A DNA stretch of 64,000 nt, taken from assembly GCA_017404385.1 (NCBI GenBank), contig JAFRCK010000022.1, forward strand, positions 10,674-74,673, written 5' to 3'. Source of the stretch: Bacilli bacterium (GTDB lineage Bacteria > Bacillota_I > Bacilli_A > RF39 > UBA660). The position numbers were made by a program, and so were the translations under genes. Positions 1-64,000 of this stretch are shown piece after piece. How positions within the stretch are numbered: position 1 is the first letter of the stretch; each line of letters starts with the position of its first letter. The notes beneath the pieces are model-generated. The model was not told the DNA's origin and did no database searches. It saw nothing but the letters and a program-made list of their open reading frames with translations.

Positions 1-2
1 AT

Positions 3-521
3 ATAACTGAATATAAAATAAGTAATAAACTAACGATTAAATTAGAATTTATTGGAATAGAGGATTTTGATAGTTTAAACTATTATAGATATAAATTTAT
101 TGTTAATGATAATTATATTTTAGAAGATGGAACAACAGGTGATGAAAGAAAAATATCAGTATTAGATAATTATTTAATATTGAAAAATGATCAAAATACT
201 GATCAAAGAAGTACTAAATTATTCATTTATTCTTTTGATGGTAAAAAAATAGATGAAATATATCAATTAGAAGACGATGAAGGCATGATTACTAAATCAT
301 ATGAAGTAAATGATGTTTTAAAAATAACAGGTACTAGATTAACTTATAATAATAATTTTGTATATAATGGAAAAACTTATACAGCTTGTAATAATAAGTT
401 AGATGATTCATTAGTTTTAACAAAAGAATATGAGTATTTAATTAGTAATAATAAATTAGAATTAAAAAATGAAAAAGAAATAGAAAAATTAAAAGATTAT
501 AAAAAGAATAATTGTAATTAA
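3..521 (+). CDS. hypothetical protein, 3' part (ORF open to window edge)
   Basis: Frame 3 is open from base 3 to the TAA at 519-521, so the TTG at 180 in the ORF track is probably internal. No recognisable motif. Confidence 0.45.
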   Translation: MTEYKISNKLTIKLEFIGIEDFDSLNYYRYKFIVNDNYILEDGTTGDERKISVLDNYLILKNDQNTDQRSTKLFIYSFDGKKIDEIYQLEDDEGMITKSYEVNDVLKITGTRLTYNNNFVYNGKTYTACNNKLDDSLVLTKEYEYLISNNKLELKNEKEIEKLKDYKKNNCN

Positions 522-525
522 AAAA

Positions 526-550
526 GCAATTCCAATTGGAATTGTTTTTT
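526..550. terminator. bidirectional rho-independent terminator between convergent genes
   Basis: Hairpin CAATTCCA-AT-TGGAATTG flanked by an A-run and a T-run, between the + ORF ending at 521 and the - ORF ending at 549. Confidence 0.6.
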
Positions 551-779
551 AACGTATATTAGAATACGAATTATAATCTATAGCCTGAGGATACATGCTT
601 CCTTCTAATCTTGATACTCTATTTTGTAAATTATCTATTTGTTTTTCTAATTTTTTGATCTTATTCTCCATATCATTATTCATAGAACAATTATTATTCA
701 TATTTGGATACATAATTGGTCCATTTGGATATGGAAAACTCATCATATTATAGCTTTCAACACCTGGGAATGTATTCAT
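549..779 (-). CDS. small hypothetical protein with coiled-coil segment
   Basis: 76-aa ORF with GGAGG-like RBS (aaggaggttttt, reverse strand) just upstream. Heptad-like KIKKLEKQIDNLQNRVSRLE. No family recognised. Confidence 0.4.
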   Translation of the reverse strand: MNTFPGVESYNMMSFPYPNGPIMYPNMNNNCSMNNDMENKIKKLEKQIDNLQNRVSRLEGSMYPQAIDYNSYSNIR

Positions 780-915
780 ACAAAAACCTCCTTATTAGTT
801 CTATTTTAATATATGCATTTGTACTAAATTTTGTGTAAAATTATGTCTAAAAATATTTAAAAAAAACTATTGTTTTTCTAAATTTTAAGTGATATAATCT
901 CCGTGAGGGAAGAGT

Positions 916-1494
916 ATGAAAGAAAAACATGTTAAGGGATTATATTGGTATATTAAAAGATTATTGGATATTATTTTTTCATTTGTATTGCTTATAATAA
1001 CAAGTCCAATAATGTTAATAGTTTCAATTTGTTTATTAATAAATTTAGGTAGACCTATATATAATCAAAGAAGGTATAGAGAAGGTTTAAATAAGAAGAA
1101 ATTTTTAATGTATAAATTAAGAACAAAAAAATTAGATTCTGATCATTTGCCTAGAAGACAAAGATATACTAATTTTTCTTATATTATAGATAAAAGTCAT
1201 TTAAATGAATTACCACAACTTATAAATATACTAAAAGGTGATATGAGCTTTATTGGGCCAAGACCTTTTATACCGGATGAAGATTTACCAAATAGTAAAA
1301 TAGATAAAAAAAGATACTTAGTAAGACCAGGGGTAACTGGACTAGCTTATATAAATGGTGGTAAATTTATGTCACATAAAAGTAAACTGAAATATGATTC
1401 TATTTATTATGAAAATTTTGGATTTATTCAAGATTTAAAAATATTATTAAAAACACCAATAGAAGTAATAAGACAATCAAAAGGCAAAAAATAA
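916..1494 (+). CDS. bacterial sugar transferase (polyprenyl-phosphate glycosyl-1-phosphate transferase family)
   Basis: N-terminal TM helix, then LNELPQLINILKGDMSFIGPRP and RPGVTGLA motifs typical of the WbaP/EpsL-type sugar transferase domain. Confidence 0.8.
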   Translation: MKEKHVKGLYWYIKRLLDIIFSFVLLIITSPIMLIVSICLLINLGRPIYNQRRYREGLNKKKFLMYKLRTKKLDSDHLPRRQRYTNFSYIIDKSHLNELPQLINILKGDMSFIGPRPFIPDEDLPNSKIDKKRYLVRPGVTGLAYINGGKFMSHKSKLKYDSIYYENFGFIQDLKILLKTPIEVIRQSKGKK

Positions 1495-1561
1495 TTTGTC
1501 TTTTTCTTTGACTTTAAATATCAATTACTATATAATAAACGCTTATCAAGGAGATATTAAT

Positions 1562-2224
1562 ATGAAATATACCTATGACGTTAATGATAATACAGAAAAA
1601 TATGTATTCGCACCAAAAAGAAAAAGATTAACTCCTTATCATAATGGGAGATTCTTAGTTGATATAGAATTTTCTAGTTTAGGTAAAAGAGAAAAATTAT
1701 TTAGATTATCAAGAGGAGAAAAACCTCAATGTAAACCTAGAACTATTAAAATAAATAAAAATAAAATATATCACTATGTTAACGGAGAACTTGATATATT
1801 ATTTGAAAAGTTATCTGATCAAATATTAGACTTTAAATATAGAAAAGAGTTAGAATGTTATAAAAGATATGGTAAATGTCATGAAATGAGCATGTCTTTA
1901 CTTGGTTCACTTAAAGAAGCAAATATATTAACTGGTTATATATCAATAGAAAATGAAGATATTCTTCACTCAGTTGTTGAATGTGAAAGAGATGGTAAAA
2001 CAAAAATAATAGACTATACTAAGAATATTATTATGGATAAAGAAGATTATGTAGGTTTAACTAATTTTAGAGTATTTCAAAGAATAAGCCGTAAAGACTT
2101 TTTAAAAGATAGAAAAATACTAAGAAAGTATTTTAATAATTTATCATCAAGATTCTATTTATGTTTTAGAGATGAAATAATGAATGAAATTAAGAATAAG
2201 AAAAAAATATTAAAGTTGAAATAG
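1562..2224 (+). CDS. uncharacterised paralog family member 1 (predicted Cys-His-Asp fold)
   Basis: ATG at 1562 follows AAGGAGA; the TTG at 1496 in the ORF track is unlikely. Shares GKC-x-E-x-S, LHSV, IDYTKN and the C-terminal FYLCFRDEIMNEIKNKKKILKLK with the ORFs at 2234 and 3642. Confidence 0.55.
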   Translation: MKYTYDVNDNTEKYVFAPKRKRLTPYHNGRFLVDIEFSSLGKREKLFRLSRGEKPQCKPRTIKINKNKIYHYVNGELDILFEKLSDQILDFKYRKELECYKRYGKCHEMSMSLLGSLKEANILTGYISIENEDILHSVVECERDGKTKIIDYTKNIIMDKEDYVGLTNFRVFQRISRKDFLKDRKILRKYFNNLSSRFYLCFRDEIMNEIKNKKKILKLK

Positions 2225-2233
2225 GGGAATAAT

Positions 2234-2872
2234 ATGATTGATAATAAAAATGGAATAAATAGTAAAACTTTTGATTTATTATTAGGAAAAGATAAGTTTA
2301 AGATTAGAGAAAAAACAAAAAGCGCTAAAGAAGAAGCACTAAAAACAATAGAGTTATTTACTTTATTAAGTGATGAAGAAGAGGATGAATATTTATATGG
2401 TTATAGTGACATAGTAAATAAAGATGGGACATATTTTTATGTTGGAGGTAGAAGACAATATATGTTTGATAGAATGGATAAATATAGTAATCCTGAAGAT
2501 GCTTCTAAATTAAGAACTAAAGATAGATATGGTTTATGTTGCCCAGAATCAATGAGATTAGCTTTTGAAAGAAATAAAGGTGGAAAAGTGGTAATAGGGT
2601 ATATTCATTATACTGAAAAGAAGATAATACATGCGGTATATGAAGAAGATGGAATAGTATATGACTATACTAAGAATTTAGTTATGATGAGTCATGATTA
2701 TTACAATTTAACTGATTTTGAGGAATTAAATACTGTTACAAGAAAAGAACTACAGTCAGATTATGAATATATACATAAATATGAATCAATACCATTAAAA
2801 CTATATTTAATATTTAGAGATGAATTTATGAGAGATTTAAAAAAGAATAAGAAAGTATTAAAAATAAAGTGA
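2234..2872 (+). CDS. uncharacterised paralog family member 2
   Basis: GLCCPESM, IHAV, YDYTKN and the C-terminal LYLIFRDEFMRDLKKNKKVLKIK align with the ORFs at 1562 and 3642. Confidence 0.55.
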   Translation: MIDNKNGINSKTFDLLLGKDKFKIREKTKSAKEEALKTIELFTLLSDEEEDEYLYGYSDIVNKDGTYFYVGGRRQYMFDRMDKYSNPEDASKLRTKDRYGLCCPESMRLAFERNKGGKVVIGYIHYTEKKIIHAVYEEDGIVYDYTKNLVMMSHDYYNLTDFEELNTVTRKELQSDYEYIHKYESIPLKLYLIFRDEFMRDLKKNKKVLKIK

Positions 2873-2942
2873 GCGTAAAACACTTGCTTTTTTGTTGACA
2901 TTTTTTATGGTGGGGCGTACCATTATTATAGGAGGAAAACGT

Positions 2943-3581
2943 ATGGAAAATAAGAAAAGTGGAAAAGGTTTGGTTATATGTTTGACTATATTTATGTTAG
3001 TGTTTGCAGCATGTGCAGTATTATTATTCACTGGAGTAATAAAGAGTCCAATGGTAAAATGTGAGGATAAAACTACAGAAAAAACTAGTACAAAGACAGA
3101 TGATGATACAAAGAAATCATCTACAACAGAAAAGACAGTAGATGAAAGATATAAAGATTATTTAAATAATCTTGCTAATGAAATAAAAGAAAAATCAAAA
3201 TTTGATGATGGTACTTTAGAAGCTGATTTACCAGGAATTGTAAATAGTACATATGATTTCGAATCTAAAATGTATACAGTAAGTATTAATAAAAATTTAG
3301 AACTTACATTTACTGGTAATGGATATAGTAATTATAAAATAGCTGATAATGTAGTTCTTTATAATAGAATATTTTATGGAAATGGTGGATATAGTAATAT
3401 ATACTATATAACTACAGATGGAAAAATACATATGTCAAATATGGAGGCAGTAGCATTTTTAGGAAAGGAACCTAATATTACTGATGTTGATAAAAAGAAT
3501 ATAGTAAATATAATACAAGGTTCTTCATCAGCTGGATTCCCTATTTTTATAGATATAGAAGGTAATGTTTATACTAACTAA
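2943..3581 (+). CDS. membrane-anchored secreted protein
   Basis: ATG at 2943 follows AGGAGG. One N-terminal TM helix (LVICLTIFMLVFAACAVLLFTGV), then a T/K/D-rich linker and a globular domain. Confidence 0.5.
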   Translation: MENKKSGKGLVICLTIFMLVFAACAVLLFTGVIKSPMVKCEDKTTEKTSTKTDDDTKKSSTTEKTVDERYKDYLNNLANEIKEKSKFDDGTLEADLPGIVNSTYDFESKMYTVSINKNLELTFTGNGYSNYKIADNVVLYNRIFYGNGGYSNIYYITTDGKIHMSNMEAVAFLGKEPNITDVDKKNIVNIIQGSSSAGFPIFIDIEGNVYTN

Positions 3582-3605
3582 GCAAGTGATAACTTGCTTT
3601 TTTTA
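3581..3605 (+). terminator. rho-independent terminator
   Basis: AGCAAGT-GATA-ACTTGCT followed by a T-run. Confidence 0.7.
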
Positions 3606-3641
3606 TTGTTTTTAGTATAATAATTACTCGTTGGTGATTTT

Positions 3642-4301
3642 ATGATTAGAAAAGATAAAAGTAATACTTTAGATGGTATTAATAACAATACATATGAATT
3701 ATTATTTAGTGATGAAAGAATTACTTCAATTGCAAAAGATGATAGAGAATTTTTAGCAGCTGCGATTCAAGAATTTACTAAATTATCTGATGAAGATATT
3801 GATTATGTTATAAGAGAAACAAATATTTTTAAGAAAAATGGAAAAATGTATGAGGCTAGAAAAGAATCTAAAATATATAGATTTTCTTTATTAGATTATT
3901 TTTTAGAAGAACGTAAAGATGAATTAAGAAGTGAAGATAGATTAGGAAAATGTACCGAAAAATCAATTAGTCTTGCAATGGGCAATGTAAATAAAAGTAA
4001 AGTTGTAATAGGCTATTTAGATAACAGTGTTGATAAAGTGCTTCATGCTATATTTGTAGATTATACTTATGATAAAGAATATGTTTTTGATTATTCAATG
4101 AATATAGTAATGGAAAAAAGGCAGTACTTAGAGTTAATGGATTATGATATTATAAATGAAATAGAATCAGTGAATATTAAAAAAGATAAAAAAATACTTG
4201 ATAGATTTGATCATTTTGGAACTAAATTTTATTTATGTTATAGAGATGAAATAATGAATAATTTAGAAAAGAATAAAAAGGTGTTAAGATTAGAAGACTA
4301 G
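3642..4301 (+). CDS. uncharacterised paralog family member 3
   Basis: GKCTEKSISLA, LHAIF, FDYSMN and the C-terminal FYLCYRDEIMNNLEKNKKVLRLED align with the ORFs at 1562 and 2234. Confidence 0.55.
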   Translation: MIRKDKSNTLDGINNNTYELLFSDERITSIAKDDREFLAAAIQEFTKLSDEDIDYVIRETNIFKKNGKMYEARKESKIYRFSLLDYFLEERKDELRSEDRLGKCTEKSISLAMGNVNKSKVVIGYLDNSVDKVLHAIFVDYTYDKEYVFDYSMNIVMEKRQYLELMDYDIINEIESVNIKKDKKILDRFDHFGTKFYLCYRDEIMNNLEKNKKVLRLED

Positions 4302-4342
4302 TTTTTATTCTTTTTTTATTATATAATTAAGAAGGTGATTAA

Positions 4343-4972
4343 ATGAGACTTAGAAATAATAAAAATGCTAAAGGAATTCTTGAAGAATCAAAATATGTTG
4401 TTAAGAATCCTGAAACTATTAAAGGTAAATGGAATAAGGAATTTGGTAATAATAATCCTATTGAAATAGAAATAGGCTGTGGAAAAGGCAATTTTATAAT
4501 AGAAAATGCACTAACATATCCAAATAAGAATTTTATTGGTATAGAAATGTATGATACTGTTTTAATGTACGCAATTGACAAAATAGATAAAGATATTCCA
4601 AATCTTAAATTTATTAGGATGGATGCTAGATTAATCGAAGATGTATTTGATAAAGAAATAGATTTAATATATCTTAATTTTTCTGATCCATGGCCAAAAA
4701 CTAGAAATGCTAAAAGAAGACTTACTCATGAAAGATTTTTAGAAAGATATGAGAATATTTTTAAAAAAGAAAAAAAGATATATATGAAGACAGACAATGT
4801 AAACTTATTTGAATTTTCTATAGAGTCACTATCATGTTTTGGATACAAATTAAAAAATGTTAGTTTAGATTTAGTTAATAGTAATTTTGAAGGAAATATC
4901 ATGACTGAATATGAAAAAAAGTTTACAGAAAAAGGAATAAAAATTAACAGATTAGAAGCATATAAAGATTAA
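4343..4972 (+). CDS. trmB: tRNA (guanine-N7)-methyltransferase
   Basis: SAM-binding IEIGCGKGNF and the family motif LNFSDPWPKTR. Size of about 210 aa is typical. Confidence 0.85.
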   Translation: MRLRNNKNAKGILEESKYVVKNPETIKGKWNKEFGNNNPIEIEIGCGKGNFIIENALTYPNKNFIGIEMYDTVLMYAIDKIDKDIPNLKFIRMDARLIEDVFDKEIDLIYLNFSDPWPKTRNAKRRLTHERFLERYENIFKKEKKIYMKTDNVNLFEFSIESLSCFGYKLKNVSLDLVNSNFEGNIMTEYEKKFTEKGIKINRLEAYKD

Positions 4973-5041
4973 TTTATAAAAAAGTACTTTTATAATATGC
5001 TTTTTTTTGGTATAATAATAAAGATAAAAGTAGGTGTTTAA

Positions 5042-5731
5042 ATGAATAGACATAAAGTATTACTATTTTTATTAACAGTAGTAATCTTATTAGGTTCTAC
5101 TGCTTGTAGTATTGTAAATATTAGCAGTAATAATTACATCAAAAATATTGAAGCCATTTTATCAAGAAATAGTAAATATGTTAATAAAGGCGCTATTGGA
5201 TTTCAATACTTTTTACCTAATGGTGTATCAGTATTTGAAGTAAATGACTTTAATCAAAAGTTATTATCTAATGGTGATATTTATTATTTGTATGCCGATG
5301 TAGTAAGTTATTATCATGGGGTAAATAATTCCTATGAAGAAAACGAAAATGCTTATTTATCTAAGAAATTTGAGTATAATAATAAACAGGGCTATGTCGA
5401 AGTAAATGAAGCAAAGAATTCTTATTTTGTAGAAATGATGTTTAATTATGCAAAAATAGAGAGTGTAGTTAAGAAGAGTAATTTAAAAGATTCATTAAAT
5501 AATATGGCATACATTTTATCAAGCATTAAATATAACGATGATGTAGTTGAAAATTTACTTGGCGATGAAAAATATAAAGTTTCTGAAGCTGAGAAATATA
5601 ATATATTTGAAACTAAGAAAGTTACAAATGATAATTTCTTGAAGTATGATGAAGAATATGGTCACTATGATGGTGAAGATGCTGTAGATTTAATAGAGAA
5701 AAAAGAAATCAATCAGAATGAGGATAATTAG
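5042..5731 (+). CDS. lipoprotein, unknown function
   Basis: Signal peptide with lipobox LLGSTAC. Confidence 0.55.
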   Translation: MNRHKVLLFLLTVVILLGSTACSIVNISSNNYIKNIEAILSRNSKYVNKGAIGFQYFLPNGVSVFEVNDFNQKLLSNGDIYYLYADVVSYYHGVNNSYEENENAYLSKKFEYNNKQGYVEVNEAKNSYFVEMMFNYAKIESVVKKSNLKDSLNNMAYILSSIKYNDDVVENLLGDEKYKVSEAEKYNIFETKKVTNDNFLKYDEEYGHYDGEDAVDLIEKKEINQNEDN

Positions 5732-5741
5732 AGGTGATGAT

Positions 5742-6782
5742 ATGAGTTTACTTAATAAAGTTAAAAACTTTTTCTATGAAGAAGTTGAAGTTGATGAGGA
5801 AGAAGAAGCGCGTAAAGAAGAAGAAAAAAGAAGATTAAAAGAGCAAAAAAGAGAAGAAAGAAGAAAAGCTTCAATAGAAAAAATAGAAAAAATGAAACAT
5901 GAAAGAGCTTTAAAAGAGGAAAAGAAGAGAGTAGAACAAGAATTACAAAGAACAGTTGAGGTTGAAAGACCAAAGCCAATTCAAAATGAAGATTTAACAG
6001 AAAGAGAATTATTCAAAAGTGAAAGAACTTTCAATTTTCCTATGGATTTAGGTGACGATATTTTTGATGAAGAACCAAAAAGAGAAGAAGTTGCTGTAAA
6101 GCCTAAAGTTGAAGAGAGAAAAACAACTTATGTTAGTCCTACTACTGTAAGAAGATATGAAAATATTAGTAGACAAACAGTAGAAGAAGTTAAAGAAGAA
6201 CCTCATAAGTTCCGTCCAACTCCAGTTATATCACCAATATATGGTATATTAGATAAGAATTATAGTGTTGATGACGTTAAAGAAAAAAGTTTAGATAAAA
6301 CAAAAGAATTTTCTATTGAAAAGAAAATAGTAGATTTTGATTCTGTTAGAAATAGAGCTTATAAAGAATTAGACGAAGAAATAGAAAAGACATTAACAGA
6401 TTCAAAAGATATATTTTATAATTTAGATTCTGAAGAACCAGCTGCATCAAATGATATATCTGATTATGAAGAAGAACCACATAATGCCGAAGAAGATACA
6501 GACGTAGTTATTACATACGAAGATATTCCTGAAGAACCTGATTTTGAAGAAGCTAAGGAAGTAGAGATTCAAGAAAAAACAATTGAAGAAGAAGATGACG
6601 ATTTTGAAATGCCTACTCCTGATATTGAAATACCAAAGAAAACAACAAAAACAAAAAGAACAAGAAGATCAAAAAAAGTAGATGATGAAGAAGAGGCAGA
6701 AACCTCAGAAGATTCAAAAGAAGATTTATTTAATTTAATAGATAATATGTATAGTGATGATGACGAGGAGGATGAAGATTAA
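5742..6782 (+). CDS. highly charged E/K/D-rich protein, unknown function
   Basis: Likely start is the ATG at 5742 (MSLLNKVKNFFYEE). Long EEKRRLKEQKREERRK low-complexity region and an acidic C-terminus. The N-terminal amphipathic segment resembles the membrane-targeting helices of division proteins, but this is only a resemblance. Confidence 0.45.
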   Translation: MSLLNKVKNFFYEEVEVDEEEEARKEEEKRRLKEQKREERRKASIEKIEKMKHERALKEEKKRVEQELQRTVEVERPKPIQNEDLTERELFKSERTFNFPMDLGDDIFDEEPKREEVAVKPKVEERKTTYVSPTTVRRYENISRQTVEEVKEEPHKFRPTPVISPIYGILDKNYSVDDVKEKSLDKTKEFSIEKKIVDFDSVRNRAYKELDEEIEKTLTDSKDIFYNLDSEEPAASNDISDYEEEPHNAEEDTDVVITYEDIPEEPDFEEAKEVEIQEKTIEEEDDDFEMPTPDIEIPKKTTKTKRTRRSKKVDDEEEAETSEDSKEDLFNLIDNMYSDDDEEDED

Positions 6783-7075
6783 TGGATTTCTTAAGTCAAT
6801 TATTACCTATAATAATTTATGTATTATTAATTGTCTTAATAATACTATTAATTGTTATAGCAATTAAAACTATTAAGACAATGAATAAAGTTGATGAAAT
6901 AGTAGATAATGTTGATAAAAAAGTAAAAGCATTAGATGGAGTATTTTCTTTAATAGAAACTACAACTGATAAATTTACATCAATTACTGAAACAATAATA
7001 GGCTCAATTACAGGCTTTTTTGCAAGTCTATTTAGTAAAAAAAAGAATAAAGATAAAATAGAGGAGGATGAGTAA
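6782..7075 (+). CDS. DUF948-like small membrane protein
   Basis: One N-terminal TM helix followed by a coiled segment. Paired with a YtxH-like gene, as in other Bacillota. Confidence 0.5.
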   Translation: MDFLSQLLPIIIYVLLIVLIILLIVIAIKTIKTMNKVDEIVDNVDKKVKALDGVFSLIETTTDKFTSITETIIGSITGFFASLFSKKKNKDKIEEDE

Positions 7076-7076
7076 T

Positions 7077-7472
7077 ATGAAAAAGACTACAGGATTTTTA
7101 TTAGGTGCTGGAATAGGTGCTGGTATTGCTTTATTATTCACTACAAAAAAAGGGGAAGAATTAAGAAAGTCTTTATCTGCTAAATTTGATGAATTAGTTA
7201 ATAAAGCTAAAGAAATTGATCCAAAAGAAGTTAAGGCTAATATTGAAAAGAAAGTTAATGAAATTAAAGCTGAGTTAAAAGACTTAGATAAAGAAAAAGT
7301 AAAAGCCATTGCGGCTAAAAAAGGTGAACAAATTAAAGCTAAAGCTGAAGATTTAGTTGTTTACGCTAAAGAAAAGGGTACACCAGTTCTTGAAAAAACA
7401 GCTAATGCAGCTAGATTAGAAGCTATAAAAGTTGTTAAAGAAGTACTTAAAAAATTAGAAGCTAAGGAATAG
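7077..7472 (+). CDS. YtxH-domain general-stress-type protein
   Basis: GFLLGAGIGAGIALLFTTKKGEELR N-terminus, then a K/E-rich helical region. The ATG at 7077 has better spacing to GAGGAGG than the ATG at 7068. Confidence 0.6.
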   Translation: MKKTTGFLLGAGIGAGIALLFTTKKGEELRKSLSAKFDELVNKAKEIDPKEVKANIEKKVNEIKAELKDLDKEKVKAIAAKKGEQIKAKAEDLVVYAKEKGTPVLEKTANAARLEAIKVVKEVLKKLEAKE

Positions 7473-7505
7473 CCTTCTAATTTTTTTGTAATAAAGGAGG
7501 AAAAT

Positions 7506-8039
7506 ATGTGTAGAATTATGACTTCAAATTACAAAAATTGTGTAACAGAAAATGGAATTTCTATCTCAGGTGATAGAGGAAGGAGTGCGGGTTTTACTGG
7601 TCTAGCTTTACCTGAACTTGCTCCTAAAAAAGAATTTTGGCAAGTATGGCATAATAGTTTAGGAAAGATTCCAAAAGAAGCAAGTGATAAGTATTATGTA
7701 AAGGAATATTATAGACAAGTTTTAAGTAAATTAGATCCAAAAGAAGTATTAAAAAAGATTCCAGATGGTTCAATTTTATTATGTTATGAAAAATCAGATG
7801 AATTTTGTCATAGACACCTTGTTGCCTTTTGGTTTGAATTATTTTTAGGTATTTCTTCTTCTGAAGTAATAGAGAATCCTAAACGAGAAACCGTTAGAAA
7901 GGTTAAAAGACCAGATTATTTAAAACAAGTACTAGAAGATGTTATAAAAGAAGAATTTGATATTAATAATTTTGATATTATAAAAAAATTATATGAAAAG
8001 AATCTAATACGAAGAAAAAGTTTGACTTTAAAAAGATAA
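7506..8039 (+). CDS. DUF488-family protein
   Basis: LLCYEKSDEFCHRHLVA motif typical of DUF488. AGGAGG RBS upstream. Confidence 0.5.
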   Translation: MCRIMTSNYKNCVTENGISISGDRGRSAGFTGLALPELAPKKEFWQVWHNSLGKIPKEASDKYYVKEYYRQVLSKLDPKEVLKKIPDGSILLCYEKSDEFCHRHLVAFWFELFLGISSSEVIENPKRETVRKVKRPDYLKQVLEDVIKEEFDINNFDIIKKLYEKNLIRRKSLTLKR

Positions 8040-8084
8040 TATATTAAAATTAAATTGTTAATGTTGATTGGCAAAATAGTAATT

Positions 8085-8257
8085 AATTAAATGAATAGAA
8101 GAGATTTAAGTGGTTGGTGAAAACTTAAACATATAATTAATGAATATACATTGCTAGTAGTTAAATCGTATACGCGTTAAGTATTAAGAGCATAGTAATT
8201 TCTATGAAGTAAGGTGGTACCGCTGTAATTAGTCCTTACATCATAGGAATTTTTTTG
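8085..8257 (+). promoter_or_regulatory. T-box leader (tyrosine-type) with terminator/antiterminator
   Basis: Conserved T-box sequence AAGGTGGTACCGC at 8211-8223. Stem I elements AGAGA and GTGGTTGGTGAAA. UAC candidates at 8147-8149 and 8171-8173. Terminator helix TCTATGAAGTAAGG / CCTTACATCATAGGA followed by a T-run ending near 8256. tyrS lies downstream. Confidence 0.8.
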
Positions 8258-8272
8258 TTTTATGGAGGCTTT

Positions 8273-8905
8273 ATGATAAAAAGAATAATATTAGATGAAG
8301 ATAATACTCTAATACCATGGCATAATGAATATATTAATTCATATGGATATGCATTAGATGAACTTGGTATAGAACATACTGATAAAGATATTTATGATAT
8401 AGATGATGCAGTTGATAAATATGAACAGTACTTTAATATGTATGATAGAAAAAAAATGAATGATTTTGTTAATGAAAGAGTAAATATTGATTTACCAGAT
8501 AATTTTATAGATATCGCAATTAAATATTTAGCAAAGTGTTATAAAGAAGAAGATAAAAGTATTTCAAAAGTACTTGAATATTTATCTAGTAAATATGAAT
8601 TAGTAGTACTAAGTAATTGGTTTAGAGAAAATCAAGAATCTAGATTAAAAGATCTTGGCTTAGATAAATATTTTACTGACATGGTTTTTACTGATGAAGT
8701 ACTAAATAAACCAAATAAAGAAGCTTTTATAAAAGCATGTGCTGATAAAAGCCCTGATGAATGTATAATGGTTGGAGATAATTTTGATGTAGATATTATA
8801 GGAGCAGTAAATGCAGGTATAAAAGCAATACTTATTGATCCTAATGATAAATATGAATATGAAAATAAAATAAAAAATATAAATGAATTGGAGGAATTAT
8901 TATGA
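8273..8905 (+). CDS. HAD-superfamily hydrolase
   Basis: Motif I LDEDNTL (DxDxT) and motif IV VGDNFDVDIIGA. The ATG at 8273 follows GGAGG. Confidence 0.7.
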   Translation: MIKRIILDEDNTLIPWHNEYINSYGYALDELGIEHTDKDIYDIDDAVDKYEQYFNMYDRKKMNDFVNERVNIDLPDNFIDIAIKYLAKCYKEEDKSISKVLEYLSSKYELVVLSNWFRENQESRLKDLGLDKYFTDMVFTDEVLNKPNKEAFIKACADKSPDECIMVGDNFDVDIIGAVNAGIKAILIDPNDKYEYENKIKNINELEELL

Positions 8906-10140
8906 AATTTTATGATGAATTAAAATGGAGAGGTTTAATAAAAGATGAAGCAGGTGAAGATTTAGAAGAAAAACTAAATAATGGAGGATTAACTTTTTAT
9001 ATAGGCGCTGATCCTTCTGCTGATAGCTTACATATTGGTCAATTTCCTACATTTTTAGTTGCTGAAAGGTTAAGAAGAGCGGGCCATAAACCAATTATCT
9101 TAGTAGGAGGAGCTACAGGAAGAGTAGGAGATCCAAGAGGAACTAAGGAAAGAGAAAAATCAGATGAGAAAGTAGTAGATAATAATTTTGAAAAGATTAA
9201 AGCTCAAATGAAAAAACTATTTGGTAAAGAAACACCAGTATTAAATAATTATGATTGGTTTAAAAATTATAATTATGTTGATTTTTTAAGAGATGTTGGT
9301 AAATATGTAAATGTCGCTTATATGATTAATAAAGATTTAGTTAAAAGACAAATGGAATCTGGTATTTCTTATGCAGAGTTTTCATATATGCTAATGCAAG
9401 GATATGATTTTAAACATATATTTGAAGAATATGGTGCTACTTTACAATTTGGTGGTTCTGATCAATGGGGTAATCTAACAACAGGCATAGAATTAATTAG
9501 AAAACTAAATAATAAAGAAGTATATGCTTTTTCAGTACCATTAACAGTTGATTCTACTGGTAAAAAATTAGGTAAAAGTGAAGGTAATGCTTTATGGCTT
9601 GATAAAAATAAAACATCTAGTTATGAAATGTATCAATATTTATTAAACTTTGAAGATTCTATGATTGAAGAATATCTTAAAAAATACACATTCTTAACAA
9701 AAGAAGAAATAGAAAATATTATGAAAGAACAAAATGAACATCCAGAAACTAGAATAGCTCAAAAGACTTTAGCTAAAGAAGTAATAACATTTATCCATGA
9801 TGAAGATAGTTATAATTCAGCTGTTAAAATAAGTGAAGCTTTATTTAGTGGAAATATTAAAGATTTAAGTGAAGAAGAATTAAAAGACGCTATGAGCGGT
9901 GTTGATACTTATACTATTGATACTGAACTTAATTTAGTTGATACATTAGTATCTACTGGTATTTTATCTAGTAAAAGAGAAGCAAGAGAATTTATAACAA
10001 ATGGTTCTATTAGTGTTAATGGAGAAAAGATTACTGATTTAGAATATCTTGTAAATAAATCTAATGCATTATATAATAAATATATAGTTATTAGAAGAGG
10101 TAAAAAGAAATATTATCTAGTTACTATTAAGGAGGAATAA
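8902..10140 (+). CDS. tyrS: tyrosine--tRNA ligase
   Basis: Class I motifs SLHIGQ (HIGH) and KLGKS (KMSKS), plus a C-terminal S4-like domain. Preceded by the T-box leader. Confidence 0.9.
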   Translation: MKFYDELKWRGLIKDEAGEDLEEKLNNGGLTFYIGADPSADSLHIGQFPTFLVAERLRRAGHKPIILVGGATGRVGDPRGTKEREKSDEKVVDNNFEKIKAQMKKLFGKETPVLNNYDWFKNYNYVDFLRDVGKYVNVAYMINKDLVKRQMESGISYAEFSYMLMQGYDFKHIFEEYGATLQFGGSDQWGNLTTGIELIRKLNNKEVYAFSVPLTVDSTGKKLGKSEGNALWLDKNKTSSYEMYQYLLNFEDSMIEEYLKKYTFLTKEEIENIMKEQNEHPETRIAQKTLAKEVITFIHDEDSYNSAVKISEALFSGNIKDLSEEELKDAMSGVDTYTIDTELNLVDTLVSTGILSSKREAREFITNGSISVNGEKITDLEYLVNKSNALYNKYIVIRRGKKKYYLVTIKEE

Positions 10141-10142
10141 AA

Positions 10143-10517
10143 ATGGCTTATTTATCTAAAGAAAAAGATATAGTTTTAAGAGTTATTAATTCAATATTAA
10201 TAATGGGGATAGTAGTATCAATTATATTATTAACCGCAACAGGTATAAAAATAATTAATAAAGAAAAAATAGGAACATATGAAGAATATGCTAAAGAAGT
10301 ATGTACTATTGATAAACTAGAATATGAATGCGCAGATGAAGATTGTATTAAAGATTTAGATAAAGAAAGAAAAAAGATCTGTACAAATTATTATCTAGAA
10401 GATAAAAAAGAAAAAGAAGAAATAAATAAATCTAATAGAAATAATTTTCTTGTATTTTTAGGTTCTACTGTTGTTTTATTTGTTGCTTTACGTTTATTAA
10501 ATAGAAAACATAAATAA
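10143..10517 (+). CDS. small two-TM membrane protein
   Basis: Hydrophobic helices near both ends with a Cys/charged middle. No family recognised. Confidence 0.4.
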   Translation: MAYLSKEKDIVLRVINSILIMGIVVSIILLTATGIKIINKEKIGTYEEYAKEVCTIDKLEYECADEDCIKDLDKERKKICTNYYLEDKKEKEEINKSNRNNFLVFLGSTVVLFVALRLLNRKHK

Positions 10518-10541
10518 TCACTTCTAATGAAGTGATTTTTC
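10517..10541 (+). terminator. rho-independent terminator
   Basis: ATCACTTC-TAAT-GAAGTGAT followed by TTTTT. Confidence 0.7.
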
Positions 10542-10576
10542 TTTTATTTGTGATAAAATAAGGTTAGGTGGTTTTT

Positions 10577-11209
10577 ATGCAGATAGAGATTGACGGAATT
10601 ATATATGATGTAATAATAGAAAAAAAACATATTAAAAATACTTATTTAAGAGTAAAAGAAGATTTAAATATATATGTAACTACATCAAATTTAACACCAA
10701 ATTATCTTATTAAAAAATTTGTAAATGATAATATAAGTTTTATAAGAAAACAAGTAAATAAACAAGAAAAAAGATTAGAAAAGAAACTAGATTATTATTA
10801 TCTAGGAGAAATAATAAATATAGATATTAATACCTCAAACAGGATTAAATTTGAAAACAATACTTTATATGTAAAAACTAAAAGTGATATTGAAAAATGG
10901 TATAAAAAACAAATGAAATTAGTATTCAAAGAACATCTTGATAATATATATAATCGTTTTACAGAGAATGTTCCATACCCAAGTTTAACAATTAGAAAGA
11001 TGTCTACTAGATGGGGTGTATGTAATAAGAAGTTAAAAAAGGTGACATTAAATAGTGAATTAATATATAAGAAACCAGAATATTTAGATTACGTTATTGT
11101 ACATGAGTTATCTCATTTTATACATTTTGATCATGGTAAGGGATTTTGGAAATTAGTTTCAGAAAATGAACCAGATTATAAGAGATTAAGAAAGGAATTA
11201 CAAGAATGA
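10577..11209 (+). CDS. YgjP-like (DUF45) metal-dependent hydrolase
   Basis: RWGVCN and the zinc motif VHELSHFIHFDH near the C-terminus. The ATG at 10577 follows AGGTG. Confidence 0.65.
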   Translation: MQIEIDGIIYDVIIEKKHIKNTYLRVKEDLNIYVTTSNLTPNYLIKKFVNDNISFIRKQVNKQEKRLEKKLDYYYLGEIINIDINTSNRIKFENNTLYVKTKSDIEKWYKKQMKLVFKEHLDNIYNRFTENVPYPSLTIRKMSTRWGVCNKKLKKVTLNSELIYKKPEYLDYVIVHELSHFIHFDHGKGFWKLVSENEPDYKRLRKELQE

Positions 11210-12003
11210 AAGAATTATTAATAAGTTTGGGTTATTCAGAAGAAGATTATGAATTATTTAAAAATAATTATGCATTATCTAATTATAAAGAAGAAACATT
11301 AAAAGAAAAAATAATTAAAAATTATGAGTTTTTAGTAAGTGTAGGATATACTAAAGAAGAAGTAATAAAAATTACAAAATCGTTACCACCAATCTATAGT
11401 TATTCGATAGAAAAAATAAAACAAAAGATAGAAGATATAATTGCTTTAGGATATACTAAAGAAGAAGTAATAAAAATGACAAAATCGTTACCACAAATCT
11501 ATGGTTATTCAAAAGAAAATATGAAACAAAAGATAGAAGATATGATTGCTTTAGGATATACTGAAGAAGAAGTAATAAAAATGACAAAATCGTTTACATC
11601 AATCTATAGTTTATCAAAAAAAAATATAAAACAAAAGATAGAAGATATGATTGCTTTAGGATATACGAAAGAAGAAGTAATAAAAATGACAAAATCGTTA
11701 CCAACAATCTATGGTTTATCAATAGAAAATATGAAACAAAAGATAGATTTTTATGATTCGATAGGCTTACACGAACTACTAGTAGTTGATGCAAAACAAT
11801 TAATGCAAAGTACAGTGTTAAGTTATGCTAGATATATGTTTTATAAAGATAAAGGAATAACTATAGATATGAATAATTATAGAAAATTATTTATTAATAA
11901 TAAAAGTTTTGAAAAGGCATATGGGATCACTAAAGAAGAATTACTAAAAAAATATGATTATAATAAATATATAGAAAAAAAAGAATTTGGAGGGTTAAAA
12001 TGA
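11206..12003 (+). CDS. mTERF-like repeat protein 1
   Basis: Four or more 35-aa repeats of the form ALGYTKEEVIKMTKSLPQIYGYSKENMKQKIEDMI, matching the mTERF repeat pattern (L-G-x-s...P-x-I/L...S-x-e-n...). Start overlaps the upstream stop (ATGA). Confidence 0.55.
   Translation: MKELLISLGYSEEDYELFKNNYALSNYKEETLKEKIIKNYEFLVSVGYTKEEVIKITKSLPPIYSYSIEKIKQKIEDIIALGYTKEEVIKMTKSLPQIYGYSKENMKQKIEDMIALGYTEEEVIKMTKSFTSIYSLSKKNIKQKIEDMIALGYTKEEVIKMTKSLPTIYGLSIENMKQKIDFYDSIGLHELLVVDAKQLMQSTVLSYARYMFYKDKGITIDMNNYRKLFINNKSFEKAYGITKEELLKKYDYNKYIEKKEFGGLK
11338..11757 (+). repeat. four tandem 105-bp coding repeats
   Basis: Unit starts at 11338, 11443, 11548 and 11653. Copies 2-4 are nearly identical at the DNA level (GCTTTAGGATATAC...AAACAAAAGATAGAAGATATGATT). 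Confidence 0.85.
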
Positions 12004-12395
12004 TAGAACTATATAGTATAGGAATAAGTGAAGAAACTATAAAAAATATGTTAGAAGTTAATCCTGAAATAAAAGATTTGTCTGAAAAAGAAATAAAAGA
12101 AAAAGTGTTGATTTTAGAAAAATTTGGTTGTTTTAATGATCAAATAATTAATATAATAAGCAGCAATCCAACCTTTCTAAGTAGGACAAAAGGAGAAATA
12201 CTGAATTTAGTTAAAACTCTAGTAGATTATAAATTTAGAACATTAAATATTTTGTTAGATTCAAATCCTTATATCTTAAATTTAGATCCATTTGAAATAA
12301 AAAATTATATTGAAAAAAGAGTTGAACAAGGTGAACTATTAGAGGATGTAATTGATGATTTAGATTCAAATCCAATTTTATTTAATGAAATGTAG
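12000..12395 (+). CDS. mTERF-like repeat protein 2 (short)
   Basis: Divergent repeats of the same type (FGCFNDQIINIISSNPTFLSRTKGEILNLV). Overlapping ATGA start. Confidence 0.45.
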   Translation: MIELYSIGISEETIKNMLEVNPEIKDLSEKEIKEKVLILEKFGCFNDQIINIISSNPTFLSRTKGEILNLVKTLVDYKFRTLNILLDSNPYILNLDPFEIKNYIEKRVEQGELLEDVIDDLDSNPILFNEM

Positions 12396-12403
12396 GTGAT
12401 TAT

Positions 12404-13528
12404 ATGATTCAAGAGTCAGTTAAAATAAAGAATTTGTTTTTATCATTAGGATATAAAGAGGAAGAATATAAAAGAGTGATAGAAACAATGGATATTAATG
12501 AGAATAATGAAGAAAGAGTAATAGAAAGAGTTAAAGAAATATATAAATATTTATTAAAGAATTATACTAAAGAAGAAATAATTAAAATGACTAATGCATT
12601 ACCTTCAATCTTTTTATACAAAATTGATAATTTAGAACAAAAAATAAATAATTTAATTTCTTTAGGATATAGTAAAAATGATATTATTAATATGACTAAA
12701 TCATTTCCATCTGCATTAACTCATTCGGTTGATAATATTAAGCAAAAAATAGAAGATATGGTATCTTTAGGTTTTGATAAGGAAGAAGTAATTAAAATTA
12801 CAAAAAATAATCCTTCAGTTTTTATATATTCAATAGATAGTATCAAACAAAAGATAAATGATATTTCTGATTTAGGATATACAAAAGAGGAAACTGTTAA
12901 GATGTTAAAATCATTTCCATCTATATTTGGTTACTCGATAGATAATATTAAGCAAAAAATAGAAGATATGATATCTTTAGGGTACTCTAAAAAAGAAGTA
13001 ATAAAAATGACAAATTCTACACCAACAATATTTGGTTATTCAATTGTTAATATTAGTAAAAAAATAGAAGATATGATATTTTTAGGGTATACAAAAGAAG
13101 AGGTAATAAAAATAACTGTTTTCTTTCCAAAAATATTTGGTTCATCAATAGATAGCATTAAGCAAAAAATAGATGAGATTATGTCTTTAGGTTATAGTAA
13201 GGAAGAAACTATTACTATGACTAAATCATTACCTTCAATTTTTACTATGTCTATAGAAAGTATTAAAGAAAAAATAAAGTTTTATGATTCTATAGATATG
13301 CATGATTTAGCAGTTGTTGCTCCAAAAGAATTAATGCAAAGTACTCAATTAAGTTATGCTAGATATATGTTTTATAGAGATAAAGAAATAAAAATAGATA
13401 TGTCAAACTATACTAAACTTTTTATTCGTAACAAGAAATTTGAAAAACAATACGGAATAAAAAAAGAGGAACTATTATCAAAATATAGTTATCTAGGTGA
13501 AATAGAAGGATTCGGAGGATTAAAATGA
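12404..13528 (+). CDS. mTERF-like repeat protein 3
   Basis: About eight 35-36-aa repeats (SLGYSKKEVIKMTNSTPTIFGYSIVNISKKIEDMI). The C-terminal 90 aa are homologous to the C-terminus of the ORF at 11206. Confidence 0.55.
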   Translation: MIQESVKIKNLFLSLGYKEEEYKRVIETMDINENNEERVIERVKEIYKYLLKNYTKEEIIKMTNALPSIFLYKIDNLEQKINNLISLGYSKNDIINMTKSFPSALTHSVDNIKQKIEDMVSLGFDKEEVIKITKNNPSVFIYSIDSIKQKINDISDLGYTKEETVKMLKSFPSIFGYSIDNIKQKIEDMISLGYSKKEVIKMTNSTPTIFGYSIVNISKKIEDMIFLGYTKEEVIKITVFFPKIFGSSIDSIKQKIDEIMSLGYSKEETITMTKSLPSIFTMSIESIKEKIKFYDSIDMHDLAVVAPKELMQSTQLSYARYMFYRDKEIKIDMSNYTKLFIRNKKFEKQYGIKKEELLSKYSYLGEIEGFGGLK

Positions 13529-14250
13529 TAATAGAATCTGTTGATAATAAAAAGATTAAAGAATATAGAAAGTTAAAAGAAAAGAAATATAGAGAGAGTG
13601 AAAAGTTATTTCTAGTTGAGGGAGAACATCTTGTTCTTGAAGCATATAAATCTGACTTACTAAAAGAAATAATTCTATGTGAAAGAGATATTGATTTAGA
13701 AGTAGAAAAAGTATATGTTACTGAAAAAGTAATGAATACTATTAGTGAACTACCTTCTAAAGTAGATATAATTGGTGTTTGTGAAATTAAGTTTAATGAA
13801 TTAGATTTAAATAGTCCTGTTATGATTCTTGATGGTGTACAAGATCCAGGGAATTTAGGAGCGATTATAAGATCAGCAGTTGCGTTTAATATAAAGAATA
13901 TAGTACTTAGTAAAAATACAGTGGATTTATATAACACTAAAGCACTTAGAAGTGCTCAAGGTATGAATTTTCATCTTAATATAGTTAGAGACGATTTAGT
14001 AAAAGTTATTAATTTATTAAAAGAAAACAACTATACTGTTTATGGTACTGATGTAGTTGACGGAATAGATGTAAAAAATGTGGAAAATGATAGGAAATAT
14101 GCTATAATAATGGGTAATGAAGGAAATGGCATCAGTGAAGAAGTAAAAAAATTAGTAGATAAAAATATATATATTAAAATGAATGAAAACTGTGAAAGTT
14201 TAAATGTATCTGTTTCTGCATCCATTATTATGTATGAATTAAATAAGTAG
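13525..14250 (+). CDS. TrmH/SpoU-family RNA 2'-O-methyltransferase
   Basis: Motifs GVQDPGNLGAIIRSA, IMGNEGNGIS and ESLNVSVSASIIMYE. Confidence 0.8.
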   Translation: MIIESVDNKKIKEYRKLKEKKYRESEKLFLVEGEHLVLEAYKSDLLKEIILCERDIDLEVEKVYVTEKVMNTISELPSKVDIIGVCEIKFNELDLNSPVMILDGVQDPGNLGAIIRSAVAFNIKNIVLSKNTVDLYNTKALRSAQGMNFHLNIVRDDLVKVINLLKENNYTVYGTDVVDGIDVKNVENDRKYAIIMGNEGNGISEEVKKLVDKNIYIKMNENCESLNVSVSASIIMYELNK

Positions 14251-14258
14251 GTGATTCT

Positions 14259-14735
14259 ATGGAATTTATAAATATTGGTAAAATTGTTAATACACATGGT
14301 ATTAAGGGTGAACTTAGAATACTATCTGATTTTAGACATAAAGATAAAGTATTTAAAGTTGGTATGAAATTTTATGTTGGTAGAGAAAAAGAAGAGTTTA
14401 TTGTTAATAGTTATAGATTCCATAAGATATTTGATATGGTTACCTTTAAAGGATTTAATAATATAAATGATGTTTTATATTTAAAAGGTAGACAAGTTTT
14501 TATAAATAAAGAAGATTTAGTTTTAGATGATGGAGAAATATATATAGAAGATTTAATTGGTTATGAAGTTTTTATTGGAGATAAAAATATTGGAAAAGTT
14601 ACTGATATAATTTTTAATCCAAAAGCTAATGATGTATTAAAAGTTGGAGATATATTAATTCCATACGTTAAAAATTTAATTATAAAAATAGAAGATAATA
14701 AAATTTACTATACTGAGATTGGGGGTCTAGTATAA
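14259..14735 (+). CDS. rimM: 16S rRNA processing protein RimM
   Basis: [17 protein letters not shown]-terminus, and its position directly upstream of trmD. Confidence 0.8.
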
Positions 14736-15829
14736 TGTTAAAGATAAATATATTAACTCTTTTTCCAAATATGTTTGATGGTTTTTTAACTGAATCAATC
14801 ATTAAAAGAGCAATTGATCAAGATAAAGTAAAAATTAATATAAAAAATCTTAGAGATTATGCCAATAATAAACATAATCAAGTAGATGATACCCCATATG
14901 GTGGAGGAGCAGGTATGGTTCTTAAATGTGAACCAGTATTTGAGGCAGTAGAAGACTTAAAGAAAAAAAATAGTAAAGTAATATTAATGACTCCACAAGG
15001 TAAACAGTTTACTCAAGAAATGGCTAAAGATCTTAGTAAGGAAAAGGATTTGATTTTAATATGTGGTCATTATGAAGGATTTGATGAAAGAATTGAATCT
15101 ATTGTAGATGAAGAATTATCTATTGGAGATTATATTTTAACTGGTGGAGAATTACCATCTATGGTTATAACTGATTCAATAACAAGACTAATCCCAGGTG
15201 TAATAGAAAATGAGTCTAAGGAAAATGAATCATTTACAGATAATCTTCTTGATTATCCTACTTATACTAAACCAAGAGAATATAGAGGTATGAAAGTACC
15301 TGATGTATTATTATCTGGCGATCATAAAAAGATAGAAGAGTGGAGAAAAGAAGAACAAGTTAAAAAAACAAAAGAAAAAAGACCGGATTTAATAAAAAAT
15401 AGAGTTAGAAAAGTTATTGGTAAGTATTCATTAATGGATGATACTGCTAATAAAAAAATGATTAATATAAATATAGATGGGGCATATAAATTTAAACCTA
15501 AAAAATATGATGTTAATAAGGTTATGCTTGTTGAACCATCATTTGTAAATAAAATAGCTAAAAAGAATTTACAAAAGAAATTAGATACATTAATGAAACA
15601 AGTTGAAATTGTTTTAAATGACGAAACTGATGATGAAGGTGGAAATTATGTATTTGGTGAAATAGATAGAATGCAAGGACTAATTATTACTTTATATGCT
15701 CAATATTTAGAACCAGAATATTTATCATTAGTTATGATGAAATTAGATGCATTAAAAAAAGAAATAGCTATTAAAGAAGTAGAAAGAATAGAAACAGTAA
15801 ATTATAATAAAAAGGGAAGGAGTAGATAA
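14735..15829 (+). CDS. trmD: tRNA (guanine37-N1)-methyltransferase with about 125-aa C-terminal extension
   Basis: [31 protein letters not shown] and [12 protein letters not shown]. The canonical end (KEKRPDLI) falls near aa 225, but the ORF continues to aa 364. Confidence 0.85.
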
Positions 15830-15830
15830 T

Positions 15831-16871
15831 ATGGGTAATATTATTTTAACTGGAGATAGACCAACAGGGAAGTTACATTTAGGTCATTATATAGGTTCAT
15901 TAAAAAATAGAGTAAGAATGCAAAATGAAGGAAATTATGATGAAATGTATGTTATGATTGCGGATGCTCAAGCTCTAACTGATAATTTTGATAATCCAAA
16001 AAAAATACAAGATAATTTACATGAAGTAATATTAGATTATTTAAGTGTAGGATTAGATCCAAATAAAGTAACATTTTTTATTCAATCAGAAGTTGATGAA
16101 TTAACAACATTAACATATTATTATATGAATCTTGTTACAGTATCTAGATTACAAAGAAATCCAACTATTAAGACAGAAATAGTTCAAAGAGGTTTTGAAA
16201 AAAGTGTTCCAGTAGGATTTTTAAATTATCCAGTTAGTCAAGCTGCGGATATAACTGCTTTTAAAGCAAATCTTATTCCGGTAGGTAATGATCAATTACC
16301 ACTATTAGAACAAACTAATGAAGTAGTTAGATCATTTAATAGAATATATGGTGATACTTTAGTAGAATGTGAAGCAATTCTTTCTGAAAAGGAAATTGAA
16401 CAAAGACTTCCAGGTTTAGATGGAAGTGCTAAAATGAGTAAAAGTTTAGGTAATTGTATATATTTATCTGATACTAGTGAAGAAGTTCATAAAAAAGTAA
16501 TGAGTATGTATACTGACCCAGATCATATTAATATAGAAGATAAGGGTAAAATTGAAGGTAACATGGTATTTACTTATTTAGATGCATTTAGTAATGATGA
16601 ACAAATAAGTAAATATTCTGAATTTAGTTCACTTGATGAAATGAAGAATAAATATAAATCAGGTGGGCTTGGTGATGTTAAAATTAAAAAAGTTTTATAC
16701 GAAGTATTGGAAGAATTATTGACTCCAATTAGAGAAAAAAGAAAATACTATGAAGAACATATGAATGAAGTAAATACTATTTTAAAAGAAGGTACTATTA
16801 AGGCAAAATCAAGAGCTAACAAAACATTAAAAGAAGTTAAGAAAGCTATAGGTATTGATTATTTTGAATAA
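15831..16871 (+). CDS. trpS: tryptophan--tRNA ligase
   Basis: TGKLHLGHYIGS (HIGH region) and AKMSKS. About 346 aa. Confidence 0.85.
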   Translation: MGNIILTGDRPTGKLHLGHYIGSLKNRVRMQNEGNYDEMYVMIADAQALTDNFDNPKKIQDNLHEVILDYLSVGLDPNKVTFFIQSEVDELTTLTYYYMNLVTVSRLQRNPTIKTEIVQRGFEKSVPVGFLNYPVSQAADITAFKANLIPVGNDQLPLLEQTNEVVRSFNRIYGDTLVECEAILSEKEIEQRLPGLDGSAKMSKSLGNCIYLSDTSEEVHKKVMSMYTDPDHINIEDKGKIEGNMVFTYLDAFSNDEQISKYSEFSSLDEMKNKYKSGGLGDVKIKKVLYEVLEELLTPIREKRKYYEEHMNEVNTILKEGTIKAKSRANKTLKEVKKAIGIDYFE

Positions 16872-17910
16872 AGTTAGTGTTATAGTACCAGTATATAATG
16901 CAGAAAAGTATTTACCAAAAACCCTTAATAGTATTATTAATCAAACATATAAAAATTTAGAAATAATTATTATAGATGATTGTTCTACAGATGATTCTAA
17001 AAAATTAATTAAATCTTATGCATCAAAAGATGATAGAATAAGACCTATTTATAGTGAAATAAATCAAGGTGTTAGTAAATCTAGAAATATGGGTTTAAAA
17101 ACATTCACAGGTGATTTTGTGTTATTTGTGGATTCAGATGATATATTAACAAAAGACGCTATAGAAATAATGGTTGATAGAGCTGAAAAATATGATGGTG
17201 ACGTTATAGATAGTTATCATCTAGTAGTATTCGAAGATAAGGGTAAAAAATATTTCTTTACTGAAGGTAAAATACCTAAAGAAGATTTAGTAATGGGCTC
17301 TTTGGAAGATAATTTAGAAGTTCTTAATAAAGCAACTTATATAACTGGTAAAATAATAAAAAAAGAATTGGTAGATGGTTTATATTTTGATGAATCATTA
17401 AGTAGATATGAAGATATGTTATTTGAACATCAAATTAAATTAAGATTAAAGAATATGATATTTTTAAATACAATAGTTTATTATTATGTTCAAGTATCTG
17501 GTTCATTAATAAATACTTTAGGTGAAAAACATAAAGCATATTTAGATTCAGCTAAAGAAATAATGAATAATTATAGTAAATCTAGTAAAAAGATTAGAGA
17601 TAAAATGGAAAGTATACTTGTTACTAATGCATTTTTAACAGGTATTACTAAAGTAATTAAAAATGATAAAAGTATTATAGAAAATACTAATATATTAATA
17701 GATTATTTAAAAAGAATTGATGAAGTATTTCCAAAATGGAAAGATAATAATGAAATAAGCATATTTATTAAAAAGGGTATAATTAAATATCAAAATGAAG
17801 AAAAAGCATATAAATTAGTTAAAAAGACTAGTAAAAAGAATTTTATTAAGATATATTTTAAATTTATGGCATTTAAGAATAAATATAAGGGTGATAGATA
17901 TACAGATTAG
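16855..17910 (+). CDS. family 2 glycosyltransferase
   Basis: VSVIVPVYNAEKYL, IIIDDCSTDDS and FVDSDD. Start is uncertain (TTG at 16855 or 16864); it overlaps the trpS end. Confidence 0.75.
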   Translation: MIILNKVSVIVPVYNAEKYLPKTLNSIINQTYKNLEIIIIDDCSTDDSKKLIKSYASKDDRIRPIYSEINQGVSKSRNMGLKTFTGDFVLFVDSDDILTKDAIEIMVDRAEKYDGDVIDSYHLVVFEDKGKKYFFTEGKIPKEDLVMGSLEDNLEVLNKATYITGKIIKKELVDGLYFDESLSRYEDMLFEHQIKLRLKNMIFLNTIVYYYVQVSGSLINTLGEKHKAYLDSAKEIMNNYSKSSKKIRDKMESILVTNAFLTGITKVIKNDKSIIENTNILIDYLKRIDEVFPKWKDNNEISIFIKKGIIKYQNEEKAYKLVKKTSKKNFIKIYFKFMAFKNKYKGDRYTD

Positions 17911-17920
17911 TAAAAAACAG

Positions 17921-17949
17921 TTGATTTTTATATAATTTTATGATAATAT
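17921..17949 (+). promoter_or_regulatory. sigma-A-type promoter of rplS
   Basis: TTGATT-N17-TAATAT, with TG two bases upstream of the -10 (TGATAATAT). Confidence 0.5.
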
Positions 17950-17959
17950 TATAAACGTT

Positions 17960-18027
17960 GTGAAAAAAGCAATCCGCTTATCGTAATAATGATTGCTGGT
18001 TATATAATTAGGAAAGGAAGATATAGT
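17960..18027 (+). promoter_or_regulatory. possible L19 ribosomal-protein leader
   Basis: Hairpin GCAATC-N16-GATTGC (17969-17996) in the 5' UTR of rplS. An L19 autoregulatory leader is known in low-GC Gram-positives. Not verified by a covariance model. Confidence 0.35.
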
Positions 18028-18387
18028 ATGGATATTATTAGAGAAATCACAAAGAAACAAATCAATCCAAACGTTCCTGAATTTAGAGTAGGAGATACTT
18101 TAAAAGTAGACGTTAGAATTATTGAAGGAAACAAAGAAAGAATCCAAGCTTTTGAAGGTGTTTGTACTGAAAGAAAAGGATCTGGTGTTTCAGAAACTTT
18201 TACAGTTAGAAAAAAATCTTCAGGAATTGGTGTTGAAAGAATTTTTCCAGTTAATTCGCCAAAGATTGATAAGATTACAGTAGTTAGAAAAGGTAGAGTT
18301 AGAAGAGCTAAATTAAGATTCTTAAGAGATAAGATTGCTAACTACAGGATTAAAGAAAGAAATAAAAACGTTAAAGAAACAAAGTAA
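18028..18387 (+). CDS. rplS: 50S ribosomal protein L19
   Basis: [18 protein letters not shown] and [15 protein letters not shown]. The ATG at 18028 (MDIIREI) follows GGAAAGGAAG and gives the canonical length of about 119 aa. Confidence 0.9.
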
Positions 18388-18389
18388 AG

Positions 18390-18412
18390 AACAAGTAAAT
18401 ACTTGTTTTTTT
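18390..18412 (+). terminator. rho-independent terminator
   Basis: AACAAGTA-AA-TACTTGTT followed by a T-run. Confidence 0.65.
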
Positions 18413-18461
18413 CTTGTAAAAAAATTAGTAGTATTATATAATTTTTATTGAGGTAATTAAA

Positions 18462-19046
18462 ATGGAAGAAAATAAAATTGTAATTAAACAACCAGAGCAA
18501 AAAAAACAAGTAGATAAAAAAAATAAAGTAATAAAAGAAATAATTAGTTATGCCTTGATAATACTTGTAGTAGTGGTTATAAGAATCTTTATATTTGAAC
18601 CAGTAAGAGTTGATGGTCCTTCAATGGATACTACACTTGCTGATGGACAAGTGTTAATTCTAAATAAGTTAAGATATAGAATGACTGATATAAGACGATA
18701 TGATATTGTTGTTGTGGATGTTGATGGAACAAGAATAATAAAAAGGGTAATAGGTTTACCAAATGAAGTAATAGAAATAAAAGATAATAAAGTTTATGCT
18801 GATGGTAAAGAATTAGATAATTCATTTGCATCTACTGTTTCAGCTGATTTTAAGATGAGTGATATAGGATTAGTAAAAGTGCCAGGTGATTCTTATATTG
18901 TAATGGGCGATAATAGAGCTATATCCCTAGATAGTAGAACACCAAAAGAGGGAGATAGTGGTATAGGCCCAGTAAAAAAAGATCAAATAATTGGTAGAGT
19001 AACTTTTAGAATTTGGCCATTAAATAAAATAGGTGTTGTAGATTAA
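18462..19046 (+). CDS. lepB: signal peptidase I
   Basis: N-terminal TM helix, GPSMDTTL (catalytic Ser box), KRVIGLPNE (Lys box) and GDNRAISLDSR. Confidence 0.85.
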   Translation: MEENKIVIKQPEQKKQVDKKNKVIKEIISYALIILVVVVIRIFIFEPVRVDGPSMDTTLADGQVLILNKLRYRMTDIRRYDIVVVDVDGTRIIKRVIGLPNEVIEIKDNKVYADGKELDNSFASTVSADFKMSDIGLVKVPGDSYIVMGDNRAISLDSRTPKEGDSGIGPVKKDQIIGRVTFRIWPLNKIGVVD

Positions 19047-19094
19047 CTACACATTTTTTTCTTTTATATGTTATAATTATAATAGAGGGATAAT

Positions 19095-19712
19095 ATGGAT
19101 TATAGTAGTAAAAAATTAGAATTATGGCAAAAAGTAGGAATTGCTTGTTTATTGTTTGTAATAGCGGGAATAATAGGATGGGTTACTGAATTTATATTTT
19201 ATTTTTTTAATGGAGGAATGAAAGAATTATATTGGCAAGGAGGTAATTTTCTTCCTTGGATGAATATATATGCCATAGGTGCTTTTTTAATGTTTGGATT
19301 AACTTATAAATTTAGAAAGAGTCCTGTTTTAATATTCTTAGTATCACTTATAGTTGGTGGATTATTAGAATATTTGGCGGGTTTTCTATTATATAGGATA
19401 GCTGGATTAAGATTTTGGGATTATAATGTTGAAATACTTAATTTTGGTAATATAAATGGATATGTTTGTTTAAGAAGTTTATTATGCTTTGGATGCGCAG
19501 GTTTATTTTTAATGTATGTGTTAATGCCTTTTTTAATTAAATTATCGAAAAGTATTCCAAAAAAAGTATTCTTAACGATAAGCATTAGTTTATTTTCATT
19601 ATTTTTAATAGATGAGTTATATAATCTTTTCTTATATAAGATATTTAATTTACCTAATGCAATGGAAATATATGAGTCAAAAGGGTGTAAATACTATGAA
19701 TTTAATAAATGA
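19095..19712 (+). CDS. polytopic membrane protein (DUF1113/CmpB-like)
   Basis: Four or five TM helices. GWVTEFIFYF and LLEYLAG resemble the putative ABC-transporter type IV family. Weak call. Confidence 0.4.
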   Translation: MDYSSKKLELWQKVGIACLLFVIAGIIGWVTEFIFYFFNGGMKELYWQGGNFLPWMNIYAIGAFLMFGLTYKFRKSPVLIFLVSLIVGGLLEYLAGFLLYRIAGLRFWDYNVEILNFGNINGYVCLRSLLCFGCAGLFLMYVLMPFLIKLSKSIPKKVFLTISISLFSLFLIDELYNLFLYKIFNLPNAMEIYESKGCKYYEFNK

Positions 19713-19736
19713 GTGTGTTTTTAAACACTCTTTTTT
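19711..19736 (+). terminator. rho-independent terminator
   Basis: GAGTGT-N8-ACACTC followed by TTTTTT. Confidence 0.6.
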
Positions 19737-19766
19737 AATGTTATAATTATTGTAAAGGTGATAAAT

Positions 19767-21422
19767 ATGAATAAAAGTAGAAATATACTAATAATAGTAT
19801 TATCTGTTTTTGTTATCGGAGTAGTAGGTTTATTAATATTTAATTATTTTTATAAACAAAGTCATGATTTTGTTTATGTAATAAATGTAAGTAATTTAAC
19901 GTATTCTAATAAAAAGATGAAAACATATTCACAAAGTGATTTTGATACTTTTTTAAGTGATTATAAATCTAAAACTTTACCTGAAGTATATGTAACAGAA
20001 TTTTTATTTGATGGTGTGTCTATGTATAAACCATTAGATTATGATGATTTTGTTAAAGAAGGTAATAATTTAAAAGTAGAACCCTTAAAAATAACAAATA
20101 TTAATATTAATACAACAAAGAAATTAGAATTTACGGGTAATTTAAAAGGTGGAATGGTTAGTATAAATACTAATCATTTAGATGCCGACTTAAATATAAC
20201 ATTAAATGATTTAAAAATAGATACAGATTCTAAAAAAGTACCAGTAGTATATGCTTATAATAAAGATATAACTTATACTGATCATAAAGTAACTATAAGC
20301 ACTAAAAAGAATACTCATAATTATTTAGATGGAGGTAAATTAAAAAAAATAAGTTTAATACCTTCAGAAGATTTAAATAACTATAGTGATAATTATTCGG
20401 CAAATATTAGCTATAGTAACTATACTAATTACTATGGAGTTTATTCTAGTTCTGATATAGATAATATTTTATTTGCCAAAGTTAAAGCAAATGAAGAAGA
20501 TCTTAAAGATGGAGATCCATATTATTTTTATAAAGCATCAGGAGCGATTAGTTCAGATATTGATCTATATTTTGAAGGAGAAGGTTATTTAGAAGTAAAT
20601 AGCAAGAATGATGAAGGAATAGAAACTAAGGGGAATCTTACTTTTAGTGGAGCATCAGGGGATTATGTAGTTAATGCGTATGATGATTGTTTAAATACTA
20701 CAACAGATAAAAGTGATAATGAAAATGCTAGAAATACTATAACTATAAATGTTAATAGTTTAACAGCTATAGTTTCTTTAGATGCTAAAGAGGGGGATGC
20801 GATTGATTCAAATGGAGAATTAATATTAAACGGAGGAAAAATAATTGCAATATCATTCCCAGGTTCTGATTCAGGTTTAGATTCAGAAGATGGAATCTAT
20901 ATAAACGCAGGAGCAGTTATTTCTACAGGAGATATGTTAGATAGCATTAGTCCTAATAGTAAACAAAAGTTTATAGCTCTATCATTCTCAGTAAAACCAG
21001 AAGAAAATGATATTGTAACATTATTAAATAAAGATAATAAAAATGTATTTGCATTTAAAACAGATAGATCATATTCTAATTTAATATATAGTAGTGGTAA
21101 TTTGGATATAGGAAATTATACTTTATATAAAAACGGAGAAATTGATGGAGAAGAAACAAATGGTTTCTATACAAAAATAAATAGTTATAATTTAGGCGTA
21201 CAATTAGCATACTCATCTCTTGGTGATAAAAATGGTGGTATGCCTGAAGATAGAAATGGTAATCCACCAGAAAAACCAGAAGGTGAACCACCAGAAAAGC
21301 CTGATGATAATGAAGATATATCCCGAGGTAACAATCAAAATATAATTGCAACAAATAAGACATTCACAATAACAGATTTATCTACATATTTTAATGGAAT
21401 TGCACCTTATGCAGAATTGTAA
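19767..21422 (+). CDS. membrane-anchored extracellular protein, beta-helix/carbohydrate-binding-like
   Basis: N-terminal anchor helix. Repeated G-x-L-x-hydrophobic segments (AIDSNGELILNGGKI, SGLDSEDGIYINAGAV) reminiscent of the Cthe_2159-type family. Pro/Glu-rich PPEKPEGEPPEKP near the C-terminus. Confidence 0.4.
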   Translation: MNKSRNILIIVLSVFVIGVVGLLIFNYFYKQSHDFVYVINVSNLTYSNKKMKTYSQSDFDTFLSDYKSKTLPEVYVTEFLFDGVSMYKPLDYDDFVKEGNNLKVEPLKITNININTTKKLEFTGNLKGGMVSINTNHLDADLNITLNDLKIDTDSKKVPVVYAYNKDITYTDHKVTISTKKNTHNYLDGGKLKKISLIPSEDLNNYSDNYSANISYSNYTNYYGVYSSSDIDNILFAKVKANEEDLKDGDPYYFYKASGAISSDIDLYFEGEGYLEVNSKNDEGIETKGNLTFSGASGDYVVNAYDDCLNTTTDKSDNENARNTITINVNSLTAIVSLDAKEGDAIDSNGELILNGGKIIAISFPGSDSGLDSEDGIYINAGAVISTGDMLDSISPNSKQKFIALSFSVKPEENDIVTLLNKDNKNVFAFKTDRSYSNLIYSSGNLDIGNYTLYKNGEIDGEETNGFYTKINSYNLGVQLAYSSLGDKNGGMPEDRNGNPPEKPEGEPPEKPDDNEDISRGNNQNIIATNKTFTITDLSTYFNGIAPYAEL

Positions 21423-21423
21423 A

Positions 21424-21446
21424 AACAAGCTTAGCTTGTTTTTTTA
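21424..21446 (+). terminator. rho-independent terminator
   Basis: AACAAGC-TTA-GCTTGTT followed by a T-run. Confidence 0.7.
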
Positions 21447-21504
21447 GTTATATAAAATAGTTATAATTTTATTAATTTCATATCATAAATTGAGGGTGAT
21501 TAAA

Positions 21505-21804
21505 ATGAATATAACAATAAAAATATATAATAGTTTTTATAAAACAAATGTAAGAATATATAATTGCTTTAAAGAAAAAGTTTGTGATGAAATTATTGAT
21601 AATAAATTAGATATGTTTTTAGAAAAAGGAATATATAAAATAGTATTTAATTCTTGTGGGAATTTATTAATAAGTACCTTTTTGGTTGATAAAACTGATG
21701 TTTTCGTTTTTTCGTATAACAGTCTTAAAAATATAACTTTTATATTAACTGATTATTATTATGGTAATTTACCCATTGAATATGGGTTATTAACTTTTAA
21801 ATAA
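21505..21804 (+). CDS. hypothetical protein
   Basis: The ATG at 21505 follows GAGGGTGA. No motif recognised. Confidence 0.35.
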   Translation: MNITIKIYNSFYKTNVRIYNCFKEKVCDEIIDNKLDMFLEKGIYKIVFNSCGNLLISTFLVDKTDVFVFSYNSLKNITFILTDYYYGNLPIEYGLLTFK

Positions 21805-21902
21805 ATATGTTAAGTATTAATTTTACTTGTTTCAAAATAATAACTTATGTAGTATAATACATATGTAGATAACTTTTTATTGAGTTAGAAAGAGGTTGTA
21901 GT

Positions 21903-24251
21903 ATGGAAGAGAGAGGTTTAACATCAGCTGAAGTAGCTAAGATGGTTGAAAAAGGTAAAGTAAATGTAATTGAAAACAAAGCTAGTAAAACAGTTAAACA
22001 AATAATTATTTCAAATGTAGTTACATACTTTAACATGGTTTTTGCTTTTTTAACAGTTTTATTAATAGTAACTGGTTCATTTAAGAGTTTAACTTTTTTA
22101 CCAGTTGTTATAGCTAATACATTAATTGGTATATTTCAACAATTAAGAGCTAAAAAAGTTTTAGATGAATTAGCATTATTAGATATATCTGAATATACTG
22201 TAATGCGTGATGGTGAAGAAGTAAGATTAAAATCTAATGAATTAGTATTAGGTGACGTAATTAGACTTGAGAGTGGAGCACAGGTTCCAGCAGATGCTGA
22301 AGTAGTTTATGGTATGGCTGGGGTTAATGAATCATTACTTACTGGTGAAGCAGATGAAGTAGAGAAAAAAGTAGGGTCTGAATTAAAATCTGGTAGTTTT
22401 TTAACATCAGGTAATTTAATGGCTAAGTTAACTTATGTAGGTGAAGATTCTTATGCAGCAAAGTTAACTAAGAAAGCAAAAGAAGTTAAAGAAAAAAAAT
22501 CAGAGATGATTAAAGATATAGAAACTATTATTAAAGTTGCTAGTATTATCATTATACCAATAGGAATAGCATTATTTTATGAAGCACGTTATATAAATGG
22601 AACATCATTACAAAAATCAGTTACTCAAATGGTTAGCGCTGTAATAGGAATGATTCCAGAAGGATTATATTTATTAGTTACTATAGCTCTTGCTTTGAGT
22701 GCAGCAAGACTAGCTAGAAAGAAAGTATTATTACATGACATGAGAAGTATTGAAACTCTTGCTAGAGTAGATGTATTATGTGTTGATAAAACTGGAACAA
22801 TTACAACTGATGTCATGGAAGTTTATGAAGTATTTGGTGCTCATAAAGAAACAAATGAAGAAATAGCTGAAGCAAAAATATTATTATCTAAATATATAAT
22901 GACATTACCTGATAATAATATTACAATGCAAGCTATGAGAAATTTCTTTAGAGAAAGAGAAACAATGGAATATATTGAATTAAGACCATTTGATTCAAAA
23001 AAGAAGTATTCTGAAGTTATTACTAATGATTATATATATAAGTTAGGTGCACCTGAATATTTATTAAGTGCTAGAGATCAAAGTTTAAATAGCATTAATA
23101 TAGAAAATTATACTAACACAGGTAAGAGAGTTATTGCCTTTGTTAAAGAAGATAGAAATGGCAAAGTAACTCCAATATTATTTATTGCTTTACATAATGA
23201 GATAAGAGAAAATGCTAAAGCAACATTTAGTCAATTTGAAAGACAAGGTGTTAATATAAAAGTAATATCTGGTGATAATCCAATAACTGTTTCAAGAATA
23301 GCTAAATCTGCAGGGATAACTAATGCGGAACAATATGTAGATGCAACTATGCTAGATACTAAAGAAAAGATACTAGATGCTGTTACTAAATATACAGTAT
23401 TTGGTAGAGTTAAACCAGAACAAAAAAAATATTTAGTACAAGCTCTAAAGGCTAATGGACTTAAAGTAGCTATGACTGGTGATGGTGTTAATGATATACT
23501 TGCCATGAAAGAAGCTGACTGTTCAATAGCTATGGGTGGTGGTAGTGATGCTGCTAGACAAGCTGCTCAAGTAGTATTATTAGATTCAGATTTTTCACAC
23601 ATGAATGAAATTGTATCTGAAGGTAGAAGAGATATAAATAATATAACAAGATCTGCAATATTATTCTTATATAAGAATATATTCTCATTATTATTAGCGT
23701 TCTTCTCTATATATAACGCATTTGCTTATCCACTTGAACCTAACCAAGTATCATTAGTATCAATGTTTAATATAGGTATACCTGCATTTTTACTTGCACT
23801 AGAACCTAATGAAAAGAAACAAGAAGGTAGATTTATAAAGAGGACACTAATTAAATCTTTACCAGCTGCATTAACTTCATTCTTTACTATTGCAGCACTT
23901 GTTATGTTTGCACAATTATTTGAAATACCATCAATAGAAATAGGTACTGCTAGCACATATTTATTATCAGCTGTAGGATTCTTAATTCTATGGGATATAA
24001 TAAGACCAATGAATAAATATCGTTTTATGGTATTAGTAATTTGTGTACTAGGATTTATAGTAGGATGTAACTATTTCTATCATATATTTGATATAACTAA
24101 TATATCTGTTAAAGCAACTGCTTTATGTGCAGTATTTGCAATCGCAGAAATATCTGTTATGAGAAACTTAACATTTGTATTTGAAAAGATAAATAGTTAT
24201 AATGGTAATTTAAAAGAAAAAATACGAAATACAATAAGAAAAAGAAAATAA
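21903..24251 (+). CDS. cation-transporting P-type ATPase
   Basis: Phosphorylation site CVDKTGTITT, hinge MTGDGVNDILAMKEAD, TGEA actuator motif and multiple TM helices. Confidence 0.9.
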   Translation: MEERGLTSAEVAKMVEKGKVNVIENKASKTVKQIIISNVVTYFNMVFAFLTVLLIVTGSFKSLTFLPVVIANTLIGIFQQLRAKKVLDELALLDISEYTVMRDGEEVRLKSNELVLGDVIRLESGAQVPADAEVVYGMAGVNESLLTGEADEVEKKVGSELKSGSFLTSGNLMAKLTYVGEDSYAAKLTKKAKEVKEKKSEMIKDIETIIKVASIIIIPIGIALFYEARYINGTSLQKSVTQMVSAVIGMIPEGLYLLVTIALALSAARLARKKVLLHDMRSIETLARVDVLCVDKTGTITTDVMEVYEVFGAHKETNEEIAEAKILLSKYIMTLPDNNITMQAMRNFFRERETMEYIELRPFDSKKKYSEVITNDYIYKLGAPEYLLSARDQSLNSINIENYTNTGKRVIAFVKEDRNGKVTPILFIALHNEIRENAKATFSQFERQGVNIKVISGDNPITVSRIAKSAGITNAEQYVDATMLDTKEKILDAVTKYTVFGRVKPEQKKYLVQALKANGLKVAMTGDGVNDILAMKEADCSIAMGGGSDAARQAAQVVLLDSDFSHMNEIVSEGRRDINNITRSAILFLYKNIFSLLLAFFSIYNAFAYPLEPNQVSLVSMFNIGIPAFLLALEPNEKKQEGRFIKRTLIKSLPAALTSFFTIAALVMFAQLFEIPSIEIGTASTYLLSAVGFLILWDIIRPMNKYRFMVLVICVLGFIVGCNYFYHIFDITNISVKATALCAVFAIAEISVMRNLTFVFEKINSYNGNLKEKIRNTIRKRK

Positions 24252-24282
24252 TAATTCTTGTTTAAACAAGAATTATTTTTTT
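24251..24282 (+). terminator. rho-independent terminator
   Basis: Perfect palindrome ATAATTCTTGTTTAAACAAGAATTAT followed by a T-run. Confidence 0.75.
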
Positions 24283-24368
24283 ATTGGTTTAATGTTATGA
24301 GTTAAAAATATTTATTTGAATATTATAAATTGGAATGAATAATTCCAAATAAAAAAGGGGGGATTTAT

Positions 24369-24902
24369 ATGTCTAAGACGATTGTTATTACAAATGGTAC
24401 AGGTACTGGTAGTTTAATTAATGATACATATTCTGTTACAGCTGAAGTAACAGGCTATGATAATAGTTCTATTAATCCTAGTTCTGTTTCTATAGTTGAA
24501 GGTACAGATACATATTCATTTACTATAGGTTCTACTGGTACATTAACATTACATGTTACTGATGATGGTACATCAACTGGTAATCCAATAGTAGGAGCAA
24601 CTTTTATTAGAGCGGATAGTACTGGTAATGAATATGGAACAGTTATTACATCTGATTCAAATGGTGATGCTGTATTTAATAATGTTCCATTTGCTGAAAC
24701 TGGAGCTCCAGCAATATATTTTAAACAAACTGCATCAGATGGTGATCATGAGTTTGATTCATCACTGCAAAATACAACTATGACAACTGAAACAAGTACT
24801 ATACAAATAGAAAACGTTGTAGGAGCAACCAGAACAATTAATTTAACTGATGCTAACTATACTAATTTACCAATAGATGGTTCTTTAACTTTAACTAATT
24901 AA
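24369..24902 (+). CDS. Thr/Ser/Gly-rich beta-rich protein without signal peptide
   Basis: Strong RBS GGGGGGA. The segment TLHVTDDGTSTGNPIVGATFIRADSTGNEYGTVITSDSNGDAVFNNVPF resembles a prealbumin/CnaB-like fold unit. No export signal or anchor. Confidence 0.4.
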   Translation: MSKTIVITNGTGTGSLINDTYSVTAEVTGYDNSSINPSSVSIVEGTDTYSFTIGSTGTLTLHVTDDGTSTGNPIVGATFIRADSTGNEYGTVITSDSNGDAVFNNVPFAETGAPAIYFKQTASDGDHEFDSSLQNTTMTTETSTIQIENVVGATRTINLTDANYTNLPIDGSLTLTN

Positions 24903-24903
24903 T

Positions 24904-24932
24904 AAAAGACGCAAGTTTTATCTTGTGTCTTT
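24904..24932 (+). terminator. rho-independent terminator
   Basis: AAAGACGCAAG-TTTTA-TCTTGTGTCTTT, followed by a single further T. Confidence 0.65.
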
Positions 24933-25024
24933 TATCAGTAAACAAGGTATACAAATTGTATACTAACGATTGTAAAATGTGATATAATTTAGTAGAAAGG
25001 TCTAAATAAAAAATGTGTGCTGAT

Positions 25025-25516
25025 ATGAAAATTAAAGTTTTAATAATTTGTTTTTGTGTTATAATAATTGGGGTATTAATTGGATTATTATTAATGAGTA
25101 AAAGTGGAGAAGATATTAAGAAAATAAAAAGATTATATTTTACTTATTCAAAAGGTTATATGGTAAATAGTGGAGTCAAATATGAATTAGAAAATGATAA
25201 AAATGGGTGTAAAGTTACTATTAAACCATATGATGTACCTGATAAAGATGAAATCTCATTATATGTAAGTGATAATTACTCAAAGAAAGTAGAAGAAGTT
25301 TTAAATAAATATAGTGTTGTTAAATGGGATGGTTTTAAAGGTAATGATCCATATGTGTTAGATGGTGACTCATTTAGTATGACCCTTACTTTAGATGATG
25401 GCAGAGAAATAAATGCAAGTGGTTATATGGACTGGCCAGATAACTATATGAAAGTAAGAAATGAATTAGATGATATATTTATGGAAATATATAATGAAAC
25501 AGATAGGAGTAATTAA
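25025..25516 (+). CDS. membrane-anchored protein, unknown function
   Basis: ATG at 25025 (MKIKVLIICF). One N-terminal TM helix. Confidence 0.45.
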   Translation: MKIKVLIICFCVIIIGVLIGLLLMSKSGEDIKKIKRLYFTYSKGYMVNSGVKYELENDKNGCKVTIKPYDVPDKDEISLYVSDNYSKKVEEVLNKYSVVKWDGFKGNDPYVLDGDSFSMTLTLDDGREINASGYMDWPDNYMKVRNELDDIFMEIYNETDRSN

Positions 25517-26046
25517 TGGAAAAGGGTTCTTGGAAGAATGTAATTTTTTTAGATTTTGATGGAGTAATAAATACTTGCAAAGATAATTCTAAAGAAGCTA
25601 CAGAAAAAAGAATAAGGATACTTGGGGAAATGTGTAAAAGATATGACTGTAAAGTTGTAATAGAGGCATCAGTAAAATGTTTTATAGATGAAGAAACATT
25701 AGAAACAGATGTTAAATGGGTAAATGAAATATATAAATTATTTGAAAAATATGGAATAGATTGTATAGGTAGAACTCCAGAAGTAAGTAAAAAAATAAAT
25801 GAATTTTCTGAAATGCCAATTTGTAAAGAAGATGAAATATTATTATATTTATCTAGGCATCCAAGTATTGAAAACTATGTAGTTATAGATGATGATGACT
25901 TACCTAAACATTCTGATTTAGACAAAGTAAGAGATCATTTAGTTACGCCTCTAATGTATGCTAAAACTGCTGAAGAAGAAGGATTACAAGAATTTCATAT
26001 TGAAGAGGTAGGAAAAATATTAAAAAAACAAAAGAAAAAATTGTAG
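25516..26046 (+). CDS. HAD-like phosphatase-fold protein
   Basis: VIFLDFDGVINT motif I and a late VVIDDDD acidic motif. Confidence 0.5.
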   Translation: MEKGSWKNVIFLDFDGVINTCKDNSKEATEKRIRILGEMCKRYDCKVVIEASVKCFIDEETLETDVKWVNEIYKLFEKYGIDCIGRTPEVSKKINEFSEMPICKEDEILLYLSRHPSIENYVVIDDDDLPKHSDLDKVRDHLVTPLMYAKTAEEEGLQEFHIEEVGKILKKQKKKL

Positions 26047-26055
26047 GAGGTTTTT

Positions 26056-26484
26056 ATGGAAGAAAGAAAAAAAGAAAAATCATGTGGAATAATCGTCTTT
26101 GATGATCAAAAAAGAGTTCTTATGGTAAAACATAAGGAAGGTCACTATGGGTTTCCAAAAGGACATGTAGAACCAAATGAGACAGAAGAGGAGACTGCAT
26201 TAAGAGAGGTAAAAGAAGAAACAAATTGTGATGTTACAATAATTCCTGGTTTTAGAGAAGAAAACAAGTATAGTCCTAAAGAAAATGTTGATAAGACAGT
26301 TGTTTTCTTTGTAGGTAGACCTACATCATTTAGTATAAAGAATCAGGAGAGTGAAACTGATTTTGCTGGGTTTGTTTCTTTGAAAGAATCATATAATTTA
26401 TTAAAAGATTTTCAAGATGTAGTTGATATATTAGAAAAAGCAGAGAGATTTATAGAAAAGGAGAATAAAAATGATAGAGATTAA
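26056..26484 (+). CDS. Nudix hydrolase
   Basis: Nudix box GFPKGHVEPNETEEETALREVKEETN. Confidence 0.8.
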   Translation: MEERKKEKSCGIIVFDDQKRVLMVKHKEGHYGFPKGHVEPNETEEETALREVKEETNCDVTIIPGFREENKYSPKENVDKTVVFFVGRPTSFSIKNQESETDFAGFVSLKESYNLLKDFQDVVDILEKAERFIEKENKNDRD

Positions 26485-27175
26485 AAATGTTGTTAAAAAA
26501 TATGGAGATAAAGTAGCTTTAAAAAATATTAGTTTTAATGTTGAAGATGGAGAAATATTTGCTTTTATTGGACATAATGGAGCAGGTAAAACTACATTAA
26601 TTAAGTCAATTGTAGGTATTCATGATTTTGATGAAGGTGAAATATTAATTAATGGAAAATCTATTAAAGATGATACTGTTGAATGTAAAAAGGAAATTGC
26701 TTATGTACCTGATAATCCAGAATTATATGAAAATATGAAAGCAATTGATTATATAGATTTTATTTGTGATATGTATGAAATTACTCAAGAAAGAAGAAAA
26801 GAAAATATTAAGAAATATGCGAAGATATTTGAAATAGAAGATAAATTAAATGATACAATTAATTCATTTTCACATGGTATGAAACAAAAGATTGCTTTAA
26901 TATCAGCTTTAGCTCATGATCCTAAAGTATTAATAATGGATGAACCATTTGTAGGCCTTGATCCAAAAGCAGTATTTGATATGAAAGAAATAATGAATGA
27001 AATGACTAAAGAAGGTAGAATAGTATTTTTCTCTACGCATATACTAGATGTAGCTGAAAAATTATGTTCTAGAGTAGCTATTATTAAAAAAGGTGAATTA
27101 GTTAAAGTGGGAAGCATGAAACAAGTAAAAGGAGATAAGTCTTTAGAAAAGGTCTTCTTAGAATTGGAAAACTAA
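26471..27175 (+). CDS. ABC transporter ATP-binding protein
   Basis: Walker A GHNGAGKTT, signature FSHGMKQK and Walker B VLIMDEP. Confidence 0.85.
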   Translation: MIEIKNVVKKYGDKVALKNISFNVEDGEIFAFIGHNGAGKTTLIKSIVGIHDFDEGEILINGKSIKDDTVECKKEIAYVPDNPELYENMKAIDYIDFICDMYEITQERRKENIKKYAKIFEIEDKLNDTINSFSHGMKQKIALISALAHDPKVLIMDEPFVGLDPKAVFDMKEIMNEMTKEGRIVFFSTHILDVAEKLCSRVAIIKKGELVKVGSMKQVKGDKSLEKVFLELEN

Positions 27176-27176
27176 T

Positions 27177-28793
27177 ATGAAAAAGATATGGTCATTATTA
27201 AAAGCATGTCTATCTAATGACATGGAATTATTTGTATTAAATAATAAGAGTAAAGATGGAAAAAAGAAAAGTAAAGCTTTACCTATAGTTATTTATTGCT
27301 TCTTAGCTTTATGTATGTTTGCATATGCAAATATGTTTATTGACAATTTAAAACAAACACATTTAGAGTATGTTACATTATCATTATTTGTATTTTTATC
27401 TTTCATATTAACTATTATAGAAGGTATATATAAAACAGGTAATTTATTATTTAATTGTAAAGATGATGATTTATTATTATCTTTACCAATTAAAAAATCT
27501 ACAGTATTATTTGTTAGAATATTTAAATTCTATTTATTTGAATTATTGTTTAATTCAGTATTTATGATACCAGCTATAGCGGCTTATGCAGTTAATTGTG
27601 ATGTAGGGGCATCATTTTATGTAGTATCATTCTTTATGCTTATATTACTTCCAGTTATACCAGTCGTAATATCTTGTATAATAGGAGCTATCACATCAGG
27701 TTTAGCATCTAGATTTAAATATAAGAACTTAGTTCAAATAATTATTACATCAATAGTATTCTGTTTATTAATGTATGTATCATTTAATTTAAACGAAATA
27801 ATTAAAAATTTAGCTGAAAATGCTACTAGTTTAAATGATATTATAACTAAACTATATTATCCAGCTGGTGCATTTGTAAATATGGTTATAGATTTTAAAA
27901 TAATGGATTTACTAATATTTATTCCAATAAATATTGGTTTACTAGCTTTAATAGTATTTTTATTAAGTTTAGTTTATTTCAAAATTAATACTAGAGTAAA
28001 ATCTGTTAGTAGTAGAAAATCAAGTAATAAAGCGGCTGTTATTAAGTCTAATAGTCCAATGAAAGCATTAATTAAAAAAGAATTAAAAAGATTTACATCT
28101 TCACCAGTATTTATTACTAATGCTGGTATAGGATTAGTATTTTATTTAATATTATGTGTAAGTGTATGTATTAAATTTGATTTATTTGCTAGTATGTTTT
28201 CTAGTCAAGGAGTTAAGATTACAGAAGCAGATGCAGCTTTATATATACCACTTATAACATATGGTCTTATTTGTTTTGCATCATTCTTAACTTCCATTAC
28301 TAGTTCAATGATTTCGTTAGAAGGTAGATCATTTAATATATTAAAAAGTTTACCAATTGAAACATCAAAGATTCTTTTATCAAAAGTATTAACTGCGGTA
28401 TTAGTTATGATTCCTTGTATAATAATTGGAGTAATAATAATATTTATATTCTTTAATATATCAATAGTTCAATTATTAATACTATTAGTAGCTTCATTTG
28501 TACTACCTTTAATATCAGAATTAGTTGGTATAATAATGAATTTAAAATATCCAAAAATGGATGCTCAAACTGATGCTGAAGTAGTAAAACAAAGTACAAG
28601 TTCTACAATGTCAGTATTTATAGGAATGGCTTTATTAGGATTAAGTATATTTGGTTTAATATATTTAAAAGAACCACTTGGTTCTACACTTTGTTTATTA
28701 ACAATTTTAGGTATACATTGTTTAATACTATTTGGTTTATTAATATATATGAAGAAAAAAAGTGTTAATGAATTTAATGATATTAATGTGTAA
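27177..28793 (+). CDS. ABC exporter permease-like polytopic membrane protein
   Basis: About 12 hydrophobic helices. Starts 1 nt after the ATPase gene stop. Confidence 0.6.
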   Translation: MKKIWSLLKACLSNDMELFVLNNKSKDGKKKSKALPIVIYCFLALCMFAYANMFIDNLKQTHLEYVTLSLFVFLSFILTIIEGIYKTGNLLFNCKDDDLLLSLPIKKSTVLFVRIFKFYLFELLFNSVFMIPAIAAYAVNCDVGASFYVVSFFMLILLPVIPVVISCIIGAITSGLASRFKYKNLVQIIITSIVFCLLMYVSFNLNEIIKNLAENATSLNDIITKLYYPAGAFVNMVIDFKIMDLLIFIPINIGLLALIVFLLSLVYFKINTRVKSVSSRKSSNKAAVIKSNSPMKALIKKELKRFTSSPVFITNAGIGLVFYLILCVSVCIKFDLFASMFSSQGVKITEADAALYIPLITYGLICFASFLTSITSSMISLEGRSFNILKSLPIETSKILLSKVLTAVLVMIPCIIIGVIIIFIFFNISIVQLLILLVASFVLPLISELVGIIMNLKYPKMDAQTDAEVVKQSTSSTMSVFIGMALLGLSIFGLIYLKEPLGSTLCLLTILGIHCLILFGLLIYMKKKSVNEFNDINV

Positions 28794-28819
28794 AGTAGAT
28801 ATTTTTATCTACTTTTTTT
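28794..28819 (+). terminator. rho-independent terminator
   Basis: AGTAGAT-ATTTTT-ATCTACT followed by a T-run. Confidence 0.65.
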
Positions 28820-28847
28820 GTGTTATAATAGGTCTTGGTGATTTTTT

Positions 28848-29717
28848 ATGAGAAAATTTATAGTAAGTGACTTACATGGTAATGGCAAAATATATGATTC
28901 TATTATTTCTTATTTAGAAAATATTAATAAAACTGAAGAAGTTATTTTATATATAAATGGTGATTTATTTGATAGAGGCCCAGAATCAGCTAGACTTCTT
29001 TTAGATGTTAAAGATAGAATAGAAAATAAAAAAGGTTTTAAAATTGAATACTTAGGTGGTAATCATGAATTAATGATGTATCAAGCCTATTTAGAAAAAG
29101 AAAATGGTAAGTGGAGATTAGATTCAGATTGGTTCTATAATGGAGCTGAAACTACACTATATGGTTTAAAAGAATTGATGACTAAAGATGGTGAAAAAGA
29201 TATAATGAATTTTATTTCTAATTTAAAACTATACCATAAGTTTAATGAAAAATTAAATGATAAGCCTATAGTTTTAGTTCATGCAAAATGTCCTAAAATA
29301 GTTAAAGATGACTGTGATATGTTTATTAAAGATAATACTATTGATACTAGTTTAACAGTTTGGACTAGAAGAGAAGATTATTGGACTATGTTATTGAATA
29401 ATGTAGGTAATAAAGATTACTTTACAATTATAGGTCATACACCAGTAAACAATTATTTGGGTTATGAATATTATAGAAATGATAATACATTAAATATAGA
29501 TGGTGGATGTGCTAAATATGCTTGCGGATTAACTGAGTTTGACCATACACCATTAGTAGAAATTGATGAAAAAAATGATAGATTAATAATATTAACTTTC
29601 AATAACAATAATAAAATAATTAGTGGTAATTATTTTACAAATGGAATGAGTACAGAAATTAAATCAAAAGAACTAGACAATTATAGTAAAAAACTAAAAA
29701 AAATTCTAAAAGAATAA
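28848..29717 (+). CDS. metallophosphoesterase (PPP-family phosphatase-like)
   Basis: VSDLHGN, GDLFDRGP and GGNHE motifs. Confidence 0.75.
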   Translation: MRKFIVSDLHGNGKIYDSIISYLENINKTEEVILYINGDLFDRGPESARLLLDVKDRIENKKGFKIEYLGGNHELMMYQAYLEKENGKWRLDSDWFYNGAETTLYGLKELMTKDGEKDIMNFISNLKLYHKFNEKLNDKPIVLVHAKCPKIVKDDCDMFIKDNTIDTSLTVWTRREDYWTMLLNNVGNKDYFTIIGHTPVNNYLGYEYYRNDNTLNIDGGCAKYACGLTEFDHTPLVEIDEKNDRLIILTFNNNNKIISGNYFTNGMSTEIKSKELDNYSKKLKKILKE

Positions 29718-29753
29718 TATTAAAAATGATATAATAAACATAGGAGAATACAT

Positions 29754-30506
29754 ATGAAAAAGAAATTAAAAGTAAAGAATATTATATATATAATGTTTTT
29801 GATTATTTTTTTAGCTATGTTTTTATATTCTGGATATAAAATAGTATGTTATTTAATAGATAATAAAAATAATAGAGACTTAGATGAAAAAACAAAACAA
29901 TATATTGAAATAAATGATCAAGCAACAAAAATTGATGAAAAATATGAAATTGATTGGGCTAAATTAAAAAATCATAATCCCAATACAGTTGCTTATTTAA
30001 AAGTAAATGGTACTAATATAGATTATATAGTTGTTAGAGGAAATGATAATAGTTATTATTTAAGAAGAACATTTGATAGAACATGGAATGCTTCTGGTTG
30101 GATATTTGGTGATTATAGAAATGATTTTGATGGTAGTGATAAGAATTTAATTATATATGGACATAATACAAAAGATGGTTCTATGTTTGGTACATTAAGA
30201 AATGTTTTAACAGAAGATTGGCAATCAAAAAAAGAAAACTTAAAAATAGAACTTGTTACTGAAAAAGGAAAATATATTTATGAAGTATTTTCTACTTATA
30301 TAATAAGTCCAGAAGAATACTATATAACAACATATTTTGGTAATATAGATTTTAATAACTTTGTTAAAGAGATGGCATCAAGATCTAATAAAGATTATGG
30401 AGTTGATTTAAGTAACGTTAGCTCAATTCTTACTTTATCGACATGTAGTGATAATTTAGTTGACAGAGTAGTTTTACATGCTAAATTAATTGAAAAAACA
30501 GAATAG
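29754..30506 (+). CDS. srtB: class B sortase
   Basis: N-terminal anchor, VAYLKVNGTNIDYIVV, IIYGHN and the active site LTLSTC. Confidence 0.75.
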   Translation: MKKKLKVKNIIYIMFLIIFLAMFLYSGYKIVCYLIDNKNNRDLDEKTKQYIEINDQATKIDEKYEIDWAKLKNHNPNTVAYLKVNGTNIDYIVVRGNDNSYYLRRTFDRTWNASGWIFGDYRNDFDGSDKNLIIYGHNTKDGSMFGTLRNVLTEDWQSKKENLKIELVTEKGKYIYEVFSTYIISPEEYYITTYFGNIDFNNFVKEMASRSNKDYGVDLSNVSSILTLSTCSDNLVDRVVLHAKLIEKTE

Positions 30507-30520
30507 GTGGGTGTGATTAT

Positions 30521-31216
30521 ATGAAAATTAGTACTTTTAATATACAAAATGATTCTAAAACTTATAAAAGAAAAAAAGTTGATGAATTACATAGTTATAT
30601 AGAAAAAAATAAAATAGATGTATTAGGTCTTCAAGAAGTTTTTCCTAAACTTGATAAAGATATAAAAGATGATTTAGGATATGACTATAAAGTAGAAGGT
30701 AAATTTAGATTTTTATCTAGAATTATTCTAAGAAGAATTAATGAAAAGAATCCAATTATTACTCCTTTAGAAGTAATATCTTCTAAAACTTATCATTTAC
30801 CATCTTTTCCATCATTAACTAAAAGAGTACTAACTCATGTAGTAATTAAATATAGAAATAAAGAAATAAGTATTTATAATACTCATTTAGAAGTATATAT
30901 TCCATCTGTTAAAATAAGACAATTAAATAAGATATATGAAATTATAAAAGATGATAATAGACCTAAAGTCTTAATGGGAGATTTTAATTTAAAAAACAAT
31001 AATAATATTTTTAATGAATTTGTTACAAAGTTAGAGGAACTTGATATTAAAAGAATTCCACTTGATGAAAAAACTTATAAACCATCTAAATATAAAAGAG
31101 AAATAGATCATATTTTTATAAGTAAAGAATTTAAATTAAAAAGTAAAAATGTAATAAAGGATTTAGTTATAAGTGATCATTATCCTGTTTTAATAGATGT
31201 AACTTTTAAGGGATAG
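30521..31216 (+). CDS. endonuclease/exonuclease/phosphatase (EEP) family protein
   Basis: LGLQEV, MGDFN and the C-terminal SDHYPV. Confidence 0.7.
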   Translation: MKISTFNIQNDSKTYKRKKVDELHSYIEKNKIDVLGLQEVFPKLDKDIKDDLGYDYKVEGKFRFLSRIILRRINEKNPIITPLEVISSKTYHLPSFPSLTKRVLTHVVIKYRNKEISIYNTHLEVYIPSVKIRQLNKIYEIIKDDNRPKVLMGDFNLKNNNNIFNEFVTKLEELDIKRIPLDEKTYKPSKYKREIDHIFISKEFKLKSKNVIKDLVISDHYPVLIDVTFKG

Positions 31217-31228
31217 AAAGGAGTTTAT

Positions 31229-31552
31229 ATGAAGAAACTGTTTTTGCCGGTAATTATACTAGCACTAGTATTAATAACTGTTGGATGTGGTAGTAAACCA
31301 AGCATAGTTGGATCATGGGAAAATAAAGAAGATGCTGTTGTTATTACATTTGATAAAAATGGAACTGGTTATACTAAAATAGAAAATAATTATTATGATA
31401 GTTTTATATATACATATAAAGATGGTATTTTAAAAATAAAATATCAAACTATTATGGAAGCAGAATTAAGTTATAAATGTGAAATTACTGAAGATACTTT
31501 AGAAATAAATATAGATAATAAAAAAGTAATATATAAAAGAATAAAAGACTAA
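31229..31552 (+). CDS. small lipoprotein
   Basis: Lipobox LITVGC. Confidence 0.55.
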   Translation: MKKLFLPVIILALVLITVGCGSKPSIVGSWENKEDAVVITFDKNGTGYTKIENNYYDSFIYTYKDGILKIKYQTIMEAELSYKCEITEDTLEINIDNKKVIYKRIKD

Positions 31553-31827
31553 TTATTTAGTCTTTTTAGTTTTAAATATTTTTCATTGTATTCTTTTTTT
31601 AAACCTAATTTATTATTAATTTCTTCATATATTCTTTTATATATATTAAAACTACTAGATTCTACTTTTGATGAAACATAATAATTATTTTTTGTAATAC
31701 AATAAAAGAATACAATTTTATCTAAAACATCTTCAAATACATATAATTTATCTATGTTATTTATATTATGTAAAACAAAATTTCTAAAATCAATTTCTGA
31801 TTTATAAACTATACTATTTAATTTCAT
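31549..31827 (-). CDS. hypothetical protein
   Basis: 92-aa minus-strand ORF convergent with the lipoprotein gene. No motif recognised. Confidence 0.35.
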   Translation of the reverse strand: MKLNSIVYKSEIDFRNFVLHNINNIDKLYVFEDVLDKIVFFYCITKNNYYVSSKVESSSFNIYKRIYEEINNKLGLKKEYNEKYLKLKRLNN

Positions 31828-31886
31828 ATTTAATTATATGTTATAATATAATTAATATTACAAAAAATTATATATAAGGTGTTAAT

Positions 31887-32115
31887 ATGAATGAATTACT
31901 AAATAATATTGATAAGATACATACAACTAAACTAGGTATAGGAAGAATCAAACGTAATGATAATATTTATGATATTGAATATATAAAAAAATAATATTAA
32001 ATAAAAAATCAATTATTAATAAAAAAGGAAAGAATTATTATGTAGAAATAGAAAATATAATAATAACAATTAATTCATATAATTATTGTATTATTACAGT
32101 TCATAGGAGGTAGTA
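31887..32115 (+). pseudogene. decayed DUF3781-like gene
   Basis: MNELLNNIDKIHTTKLGIGRIKRN stops at 31994. A shifted frame continues as KGKNYYVEIENIIITINSYNYCIITVH. Together these resemble the N- and C-terminal halves of DUF3781 proteins, with the middle deleted or frameshifted. Confidence 0.45.
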
Positions 32116-32117
32116 TT

Positions 32118-32663
32118 ATGGAAATGATAGATGTATATAATGAAAATAATGAATTCTTAGGTTATTCAAAAACAAGAGATGAAGTACATGAAGAAAACTT
32201 ATTTCATAGACATGTATCTGCTTGGATAATGAATTATGAAGGTAAAATATTACTCCAACAACGTGCATTCACTAAGAAAAAGAATCCAGGAAAATGGGCA
32301 AAAACTGGTGGACATGTAGATGCTGGTGAATCATGCAATGATGCTTTAAAAAGAGAAATAAAAGAAGAAATAGGATTGAATATAAGTGATATAGAAGAAA
32401 TTAATGTTTTTAAAAGTGAAAATCCTAATTATTTTTCATATAATTATATAGTTTTTACAAATTTAAATGAAGAGGATTTTATATTGCAAAAAGAAGAAGT
32501 TAATTCTGTTAAGTATTATGATATAGAAGAATTAGAGAGTTATAAAAAAGACAATAATAAAGATTTTACTTTTTGTAAATGGAATGTTGATGATTTTTAT
32601 AATCAAATGAATATACTAAAAGAATATAGAAATAAAATAAAAGAACTTGGTCAAAAAAAGTAA
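32118..32663 (+). CDS. Nudix hydrolase
   Basis: Nudix box GGHVDAGESCNDALKREIKEEIG. Confidence 0.8.
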   Translation: MEMIDVYNENNEFLGYSKTRDEVHEENLFHRHVSAWIMNYEGKILLQQRAFTKKKNPGKWAKTGGHVDAGESCNDALKREIKEEIGLNISDIEEINVFKSENPNYFSYNYIVFTNLNEEDFILQKEEVNSVKYYDIEELESYKKDNNKDFTFCKWNVDDFYNQMNILKEYRNKIKELGQKK

Positions 32664-32670
32664 TGACTAA

Positions 32671-32700
32671 AGAATAAGTAGGAGTAATCCTACTTATTCT
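32671..32700 (+). terminator. 13-bp-stem hairpin (no T-run)
   Basis: AGAATAAGTAGGA-GTAA-TCCTACTTATTCT. Its core recurs at 43862-43880. Confidence 0.5.
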
Positions 32701-32739
32701 ATGTTATAATGAATATGGACTTAAAAAGAGGTGAATATA

Positions 32740-35112
32740 TTGGATTTTAAATATGATGCTTTTATAAGTTATAGGCACTGTGATTTAGATAAATTTGTAG
32801 CGGAAAATTTACATAAGATTTTAGAAACTTATGAATTACCTAAAAATGTTAAAGAAAAACTAGGTATAACAGGTAGAACAATTAGAAGAGTATTTAGAGA
32901 TCAGGATGAATTACCATTATCAAGTAATTTAGAAGATCCAATAATTGATTCATTAAAAAATTCTAAATACTTAATAGTTATTTGTTCACCAAGATTAAAA
33001 GATTCTTTATGGTGTAAAAAAGAAATAGAGACTTTTAAAAAACTAAGAGGTAGAAAAAATATATTTTGTGTATTAATTGAAGGTGAACCAAAAGATTCAT
33101 TTCCAGAAGAAGTACTTTATGATGAAGAAGAAAAAATATTAAAAAATGGTAAAAAGAAAAAAGAAAAAGTATTAGTAGAACCACTAGCGGCAGATGTTAG
33201 AGGAGAAACAAAAAAAGATGTATTGAAGAAATTAAAAGAAGAAAAACTTAGATTAATCGCACCAATGTATAATTTAGACTATGATGATTTAAAACAAAGG
33301 CATAAAATAAGAAGACAAAAAAGAATACTAATCATTTCATTAATAGCGGCATCATTTTTATTCTTACTAGCTCTTTATACATCTATTATGCTTATTAAGA
33401 TTAATTCACAAAAGAATACTTTAAGATTACATCAAGCAGAATCACTATCAACTAAATCTAAAGAATCATTAAAAAATGATAATAGATATGATGCGATTAA
33501 TTATTCATATCAAGCTTTAACTGAATTTGATGGAGTTAATATGCCCTATACATCAGAAGCTGAATATGAGTTAGTAGAAAGTTTAGGATTATATGATGTA
33601 GGATCTTCATATAAAAATATTTCTGAATTAAAAACAGATGGAGTTGCGACATTTATTAAAACTAGCGATAATAATGAATATGGTTTAGTATATGATGAAT
33701 CTGAAAAACTAACTTTATTTAATACTAAGACAATGAAAGTTATAGATAACTATGATTTAAATGGAACATTTGATGAAGAATCATTTTCATTCCTGGATAA
33801 TGATAGATTTGCCTATATAAATAAAGAAGGGAATATAAATATTATTTCTATTAAAGATGGTAAATTAATAAAAGAAATAGAAAAGAAAGATGAAAAATAT
33901 AAATCAGTTATAGGTAGTAAAGACTATTTATCATATATAGATAAAAAGAATGTATATGTTTATAATTTAAAAGAAGATAAAGTAGTAGGTAGTATTTCAA
34001 CAAACGATAAATTTATAGATGATTTATATTATTCTGATAATGATGAATATTTATTCGCAACTACTACAGATGATAGTTTTAATGTAGATGAAGAAGACTA
34101 TTTAGAAGTTCATGTAATAGAATTAAAAACTGCTAAAGAAATTAATTCCACTAGAATAGATGCTAGTTATGTATCAGGAATGTTAACTAAAAATGGTAAT
34201 CTTTATATGCTTTTAAATAGATCATATGGTACAGAGTTTAGTATGATTTCGGTATCATATAATTATACTTCTGGTGATACTAATTGGACTAGGATATTCG
34301 AAGGTAATTATGGTAGATTTATAACTAAATCATATCCAGAAGATATTAATCATATTGTAGTAGTTAATTATCAAACTGTTAATATTTTAGATGGTGATTC
34401 TGGAGAAGTAGTAGAAGTCTTTAATTTAGATGATGAAATAATAAATATATATTCAAATCTAAATAAAGAACTTTATCTAGCTTTCTTAAAAAATGGTTCT
34501 GTTAATTATCTAAGCATGGAAAGTAGAAAGAGTTATGAACTTCTAGGTAAATATGAATTTAATATAGATAATTATTCTAAAGTAGCGTTATCTAAAGATG
34601 GATTCTTATTAATACCTAATAATGAAAACAGAGTAGTATTATATGAAACAAAGTCAAATAAAGATATTAAAAGTGTAGATATGAAATTTGATTTTGTTAA
34701 AGATGATTCAATAAAAATAACTGATTATGATAAGATTAAAGAAGAATATGATATAAAAAATAAAAGCTTAGTAGAAAAAATATTTTATGATGATAAAAAA
34801 GAATTATTATTTGTAAATTATACTAATGAAGATTTAGTTATATATAATGTTAAAGATAAAAAACAATTAAACAAAATAGAAAAAATTGGTAAAGTAAATC
34901 ATTATTTTGGAAAAGATAAGTATGGTAGAATCTATATTGGAGATAATTCAAATTCATATATAATAGATAATTATGAAAAAGTAGGACACATAAAAGGATT
35001 AATAAAATTAGAAAAAGATAAAGTATATATTTCTAATGATGAGAAGTTCTATTCTATAAAGATTTATAATTTAAACGAAGTATTAAAAGAAGCCAAAGAT
35101 TATTTAAAATAA
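32740..35112 (+). CDS. TIR-domain protein with TM helix and large C-terminal beta-propeller-like domain
   Basis: N-terminal YDAFISYRH, LIVICSP and SLWCKKEIE (TIR motifs including the conserved Glu context). TM helix ILIISLIAASFLFLLALYTSIMLI at about aa 200. About 570 further residues carry recurring blade-like strands (VYVYNLKEDK, VVLYETKSNK, LVIYNVKDKK). Start is TTG at 32740 or GTG at 32731. Confidence 0.75.
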   Translation: MDFKYDAFISYRHCDLDKFVAENLHKILETYELPKNVKEKLGITGRTIRRVFRDQDELPLSSNLEDPIIDSLKNSKYLIVICSPRLKDSLWCKKEIETFKKLRGRKNIFCVLIEGEPKDSFPEEVLYDEEEKILKNGKKKKEKVLVEPLAADVRGETKKDVLKKLKEEKLRLIAPMYNLDYDDLKQRHKIRRQKRILIISLIAASFLFLLALYTSIMLIKINSQKNTLRLHQAESLSTKSKESLKNDNRYDAINYSYQALTEFDGVNMPYTSEAEYELVESLGLYDVGSSYKNISELKTDGVATFIKTSDNNEYGLVYDESEKLTLFNTKTMKVIDNYDLNGTFDEESFSFLDNDRFAYINKEGNINIISIKDGKLIKEIEKKDEKYKSVIGSKDYLSYIDKKNVYVYNLKEDKVVGSISTNDKFIDDLYYSDNDEYLFATTTDDSFNVDEEDYLEVHVIELKTAKEINSTRIDASYVSGMLTKNGNLYMLLNRSYGTEFSMISVSYNYTSGDTNWTRIFEGNYGRFITKSYPEDINHIVVVNYQTVNILDGDSGEVVEVFNLDDEIINIYSNLNKELYLAFLKNGSVNYLSMESRKSYELLGKYEFNIDNYSKVALSKDGFLLIPNNENRVVLYETKSNKDIKSVDMKFDFVKDDSIKITDYDKIKEEYDIKNKSLVEKIFYDDKKELLFVNYTNEDLVIYNVKDKKQLNKIEKIGKVNHYFGKDKYGRIYIGDNSNSYIIDNYEKVGHIKGLIKLEKDKVYISNDEKFYSIKIYNLNEVLKEAKDYLK

Positions 35113-35125
35113 AAAAGGAGGAAAT

Positions 35126-36100
35126 ATGAAAAAGAGATTTTTAATATTAATTTTATTAATAGTAGGATTATTTACTATAACTGGATGTGGTTGTAGTAAA
35201 AAAACAAATGAAGATACAAAAAATAAAAAGGAAATAATAACACCACTAATGTATAAAGTAACAAAAGAAGGAAGTAGTAATACAATTTATATACTTGGTA
35301 CAATTCATGCCGGAAGTTTAAAAAATACAGAATTTGCTAAATATGTAACTAAAGCATTTGATGAAAGTCATTATGTAGCCGCTGAAATTGACAATGAAGA
35401 AGACGAATCTTTAGATGAAGTTCTTGAACAATTAGAAAAATTCACATATGATGGGGATGATACTATTAAGAATCATATGTCGTCAGAAGAAAATTATAAT
35501 AAACTAATGAAATATGTAGAAGATAATAATTTAGAAATAGAATTAATAGATAAAGAAAAATTAAACTTAGAATACTATTCTAGGTCATTAACACAAGTTG
35601 TTATAGAAAAATCAGGTTTAACTGCTGAAGAAGGAATAGATGAATATTTTGTTAATATGGCTAAAAAAGAAAAAAAGAATTTCTTAGTTGTTGAAGGTAC
35701 TGAATTCCAATCAGAAGTATTAGCTAGTCTATCTGATAAATTTTATGAAAATATGATAATAAGTGCAATTGAAAATTTAGATGAACAAATAAAAGAATTA
35801 AAGGACTCTTTTGAAATTTGGAAAAAGGGTAATGAAAAAGAAATATGGAAAGATGATGGTTCATCAATAAAAGAAGAAGATAAATCTAAATATAGTGAAG
35901 AAGATATTAAGGCAGCAGAAGAATTTGACGAAAAAATATTATATTCTAGAAATATAACTATGACTGATAAATTAGAAGAATACTTTAAAGATAATAAAGA
36001 TGTATTTTATATGGTAGGACAAGATCATGTTATAGGTGATAGAGGAATAGTATCATTATTAAGACAAAGAGGATATACTGTAACAAAAATATCAAAATAA
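35126..36100 (+). CDS. TraB/GumN (TIKI-like) family lipoprotein
   Basis: Lipobox LFTITGC and the family N-terminal motif TIYILGTIHAG. Starts 13 nt after the TIR gene stop. Confidence 0.65.
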   Translation: MKKRFLILILLIVGLFTITGCGCSKKTNEDTKNKKEIITPLMYKVTKEGSSNTIYILGTIHAGSLKNTEFAKYVTKAFDESHYVAAEIDNEEDESLDEVLEQLEKFTYDGDDTIKNHMSSEENYNKLMKYVEDNNLEIELIDKEKLNLEYYSRSLTQVVIEKSGLTAEEGIDEYFVNMAKKEKKNFLVVEGTEFQSEVLASLSDKFYENMIISAIENLDEQIKELKDSFEIWKKGNEKEIWKDDGSSIKEEDKSKYSEEDIKAAEEFDEKILYSRNITMTDKLEEYFKDNKDVFYMVGQDHVIGDRGIVSLLRQRGYTVTKISK

Positions 36101-36104
36101 AAAG

Positions 36105-36129
36105 TTCTAACATTCGTTAGAATTTTTTT
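36105..36129 (+). terminator. rho-independent terminator
   Basis: TTCTAAC-ATTC-GTTAGAA followed by a T-run. Confidence 0.7.
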
Positions 36130-36180
36130 ATTATAAAATATGTTATAATAATCTTAGATTATTAAAAGGAGGAAAATAAT

Positions 36181-36480
36181 ATGTCTAAAGAAAGCGCAAA
36201 AAGTTTTGTTGATAAGTTTTATAATGATGATGAATTTATAAGAGAATTAACTTTAAAAGGTGGAGTTAATTCAAAAGCTAGTGAAGAAGAAAGATCAAAG
36301 TTACTAATGAAGGTTTCAAAGGAAATGGGATTTAATTTCACTGAAGAAGAATATAGTGATGCTGTTAAAAAGTATTTTGAAGGAAAAGGTGTTTGGACTG
36401 CTATAAAAACTTTTAGACATTTTAATAAAATAGCTAAAAAAGCAGAAAAAGAAAGAGAAAAGAATAAAAAGCATAATTAA
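36181..36480 (+). CDS. Nif11-domain-like small protein
   Basis: MSKESAKSFVDKFYNDDEFIRELT ... VSKEMGFNFTEEEY resembles the Nif11 N-terminal domain. Lys-rich tail, no Cys-rich core. Confidence 0.45.
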   Translation: MSKESAKSFVDKFYNDDEFIRELTLKGGVNSKASEEERSKLLMKVSKEMGFNFTEEEYSDAVKKYFEGKGVWTAIKTFRHFNKIAKKAEKEREKNKKHN

Positions 36481-36518
36481 TTTAAGTTGATATATTTGCT
36501 TTTAGTAATAAATAAAAT

Positions 36519-36590
36519 AAGATTAATAAAACTAGTATAAACTAGTTGATTATGATACTATGACTAATAAACTTAGGGGGATTATAATAT
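36519..36590 (+). repeat. array repeat R0 (short form, one core)
   Basis: AATAAAACTAGTATAAACTAGTTGATTATGAT matches the family consensus AATAAAACTAATATAAATTGGTTGATTACGAT. Runs into the RBS of the ORF at 36591. Confidence 0.7.
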
Positions 36591-37265
36591 ATGAAGGTAA
36601 TTAAACATGAAGACGAATTTGGATTAAGAGTATCTTTTCAAGAATTAGATAAACAATTTGATGTATCATTTGGTGGTAATTTAGATTTATATTGGACAAT
36701 TCGTTCAAAAAATGAGAATGATAGACATGAATTTATAATCACAAAAGAAAATTATGAAGTATATAGATTGTTTGAAGAATTATTTGATGATATTGAAAAT
36801 ATAAGAATATTTACTGAACCTACTATTCCTTCTTATATAGTAACTGAAGAAGAAAAACAAGATTATATTAAGGAACTAGAATGTGAAAAAAATAAATATA
36901 GATTATATAATTATTCAAATTATAATGAGTTATTTGATAAGGAGAATAGTACTATTACTTGGTATTCAGATGAAACTAATCATGAGGTTTCTAATATACT
37001 AAAAATAATAAAAGAAAAAGAATCTTTTAGATTAGAGTTTTCTATACAAGCACATAAAAGAGAATATGATAGAGATTTTAATTCTTTGAATTATATTCCT
37101 ATTAGATTTAGAAATTCTGGTAGTTCATATGAACCATTTAATGTAATATTTATGAGAATGTATGAAAAAATGAAACAAATTGATGATATTAATGATTATG
37201 GGCATCAAATTCATATTGAAGAATTCTTTTACAATAAAAATAAAACGAAAAAACTAACTAAATAA
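36591..37265 (+). CDS. cassette ORF 1, hypothetical protein
   Basis: 224-aa ORF bounded by R0 and R1. No motif recognised. Confidence 0.5.
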   Translation: MKVIKHEDEFGLRVSFQELDKQFDVSFGGNLDLYWTIRSKNENDRHEFIITKENYEVYRLFEELFDDIENIRIFTEPTIPSYIVTEEEKQDYIKELECEKNKYRLYNYSNYNELFDKENSTITWYSDETNHEVSNILKIIKEKESFRLEFSIQAHKREYDRDFNSLNYIPIRFRNSGSSYEPFNVIFMRMYEKMKQIDDINDYGHQIHIEEFFYNKNKTKKLTK

Positions 37266-37270
37266 TTTAA

Positions 37271-37502
37271 ATGACATATGACCAGGAAACTATATACTAA
37301 TAATTGATTACGGTTTATAGTAACTTTTGTAGAAATCCTTTATTTATAAAGCTTTGTAAAGATTAACATCTTGCATGTTTATACTAAAATATATAAAAAA
37401 TGATGATAATTAGTGAAAATAGAGTGATTTTAAGTAAAATCAGATTAGAAATTGACATAGTGAGAACGGTTAGTTAAGACCAGATGAAAGGAGATGAGAA
37501 TC
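37271..37502 (+). repeat. array repeat R1 (long form, two cores)
   Basis: Degenerate left module. Core TTGATTACGGTT at 37304 and second core GTGAGAACGGTT at 37460 (156 bp apart). Promoter-like module, and hairpin TGATTTT-AAGT-AAAATCA at 37425-37442. Confidence 0.75.
37363..37390 (+). promoter_or_regulatory. promoter-like element inside R1
   Basis: TTAACA-N16-TAAAAT. The same arrangement is found at the same offset in R2 (39292), R5 (41500, with ATAGCA as -35) and R6 (42311). Confidence 0.45.
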
Positions 37503-38540
37503 ATGGCAAATAATTTAGTAATTAGAAGCAGTAGTGCGGAGTTTTTGATATTTGAGAGACAAACACATGATATGGGAATTCAAGTTAGATTTGAAAATGG
37601 AGATTTATGGTTAACTCAAAAAGCTATGAGTGAATTATATGATTGTACTACTGATAATATTTCTTTACATTTAAAAAACATTTATAATGACTACGAACTT
37701 AATAAAAATTCAACTACTGAGGAATTCTCGGTAGTTCAAAAAGAAGGAAATAGAAAAGTAAAAAGAAATATATTATATTATAATTTAGATGCAGTCATTT
37801 CGGTTGGATATAGAGTTAATTCTGATAAAGCAATTCAATTTAGACGATGGGCAACGAATATATTAAAAGAGTTTTCCAAAAAAGGATATATTATTGACAA
37901 ACGAAGAATGGAAAATGGTGCATTTTTTGATGAGGATTATTATGATTCATTATTAGCTGAAATAAGAGAAATTAGATTATCAGAAAGAAGATTCTATCAA
38001 AAGATAACTGATATATATGCTACTAGTATAGATTATGATTCTAAAGCACCAACAACTATTAAATTTTTTAAAAAAGTTCAAAACAAAATGCATTATGCAG
38101 TATCTCATCAAACAGCAGCTGAAATAATATATAATCGTGCTGATTCAGAAAAAGATAATATGGGACTTACATCATGGAAGAATTCTCCAAATGGGAAAAT
38201 TTTAGAAACCGATGTTGTTATTGCTAAAAACTATTTATCTAAAGATGAATTAGAAAGTTTAGAGAGGATAGTTTCTGCATTTTTAGATTTAGCAGAGAAT
38301 AGAGCTAAAAGAAATATTCCAATGACAATGGAAGATTGGTCATCAAGAATTGATAAATATTTACTTGCTGATGATTTGGATATATTAAAAGATGCAGGAA
38401 AAATATCTCATGAAATAGCTTGTGATAAAGCATTATCTGAATTTGAAAAATATAGAATAAAACAGGATAAATTATATAAATCTGATTTTGATTTATTAAT
38501 AGAAGAAGGAATTTCATTTAAAAAAAATGATGAAATTTAA
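37503..38540 (+). CDS. RhuM-family protein
   Basis: VRFENGDLWLTQKAMSELYDCTTDNISLHLKNIY, YNLDAVISVGYRVNSDKAIQFRRWATNILKEF and SERRFYQKITDIYATSIDYD are characteristic of RhuM. The ATG at 37503 is better spaced from AAAGGAG than the ATG at 37494. Confidence 0.8.
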   Translation: MANNLVIRSSSAEFLIFERQTHDMGIQVRFENGDLWLTQKAMSELYDCTTDNISLHLKNIYNDYELNKNSTTEEFSVVQKEGNRKVKRNILYYNLDAVISVGYRVNSDKAIQFRRWATNILKEFSKKGYIIDKRRMENGAFFDEDYYDSLLAEIREIRLSERRFYQKITDIYATSIDYDSKAPTTIKFFKKVQNKMHYAVSHQTAAEIIYNRADSEKDNMGLTSWKNSPNGKILETDVVIAKNYLSKDELESLERIVSAFLDLAENRAKRNIPMTMEDWSSRIDKYLLADDLDILKDAGKISHEIACDKALSEFEKYRIKQDKLYKSDFDLLIEEGISFKKNDEI

Positions 38541-38618
38541 AATTAATTATAAGAATTACTTATAAGTTGAGGTTAAACTAACAAAAATAACTTGTATGTT
38601 GGAGATGATGAAGTAAAT

Positions 38619-39197
38619 ATGATATTGTATGTAACTAAGAAAACTAAAGAGAGATTAAATATTCCTATGATAGATGAATTAAGTGATATATCTAAAAATA
38701 ACGCATCAATAGTTTTAAATAATGAGGAAGACACGGAATTACTTAAATGGGGAATTAAAATCTTTTATATGGATAGAAGAAAATGTTTGCAAGCCGTCAA
38801 TTTTGCTTCAAAACTAACTATATATTTATTTGACATTCATAATGATAGTATTGAATATATTGGTGATGCAATGGCAAATTATATGTATCATATATATGAT
38901 AATGATGAAAAAATGACAAATTTATTAAACAGATTATTTAATGAACATTCACTTTGTGTTTTTTCTAATTTAACAGATAAAACAGCAATTTCAACTTTAA
39001 ATTATAATGAACGTTGCTATGTCAATACATATAGATTTTATGATTACATTGAAAATAATACATTAAAAACAATAGAAATAAATAAAGATGTTAATTTTGA
39101 CAATTTATTAACTGTAAAAATTAATGGTAAAAGAGAATATATAGTTCCAGGTGAATATTTTAAAGAACTATTAACAAATTATTATAAAAGGAGTTGA
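38619..39197 (+). CDS. hypothetical protein sharing a cassette with RhuM
   Basis: No array repeat separates it from the RhuM gene; only 51-78 nt containing the hairpin TTATAAG-AATTA-CTTATAA. Start is ATG at 38619 or TTG at 38592. The stop lies inside the R2 left module. Confidence 0.5.
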   Translation: MILYVTKKTKERLNIPMIDELSDISKNNASIVLNNEEDTELLKWGIKIFYMDRRKCLQAVNFASKLTIYLFDIHNDSIEYIGDAMANYMYHIYDNDEKMTNLLNRLFNEHSLCVFSNLTDKTAISTLNYNERCYVNTYRFYDYIENNTLKTIEINKDVNFDNLLTVKINGKREYIVPGEYFKELLTNYYKRS

Positions 39198-39428
39198 TCC
39201 AAATGAATGAAAGTAAAACTAATATAAATTGGTTGATTACGATTTATTTAACCCCTTTAAGAAATCCTTTATTTACAAGGCTTTTCGAGAATTAACATCT
39301 TACATGTTTTATATAAAAATACTTAAAAATTGATGAAAATTAGTAAAAAAGGCTATTTTTAATTAAAAATAAGGTGGAAATTACTAAGGTGATTACACCT
39401 TTTAACTAGATAAAATGAGGTGATTAGA
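39187..39428 (+). repeat. array repeat R2 (long form)
   Basis: AAAGGAG-N9-ATGAATGAAAGTAAAACTAATATAAATTGGTTGATTAC. Cores at 39233 and 39389 (156 bp apart). TTAACA-N16-TAAAAA at 39292-39319. Palindrome TTTTTAATTAAAAA at 39356-39369. Confidence 0.8.
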
Positions 39429-40121
39429 ATGTATTTATATAAGAAAAATGATAAGTCAATTACTATTTATTCTTTTGTTCCTAATAAAGAAGAATTGATT
39501 AAATTAAAAAAAAGGTATCTAGAAGATATAAAAAGTGTAATTCTTCATATTAATGATAATGACACAGAGGAATTATTGTTTAGTAGTCCAACTATTATGT
39601 TTTATGCTTTAGATAGAAAAGAAACTAATGGTAAGATAACATACATAGAGGAAGAAAAAAATGATAAAAATATTTCTAGGTATATTAATGGAGAATTTGA
39701 TTCTTTAGATCCTTTATGTATTATTGGTGATACGGTTAATAAAAAATCTTCTTATAGTGGCGAATTGTATAATTGTGATAGCGCTTTACTATTTACTGGT
39801 GGTTATTATTACAATAATGAATTTATAACTAATGATGGAATATTATTAACCGGATATTTAGCAGATTTTCAACCATTATTAAGTAGTGATATAAGTAATG
39901 TTCTTTTTCCAGATACTTTTAGATATTTAAGTGATGAAATAATAGATTCCTTAAAAATATTTAGTTGTAAAAAAGAACGCATAATAAAATTGGATGATTT
40001 AAAATTTATGCAAGAACATGGACTAATTCAAATTAATGATAGTCTTCAAGATACTTTTGAAAAAAGTGAAGAAGTTTTAAATAGTTATAATAAAGTTAAA
40101 AAGTTAACTCAAAAAATGTAG
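39429..40121 (+). CDS. cassette ORF, hypothetical protein
   Basis: The ATG at 39429 is 6 nt after GAGGTG. No motif recognised. Confidence 0.5.
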   Translation: MYLYKKNDKSITIYSFVPNKEELIKLKKRYLEDIKSVILHINDNDTEELLFSSPTIMFYALDRKETNGKITYIEEEKNDKNISRYINGEFDSLDPLCIIGDTVNKKSSYSGELYNCDSALLFTGGYYYNNEFITNDGILLTGYLADFQPLLSSDISNVLFPDTFRYLSDEIIDSLKIFSCKKERIIKLDDLKFMQEHGLIQINDSLQDTFEKSEEVLNSYNKVKKLTQKM

Positions 40122-40141
40122 ATATAAAGCAGATGACTATT

Positions 40142-40216
40142 ATGAATGAAAATAAAACTAATATAAATCGGTTGAGAACAATTTAGTCAAGACTAGTTAA
40201 AAAAGAGGTGAATAAC
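40142..40216 (+). repeat. array repeat R3 (short form, one core)
   Basis: ATGAATGAAAATAAAACTAATATAAATCGGTTGAGAACAATTTAGTCAAGAC runs directly into the RBS AGAGGTG. Confidence 0.8.
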
Positions 40217-40840
40217 ATGAGTTTTAAAGAAGAAATAAATGAATTAGAATTATTAAGATTTGAAAGTGATTATATTATAAAAAAAGGGAATCTTCCTATT
40301 CTTTTTACTGCACCTCATACTATGAAACAAATAAGAGAAGATGGTTGTGAAAAATTAAGCGAACCATATACAAAAGCTATAGCTTTATATTTAAATAAGC
40401 ATTTTAATGTTAACTGTATGATTAAAATAAATGATACTGGGTTAGATGCTAATAGAAATCCAAGAGATGAATTTAAAACAGAATTGCTTAGATTTATAAA
40501 AGATAATAATATTAAATTAGTAATAGATCTACATGGTTCAAAAAAATCACGAGACTTTGATATCGAGTTTGGAACACTTAATAATTTATCCGCAGATTTT
40601 TCTACTATAAAAGAATTAGAAGAAGCATTTAATGAAAATGGCATTTCTAATATAATATATAATGACCCTTTTAAAGGAGGCGCTATTACTGAATATGTTT
40701 ATGGTTTAAAAGATGTAGATGTTATTCAAGTAGAAATAAATGGTAGATATAGAGATTATAATAATTTAGAAGAATTAGAAAAACTAATAAAAAGTCTTGA
40801 AAATTTTATAAAACAATATAAAGAATATATAAATAGATAG
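40217..40840 (+). CDS. cassette ORF, possible N-formylglutamate-amidohydrolase-fold protein
   Basis: FTAPHT near the N-terminus and VIDLHGS in the middle loosely resemble FGase-family motifs. Weak call. Confidence 0.3.
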   Translation: MSFKEEINELELLRFESDYIIKKGNLPILFTAPHTMKQIREDGCEKLSEPYTKAIALYLNKHFNVNCMIKINDTGLDANRNPRDEFKTELLRFIKDNNIKLVIDLHGSKKSRDFDIEFGTLNNLSADFSTIKELEEAFNENGISNIIYNDPFKGGAITEYVYGLKDVDVIQVEINGRYRDYNNLEELEKLIKSLENFIKQYKEYINR

Positions 40841-40852
40841 TAAGTGACTTTC

Positions 40853-40926
40853 ATGAACGAAAATAAAACTAATATAAATTGGTTGATAACAATTTAGTCA
40901 AGACCAAGAAAAAATGAGGTGATGTT
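40853..40926 (+). repeat. array repeat R4 (short form, one core)
   Basis: ATGAACGAAAATAAAACTAATATAAATTGGTTGATAACAATTTAGTCAAGACC, then the RBS TGAGGTGA. Confidence 0.8.
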
Positions 40927-41418
40927 ATGATTAAATTATTTGATAGTAATATGAATGAAGTGACTATCAAAAGAGAAATGTATCAATGGGATATTTTTCC
41001 ACTTGACAGCTTTTCCGCTTTCGGGTTTGTTATGAATAGTGAATATTTTCAAACAAGTGAACATGCGTTTCAATATTTAAAGTTTGTTGATACCAATAAA
41101 GAGATAGCTAATAAAATTAAAGAATCATTTTCACCTAATGATGCAAGAAATATTGCTCATGAAAATAAAGAATATAGATTATCTAATTGGTCAGATGTTA
41201 AGTATCAAAATATGGAAAAAATTTTAAGATTAAAAGTAGAACAGAATCCTATTGTAAAAGATGTACTTCTAAATACAAAAGATTATATAATTGTTGAAAA
41301 TTGTATTGATGAAGATACTGATTGGGGATTAGATAGTAATAATCAAGGAGATAATAATTTAGGTAAAATTTGGATGAAAATCCGTGATGATATAAAAGGA
41401 GTTGATCCAAATGAATGA
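40927..41418 (+). CDS. cassette ORF, NADAR (YbiA/DUF1768)-family protein
   Basis: FSAFGFVMNSEYFQTSEHAFQYLKF and the C-terminal NNLGKIWMKIRD match the NADAR domain signature. The stop lies inside the R5 left module. Confidence 0.6.
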   Translation: MIKLFDSNMNEVTIKREMYQWDIFPLDSFSAFGFVMNSEYFQTSEHAFQYLKFVDTNKEIANKIKESFSPNDARNIAHENKEYRLSNWSDVKYQNMEKILRLKVEQNPIVKDVLLNTKDYIIVENCIDEDTDWGLDSNNQGDNNLGKIWMKIRDDIKGVDPNE

Positions 41419-41640
41419 AAATAAAACTAATATAAACTGGTTGATTACAATTAATTTAAACCCCTTTGAAAAGTATTGTAAAATAAGGTAAAACTCAAAA
41501 TAGCATCTTACATGTTTTATATAAAATATGTTAAAATTGATAAAAATTAGTAAAAAATCACTATTTTTAAGTGAAAATAGTATAGGAATTAATAAGGCGA
41601 TTACAGAAGTTAAACCCCCTAGAAATTTGAGGTGAGATTC
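41395..41640 (+). repeat. array repeat R5 (long form)
   Basis: AAAGGAGTTGATCCAAATGAATGAAAATAAAACTAATATAAACTGGTTGATTAC. Cores TTGATTACAATTAATTTAAACCCC at 41441 and GCGATTACAGAAGTTAAACCCC at 41597 (156 bp apart). Hairpin TCACT-N7-AGTGA at 41558-41574. Confidence 0.8.
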
Positions 41641-42207
41641 ATGATATTACAGTATATTGATAATGAAGAATACAAGAATAAGATAGAAAAGTTATATTTA
41701 GAATCTTTTCCAGAAGAAGAAAGATTTCCATTTTGGATATTAGATGAATGTTCTAAAGAAGATAAGTCTGATTTATTAGCTGTATTAGATAATGATAAAT
41801 TTATTGGAATGTGTTATTTAGTTAATTGCAACGAGGTGTATTATCTTATGTATTTAGCAGTTGAACCAGAACTTAGAAGTCAAAATTATGGTTCTCAAAT
41901 ACTAATGGATTTAAAAGACAAATATAAAACATTATTTTTATCCATTGATGAACCTATAGATGATTTAAGTATAAGACGTAAAAACTTTTATTTAAGAAAT
42001 GGATTTTATGATACTAACAAGTATTACGAAGATACAGGTGTTAATTATGAAGTATTATGCACAAATCCTGAATATGAAATAACAAATGATAATATGAAAA
42101 TGAGATATATTAATATGACAAATAATCCTGAATTATCTAATGTAATAGCAAATACATTTAATGCAGATTTTGTTAATTTAAGAGATAAGAATAAACACTT
42201 AAAATAA
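41641..42207 (+). CDS. cassette ORF, GNAT-family N-acetyltransferase
   Basis: LAVEPELRSQNYGSQILMDL (acetyl-CoA binding Q/R-x-x-G-x-G/A) and the later YLRNGF. Confidence 0.65.
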   Translation: MILQYIDNEEYKNKIEKLYLESFPEEERFPFWILDECSKEDKSDLLAVLDNDKFIGMCYLVNCNEVYYLMYLAVEPELRSQNYGSQILMDLKDKYKTLFLSIDEPIDDLSIRRKNFYLRNGFYDTNKYYEDTGVNYEVLCTNPEYEITNDNMKMRYINMTNNPELSNVIANTFNADFVNLRDKNKHLK

Positions 42208-42441
42208 AGGAGTTGAGTGGGATGAATGAAAATAAAACGAATATCAATTGGTTGATTACGGTTTTTCGTAACTTTTGGAGAAAGCCTTTATTTATAAGAC
42301 TTTGTGAGAATTAACATCTTGCATGTTTATGATAAAATATAATAAAAATTGATAAAAGATAGTATAAAAAGACTAAAATAAGTTAAAAAAAGTATAGGAA
42401 TTACGATATTGATTACGCTAGTAAAAGAGGAGTGAAATAAT
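42206..42441 (+). repeat. array repeat R6 (long form)
   Basis: AAAGGAG-N9-ATGAATGAAAATAAAACGAATATCAATTGGTTGATTAC. Cores at 42252 and 42409 (157 bp apart). Confidence 0.8.
42311..42338 (+). promoter_or_regulatory. promoter-like element inside R6
   Basis: TTAACA-N16-TAAAAT with an extended -10 TG (TGATAAAAT). The 30-codon mini-ORF starting at 42222 stops at the TAA inside this -35 hexamer. Confidence 0.45.
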
Positions 42442-43032
42442 ATGAATTATGAAAGGGAAATAACTGTAGAAGTTTGTGTTGATTTAAGCAGTTTAATTAA
42501 AATACTTGAAGAAAATGGCTTTGAATTAAAAGAAGTTTATGATTTAAATGATATATATTTAATTAATAAGAATGATAAGGAAGATGATTACTTATCAATG
42601 TTAAACAAATGTGTTTTAATTAGAGATATTATTGAAGAAGATAAAGAAACTAAATTGTTAACTTATAAATATAAAGAGTATAATGAAAATAAAGAAATTA
42701 CAAAACAAGGAAAAGTAAAAGTAAAAATTGACGATATCAACAATTCTAAATTATTATTTGAAAAATTAGGCTTTGAGGAGTTAATTAGAATAAATGACCA
42801 TATGCTTGTATACGCAACAGATAAAGATGAATTGGTTATTCAAAATGTAAATGGTAAGCATATTTATATTGAATTAGAAGATAAATGTAATTATGCAAAT
42901 AGATTTTATAATTCTATAGATGAGATGAAAAAAGTAATTACTGATAATAATATTCCAATTAAGAATAATGATTTTTTCGTTAAAAAGGCTGAAATTGAAT
43001 TACAAGAAACTTATAATAAAGTAGGTGAATAG
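42442..43032 (+). CDS. cassette ORF, CYTH-like (class IV adenylate cyclase / triphosphate tunnel) protein
   Basis: N-terminal EREITVEV (ExExK-like strand), KHIYIELED near the C-terminus, and a length of about 195 aa fit CYTH/CyaB-like proteins. Moderate-to-weak call. Confidence 0.4.
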   Translation: MNYEREITVEVCVDLSSLIKILEENGFELKEVYDLNDIYLINKNDKEDDYLSMLNKCVLIRDIIEEDKETKLLTYKYKEYNENKEITKQGKVKVKIDDINNSKLLFEKLGFEELIRINDHMLVYATDKDELVIQNVNGKHIYIELEDKCNYANRFYNSIDEMKKVITDNNIPIKNNDFFVKKAEIELQETYNKVGE

Positions 43033-43034
43033 AT

Positions 43035-43300
43035 ATGAATAATGAAGAAAAAAACTTACAAAAAACTAATATAAATTGCTTGAGCATGATTTATCTAACC
43101 CCTTTAACAAATCCTTATAAAACAAGGAAAAACAAGAATTGAATCTTACATTTTTTTATAAAAAATGAGTAAAAATTAACAAAAAACACCAAAAATTATT
43201 AAAAATGGTGCTTTTTTTATATATTTTTAATAAGGTGATGTTTCCAGCTAACCCCATTGAAAAATAAGGGCTTTTTAACTTTTACTGAGTGTTCGGAAAA
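43035..43300 (+). repeat. array repeat R7 (long form, divergent subfamily)
   Basis: AAAACTAATATAAATTGCTTGAGCATGATTTATCTAACCCC. Second core GTGATGTTTCCAGCTAACCCC at 43235 (155 bp on). Hairpin CACCA-N14-TGGTG followed by a T-run at 43187-43218. The sequence after the second core resembles the start of another unit. Confidence 0.65.
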
Positions 43301-43397
43301 TAGTAATATTGCGATGTAATATGATTAATATTAGATTTTCATGATTATATGGTATAATATTATTGATTTATTGCAAATTTTTGATAAGAGGTTTATT

Positions 43398-43832
43398 ATG
43401 GAATATTTGGTTGAAAGTCATTTAGGTGGTTATTATGTTAGTAATTTAGATCCAGAAGTAATAACTGCGTATTGCGAATCTTGTGGTGATTCTGATTGGA
43501 TACTACTGTCTTGGGAAAAAGGACATATGATGGAAACTCTAATTCAATATTTTTCAGAATTAAAACATTCAACGGAGAATATAGAAAAAAACCGACAAGC
43601 AGGAATTACTAAGCAAGAGGCAATTGAAAGTGCTTTGTATGAATATTCTTTTAAAGATAAAAATATAATTGAAGCTCTTTATGAAGAAAAAATTATTTTG
43701 GAAGATGAATATAAACAATTATTAAAAGAAAATCTTCAAGCACAAAAAAATCAAATAACTTTAGTGTGTGAAGTTTATCCAAGAGAAGTCAAAAAAGTAT
43801 TAAAAAAGCAAAAAAAGAAAAATAAGAGATGA
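43398..43832 (+). CDS. cassette ORF, hypothetical protein
   Basis: The ATG at 43398 follows AAGAGG, with its own extended -10 TGGTATAAT at 43350-43358. The upstream ATG in the track (43341) precedes the promoter-like element. Confidence 0.45.
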   Translation: MEYLVESHLGGYYVSNLDPEVITAYCESCGDSDWILLSWEKGHMMETLIQYFSELKHSTENIEKNRQAGITKQEAIESALYEYSFKDKNIIEALYEEKIILEDEYKQLLKENLQAQKNQITLVCEVYPREVKKVLKKQKKKNKR

Positions 43833-43861
43833 TCGTAAGATTAAGATATTACGAACTGATG

Positions 43862-43884
43862 AGTAGGAGAAATCCTACTTTTTG
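43862..43884 (+). terminator. rho-independent terminator
   Basis: AGTAGGA-GAAA-TCCTACT followed by TTTTT. Core matches 32677-32695 at 18 of 19 positions. Confidence 0.7.
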
Positions 43885-43971
43885 TTATATAGTAGAGGCC
43901 ATATGTCCTAACAACTATATCAATATTTTTGATGTTGCAATATCTAATCCAATAAAAATGACTTAAAAATG

Positions 43972-44001
43972 GACGAAGCTATACTAAATTTCGTCTTTTT
44001 T
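43972..44001 (+). terminator. rho-independent terminator
   Basis: GACGAA-N12-TTCGTC followed by TTTTTT. Confidence 0.5.
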
Positions 44002-44021
44002 ATGCTATAATTGATTAGAAA

Positions 44022-44230
44022 TGGAGTGATTCCTATGGATAATAATACTAATATTAATTGTTCGATAGGAAATTAGGCAACATTTTTCGAAAACTCCCAT
44101 AAAATAAGGGTAAAACAGCTATCAAGTAATTACATTTTTTTAATAAAATTTGTAAAAAATAGCAAAAAATACCCAAAAATACCTTAAAAATGGCACAGCA
44201 TTTAAGGGGTGGTGTTCGGACGCAACACTT
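44022..44230 (+). repeat. array repeat R8 (terminal, divergent)
   Basis: GGAGTGATTCCTATGGATAATAATACTAATATTAATTG, then CATAAAATAAGGGTAAAAC and ATTACATTTTTTTAATAAAATTTGTAAAAAATAGCAAAAAATACCC, colinear with R5 and R7. Confidence 0.6.
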
Positions 44231-44246
44231 TAAAAAAGTAATTAAT

Positions 44247-44274
44247 ATCAGATAGTTTTATCTGATTTTTTTTA
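44247..44274 (+). terminator. rho-independent terminator separating the array from the ParB-like gene
   Basis: ATCAGATA-GTTT-TATCTGAT followed by eight T. Confidence 0.7.
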
Positions 44275-44296
44275 TGCAAAAATTTAGGAGGGTTTT

Positions 44297-45175
44297 ATGA
44301 AAGAGGAAGTCGTAGAATTAAATGTTAAAGACATATCAGATTTTCCAAAGCATCCATTTAAAATAAACAATGATTTAAATTATGAAGAACTTAAAAACAG
44401 TATTATTGAAAGTGGAGTTCTTGTTCCTACTATTGTAAGAAAGAAAGAAGACGGAAAATACGAAATGTTATCTGGACATAGAAGAAAGAAAATTTGTGAA
44501 GAACAAGGTATTAAAAAAATACCATGTATTGTCAAAGATATTTCAGATGAGGAAGCTATCATATTAATGGTTGATTCTAATCTTCAAAGAGATAAGATAC
44601 TACCAAGTGAAAAAGCAATAGCTTATAAAATGAAATATGAAGCGATTAAACATCAAGGTAAAACTTCCGACCCAATGGGTTCGAAGTTATCAATCGAAGA
44701 TATTGTAAAAGACACAAATGATAGTGCTACTCAAATAAGAAGATATATAAGATTAAATTATTTAATTCCAGAATTATTACAGTTAGTAGATGATACAGTA
44801 TTAAAAGATAAACGAGCTACTTTAACAATGGGATTAAGACCAGCTGTAGAATTATCTTATTTATCTAAAGATGATCAAGAACTTGTTTATGAAGAAATAA
44901 CTTATGAAGATTTAACTCCAAGTCATGTACAAGCTAAAAAAATAAGAGAACTTGGAGAAAAAGGTGAATTAGACTCAGATGTACTTGAGTCTATTTTTTT
45001 GGAACCAAAACCCAATCAAAAAAATAGAATATCTTTAAATGAAGAAAGAATACGAAAAGTATTACCCAAAGATATTAAGGATTATAAAATTGAAGATTTT
45101 ATAATAAAAGCAATTGAGAGTTATTCTAAAACACTCTCTAATGAAAGGGGTGATTCATATGATTTAGATATTTAG
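44297..45175 (+). CDS. ParB/Srx-like nuclease-domain protein
   Basis: ParB N-terminal domain motifs HPFKI, VLVPTIV and MLSGHRRKKICEEQG. Confidence 0.7.
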   Translation: MKEEVVELNVKDISDFPKHPFKINNDLNYEELKNSIIESGVLVPTIVRKKEDGKYEMLSGHRRKKICEEQGIKKIPCIVKDISDEEAIILMVDSNLQRDKILPSEKAIAYKMKYEAIKHQGKTSDPMGSKLSIEDIVKDTNDSATQIRRYIRLNYLIPELLQLVDDTVLKDKRATLTMGLRPAVELSYLSKDDQELVYEEITYEDLTPSHVQAKKIRELGEKGELDSDVLESIFLEPKPNQKNRISLNEERIRKVLPKDIKDYKIEDFIIKAIESYSKTLSNERGDSYDLDI

Positions 45176-45230
45176 CACCCTACAATAATTATTTTGTTTC
45201 TGATAGGATTTATGTAAGAGGTGAAGAAGA

Positions 45231-45854
45231 ATGAAAAAAGTTATTATTAGCTTAATCATTTTATTTCTTATTGCTTCAGGATTCTTAACTTATAAATTTA
45301 TATTTATGAGAAATAAAGATGAAAAAGAGCCAGTAGTTGAATCTACAGTTATTGAATCTAAAGTTGATTCAAAAGAAATGGAGGAAGAAGAAAATGAACC
45401 TATTACAGAAATTATTGAAAACGATAATAATATTGTTAAAGACAACAGCATTAATGACAATAATGCTAATTCGAACAATATGGAGAGCAATACTGTTCGT
45501 AACTCTAATGTCGTAAAAGAAAATACAACAACTAATAATGTTAAAAAGGAAGAACCTAAACAAGAATCTGCTCAAGTACAACAACCAGTAGTACAACCTG
45601 AACCAGAACCACCAAAACATGAACCAACAGCATGGGAAAGTTTAGGAATAAGTGAATATGATTATTATCATTCACCAATGTGGAGTTGGGCTAGAGTTGA
45701 TTATAAAATAGAAGATTATGGATCATTTGAAGCAACACATCAAGCTTGTATTGATGCTGGATATCAATTAGAAGACATAATTAGTTTTTCATGTACAAAC
45801 ATTAATAGTTATTCGGGTGCTTATTTAGGAGATATGCTCAGAGTAAAAAAATAA
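45231..45854 (+). CDS. membrane-anchored protein with low-complexity linker
   Basis: N-terminal helix, N/E/V-rich and PVVQPEPEPP linker, Cys-containing C-terminal domain. Confidence 0.45.
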   Translation: MKKVIISLIILFLIASGFLTYKFIFMRNKDEKEPVVESTVIESKVDSKEMEEEENEPITEIIENDNNIVKDNSINDNNANSNNMESNTVRNSNVVKENTTTNNVKKEEPKQESAQVQQPVVQPEPEPPKHEPTAWESLGISEYDYYHSPMWSWARVDYKIEDYGSFEATHQACIDAGYQLEDIISFSCTNINSYSGAYLGDMLRVKK

Positions 45855-45870
45855 TGAAAGGAAAAACAAT

Positions 45871-48654
45871 ATGAAATCGAAATTATTTAAGTGTGCTATG
45901 ATGAGCATGCTTTTTTTATTGTCAATTTTTAATATTACAACAGTACATGCTGAAAAATATACTGGACAAGCTATATGGCCTAGTGAATATATCAGCAATA
46001 TTTATATTAAAAAAGTAAAACCAGATGGTTATACAAAGTATCAACAAGCAAGATTTATTAGAAGAAGTGAAGATAATAAATTTGTTTATTGTTTACAGCC
46101 ATATACAGATATTGATAATAATTTACCTTATTATGATGTAATAAGAGAGGATTATGAAAGAGTTTTAGGTTTTAGTGAAGAACAATGGGAAAGAATATCT
46201 TTACTAGCTTATTATGGATATCAATATGACCAAAATGGATATAATCATAATGATCAAAAATGGTATGTTATTACTCAAGTTATGATTTGGAGAACAACAA
46301 ATCCTGAATCTCAAATATTTTTCACAGATACTCTAAATGGAAATAGAATATCTAAGTTTGATAGTGAAATAGCAGAACTTGAAAGTTTAGTAGCAAATCA
46401 TTATAAAAGACCACAATTACAAAGTGGATTAGTTGTTCCTATTGGAAGTACAATTGAAGTTAATGATAGTAATAATGTATTAAGTAATTATAAAGTTACT
46501 TCTACAGATAAAGTGTCAGCTTCAATTAATGGAAATACTTTATCAGTAACTGCAAATAGTATTGGTGAAGGATCTATTACTTTTGAAAAGAAAGCAACTA
46601 AATATGAAATACCACCTATAGTATATTTTAGTGATCATTCACAAAATGTATTTAGAGTTGGTAACTTTGACCCAGTAGTAAGTAAATTTACTTTAAAGGT
46701 TATAGGCGGAAAAGTTACACCTAAGAAAGTTGATGTTGAAACAAGAACAAATACACCTCAAGGTGAAGCTAAATTAGGTGGAGCAGTATATGGAATATAT
46801 AAAGTAGATGGAACTAGAATAGGTTCTGTAACTACTAAAGATGATGGAGCTAATACTTCAGATTATTTACCAGAACTTGGTAGATTCTACTTATTAGAAG
46901 AACAACCATCAGAAGGATATTTATTAGATAGTAATAAATATTATTTTGAAATAACAGAGGATAATTTAAATCCTGAAGTACAAGTATTTGAACAAGTAAT
47001 CAAAAGAGATTTTGAATTTACTAAAGTATATGCTAGTGCTGAAACTCAAATAATGGAACCAGAAGTAGGTATTAAATTTGGAATCTATAATAATAAAAAT
47101 GAACTTGTTGAAGAAGTAACTACTGATTCACAAGGAGTATTTAGATTTACTTTACCATATGGGACTTATACTGTTAAACAATTAACTACAACTAAAGGTC
47201 ATGAAAAAATTGATGATTTTACTGTTGAAGTAAAAACTACTGGAGAAGTAGTTAAAAAAGTTATTTCAAATGCTCCAATTACTGCTAAGTTAAGAGTTGT
47301 TAAAATTGACTCTGAAACAAAAGAAGTTATTAAGAGAAGTAATATCAAATTTAAAATATTTGATGTTAAAAATAATGAATATGTATGTCAAACAATTACA
47401 TATCCAGCTAAAGAAACTATCTGTGTATGGGAAACAGACAAAGATGGTGAATTTACAACAGCTTATCCATTAATGACTGGAACTTATAGACTTGAAGAAG
47501 TTGATCAAGTAATTGATGGTTATTTATGGAATAGTCAATCACATGAATTTAGTATTGATGAAGATTCAAATTTAAGAACTGATTCAGAGTATGGAATTAT
47601 ATTCGATACTGATTTTGAAAACACTAGAGTAAAAGGTGAAATCAAAATTGAAAAAACTGGAGAAGTTGCTGAACTTACTGAAAATGGATTTGAATTTAAA
47701 AATCAACCATTAGAAGGAGTTAAATTTGGATTATATGCTTTAGATGATATTGTATGGAATGGTAAAACAATATATACAAAAGATTCTTTGGTATCTGAAA
47801 AACTAACTGATAGTGAAGGTAAAATTGTATTTGATGAATTATATCTTGGTAAGTATTATGTAAAAGAAATTGAAACATTAGATAATTATGTTTTAGATGA
47901 AAATACATATGAAGCTGAACTAGTATATAAAGATCAATATACACCAACTATCTTCTATTCAGAAGCTATCTTAAATGTATTAAAAACTGGTAAATTAGAA
48001 TTTACTAAAACTGATATATCTGAATCTAAAACACTTCCAAATACATTAATCGAAATTTATACAGAAGATGATGAACTAGTATTTAGTGGAAGAACTGATG
48101 AAGAAGGTAAAATTGTTATAGAAAGACTTCCTCAAGGAAAGTATTATATTCTTGAAAAGGAAGCCCCAGAAGGTTATAAACTTAATGAAGAAAAAATGCC
48201 ATTTGAAATAAAAGAAAATGGTGAAGTAGTTAAATCAACTATGAAAGATGAAGACATAACTGGAACACTTGAATTCACTAAATTAGATTTTTCAAATGAT
48301 AATCCACTTCCAAACACTTTAATTGAAATATACAATGCTGATACAGAAGAATTAGTATTCTCTGGAAGAACTGATGATAATGGAACTATTACTATAGAAA
48401 AACTAAAATATGGTAAATATTACATTTTAGAGAAAGAAGCACCAGAGGGATATGAATTAAATCCTGAAAGAATGTATTTTGAAATTAAGGAAGATGGAGA
48501 AATTGTTAAATCTATAATGAAAGATAAGCAAATAGTTAAAGTACCTAATACTGAAGCTAATGATTATAAAGAATTATTATTTAGTGGAATTACTTTACTA
48601 GTTTGTGGAGCAGGTGTGATTATTTATGGAATCAAAAATAAAAAGAAAAAATAA
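45871..48654 (+). CDS. surface adhesin: thioester domain plus CnaB/SpaA-type repeats, sortase-anchored
   Basis: Signal peptide. Thioester-domain motifs FVYCLQP (Cys codon at 46090) and ITQVMIW. Repeated units of the form TGxLEFTKxD...LPNTLIEIY...FSGRTD..G.I.IE.L..GKYYILEKEAPEGY. C-terminal VPNTEA followed by a hydrophobic helix and KNKKKK. Confidence 0.8.
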   Translation: MKSKLFKCAMMSMLFLLSIFNITTVHAEKYTGQAIWPSEYISNIYIKKVKPDGYTKYQQARFIRRSEDNKFVYCLQPYTDIDNNLPYYDVIREDYERVLGFSEEQWERISLLAYYGYQYDQNGYNHNDQKWYVITQVMIWRTTNPESQIFFTDTLNGNRISKFDSEIAELESLVANHYKRPQLQSGLVVPIGSTIEVNDSNNVLSNYKVTSTDKVSASINGNTLSVTANSIGEGSITFEKKATKYEIPPIVYFSDHSQNVFRVGNFDPVVSKFTLKVIGGKVTPKKVDVETRTNTPQGEAKLGGAVYGIYKVDGTRIGSVTTKDDGANTSDYLPELGRFYLLEEQPSEGYLLDSNKYYFEITEDNLNPEVQVFEQVIKRDFEFTKVYASAETQIMEPEVGIKFGIYNNKNELVEEVTTDSQGVFRFTLPYGTYTVKQLTTTKGHEKIDDFTVEVKTTGEVVKKVISNAPITAKLRVVKIDSETKEVIKRSNIKFKIFDVKNNEYVCQTITYPAKETICVWETDKDGEFTTAYPLMTGTYRLEEVDQVIDGYLWNSQSHEFSIDEDSNLRTDSEYGIIFDTDFENTRVKGEIKIEKTGEVAELTENGFEFKNQPLEGVKFGLYALDDIVWNGKTIYTKDSLVSEKLTDSEGKIVFDELYLGKYYVKEIETLDNYVLDENTYEAELVYKDQYTPTIFYSEAILNVLKTGKLEFTKTDISESKTLPNTLIEIYTEDDELVFSGRTDEEGKIVIERLPQGKYYILEKEAPEGYKLNEEKMPFEIKENGEVVKSTMKDEDITGTLEFTKLDFSNDNPLPNTLIEIYNADTEELVFSGRTDDNGTITIEKLKYGKYYILEKEAPEGYELNPERMYFEIKEDGEIVKSIMKDKQIVKVPNTEANDYKELLFSGITLLVCGAGVIIYGIKNKKKK

Positions 48655-49237
48655 GAGCTGGTTAATATTAATCGGCTCTTTAATCTTTCTTAGTGGTATT
48701 GGATTAATAACATATGATTATTTATCTAATAGAAAGATAGATGAAAAAGAAACTGAGTTATTAGAAGAATTCTATGAAATAGAAGACGACATTGAATCTA
48801 TAGAAGAACCTCAAGTTATAGAAGAAGTGAAAGAGCAAGTTAAAGTTAACTATATTGCTGTACTTAAAATTCCTAAAATTGGTTTAGAAAGAGGTTTAGT
48901 AGATCCAAATAGTTATCTTAATAATGTTAATTATAATTTAGAGTGGTTAGATGGTTCATCTATGCCAGATGAAGTTAATGGTAATGTAATTATTGCTGGA
49001 CATTCTGGTAGTGCTAGAATATCTTATTTTAGAAAATTAGATAGACTAGAAATAGGTGATGAAGCTTCTATTATATATAATGGTAAAACATATAATTATA
49101 AAGTAGTAGATATTTATGATATAGAGAAAACTGGAACAGCAGAAATAGTTAAAGAAAGAAATACTACAACTTTAACATTAATTACATGCAGACATAATAC
49201 TAATAGACAGATAGTTGTCATATTAAAACAATTATAA
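48626..49237 (+). CDS. sortase (element-encoded)
   Basis: N-terminal anchor, VIIAGHSG and the active site TLITCRH. Overlaps the adhesin gene end by 29 nt. Confidence 0.75.
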   Translation: MESKIKRKNKSWLILIGSLIFLSGIGLITYDYLSNRKIDEKETELLEEFYEIEDDIESIEEPQVIEEVKEQVKVNYIAVLKIPKIGLERGLVDPNSYLNNVNYNLEWLDGSSMPDEVNGNVIIAGHSGSARISYFRKLDRLEIGDEASIIYNGKTYNYKVVDIYDIEKTGTAEIVKERNTTTLTLITCRHNTNRQIVVILKQL

Positions 49238-49293
49238 TTTTGCACAATATTTATTTATCTTTATGATGATATAATGTTTTATGAGGTGTTAGT

Positions 49294-49755
49294 ATGCAAC
49301 GATTCTTTGATTATTCAAAAGGTAAAGTAGATAAAAAGAATAAAGATAGAATTATCTTTATAAATAGAATGGCTATGCTTATGCAAGAATTTGAAAGTTC
49401 TAGCCCAGAAATAAATGAACTTGTTAATTGGTTATTTTGTAGATCTGAAGGAGTTCCTTATCATGATTCTGATACGGAAATAATTAGTGATATAAAATTA
49501 GAACCCATTAAATGGCTAGATAAAAAAAGAGTAATTAAAGAAGTATGGGAAAATGATGTTCATTTATATTCTTATGCATTAATGTTGCATGATTTAAATT
49601 ACTGGACTAATAATGATGTTTTAACTGAAATTATTAGAGAAATGTATTTTAGATTAGATTATTTAATACACCCTTACGAAGAAGAACAACATGATAGAGA
49701 TTTAGAAGATATAAGATATTTTATAGAATTTGATTATGTGGATAGAGAGCAATAG
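49294..49755 (+). CDS. hypothetical protein
   Basis: 153-aa ORF with no motif recognised. Confidence 0.4.
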   Translation: MQRFFDYSKGKVDKKNKDRIIFINRMAMLMQEFESSSPEINELVNWLFCRSEGVPYHDSDTEIISDIKLEPIKWLDKKRVIKEVWENDVHLYSYALMLHDLNYWTNNDVLTEIIREMYFRLDYLIHPYEEEQHDRDLEDIRYFIEFDYVDREQ

Positions 49756-49783
49756 CTCTTTTTATTTTGGAAGGAGGTTAATT

Positions 49784-50584
49784 GTGAATGAAAACATAAG
49801 AGACTTCGAAATACATGGTATCACAGGATATACTGTAATGAGTAATTATCATTTACGAGATCCTAATTTATCATTTAAAGCAAAAGGACTTCTTTCTATG
49901 ATGTTATCAATGCCTAAAGATTGGGATTATTCTATTAGTGGTTTAGAAAAGATATCTAATGAGGGTAAATTTGCAGTTAGATCAACTTTAGATGAATTAA
50001 AAAAGGCTCAATATGTAAATATAAGCCGACATAGAGGCGAAAAAGGATTATTTAGGTATAAATATACTGTTTATTATTTACCTTATCCTATGTGGTTAAA
50101 AATGCATAATTATCCAGATATCAATTTTCCGTATATGGATAATCCGAATACGGATAACTGCACACAAATAAAGAATAATAATAAAAAAGATAAAATAGAT
50201 AAAACACCAGATGAAACTGGTGAGGAAATTAAACATAATATTTTTACTAAAGAATTAATTAAAAGGAACTATATTTCAGCAGATGATAGTAGTTCTTTTT
50301 TGTTTGACCAATTATTTGAAGATTTATTAAAACAAGGAAATAACTATAAAGATTTATTAATCATGACTAATTATGTTGTTTCTAGAATTAAAGAAAGAGA
50401 TTATAAAGATGAGAATGGTAATGAAATAAAAAATAAATACGGTTATTTTAAAAATGCATTAATCGGAAATATAAGAAGATTTGAAAATCTAGAACACTTA
50501 TATGAAGATGATGAATTTAATTGGTTAGATGATGATTCAGAATATGATTGGTTAAACGATAATGAGGAGGATTATGAATTATGA
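49784..50584 (+). CDS. winged-helix DNA-binding protein, possible replication initiator/organiser
   Basis: The GTG at 49784 follows GGAAGGAGG. GYTVMSNYHLRDPNLSFKAKGLLSMMLSMPKDWDYSISGL is typical of the HTH domains of element-encoded initiator-like proteins. Weak functional call. Confidence 0.4.
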   Translation: MNENIRDFEIHGITGYTVMSNYHLRDPNLSFKAKGLLSMMLSMPKDWDYSISGLEKISNEGKFAVRSTLDELKKAQYVNISRHRGEKGLFRYKYTVYYLPYPMWLKMHNYPDINFPYMDNPNTDNCTQIKNNNKKDKIDKTPDETGEEIKHNIFTKELIKRNYISADDSSSFLFDQLFEDLLKQGNNYKDLLIMTNYVVSRIKERDYKDENGNEIKNKYGYFKNALIGNIRRFENLEHLYEDDEFNWLDDDSEYDWLNDNEEDYEL

Positions 50585-50802
50585 AAAATATAGAAGAAAT
50601 TAAGCTGATGGAGATTGAAGCTTTAAGTGATTTTGAAGATCATATAGGAACAGTTTTATCTGATATGGATATTTTTAGAGAATATCTAGATAAAAAAGAA
50701 TTAAAGAAATTTAATAAATGCTATGACTACTTAGATAATCTTTGGGAAAAGATAGAAAATATCATAGCAAAAATAAGTGATGCTGATGAAAGAGGTAAAT
50801 AA
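50581..50802 (+). CDS. hypothetical small protein
   Basis: 73-aa ORF with an overlapping start. Confidence 0.35.
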   Translation: MKNIEEIKLMEIEALSDFEDHIGTVLSDMDIFREYLDKKELKKFNKCYDYLDNLWEKIENIIAKISDADERGK

Positions 50803-50803
50803 T

Positions 50804-51088
50804 ATGGAAGACAAATTTACTTATGTAGGTAGAATGTATGATTGGTATGAAGTAAAAGAAGATTATTTAAGAGTTTTATTTCAAGTCTATGATAAAGAAA
50901 CTAAATCATTCTATTTTTATGAATTACAAGTTTATGAACCAGAATTAATTTCTAAGTTTATAAATTTAAAACCAAAACAAATAATTGGTGTAGAAGGTCA
51001 TTTTGAGGAACTTATAAGTCATCCAGATAGAGGACTTTCTCATATTGAATTAGAACATGTAGTAGATAAAATCATTACTTCTGAATAG
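50804..51088 (+). CDS. hypothetical small protein
   Basis: The ATG at 50804 follows AGAGG. Confidence 0.35.
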   Translation: MEDKFTYVGRMYDWYEVKEDYLRVLFQVYDKETKSFYFYELQVYEPELISKFINLKPKQIIGVEGHFEELISHPDRGLSHIELEHVVDKIITSE

Positions 51089-51202
51089 AGGTAATTTTTT
51101 TATTGAAAGGTGGTGGTTCTATAGAATGAAAAAAATTCAGGAATAGTCAACTGAATTAAATAAAATGGCTAAATATTTTGATTTATAGAAGGAGGATTAA
51201 AA

Positions 51203-51571
51203 ATGATGAATCAAATAGTTATTGTTGGGAGATTAACAAAAGATCCTGAAATTATTAAATCTGAAGATGGAAAGGAAAGAAGTCAAATTACACTAGCAGT
51301 ACCAAGAAGCTATAAAAATGCTGATGGAGTTTATGATACTGATTTTGTTGATTGTGTTCTTTGGGGTGGAGTTGCTGAAAATACTTCTGAGTATTGTAGA
51401 AAAGGCGACTTAATTGGACTTAAAGGTAGAATACAAACAAGCAACTATGAAACTGAGAATGGAGAAAAGAAAAAATCAACTCAAATAGTTGCTGAAAAAA
51501 TAACTTATTTATCTTCAAGAAAAGAAAAAGAAGACGACATTGAAAAATCAGACGATGAATTAGAGATGTAG
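51203..51571 (+). CDS. ssb: single-stranded DNA-binding protein
   Basis: IVIVGRLTKDPE, OB-fold pattern and the acidic tail DDELEM. Confidence 0.85.
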   Translation: MMNQIVIVGRLTKDPEIIKSEDGKERSQITLAVPRSYKNADGVYDTDFVDCVLWGGVAENTSEYCRKGDLIGLKGRIQTSNYETENGEKKKSTQIVAEKITYLSSRKEKEDDIEKSDDELEM

Positions 51572-51695
51572 TCATTTATGAGAATAAAGCAAAGAAAAAA
51601 GAGTTAAATCGCCAGCCAGCAAAATAACTCTAGTGATATTATATCACTTCTTTGCTTTTTCTTTTTAATTTTTTACAAAAGAAAGGAAAAAACAT

Positions 51696-51953
51696 ATGAA
51701 TTTATTTTATGAATTAATCAGCGATGATGCTGGAAAGAAATTAAAAAAAGAAAGACAAGCATGGGGAATGTCTAGAAGAAGATTAGCTAAATTAGTAAAA
51801 ACAGATAAGGAAACAATTGAATATATCGAAAAAGGATATGTTTGTATGTTGGATTCTGATTTACTTAGAAGAATAAGTGAAACTTTAGATGTTAATATGT
51901 TTGATTTCTTTAAAAGAAAATTAACATTTAAAGAAATGTTAGCAATAGTATAA
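51696..51953 (+). CDS. XRE-family HTH protein
   Basis: LKKERQAWGMSRRRLAKLVKTDKETIEYIEKG helix-turn-helix. Confidence 0.6.
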   Translation: MNLFYELISDDAGKKLKKERQAWGMSRRRLAKLVKTDKETIEYIEKGYVCMLDSDLLRRISETLDVNMFDFFKRKLTFKEMLAIV

Positions 51954-51965
51954 GGAGGAATATTT

Positions 51966-52244
51966 ATGGGTAATTATTTACAAATGTTAAAAATCGAACA
52001 TCTCGAAGGTGGAGGATATAATGTAGATTCTATTATTAAAGCGATTCAAACTTTTTCTTCTTGGGCTTTAAGAGTTGGAATTGCAGCAGCAGGAGTTTCA
52101 CTAATTGTTGGATTTATTTTATATGCTGTTGTTGATGTCGATAGAAAAGCTCAAGTAAAACAAAGAATAATTCAAACAATGTTTGGTATTGTAGGAATTA
52201 TTTTAGCAATATCAATTGTAAATCTAATCATTGATTTATTCTAG
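51966..52244 (+). CDS. small two-TM T4SS component (VirB2/TrbC-like)
   Basis: 92 aa with two hydrophobic helices. First gene of the membrane-component block. Confidence 0.35.
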   Translation: MGNYLQMLKIEHLEGGGYNVDSIIKAIQTFSSWALRVGIAAAGVSLIVGFILYAVVDVDRKAQVKQRIIQTMFGIVGIILAISIVNLIIDLF

Positions 52245-52256
52245 GAGGTGATTTGA

Positions 52257-53669
52257 ATGTTATTAAAAGCATTAGATTTATTAAGAACTCTTGGATGGGC
52301 ATTAGTACATTTTATTTATAATCTAATTGATTCATTATTTGATATTTTAAAAGGATTAAATGCTTTTGATATAATCAATTCTGTTTCTGGAGATAATAAC
52401 TTTATTACATTCCAAAAAGGTGTAATAGCAATTGCAGTTACACTTTTAGGATTATTTGCAATAAGTAGATTTGCTAAAAAGATAATTGATCCTGATGAGG
52501 GATTAAGTTCTAGTGGAATAGTAAAAGAAATTGTTAAATGTGGAGTACTTATAATTATGAGTACTTTTTTATTTGTACAAGCTTCTACATTTTCAATAAA
52601 ACTTGCTGGATTTACATCTAACATATTTTCAAATAATAATGTAACTATATCTGATTCTATGTTAACAATGTTTATTGATTATTCAGAAGGATATAAAGAA
52701 TGTGATGATTTTAAAGGTGAAGATATTGCAAAAAATGTTTCAAATGGAAACTTTAATGCAAAAGAAATGTATAACGATAAATATGTAACTTCAAAAAGAT
52801 TTATCTTACCAGATAAAAAAGATTATAAGTATAAAATTAATTGGATAATGGCTGTAATAGTTGGAGGCTTCTTCTTATATTCATTATTCTTCTGTGGAAT
52901 GATGTTAGCAAGAAGACAAATAGAATTTTTATTCCTATTTGTAATTAGTCCAATTATATTTGCTACTTCAATTGGAAATAAAGAAAGAAGAAGTGCAGTT
53001 GTTCAACAATTAGTTTCATTAATGTTGCAAGGTGCAGTCATAATGTTAATTATTTCTTTAACAGCTATTGTAATGGGGCAAATAAATAGTACAACATTCT
53101 TTAGTAATACATTTAAAGATATTGTAATTAAGTCAATCATGTATATTGGTTGTGGTTCATTCTTACTAACTGGATCTCAAGTAGTAAATAAGTTTATTGG
53201 TGGAAATGTATCTGCTAATAGTGGAAGAGAACAATTAATGGCTATGATGGGATTTGGTCAAGCAATGGGTGGAATAGCTTCAACAGCCGGACTTGGAGTT
53301 GCAGGTGCAGGATTAATGGGAGCTGGAGCTTTAGCAAAAGGTGGAGATGTAGTTGGCTCTAAAGTTGGTAAAGCTGGAAATTCTGCTCTAGGAAAAGTAG
53401 GACAAGCAGTTTCTAATTTTGGTTCTAAGATGGGTGGCAAAGATTATACATCTGGTGGAATTGGAAGTAATTTAAAATTTATGGGAGATTATTTACAAGC
53501 TTCATCAATGTCTAAGAGTGGAAATGCTGGAAATCAAAGATCTAGTAAACTATCTAGATTTGGATCTGGAATGATGAATGCAGGAAAAGAATCAATGGCT
53601 CAAGCAATGTCTAATGTAATGCCATCAAGAAGTATGTATAGAAGAAGATACAGAGGGAGAGATGATTAA
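52257..53669 (+). CDS. polytopic T4SS membrane protein (VirB6/TrbL-like)
   Basis: Six or more TM helices with a Gly/Ala/Met/Ser-rich C-terminal tail. Position is upstream of the VirB3/VirB4-like genes. Confidence 0.45.
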   Translation: MLLKALDLLRTLGWALVHFIYNLIDSLFDILKGLNAFDIINSVSGDNNFITFQKGVIAIAVTLLGLFAISRFAKKIIDPDEGLSSSGIVKEIVKCGVLIIMSTFLFVQASTFSIKLAGFTSNIFSNNNVTISDSMLTMFIDYSEGYKECDDFKGEDIAKNVSNGNFNAKEMYNDKYVTSKRFILPDKKDYKYKINWIMAVIVGGFFLYSLFFCGMMLARRQIEFLFLFVISPIIFATSIGNKERRSAVVQQLVSLMLQGAVIMLIISLTAIVMGQINSTTFFSNTFKDIVIKSIMYIGCGSFLLTGSQVVNKFIGGNVSANSGREQLMAMMGFGQAMGGIASTAGLGVAGAGLMGAGALAKGGDVVGSKVGKAGNSALGKVGQAVSNFGSKMGGKDYTSGGIGSNLKFMGDYLQASSMSKSGNAGNQRSSKLSRFGSGMMNAGKESMAQAMSNVMPSRSMYRRRYRGRDD

Positions 53670-53980
53670 TGTATATAACAGTACCAAGTATTAAAAAGAC
53701 TCTAGGAAAATATATAGAGATGAAAGATTTATACATAGGTCTTCCTATGTTATTTTCATTTTTACTATTATTTTCTTTTTCGAGTCATAAATTATTTTCG
53801 TTATTATATTTAACAATTTGTGTTTTTCTTATGTTACCAGTTAAGGTATCAAAGAAAAATAGAATGTATAAAGTTGTGGCTCTTTTCTTTAGATATATAA
53901 CTAGATGTAAAGAGTTCGCTTATAAAAGAAATGGAGATGAGGTAGATTGGAAAGAAAAACTAAAGATGAAAAAAATCTAA
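53669..53980 (+). CDS. small membrane protein (VirB3/PrgI-like position)
   Basis: 103 aa with two TM helices, immediately upstream of and overlapping the VirB4-like gene. Confidence 0.3.
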   Translation: MYITVPSIKKTLGKYIEMKDLYIGLPMLFSFLLLFSFSSHKLFSLLYLTICVFLMLPVKVSKKNRMYKVVALFFRYITRCKEFAYKRNGDEVDWKEKLKMKKI

Positions 53981-56409
53981 AAAAAGCAAAAAAGATTGAT
54001 TCCAAGACAAATAGAAAATATTCATCTAAAAGTCAAATGAAAAGAAGAATTAAAAATTCTAAGACAATTACCAATGTTAAAGAAATAGGTGATGATGGAT
54101 TAATCTATTTAAAGTCTGGAGAAGTTGCTACATTAATTGAAGTTAAAGCTATCGATTTATCTCTAACAAGTAATCATGAAAAGAATCTTTTCTTTTCTAT
54201 GTTGAAAGCATTATATCAAGTTCCTAATTTAAATTTAAAATGTTATAAGTTAAATGAGAAATTAAACTTAAATGCTAATAAAGTTAGTTTAGATAATAAG
54301 ATAGAAAAATTTCAAGATGATGAAGGTAAGAAATTATTATTAGAGGAATCAAGAAATTTAATTGATGATCTAGAAGAGAAAAACTTTACTGTATCAAGCA
54401 AATACTTTTGGGTATTAATTGCAAAAGATACAGCAGTATTAAATAAACAATTAGATGAGATAGAAGATATAACTTTAAATATTGTTCCAAGAATTTATAT
54501 TGAAAGTGTAACTAACAAATTAGAAATATATAAGTTCTTATCTAATTTATATTTAACATCTAATTCATTAGATGAATTAGTATGGAGTGATTTACCAAGT
54601 TTGGTAAGCCCAATGAATATGTCTGAAAGAACAGATAGAATTAAATTTGATGATAAAGAATTTCAAATTTTAACTGTTAAAAATGTTCCACCGTTTGTTA
54701 GTGAATTATTTTTTGAAGATATATTCAATTACCCAGATGTTAGAGCTTCAATAGGAATACAAGAATGTATTACTCAAGAAGAATTAATTAGATGGGTTAA
54801 TTCACAATATCAGTTTTTATTAACTGATAGAAATACTACTAAAAAATTAAGCGATGCTACTGAGTTAGATACTCAAAAAGAAAACTTTCAAGCTTTAATG
54901 CAAGATATTAAAAATGGTGATGAAAAGATAAAAGAAGTTTCGCTTATTTTAATAGTAGAGGGAGATAAAAAACATAGAGAAGAAGTAATAAGAGATTTAA
55001 AAAGAATAGCTGATTCATATCAAATTAAATTAGATGTTCCTAGATTAAGACAAATGGAAGCATGGCAAAGTTATGATTTATCAACTAAGACTTTTGAAGA
55101 TTATTGCTTTTATCTACCAACACTAACATTAAGTGCTGGTTTCCCATTTACTAGAACTTATTTTAATGATTCAAATGGTTATATGTTTGGTGTAGATATT
55201 CATACATCTTTACCAATATTCTTTGATCCATTTGTTTTAAATAATTCTAGAACTTCTCATAACATGGCAATTATATCTTCAACTGGTGGAGGTAAATCTT
55301 ACACTATGAAAAAGATGATTGTTAATGAGTATGGAAGAGGAACAAAGATATTTATATTTGATGCTGAAAATGAATATAAAAGAATCGTTGAAGCTAATAA
55401 AGGAGAATACATAGATCTTTATTCAAAAACTGGTGGAATTATAAATCCATTACAAATAAGATTTATTCCATCAGATGATGAAAATCATGATACTAAAGAA
55501 ACAGATTGTCCTTTAGCTAAACACTTAGGATTCTTAGAAGCATTCTTTAAAACAGCATTTGAAAGTATAACAGAAAAAGAACTTGTAATGTTACTTGCTA
55601 TAGTTGAAAAACTGTATAACAAAAAAGGTATATTTAAGAATACATCTATAAATACACTTCAAAATATGCAACCTGAAGAATTTCCTATATTCTCTGAATT
55701 ATATGAATTCTTACCAGAATATAAGAAAGATGTAGATAGTAAAGAAAAAGAAAAAATAATTGAACAATTAGATATTCTTTTATCTAGATTCTTAACTGGA
55801 ACAGATTCATATTTGTTTGATGGACATACAAATATAGATTTATCAAATGACTTAATCGCATTTAACTTACAAGAACTTTTATATAGTGGTAATCAAAGAT
55901 TAATTAATACTCAAACATTAAATCTATTAACTTATTTAAATAACAGTATTGTTGCTAATAAAATTAATAATGATAAAGTTAAATTAGAAGATAGAAAACA
56001 TGTAATGATCATTGCTGATGAATTTCACTTATTCATTGATGAAAACAATTTTGAAGTATTAAGAAACTTTGGACAACTAGCAAGAAGAATAAGAAAGTAT
56101 TCTGGATCACTTGTAGTTGCTACTCAATCTGTAAAAGATTTTGTGGGTAGTCAATCAATATTAAGACACTCAACAGCTATATTTAATAACTGTCAATATC
56201 AGATGATTGGAATGTTAAAAGAAGATGACTTACTTGCATATCTAGAACTATTTAAACAAAATCCTTTAACAGATACTCAGAAGAATTTCTTAATGTCTGC
56301 TAGAAGAGGAGAATTCTTACTTAATATAGATTCTAAAAATAGATTAAGAATTTGGATTAGAGCAACCGAACTTGAAAGAGAAATGATGGGAGAGGGTGAT
56401 TCTAAATGA
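53947..56409 (+). CDS. VirB4-family conjugative transfer ATPase
   Basis: Walker A SSTGGGKSYTMKK, Walker B VMIIADEFH, and a size of about 800 aa. Start codon is uncertain (TTG at 53947). Confidence 0.8.
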   Translation: MERKTKDEKNLKKAKKIDSKTNRKYSSKSQMKRRIKNSKTITNVKEIGDDGLIYLKSGEVATLIEVKAIDLSLTSNHEKNLFFSMLKALYQVPNLNLKCYKLNEKLNLNANKVSLDNKIEKFQDDEGKKLLLEESRNLIDDLEEKNFTVSSKYFWVLIAKDTAVLNKQLDEIEDITLNIVPRIYIESVTNKLEIYKFLSNLYLTSNSLDELVWSDLPSLVSPMNMSERTDRIKFDDKEFQILTVKNVPPFVSELFFEDIFNYPDVRASIGIQECITQEELIRWVNSQYQFLLTDRNTTKKLSDATELDTQKENFQALMQDIKNGDEKIKEVSLILIVEGDKKHREEVIRDLKRIADSYQIKLDVPRLRQMEAWQSYDLSTKTFEDYCFYLPTLTLSAGFPFTRTYFNDSNGYMFGVDIHTSLPIFFDPFVLNNSRTSHNMAIISSTGGGKSYTMKKMIVNEYGRGTKIFIFDAENEYKRIVEANKGEYIDLYSKTGGIINPLQIRFIPSDDENHDTKETDCPLAKHLGFLEAFFKTAFESITEKELVMLLAIVEKLYNKKGIFKNTSINTLQNMQPEEFPIFSELYEFLPEYKKDVDSKEKEKIIEQLDILLSRFLTGTDSYLFDGHTNIDLSNDLIAFNLQELLYSGNQRLINTQTLNLLTYLNNSIVANKINNDKVKLEDRKHVMIIADEFHLFIDENNFEVLRNFGQLARRIRKYSGSLVVATQSVKDFVGSQSILRHSTAIFNNCQYQMIGMLKEDDLLAYLELFKQNPLTDTQKNFLMSARRGEFLLNIDSKNRLRIWIRATELEREMMGEGDSK

Positions 56410-56690
56410 TAGAAGAATTATCAACTAAAGTAACTGATTTTTTCTATGACTATGATCCATATGAATTTAAAGATAATTATGAAAACTATAATGAAGGTTT
56501 GGAGGAAACACAAAGAGTGTTATCCTCTAAATCTGAAACAAGAAATCTTATATTTAATTTAAAAGAGATTAATGATGATTTATACGGAGATGAAGATAAA
56601 ACAATTAAAGAATTTTTCGATAGAAGTTCATCTTTAATTGAAGAATTGAAAGAGTATGAAAAATCATTAAAAGAAGAATATGTATTATGA
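56406..56690 (+). CDS. hypothetical acidic protein
   Basis: 94-aa ORF, translationally coupled on both sides. Confidence 0.35.
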   Translation: MIEELSTKVTDFFYDYDPYEFKDNYENYNEGLEETQRVLSSKSETRNLIFNLKEINDDLYGDEDKTIKEFFDRSSSLIEELKEYEKSLKEEYVL

Positions 56691-57613
56691 AAAAGAAATT
56701 ATTAAAAATTGTATTGGGTAGTAGTACAGGAATAATCGTACTTGCTTTAGTAATACTTGTACCAGTATTAATGGTATTGGATTTTTTTGGAGCTAATATA
56801 ACTGACAATTATGTAGAGAATAATATGGATTATGCCGATAGATATAAAGAGGCAGTTAATATGGCTATGAAAAATAAAAAAGGTTATGTACCTTTAACAA
56901 GAATTCTTTACTTCTTTTTAGAAGATGAGAATCAATCATTTTATCAAATTTATGTAGATAATTTAGATAAAGAAACTAATAGGTTATTACCAATTAGTGA
57001 AGTGTGTGAACTTCAAAAATATAAAAATTTTGATGGGTGTAAAGATTATGAATCTGGAGATCAAATTGATGAAGAACAAAATAAACCGTTCTCTCCACCA
57101 ATTGATTTTTCAAAAGTAACTGTTACATCTTTTTTTATGGAAGAAAGAATAGTTTTTGGAAATTCAGATGTACATGGTGGATGGGATTTAGCATGTGGTA
57201 ATAAGACACCAGTTAAAGCTGTATGCGATGGTAAAGTAACAAAAGTTAGTTTTCCTTATAAAGAAAATGTAACTAATACAAGTGGAGGTGGAGGTAACCA
57301 AATTCATCTCGAATGTGAAATTGATGAAGATGTAACTTATGAAGTTATATATGCTCACCTTTATCCAGACACAGCAAAAGTAAAAACTGGTGATACTGTT
57401 AAAGCAGGAGATGAACTTGCTGGAGTCGGTACAACTGGTTATTCAACTGGACCTCATTTACATTATCAGGTAGAACTAAATGGAAACAAAGTTGATGGTA
57501 TGAGTTTAATAGATTTTGCTGATAATACACCTAACTTTAATCAATATCCAGATTTAACACCTGACCATAATTATAATTTTAATAATAATTATAATAATCA
57601 ATTCAGACCATAG
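56687..57613 (+). CDS. membrane-anchored M23 peptidase (conjugation-associated cell-wall hydrolase)
   Basis: N-terminal TM helix, HGGWDLA and GPHLHYQV metal-binding motifs. Confidence 0.75.
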   Translation: MKKKLLKIVLGSSTGIIVLALVILVPVLMVLDFFGANITDNYVENNMDYADRYKEAVNMAMKNKKGYVPLTRILYFFLEDENQSFYQIYVDNLDKETNRLLPISEVCELQKYKNFDGCKDYESGDQIDEEQNKPFSPPIDFSKVTVTSFFMEERIVFGNSDVHGGWDLACGNKTPVKAVCDGKVTKVSFPYKENVTNTSGGGGNQIHLECEIDEDVTYEVIYAHLYPDTAKVKTGDTVKAGDELAGVGTTGYSTGPHLHYQVELNGNKVDGMSLIDFADNTPNFNQYPDLTPDHNYNFNNNYNNQFRP

Positions 57614-57849
57614 TTAAGACCATAAAATATTATTATAAAATAAGGGATTATTTAATCCTTATGACCATGAATATGGTTGAATTTTGCAAGTGCAAAATAA
57701 GTTTGTCCCCATTAAAAAAGCCGTATTTTCAAAGGAAAATGAAGGCTTTGGGGACATTCTCTTATGCTCTTAAATTATTTGACAAAATAATTATATATTT
57801 TATGGTCTGAATTGAACCATAGTATGTACATATAAGAAGGAGGTAATGT

Positions 57850-58017
57850 ATGAAAGAAGTTAAGATTAGATGTAATGAAGAATTAATAGAGATGATCCAA
57901 CTAATGGCAAAAAGAAGAGGAATAAGTTTGAACAAAATGCTTATTCGATTACTTGAAGCTGGATACTTAAAAACATATGCAGAGGAGGTTGATTATGGAG
58001 AAACTAAATCTAAATAA
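57850..58017 (+). CDS. ribbon-helix-helix small protein (not in ORF track)
   Basis: 55-aa ORF following AAGGAGG. MKEVKIRCNEELIEMIQLMAKRRGISLNKMLIRLLE shows the beta-strand plus two-helix RHH pattern. Confidence 0.5.
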   Translation: MKEVKIRCNEELIEMIQLMAKRRGISLNKMLIRLLEAGYLKTYAEEVDYGETKSK

Positions 58018-58417
58018 ATTAATTGCTAATGATATAGTTAACTATGGAATGGATGAGACTACTAGTTTTAATTATATAGTTAGTTTAAATGATTTTCTAG
58101 ATGATTATGATGAAGATTCTATAACATATATTAAATCTCATATTAACGACATAATTGAAGCTGTACATCAAAATGAAAATGTTGCACAGTTAGATTATGA
58201 TGAATCAAGACAAGAATTTGATATGGTATTTTATTTTGATGGACTATTTAGTAAATTAGATAAAAAAATCTATAATCTATCTCAAGAGATGGGAATAGAT
58301 TTTGAACCTGAAGAAGTTTGGGAGATATCTTATGATATAGAAAATTCTGAAGAGTATAATGATTTGATCACTAGTGCAATTAAAGAAAATTTTAAGACTA
58401 AAGGAAGGGAGATTTAA
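57995..58417 (+). CDS. hypothetical acidic protein
   Basis: The ATG at 57995 follows GAGGAGG. Confidence 0.4.
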   Translation: MEKLNLNKLIANDIVNYGMDETTSFNYIVSLNDFLDDYDEDSITYIKSHINDIIEAVHQNENVAQLDYDESRQEFDMVFYFDGLFSKLDKKIYNLSQEMGIDFEPEEVWEISYDIENSEEYNDLITSAIKENFKTKGREI

Positions 58418-58419
58418 TT

Positions 58420-58734
58420 ATGGCTGATCCACATATATATTTAACTCAAGATATTAAAGATAGAGTAAAAGAATATGCAAATAACAATGGATTAAATTTT
58501 TCTCAAGCAATTAGAAATTTAATAGATATAGGATTAAACACTAGTGAAGAAAATATTTTATTAAAACAAAATAGTGCTTTATTAGAAAAGATATTTTCTA
58601 GACAGTTATATCTAAGAGATTTAATAGAACAGTTTTATTCTGATATGGAAATAGAAAAATTAAGTAATCCTAGAAATAACAAAGCATTACAAAAGTTTAA
58701 AACTAATAAGGATAAATTAAAATACGATGAGTAG
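58420..58734 (+). CDS. RHH-type relaxosome accessory-like protein
   Basis: IYLTQDIKDRVKEYANNNGLNFSQAIRNLIDIG shows the RHH pattern. Directly upstream of and overlapping the relaxase gene. Confidence 0.45.
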   Translation: MADPHIYLTQDIKDRVKEYANNNGLNFSQAIRNLIDIGLNTSEENILLKQNSALLEKIFSRQLYLRDLIEQFYSDMEIEKLSNPRNNKALQKFKTNKDKLKYDE

Positions 58735-60007
58735 TCCTAATGTAGTAGTAAAGAATATGTTTACTCCTAGTTTTAAAAATCTTAATCATATTTATAAAAC
58801 ACAAAATCAAGTACATAATTCAACAATGAATATGTTTGATTATTATGCTAATGAAAAGAAGAAAGCATTTTTTATGCTTGACTACTTTAGTGGAAAAATA
58901 GGTAAAGATAAAGAAATGAATATTATATTTGAAAATGGAGAATATGCTACTAAAAATGAAATTGAAGCAAGAAAAAAACAATATGCTAAATATATAGAAA
59001 ATTCCAATATTTATAAGTTAGTTATTTCTTTTCCAGAAAATTATTTGGAAGAGAATGTAGATATTAAGAAGTTTGAGAAAGATTTAGCAAAGGATATTAT
59101 TCCAATGTTTTTGAAACAATGTGGATTTGAAAATATTGAAAATATGAGTTATCAGTTTTCACTTCATACTAATACAGATAATCTCCATTTTCATTTATCA
59201 TTTACAGAAAAGAAACCTAATTATAAAAGAACTTTCAGTAAAGAATTAGAATATAGACATGCTGGTAAGTTAGAACAAAAAGAATTGAATTTTTTAAAGA
59301 ATGAAATTGAACATTATATTAATTGTGATAAACATATTTATACTTCTTTAGTAAAAGAGACTAATGAAGAAATAGAATTGCTAAAAAAATATTTTAATCC
59401 TAAAGAAAAGAATTTTTTACTAAATGATAAATCAGATATTTTAATTGAAGAAAAGATTAATAAATTAGGAAAACTTTTAGAAGAAAAAAGAGATTCAAAA
59501 AATCAGAGAATAAAATTTAATTCAATTAAAAACAAAGAGATAAGAGATTTAACAAAAGAGATAAAAAGAAATATTTTTTCAAAAAAGGATACAGAGTTAT
59601 ATAATGATTATCAAAATTTTAAAAATAGTTTAAATGAAATTAATAAATATTTTACAGAGATAGCAAAAAGGAATCATTCAAAAGAAGTGGATGATTCTTT
59701 TATTAAGTCAAAACAAAAATATTTAGATAATTATGTTTTAAATGCAATTGTTAATTATGCTCAATATAAAAAAATAACAGATTCTAAAATAATACAAGAA
59801 GCTGTTTATAAAGAATATAAGAAGAATAAAAAGAGAAATAAGTTTGATATTTTAACAAGTTATTTATCTTCAAGTAACAGAAAGTCTCAATTTGTAAGTA
59901 AATACAAAATTAAAGAAGCTGTTAGAAATATAAATGATGAGTTAGAGCAAGCTGAAAAAGAATTTGAGAATTTATTTAAGGAGGACAAAGAACATGTATA
60001 TGAGTGA
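58727..60007 (+). CDS. relaxase/mobilisation nuclease
   Basis: Histidine triad context LHTNTDNLHFHLSF (H-x-D...H-x-H) in the N-terminal half. Genomic position between RHH genes and the coupling protein. Confidence 0.6.
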   Translation: MSSPNVVVKNMFTPSFKNLNHIYKTQNQVHNSTMNMFDYYANEKKKAFFMLDYFSGKIGKDKEMNIIFENGEYATKNEIEARKKQYAKYIENSNIYKLVISFPENYLEENVDIKKFEKDLAKDIIPMFLKQCGFENIENMSYQFSLHTNTDNLHFHLSFTEKKPNYKRTFSKELEYRHAGKLEQKELNFLKNEIEHYINCDKHIYTSLVKETNEEIELLKKYFNPKEKNFLLNDKSDILIEEKINKLGKLLEEKRDSKNQRIKFNSIKNKEIRDLTKEIKRNIFSKKDTELYNDYQNFKNSLNEINKYFTEIAKRNHSKEVDDSFIKSKQKYLDNYVLNAIVNYAQYKKITDSKIIQEAVYKEYKKNKKRNKFDILTSYLSSSNRKSQFVSKYKIKEAVRNINDELEQAEKEFENLFKEDKEHVYE

Positions 60008-60230
60008 AGAAGATGAGAAAAAAATCTATCACATATTTTGTGATATTTCAAAAGTTTGTAGAGATTATTTTTGGTTTAGGTTACATATGCCAAATGATGG
60101 TTGGAGTATAGATGGTGAAGTAAATGAAATGATTGCTTCACTTGAATATCTAAAGCAAACACATAAAGAACTTAGAGCAAAATATCCAGAGGAGGAAGAA
60201 GTATGGGATACAGATCAGATGTCAGAATAA
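59994..60230 (+). CDS. hypothetical small protein
   Basis: The ATG at 59994 follows AAGGAGG. Confidence 0.35.
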   Translation: MYMSEEDEKKIYHIFCDISKVCRDYFWFRLHMPNDGWSIDGEVNEMIASLEYLKQTHKELRAKYPEEEEVWDTDQMSE

Positions 60231-60634
60231 TGACTTCTAAAAAAGGTTTTGATGAATTAAAAAAATTTACAGATCAATATTTAAAAGAAAAGAATTATAC
60301 ATATGGTAATTTACTTGATCAATTAGATTTAAATCATGAAACAAAATATGCTAAATATATTGGTTGGAATTCTATAAAATGGTATGAATATTCAGGATCA
60401 GATTATGAAGATGTAAATGCAATTATGGAAGGACTAAGTCATTTAAAAGATAAAGACTTATCTTATAGATATGCAAGAATAGGAGAATCATATGATGATT
60501 ATGATGAACATTATTATGAAAGTAATAAAGAGGAAGAACAAGATTTAGAATATCCATCAATGGAAAGATATTTTGATGATGATTATGTAATTGATAATAT
60601 GAAACTTGATTCTAAAGAACCAGAACTAACTTAG
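60203..60634 (+). CDS. hypothetical acidic protein
   Basis: 143-aa D/E/Y-rich ORF. No motif recognised. Confidence 0.4.
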   Translation: MGYRSDVRIMTSKKGFDELKKFTDQYLKEKNYTYGNLLDQLDLNHETKYAKYIGWNSIKWYEYSGSDYEDVNAIMEGLSHLKDKDLSYRYARIGESYDDYDEHYYESNKEEEQDLEYPSMERYFDDDYVIDNMKLDSKEPELT

Positions 60635-60643
60635 AGGTATATT

Positions 60644-61093
60644 ATGTATGATGATATTTTAAAAGACTTAGAAACTAATTTAAGTTTTACATATGGAAAT
60701 AATATAACTCAATATGATAGTGGATATATATGTGATGTATTTTCTGAAATAGCTGACAGTAATGTAGATATTTATACTTCAGATTTATTTGAATGGGGTA
60801 AAAGCAATATGTATTATATAGATGAAGCTACTAAAGAATTTGGTAATCCTAATGATATATTAAGACAAATTCAACAAGGACAATACTATGCATATGAACA
60901 AGAATTATATGAGAATCAAGATGATATTATTAAATACTTTGCATATTCTTATTTAAAAGATAATAATATTAAATTAAATATTGATCAAGAAGAAGATTTA
61001 GATGATTATTTATCAGGTGTAGATTCAAATGATAAATTAGAAGATATTATTGATTATTGTAGAAATATTAATAAGGATTATGAATTAGCATGA
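60644..61093 (+). CDS. hypothetical strongly acidic protein
   Basis: 149-aa ORF very rich in D/E/Y/N. No motif recognised. Confidence 0.4.
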   Translation: MYDDILKDLETNLSFTYGNNITQYDSGYICDVFSEIADSNVDIYTSDLFEWGKSNMYYIDEATKEFGNPNDILRQIQQGQYYAYEQELYENQDDIIKYFAYSYLKDNNIKLNIDQEEDLDDYLSGVDSNDKLEDIIDYCRNINKDYELA

Positions 61094-63087
61094 ATATAGG
61101 ATTAATTGTTTTACTTGTAATAATGGTTATTTTTATTATTGGATTTATGTATATAGAACCTATATTAATGAAACATAAGGTAAAGAATGATAATGAGTAT
61201 GGCTCTGCTAGATTCAGTACAAATAAAGAAATAAAAAAGAACTTTAAGAAAGAGAGTATCTATCATATAAAAGAGGCTGGGTTTCCAGTTTCTTTTAGTA
61301 AGAATTTAAAAAGTATTTATTTTGATAGAGAAACACCTCACTATGTTTATTTAGGTTCAACTGGATCTGGTAAGTCAGTAACAGCAGTAATACCAACATG
61401 TATTTTTATATCAAAAGCAAAGAAAAAAAGAAGTGTTTTTATTACCGACCCAAAAGGGGAGATTTATCAAACAACATCGAAGATGTTTCAACATCAAGGA
61501 TATAAAATATTAACTATTGATTTTAGAAATCCAGAGAAGTCAAATAAGATAAATATACTAGAACCAGTAATAAAAGAGTATGAAGAATATATAAACTATG
61601 AAAAATTATCAATCGAATCAGATAACGAGAATGATAAATTAAATTACAATAATAAATCTATGAGTTGTTTAGCTGAAACAAATAGATTAATATCTTCACT
61701 TGCAACAATGGTTATGCAAGATAAAGTAGAACAGAAAGATCCGTTTTGGAATGAATCTGCTAAGAACTTATTAGAAGGACTAATTGGATTCTTTTTAGAA
61801 GAATATAAAGCTGGTAATATTACTAGAGAAAAAATTACTATGACTTCTATTAGAAAATTTCAAAATAGTTCTATGGAGGAAAATAACTTTAAAAAGTTTA
61901 AAGATTATATAAATACTAAATCATATGGAAGTAAGTCCAAAGATGCTTTAGTAAGTATATTAAGTGCTAGTGAGAACACTTATAAATCAATTACAGCAGT
62001 TTTTGGTCAAAAGATGAATATATTTGATGACATTAATGTAGCAAATGTTACTAGTACAAGTGATTTTGATTTTAATATATTAGGAAGTGAACCAGTAGCT
62101 TTATATGTAATTGTTCCAGATGAAGATAAAACATATTTTACTTTAGTAACAATTATAGTTGGATTATTATATAGAGACTTAGTAAAACTTGCTAATAGTA
62201 ATGATAAAAAGAAATTGCCTTATGAAATTGATTTTATATTAGATGAATTTGCTAACTGCCCACCACTTGCTGATATAGAGGCAATAGTGTCAGTAGCTAG
62301 ATCTAGAGGTATGCACTTCCATTTCTTTATACAATCATTTTCTCAGTTAGATAATGTATATGGAAAAGAAGTAGCACAAATTATTTTAGATAACTGTGGT
62401 CTTGTTTATTTAAAAACAAATACACAAGAAACAGCAGAAGCTATTTCTAAAAGATTAGGAAAAAAAACTATTGAATCAAATAGTATGAGACAATCAGTTT
62501 CTCTTATGAATTATAATGGAGATAAAACTACTAATTTAATTGGTAGAGATTTAATGACTCCAGAAGAGGTAAAACAACTTCATTATAAAACAATAATATT
62601 TCCTATAATTGGTTTTCCTATTTTTAGGAATACAGTTTTATATAATAAGTTTAGTTGTTATGAATCTGGTAGAGTAGAAAGAGAATCTAATCCATTAAAA
62701 GATTTATCTTATACATATTTTACTGTAGAACAAATAAAACATGAGATAAAAGAAAAAAGGAAACCTAATCCAAGAGAAGTTAAAGAGATGAATCAGTCAT
62801 TAGAACAAGCTGATAAAGATAATTTAAAACCAGTAGAAGATATAATTGAAAAAATCTTTAAAAAAGGATATCAATTAAAATATCTTGCTAATCCAGTTCA
62901 TAGAATTTATATGCAAATAACATTAAATCGAAATTTGATTCAAAAAGAGAAATCATTATTAAGTAAAAAAATAAAAGAAGAATATTATCATTTTCAAATT
63001 ATTGAAAAAGATAATAAAACAATAATAGAAGTTCATAATGAAAATCCAAATATTAATTTATTAAATAATATGAATAATGAAAGGTAG
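61090..63087 (+). CDS. VirD4/TraG-type type IV coupling protein
   Basis: N-terminal TM helix, Walker A GSTGSGKSV and Walker B FILDEFAN. About 665 aa. Confidence 0.8.
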   Translation: MNIGLIVLLVIMVIFIIGFMYIEPILMKHKVKNDNEYGSARFSTNKEIKKNFKKESIYHIKEAGFPVSFSKNLKSIYFDRETPHYVYLGSTGSGKSVTAVIPTCIFISKAKKKRSVFITDPKGEIYQTTSKMFQHQGYKILTIDFRNPEKSNKINILEPVIKEYEEYINYEKLSIESDNENDKLNYNNKSMSCLAETNRLISSLATMVMQDKVEQKDPFWNESAKNLLEGLIGFFLEEYKAGNITREKITMTSIRKFQNSSMEENNFKKFKDYINTKSYGSKSKDALVSILSASENTYKSITAVFGQKMNIFDDINVANVTSTSDFDFNILGSEPVALYVIVPDEDKTYFTLVTIIVGLLYRDLVKLANSNDKKKLPYEIDFILDEFANCPPLADIEAIVSVARSRGMHFHFFIQSFSQLDNVYGKEVAQIILDNCGLVYLKTNTQETAEAISKRLGKKTIESNSMRQSVSLMNYNGDKTTNLIGRDLMTPEEVKQLHYKTIIFPIIGFPIFRNTVLYNKFSCYESGRVERESNPLKDLSYTYFTVEQIKHEIKEKRKPNPREVKEMNQSLEQADKDNLKPVEDIIEKIFKKGYQLKYLANPVHRIYMQITLNRNLIQKEKSLLSKKIKEEYYHFQIIEKDNKTIIEVHNENPNINLLNNMNNER

Positions 63088-63112
63088 TCCGAAAGGGCTA
63101 CCTCTTTTTTTT
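63083..63112 (+). terminator. rho-independent terminator
   Basis: GGTAGTCC-GAAA-GGGCTACC followed by a T-run. Confidence 0.75.
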
Positions 63113-63187
63113 CTTGCAAAAAATTTCTCTATATTTTAAACTAAGTATAGTATCAATCCTATTTACTGGCAACAGCTTTACGCATAT

Positions 63188-63216
63188 TTGACAAAATAAC
63201 GTTTTTGTGCTATTAT
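63188..63216 (+). promoter_or_regulatory. near-consensus sigma-A promoter
   Basis: TTGACA-N17-TATTAT with an extended -10 TG (TGCTATTAT). Confidence 0.6.
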
Positions 63217-63259
63217 ATACAGCCAAACAAAGGGATTGGTTTGATTGTGAGGGGTTTAT

Positions 63260-64000
63260 ATGAAAAATATTAATGAAACCAAATATAATTATATGCTTGA
63301 ACAAAACAAAGATTACATGGATTTAACTGCTTTGTCTTTTGGTGATAGAAAAATAACTTATGAAGAAATGCATGATAGAATTGAAAAATATGTTAGATTA
63401 TTATATTCAAAAGGAGTAAGACAAGGAGATGTTATTGGTATTTGTGCTTATAATACTCCGGAATCTGTATATCTACTTTATGCTTTAGATATCATTGGTG
63501 CTATAGTCGTTGGTTATAGTCCATTTGATAGTAAAGAAAAAACAAAATTAGATATAGAAATGACTAAACCTAAAATGGTTATAAGTGTTGATATGTGTTA
63601 TAAAAATTTTAAAGATTGGGAAAAGGCTTTAAATTTTTCTACAATTTTGTACTCGCCAGTTGATTCTTTAGATGATATGAAGATAAAGGTTGGATATAAA
63701 TTATTACAATTAAAAAACGGTAATTTTAAGTTATCAAAAGATAGCAACTTAAAATCATTATTAAAGAAAAATTATAGTGATGTTGATTATGTAAAAGCTC
63801 CATTTGAACAAGATGGATTAAGAGATATTTTATTTACAGGTGGATCAACAGGAATTCATAAGGGTGTTGAATTATCAGATAATGGATTAAATTCAGTAGT
63901 GGAAGGAATGAATTCTATATTCCCAGCTGAACCTGGTATGATCCATTTAGGAAATATTCCATTTGGTCATATGGCATATGGTCGTTCAATATTACATTAT
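63260..64000 (+). CDS. AMP-dependent synthetase/ligase, 5' part (continues beyond window)
   Basis: The ATG at 63260 follows GTGAGGGG. The ORF is open to the window end. Adenylation motif ILFTGGSTGIHKGV. Not in the ORF track because it has no stop in the window. Confidence 0.7.
   Translation, partial: MKNINETKYNYMLEQNKDYMDLTALSFGDRKITYEEMHDRIEKYVRLLYSKGVRQGDVIGICAYNTPESVYLLYALDIIGAIVVGYSPFDSKEKTKLDIEMTKPKMVISVDMCYKNFKDWEKALNFSTILYSPVDSLDDMKIKVGYKLLQLKNGNFKLSKDSNLKSLLKKNYSDVDYVKAPFEQDGLRDILFTGGSTGIHKGVELSDNGLNSVVEGMNSIFPAEPGMIHLGNIPFGHMAYGRSILHY

Follow-up and report, generated by a model that had tools for sequence, protein, structure and literature searches.

Arrays of single-gene cassettes at the 5' end of rbgA in uncultured Bacilli: repeat units with the features of attachment-site duplications, beside a conjugative element

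The repeat units in the window (the whole stretch of 64,000 nucleotides analysed here) are best explained as a tandem accretion of tiny integrative single-gene cassettes at the 5' end of rbgA (ylqF), beside a conjugative element, a reading to which we give a probability of about 0.6. Each unit would open with the ribosome-binding site (RBS) and first 31 nt of rbgA, an attachment-site duplication that would keep rbgA intact. The inserted DNA would begin after ...AAAYTGGT, its first ~25 bp forming core 1, and a full left end would go on to a small hairpin block, followed by a promoter-like region of the sigma-70 type and then a leader. Core 2 would follow 140–157 bp on, immediately ahead of the RBS of the cargo gene, and this gene would itself end within the next rbgA copy or at it. 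Short units would be left ends minus the module, deleted between the cores at the longest identity. We infer that the tyrosine integrase of rbgA-targeting conjugative elements inserts and moves the cassettes in trans, and the cores may stay alike through a single element-specific DNA-binding protein recognising both. This putative protein could be the integrase, its accessory factor or a repressor of the module promoter.

The ~50 nt before core 1 correspond to the ribosome-binding site and first 31 nt of rbgA, the gene for the YlqF GTPase. The consensus of 338 distinct units and the consensus of 103 distinct 5' ends of rbgA coincide from the RBS to ...AAACTGGT; the two diverge sharply after ...AAAYTGGT, where units read TGATnAC... 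and real rbgA genes read ATCCAGGnCATATGGC. In 31 genome loci the motif continues into MNENKTNINWYPGHMAKT..., the rightmost repeat being continuous with intact rbgA, as is also seen in metagenome loci where arrays abut rbgA. The gene with the matching 5' end is the YlqF/RbgA equivalog TIGR03596 (340 bits, cut-off 208). No rbgA is present in the window or in the 10 kb past its end. Judged by its sequence, the unit repeat is an attachment-site duplication like that of Tn5253-type conjugative elements. A leader or pheromone-like peptide was also considered, but the small ORF concerned (MNENKTNINWLIT...) is the truncated N-terminus of RbgA and is unconserved past the junction.

The core had been proposed in an earlier note to be the recombination site. 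Site-specific recombination does appear to be involved, and core 1 does lie at the junction, but the crossover is not placed within the core: units and real rbgA genes part at the left edge of core 1, and it is there that the conjugative element joins three host sequences. Since the divergence from rbgA and the start of the element coincide at one junction, we infer a crossover at the left edge of core 1, after ...AAAYTGGT, so that the core would be the first ~25 bp of the element.

A search of the window finds the motif between 36.5 and 44.1 kb only, and thus not in the pattern of a dispersed repeat (MITE, REP or BOX-like). The features of this region are collected in the table. The core pairs 155–157 bp apart that had been listed for R1, R2, R5, R6 and R7 were found at those coordinates. 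A ~25-nt core does occur twice in R2, R5, R6 and R7; in R1 the spacing fits but the core types differ, core 2 (GAGAAC..TTAAGACC) and core 1 (GATTAC..AGTAAC) belonging to different families with a similarity not above chance. R1 is a chimeric unit with a degenerate rbgA copy upstream. Downstream of core 2 in R2 comes the ribosome-binding site for the gene at 39420. The description of R0, R3 and R4 as units with a single core running into the next ribosome-binding site is borne out, as is that of R7, where beyond core 2 a further block (CCCCATTGAAAAATAAGGGC...) resembles the start of a module. A second module start of this kind recurs at other loci (L037/L072 and L023/L043).

Table. Coordinates of the repeat units, cassette genes and conjugative element in the window.
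Feature	Coordinates	Strand	Description
R0 short degenerate unit	36516–36590	+	AATAAAACTAGTATAAACTAGTTGATTATGATAC...
Cassette genes, whole set	36591–43832	+	all on the + strand
Cassette gene	36591–37265	+	no assigned function
R1 long unit	37304–37483	+	core 1 37304–37326, family F; module; core 2 37460–37483, family B
Two-gene cassette	37494–38540 and 38592–39197	+	RhuM plus DUF6933
R2 attachment-site repeat	39187–39233	+	AAAGGAG RBS, ATG 39203, ~10 codons of rbgA 5' end; final letters ...AAATTGGT; left part of the interval under study
R2 core 1	39233–39256	+	TTGATTACGATTTATTTAACCCC; directly 3' of the junction, putative first ~25 bp of inserted element
R2 promoter module	39257–39388	+	small hairpin block CCTTTATTTACAAGG, promoter-like region, leader
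R2 core 2	39389–39410	+	GTGATTACACCTTTTAACTAG; direct copy of core 1, 156 bp downstream
Cassette gene	39420–40121	+	no assigned function
R3 short unit	40142–40207	+	rbgA copy and one family-B core GAGAACAATTTAGTCAAGAC, then RBS
Cassette gene	40208–40840	+	FGase-like
R4 short unit	40853–40926	+	rbgA copy and one family-B core GATAACAATTTAGTCAAGACC, then RBS
Cassette gene	40927–41418	+	NADAR
R5 long unit	41395–41619	+	rbgA copy 41395–41441; core 1 41441–41464; module; core 2 41597–41619
Cassette gene	41632–42207	+	GNAT
R6 long unit	42206–42425	+	rbgA copy 42206–42252; core 1 42252–42274; core 2 42409–42425
R6 promoter-like site	42311–42338		TTAACA, 16 nt, TG-n-TAAAAT
Cassette gene	42442–43032	+	no assigned function
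R7 long unit	43036–43300	+	variant rbgA copy (ATGAATAATGAAGAAAAAAAC...AATTG); core 1 43080–43103; module; core 2 43235–43257
R7 truncated second module start	~43254–43300		after core 2
Cassette gene	43341–43832	+	no assigned function
attL, host-type rbgA upstream region	43960–44059	+	terminator hairpin, TGCTATAAT promoter-like site, RBS, ATGGATAATAATACTAATATTAATTG
Element left end	44058–44296	+	long unit of its own family
Element core 1	44058–44082		TGTTCGATAGGAAATTAGGCAACA; followed by module
Element core 2	44210–44228		TGGTGTTCGGACGCAACAC
Conjugative element genes	44297–63087	+	ParB_N protein, thioester/SpaA adhesin, sortase, Rep-like HTH protein, SSB, pLS20/Mycoplasma-ICE-like membrane proteins, VirB4-like ATPase, M23 peptidase, MobL relaxase, ocr-like protein, VirD4-type coupling protein

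Within the window, copy 1 of the core resembles copy 2 beyond shuffled sequence in R5 (p = 0.0015), R7 (p = 0.018), R6 (p = 0.044) and, at p = 0.05, R2 (2000 shuffles), but not in R1. This similarity is modest from the window alone, and the strong support comes from public MAG contigs, in which 108 stretches carrying the repeat gave 321 units. Across 121 non-redundant long units, a unit's own core 2 scored 13.1 on average against 9.9 for the core 2 of others (z = 16.4 against 2000 permuted pairings of the same units) and ranked in the top 10% for 64 of the 121, although these units make up only ~8–10 families, so that the independent events are far fewer than 121. Each core consists of two boxes around a spacer. 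Box 1 and box 2 are family-specific and match between the cores in at least eight diverged families, while the spacers differ systematically, ATTTA being always present in the spacer of core 1 and absent from core 2. The distance between cores also varies by family, with modes of 139–140, 144–146 and 156–158 bp, the value of 156 bp being itself family-specific. Looping of the DNA over a fixed 156 bp, or 15 helical turns, was discarded as an explanation, since spacings of 140, 146 and 157 bp are not consistently in phase.

The module between the cores had been regarded as a cassette bracketed by core sites. This view was not upheld. The 40 nt upstream of core 2 share 13.9 of 40 identities with the rbgA copy, against 13.8–14.8 for controls, so there is no complete attachment site upstream of core 2 and that sequence is no likelier an rbgA copy than the controls are. 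Without its own copy of the attachment site the module is not an independent cassette of the gene-cassette kind. It is, as far as sequence can tell, the promoter-bearing left end of each inserted element, with a promoter that is predicted. In R2 a promoter scan gives TTAACA, 17 nt and AAAAAT at 39292–39320, around a conserved ATCTTRCATG, followed by an A/T-rich leader with a weak hairpin. The module consensus was built from 121 units. Folding of the module is weak (mean z about -0.9 against shuffles). Whole long units are ~90% conserved within a family across genomes of different species, in which the flanking genes differ, and the same module structure recurs before the ParB-like gene of the conjugative element. 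Long units number 128 against 40 short ones, so that about three quarters of the classifiable units have their own promoter module.

The distance from motif to start codon falls into two classes, 50–70 nt and 200–230 nt, and short units are known for most core families. That the long and short forms are footprints of recombination had been suggested, and the two are indeed linked by loss of the module between the cores; the join, however, is not at a fixed recombinase position. It lies in box 1 in some short units and in box 2 in others, and in all those read but one it falls within the longest identical stretch of the family (about 11 non-type-B units read by eye, plus the type-B consensus). 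A join that varies with the longest identity fits microhomology deletion, and the short units accordingly look like microhomology-driven deletions between the two cores, with no fixed-position recombinase cut.

Many species of uncultured bacteria from gut and rumen have arrays of this type. They lie between trmD-rplS-lepB and rbgA, and the genuine units of 80 metagenome loci are all upstream of rbgA. The arrays are co-oriented, most cassettes have one gene, and the cargo is diverse: among 200 complete cassette genes there are 131 families (median length 192 aa), rich in GNAT, methyltransferase, NUDIX and HAD domains. One 8-kb tile contains 12 units, and one fragmented genome has arrays on six contigs with about two dozen units in all. 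No DNA match was found in a plasmid database in either near or distant mode. Homologues of the cassette genes of the window have other neighbours in other arrays. Differences between arrays map to unit boundaries, as had been anticipated: homology breakpoints cluster at motif +15 to +21, between -50 and -20, and between -20 and -11 relative to start codons. Loci L036 and L061, for example, have 1.9 kb in common, followed by rbgA at one locus and by a long unit at the other. Chimeric units that switch inside the conserved promoter region were also found (R1 of the window, L012, L045 and L126).

The conjugative element to the right of the array starts in the same manner as the cassettes. Its attL carries a terminator and promoter block which also precedes intact rbgA at L036, L012, L017, L081 and L100, and a terminator-like hairpin lies between its core 2 and the ParB-like gene. 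The window, L006 and L045 have this element in common, with 92–95% identity, and the shared sequence begins exactly between TG and TTCGATAGG, behind three differing variants of the rbgA copy. These upstream copies differ up to 3–5 nt from the element join. The core type of the element has no further copy in the window, which disposes of extra copies acting there as operators. The right flank of the element was read from L109. Its right junction, a second rbgA copy with intact rbgA, is absent from the window and the 10 kb beyond, through the coupling protein, and integration into rbgA is therefore deduced from the left end only.

No gene for the proposed integrase was recovered. Integrases were sought with a tyrosine-recombinase regular expression on 190 loci and in Pfam summaries of 124 large and 131 cassette protein families; the summaries cover no more than the 25 commonest families and the motif scans are coarse, so that a recombinase of unusual type may have escaped them. 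No integrase gene lies within 8–10 kb of any array, neither the arrays and their flanks nor 44.3–63.1 kb of the window show a tyrosine-recombinase motif or Pfam family, and the 10 kb fetched beyond the window contain no integrase. In the 19 kb of the conjugative element that are visible, none was recognised by Pfam, PHROGs or NCBIfam; the far end of the element may lie outside the data. Matches were limited to housekeeping XerC/D-like genes 6–7 kb downstream of rbgA, a single unrelated recombinase at 8 kb downstream, and two IS110 transposases.

The lack of an integrase near the arrays or in the visible part of the element counts against accretion at rbgA, and it is awkward for a single integrase that neighbouring cassettes have differing cores. 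Furthermore, homologous recombination through the 50-nt repeats predicts an identical clustering of breakpoints. Recombination of this kind might suffice without an integrase, if DNA brought in by conjugation or transformation recombined within the ~50-nt copies of rbgA and the units of each family; the copies of rbgA would then go back to one or a few old integrations. Crossovers inside the conserved 50 nt would yield breakpoint clusters at its two edges, as observed, and the chimeric units with their switches in the conserved promoter region, together with arrays without adjoining integrase, agree with this reading. Nevertheless, the repeats are just 50–60 nt, 131 cargo families with one compact geometry would be hard to build in this way alone, and the differences between rbgA copies up to 3–5 nt from the element join point to a fixed crossover; homologous recombination by itself is rather unlikely in our view. 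The cores could alternatively be functionless, a relic of an old duplication of the left end kept alike by short-tract gene conversion, with the module serving as the cassette promoter. Whole units are conserved within families and the cores are not conserved beyond the rest, while direct repeats are prone to deletion, and deletions are seen. Gene conversion is, however, inefficient between 25-nt repeats of 70–80% identity, and it would have to match the boxes in at least eight diverged families whose spacers differ systematically. The chimeras show that the halves are separable, yet own pairs score far above random pairing. This too seems unlikely, if not markedly so.

The explanation offered in the earlier note, that the core is the crossover and that the 156-bp module with a core is an ORF-less promoter cassette moving core by core, would account for matching cores by the need of partner sites to be similar. 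Cores do co-vary within units, most core families have short units, and by the homology breakpoints the cores travel with the module rather than with the genes; the partial second module after core 2 in R7 and its relatives looks as if modules were in tandem. Tyrosine recombinases, however, require an identical overlap region, a requirement with which the differing sequences and lengths of the core 1 and core 2 spacers clash. The join in short units is not fixed but lies at the longest identical stretch in all cases but one, units and rbgA diverge at the left edge of core 1, and no recombinase gene was found near the arrays. Movement core by core is thus distinctly improbable. A structured nucleic-acid element, such as an Frpo-like single-stranded DNA promoter, a riboswitch or attenuator, a small RNA or an attC-like hairpin, appears less probable by far. 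The array adjoins a conjugative element, NADAR and other small enzymes are among the cargo, and small hairpins (CCTT..AAGG) recur with some compensatory changes. Against this, there is no Rfam match near gathering scores, RNAalifold gives no consensus structure on either strand, folding is ~0.9 SD below shuffles, and the repeats are direct, not inverted. A promoter of the Frpo type is made, in single-stranded DNA, by a long imperfect stem-loop; no such stem-loop was found here, there being no consensus fold and weak folding.

It is attractive to consider, though only as a tentative proposal that we hold to be somewhat short of an even chance, that low-GC Bacilli of the gut and rumen possess an integron-like platform for gene capture at the essential rbgA gene, independent of integrons and served in trans by a recombinase from visiting conjugative elements. 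The recombination site of the single-gene cassettes would be a mimic of the rbgA 5' end, and a promoter between two element-specific recognition boxes would make each cassette self-expressing. If cassettes do move by means of the attachment-site repeat, this would constitute a second route to an integron-like gene pool, in Bacillota, and would illustrate how cargo that can be mobilised may reach host chromosomes by way of conjugative elements. With a promoter between paired, family-specific cores, the units also offer a compact, testable system in which to find out which features elements of this type recognise at their ends.

In streptococci, integration at the 5' end of rbgA involves one or two elements per site. 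Here the known site holds long arrays that vary greatly, with up to 12 or more single-gene elements in succession, instead of one or two large elements as in the Tn5253 type. Tn5253 inserts after nt 20 of the rbgA coding sequence, needs int and xis, and duplicates an 83/84-bp attachment site, restoring rbgA (PMC8571831, PMC6079316), and tyrosine integrases of the Tn5252 and Tn1549 families likewise target the rbgA 5' end (PMC4701971). The units share with these families the target gene and its 5' end. As in the Tn5253 type, the direct repeat comprises the region upstream of the start codon and the first rbgA codons, insertion is right after the conserved ...TGGT(T), the duplication leaves rbgA intact at loci where arrays abut it, and the host's own version of the site stands at the left junction. 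The Tn5253 repeat includes 20 nt of coding sequence, however, and that of the units 31 nt. The units occur in uncultured low-GC Bacilli from rumen and gut, the conjugation genes are similar to those of pLS20 and Mycoplasma elements, and int and xis, present in the Tn5253 type, were found neither in the arrays and flanks nor in the visible element.

Elements flanked by attachment sites but devoid of recombination genes of their own are familiar, an example being the cis-mobilisable elements (CIMEs) of Streptococcus thermophilus. The units resemble CIMEs and tandem accretions in that attachment-site repeats bound elements without recombination and transfer genes, stacked beside a conjugative element at its integration site. 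They differ in being very small (one gene, median 192 aa), numerous and uniform in geometry, with very diverse cargo and, in many, a standard left-end promoter module. Tandem accretions of rbgA-targeting elements have been described, and so have decayed ICE-derived elements at the rbgA 5' end (PMC7168690).

A further comparison can be made with sedentary chromosomal integrons. Here, unlike in integrons, the array has neither an adjoining intI nor an attC-type imperfect inverted repeat, the repeat copies the 5' end of a host gene, and most cassettes have their own promoter. No intI with attI and promoter stands at the array head. In integrons the attC site is an imperfect inverted repeat which folds in single-stranded form and has GTTRRRY at its end; the repeats of the units are direct, with no consensus fold and weak folding energies, and show no attC-type structure. 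To our knowledge, classical integrons are essentially unreported from Bacillota. Despite this, a number of features are common to both: single small genes in one orientation are parted by a recombination-site repeat, the cargo is highly diverse, with an abundance of acetyltransferases and small enzymes of the NUDIX type, and the arrays vary among close relatives.

Interval 39187-39428 belongs to a row of intergenic units, R0-R8, lying at 36.5-44.3 kb of the window with small genes on the + strand between them. Long units carry two direct copies of a ~25-nt core (core 1 and core 2, each made up of box 1, a spacer and box 2) around a promoter-like module, whilst short units keep one. A full-length alignment of R1, R2, R5, R6, R7 and R8 gives ~66% mean column identity. 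The core positions reported in the earlier note, and their spacing of 155-157 bp, were reproduced, as was the single core of R3 and R4; R0 is short and degenerate. The resemblance of second to first copies is moderately above that of shuffled sequence in R5 (p = 0.0015), R7 (0.018), R6 (0.044) and R2 (0.05), and not significant in R1, whose two cores come from different families. The feature is real and unusual, and recombination was rightly suspected.

Positions of features in the window
Feature	Position	Remarks
mTERF-family proteins, two, adjacent	11206-12003, 12404-13528	
trmD	14735	upstream of array
rplS	17989	upstream of array
lepB	18462	upstream of array
Accessory genes	19095-36500	~17 kb, co-oriented
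TIR + WD40/beta-propeller protein	32731-35112	793 aa
TraB/PrgY-family protein	35126-36100	
R1 cores	37304/37460	
R2 cores	39233/39389	
R5 cores	41441/41597	
R6 cores	42252/42409	
R7 cores	43080/43235	
CATATG(A/T)CC(A/T)GG block	37270-37305 (R1), 43893-43950	also in L081, L100, L017, L083, L012
Core 2 of conjugative element	44210-44228	TGGTGTTCGGACGCAACAC
Hairpin + TTTTATGCAAAAAT block	44229-44296	also L011 ~3700-3760; L057
Conjugative element genes	44297-63087	ParB_N protein, thioester/SpaA adhesin, sortase, Rep-like protein, SSB, pLS20/Mycoplasma-ICE-like membrane proteins, VirB4-like ATPase, M23 peptidase, MobL relaxase, ocr-like protein, VirD4-type coupling protein
SSB gene of element	51203-51571	
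ocr-like anti-restriction gene	60644-61093	immediately before coupling-protein gene

A scan of public genomes, one per species, with the query AAACTAATATAAAYYGGTTGA matched 108 stretches, nearly all in rumen or gut MAGs labelled Bacilli, Erysipelotrichaceae, 'Tenericutes' or 'Mycoplasma sp. CAG:956'. At <=4 mismatches there were 321 units, with a maximum of 12 in one 8-kb tile, and the distance from motif to start codon was bimodal (50-70 nt in ~40 units versus 200-230 nt in ~128). The 121 non-redundant long units fall into ~8-10 core families with distinct box 1 and box 2 sequences, examples being GATTAC..TTAACCCC, GAGAAC..AGTCAAGACC, GGCTTGTA..GCGACA, GGTGTTTA..AGTCTAAC and GATTTC..TTAAGAACA. 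The second core repeats both boxes in most of them, and own-pair core alignment scores are 13.1 versus 9.9 in permuted pairings (z = 16.4), the independent events behind these 121 units being as many as the families. Spacing between the cores depends on family, with modes at 139-140, 144-146 and 156-158 bp. Since units, box pairing and own-pair scores recur in public data, the paired-core observation is real and general. Within a family the long unit is ~90% conserved across species, and the flanking genes are unrelated. One MAG, RGIG8845, has arrays on six contigs (L006, L020, L025, L027, L039 and L040 among the comparison loci, which bear L-numbers) with about two dozen units together; either the bin mixes several strains or the array is so large that it fragmented the assembly. 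Among 124 large ORFs in L001-L108, two cluster representatives are IS110-family transposases (DEDD_Tnp_IS110 + Transposase_20) lying inside array-bearing tiles.

Every unit starts with the same sequence, AAAGGAGTTGATCCAAATGAATGAAAATAAAACTAATATAAAYTGGT. In 31 genome loci this sequence runs on as ...TGGTATCCAGGACATATGGCTAAGAC, encoding MNENKTNINWYPGHMAKT..., the product being a ~288-aa protein which is the equivalog of YlqF/RbgA (TIGR03596, 340 bits against a cut-off of 208), an essential GTPase. The consensus of 338 distinct units is that of 103 distinct rbgA 5' ends from the RBS to ...AAACTGGT, past which the two are unrelated. What looks like a 'leader ORF' in the units is therefore the start of rbgA, cut short and joined to foreign DNA. 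All genuine units in 80 metagenome loci fetched via RbgA are upstream of rbgA, and in other loci lepB stands on one side of the array and rbgA on the other. The trmD-rplS-lepB synteny of the window agrees with an rbgA origin of the repeat, the B. subtilis order being rplS, then rbgA. Each of the three reading frames meets a stop codon in the conserved unit start (AAAGGAGTTGATCCAAATGAATGAAAATAA, e.g. 39187-39203 and 41395-41418), and several of the genes before it terminate there (e.g. ...KGVDPNE* at 41418); it includes AAAGGAGTTGATCC, which is almost fully complementary to the 16S rRNA 3' end.

The same conjugative element is present in the window (44.06-63.1 kb), in L006 (95% identity) and in L045 (92%). 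A three-way alignment places the start of the shared sequence exactly at TG|TTCGATAGGAAATTAGGCAACA, whilst the preceding rbgA copies are three variants (MDNNTNINC, MNENKTNINC and MNNEKILNNTVINC) whose differences reach to within 3-5 nt of the join. Such a join is a site-specific junction, and it coincides with the divergence point of cassette units and rbgA. The left end of the element is itself a long unit, with core 1, a hairpin block, the promoter-like region and core 2, and a terminator-like hairpin separates core 2 from the ParB-like gene. In conjugative left ends this hairpin (CAGATAGTTTTATCTG and a T run) is followed by TTTTATGCAAAAAT and the RBS of the ParB-like gene, a block which cassette units do not have and which suggests attenuation or a second promoter. 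Past the coupling protein, a terminator is followed by what look like ordinary genes, with no rbgA within 10 kb; the element is thus placed by its left end. No recombinase was found in the element as far as it is visible, nor in any of 190 loci.

The array would be a tandem accretion of mini-elements, in each of which the cargo, normally one gene, sits between a left end and an rbgA 5' mimic that forms the right end. Breakpoints of homology between loci cluster at +15 to +21 of the motif on the 3' side; on the 5' side they cluster between -50 and -20 relative to the motif, or between -20 and -11 relative to start codons. Two linkage blocks therefore emerge, one made of a gene with the rbgA copy downstream of it, the other of core 1, module and core 2. 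Homologues of the window's cassette genes have other neighbours in other arrays. The 200 complete cassette genes (median length 192 aa) represent 131 families, most commonly GNAT acetyltransferases (14 families), methyltransferases, NUDIX, HAD, S51 peptidases and deaminases; two-gene cargo, such as RhuM + DUF6933, is rare.

Just upstream of the array are the defence-like TIR-WD40 protein, with homologues at the same relative position in L018 and L029, and the TraB/PrgY-family protein. The co-oriented accessory genes, from lepB to the first recognisable unit, include CmpB-like, Cthe_2159, P-type ATPase, NUDIX, ABC transporter, Metallophos, sortase and Exo_endo_phos genes, and contain no recognisable units; this region is partly variable too, because in L018 the Metallophos gene directly follows lepB. 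The mTERF family, matched strongly (E ~1e-37) by two proteins further upstream, is known mainly from organelles and is unusual in a bacterial chromosome. The host-type rbgA promoter is preceded by a recurrent CATATG(A/T)CC(A/T)GG block, which is followed by degenerate AAACTATAT..AATAAT and then a core. Inverting the rbgA sequence CCAGGnCATATG, found just past the junction, gives CATATGnCCWGG. The block may represent an old inverted site or a different type of element end.

The earlier note had taken the core for the recombination site and the module for an ORF-less cassette. Core 1 does abut the site; the site itself is the rbgA-derived repeat, which ends at core 1. The module is instead the standard left end of inserted elements: the 40 nt before core 2 share 13.9/40 identities with the rbgA copy, no closer than shifted or shuffled controls (13.8 and 14.8), and it therefore lacks an attachment site of its own. 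Its conserved promoter-like region (TTAACA, 16-17 nt, TAAAAT) surrounds an invariant ATCTTRCATG; its hairpins are weak, with no Rfam match and no consensus fold. Chimeric units (window R1, F/B; L012, A1/F; L045, E/B; L126, G/F) show exchange inside this region.

Long and short forms had also been read as recombination footprints, which holds in that the module has been lost, by deletion between cores with no fixed cut. Short units (about eleven non-B and the type-B consensus) were compared by eye with long units of their own family. The core-1 spacer is kept in families A1, E and B, in one D and in one C, and the core-2 spacer in family F, two D, one C and one G. With a single exception among the cases read, the switch between cores falls within the family's longest identity stretch, the signature of short-homology deletion rather than of a fixed-cut recombinase, and short units thus appear to be products of such deletion between direct repeats. 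Core 2 is followed by part of a second module in R7, as had been noticed, and in its relatives; this is the reciprocal product expected of unequal exchange. Box 1 and box 2 match across diverged families, the spacers differ systematically, and own-pair scores are far above random pairing even though the halves are separable by recombination; these three observations argue for a shared recognition function. The cores could be bound at the left arm of the element by an integrase or an accessory factor or, alternatively, could flank the promoter as binding sites of an element-specific repressor. The two cores may also be alike by concerted evolution, without function.

Full-text literature searches found no description of an rbgA cassette-array system. 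Tyrosine integrases of Tn5252- and Tn1549-family elements are aimed at the rbgA 5' end (PMC4701971), from which decayed ICE-derived elements are known, and tandem accretions of such elements have been reported (PMC7168690). Tn5253 inserts after nt 20 of the rbgA coding sequence and duplicates an 83/84-bp site (63 nt upstream and 20 nt coding), thereby restoring the gene; its left junction is the recipient's site, and int and xis are needed for excision (PMC6079316, PMC8571831). The present system pairs attachment-site accretion at the 5' end of rbgA with a scale and a cargo that are integron-like.
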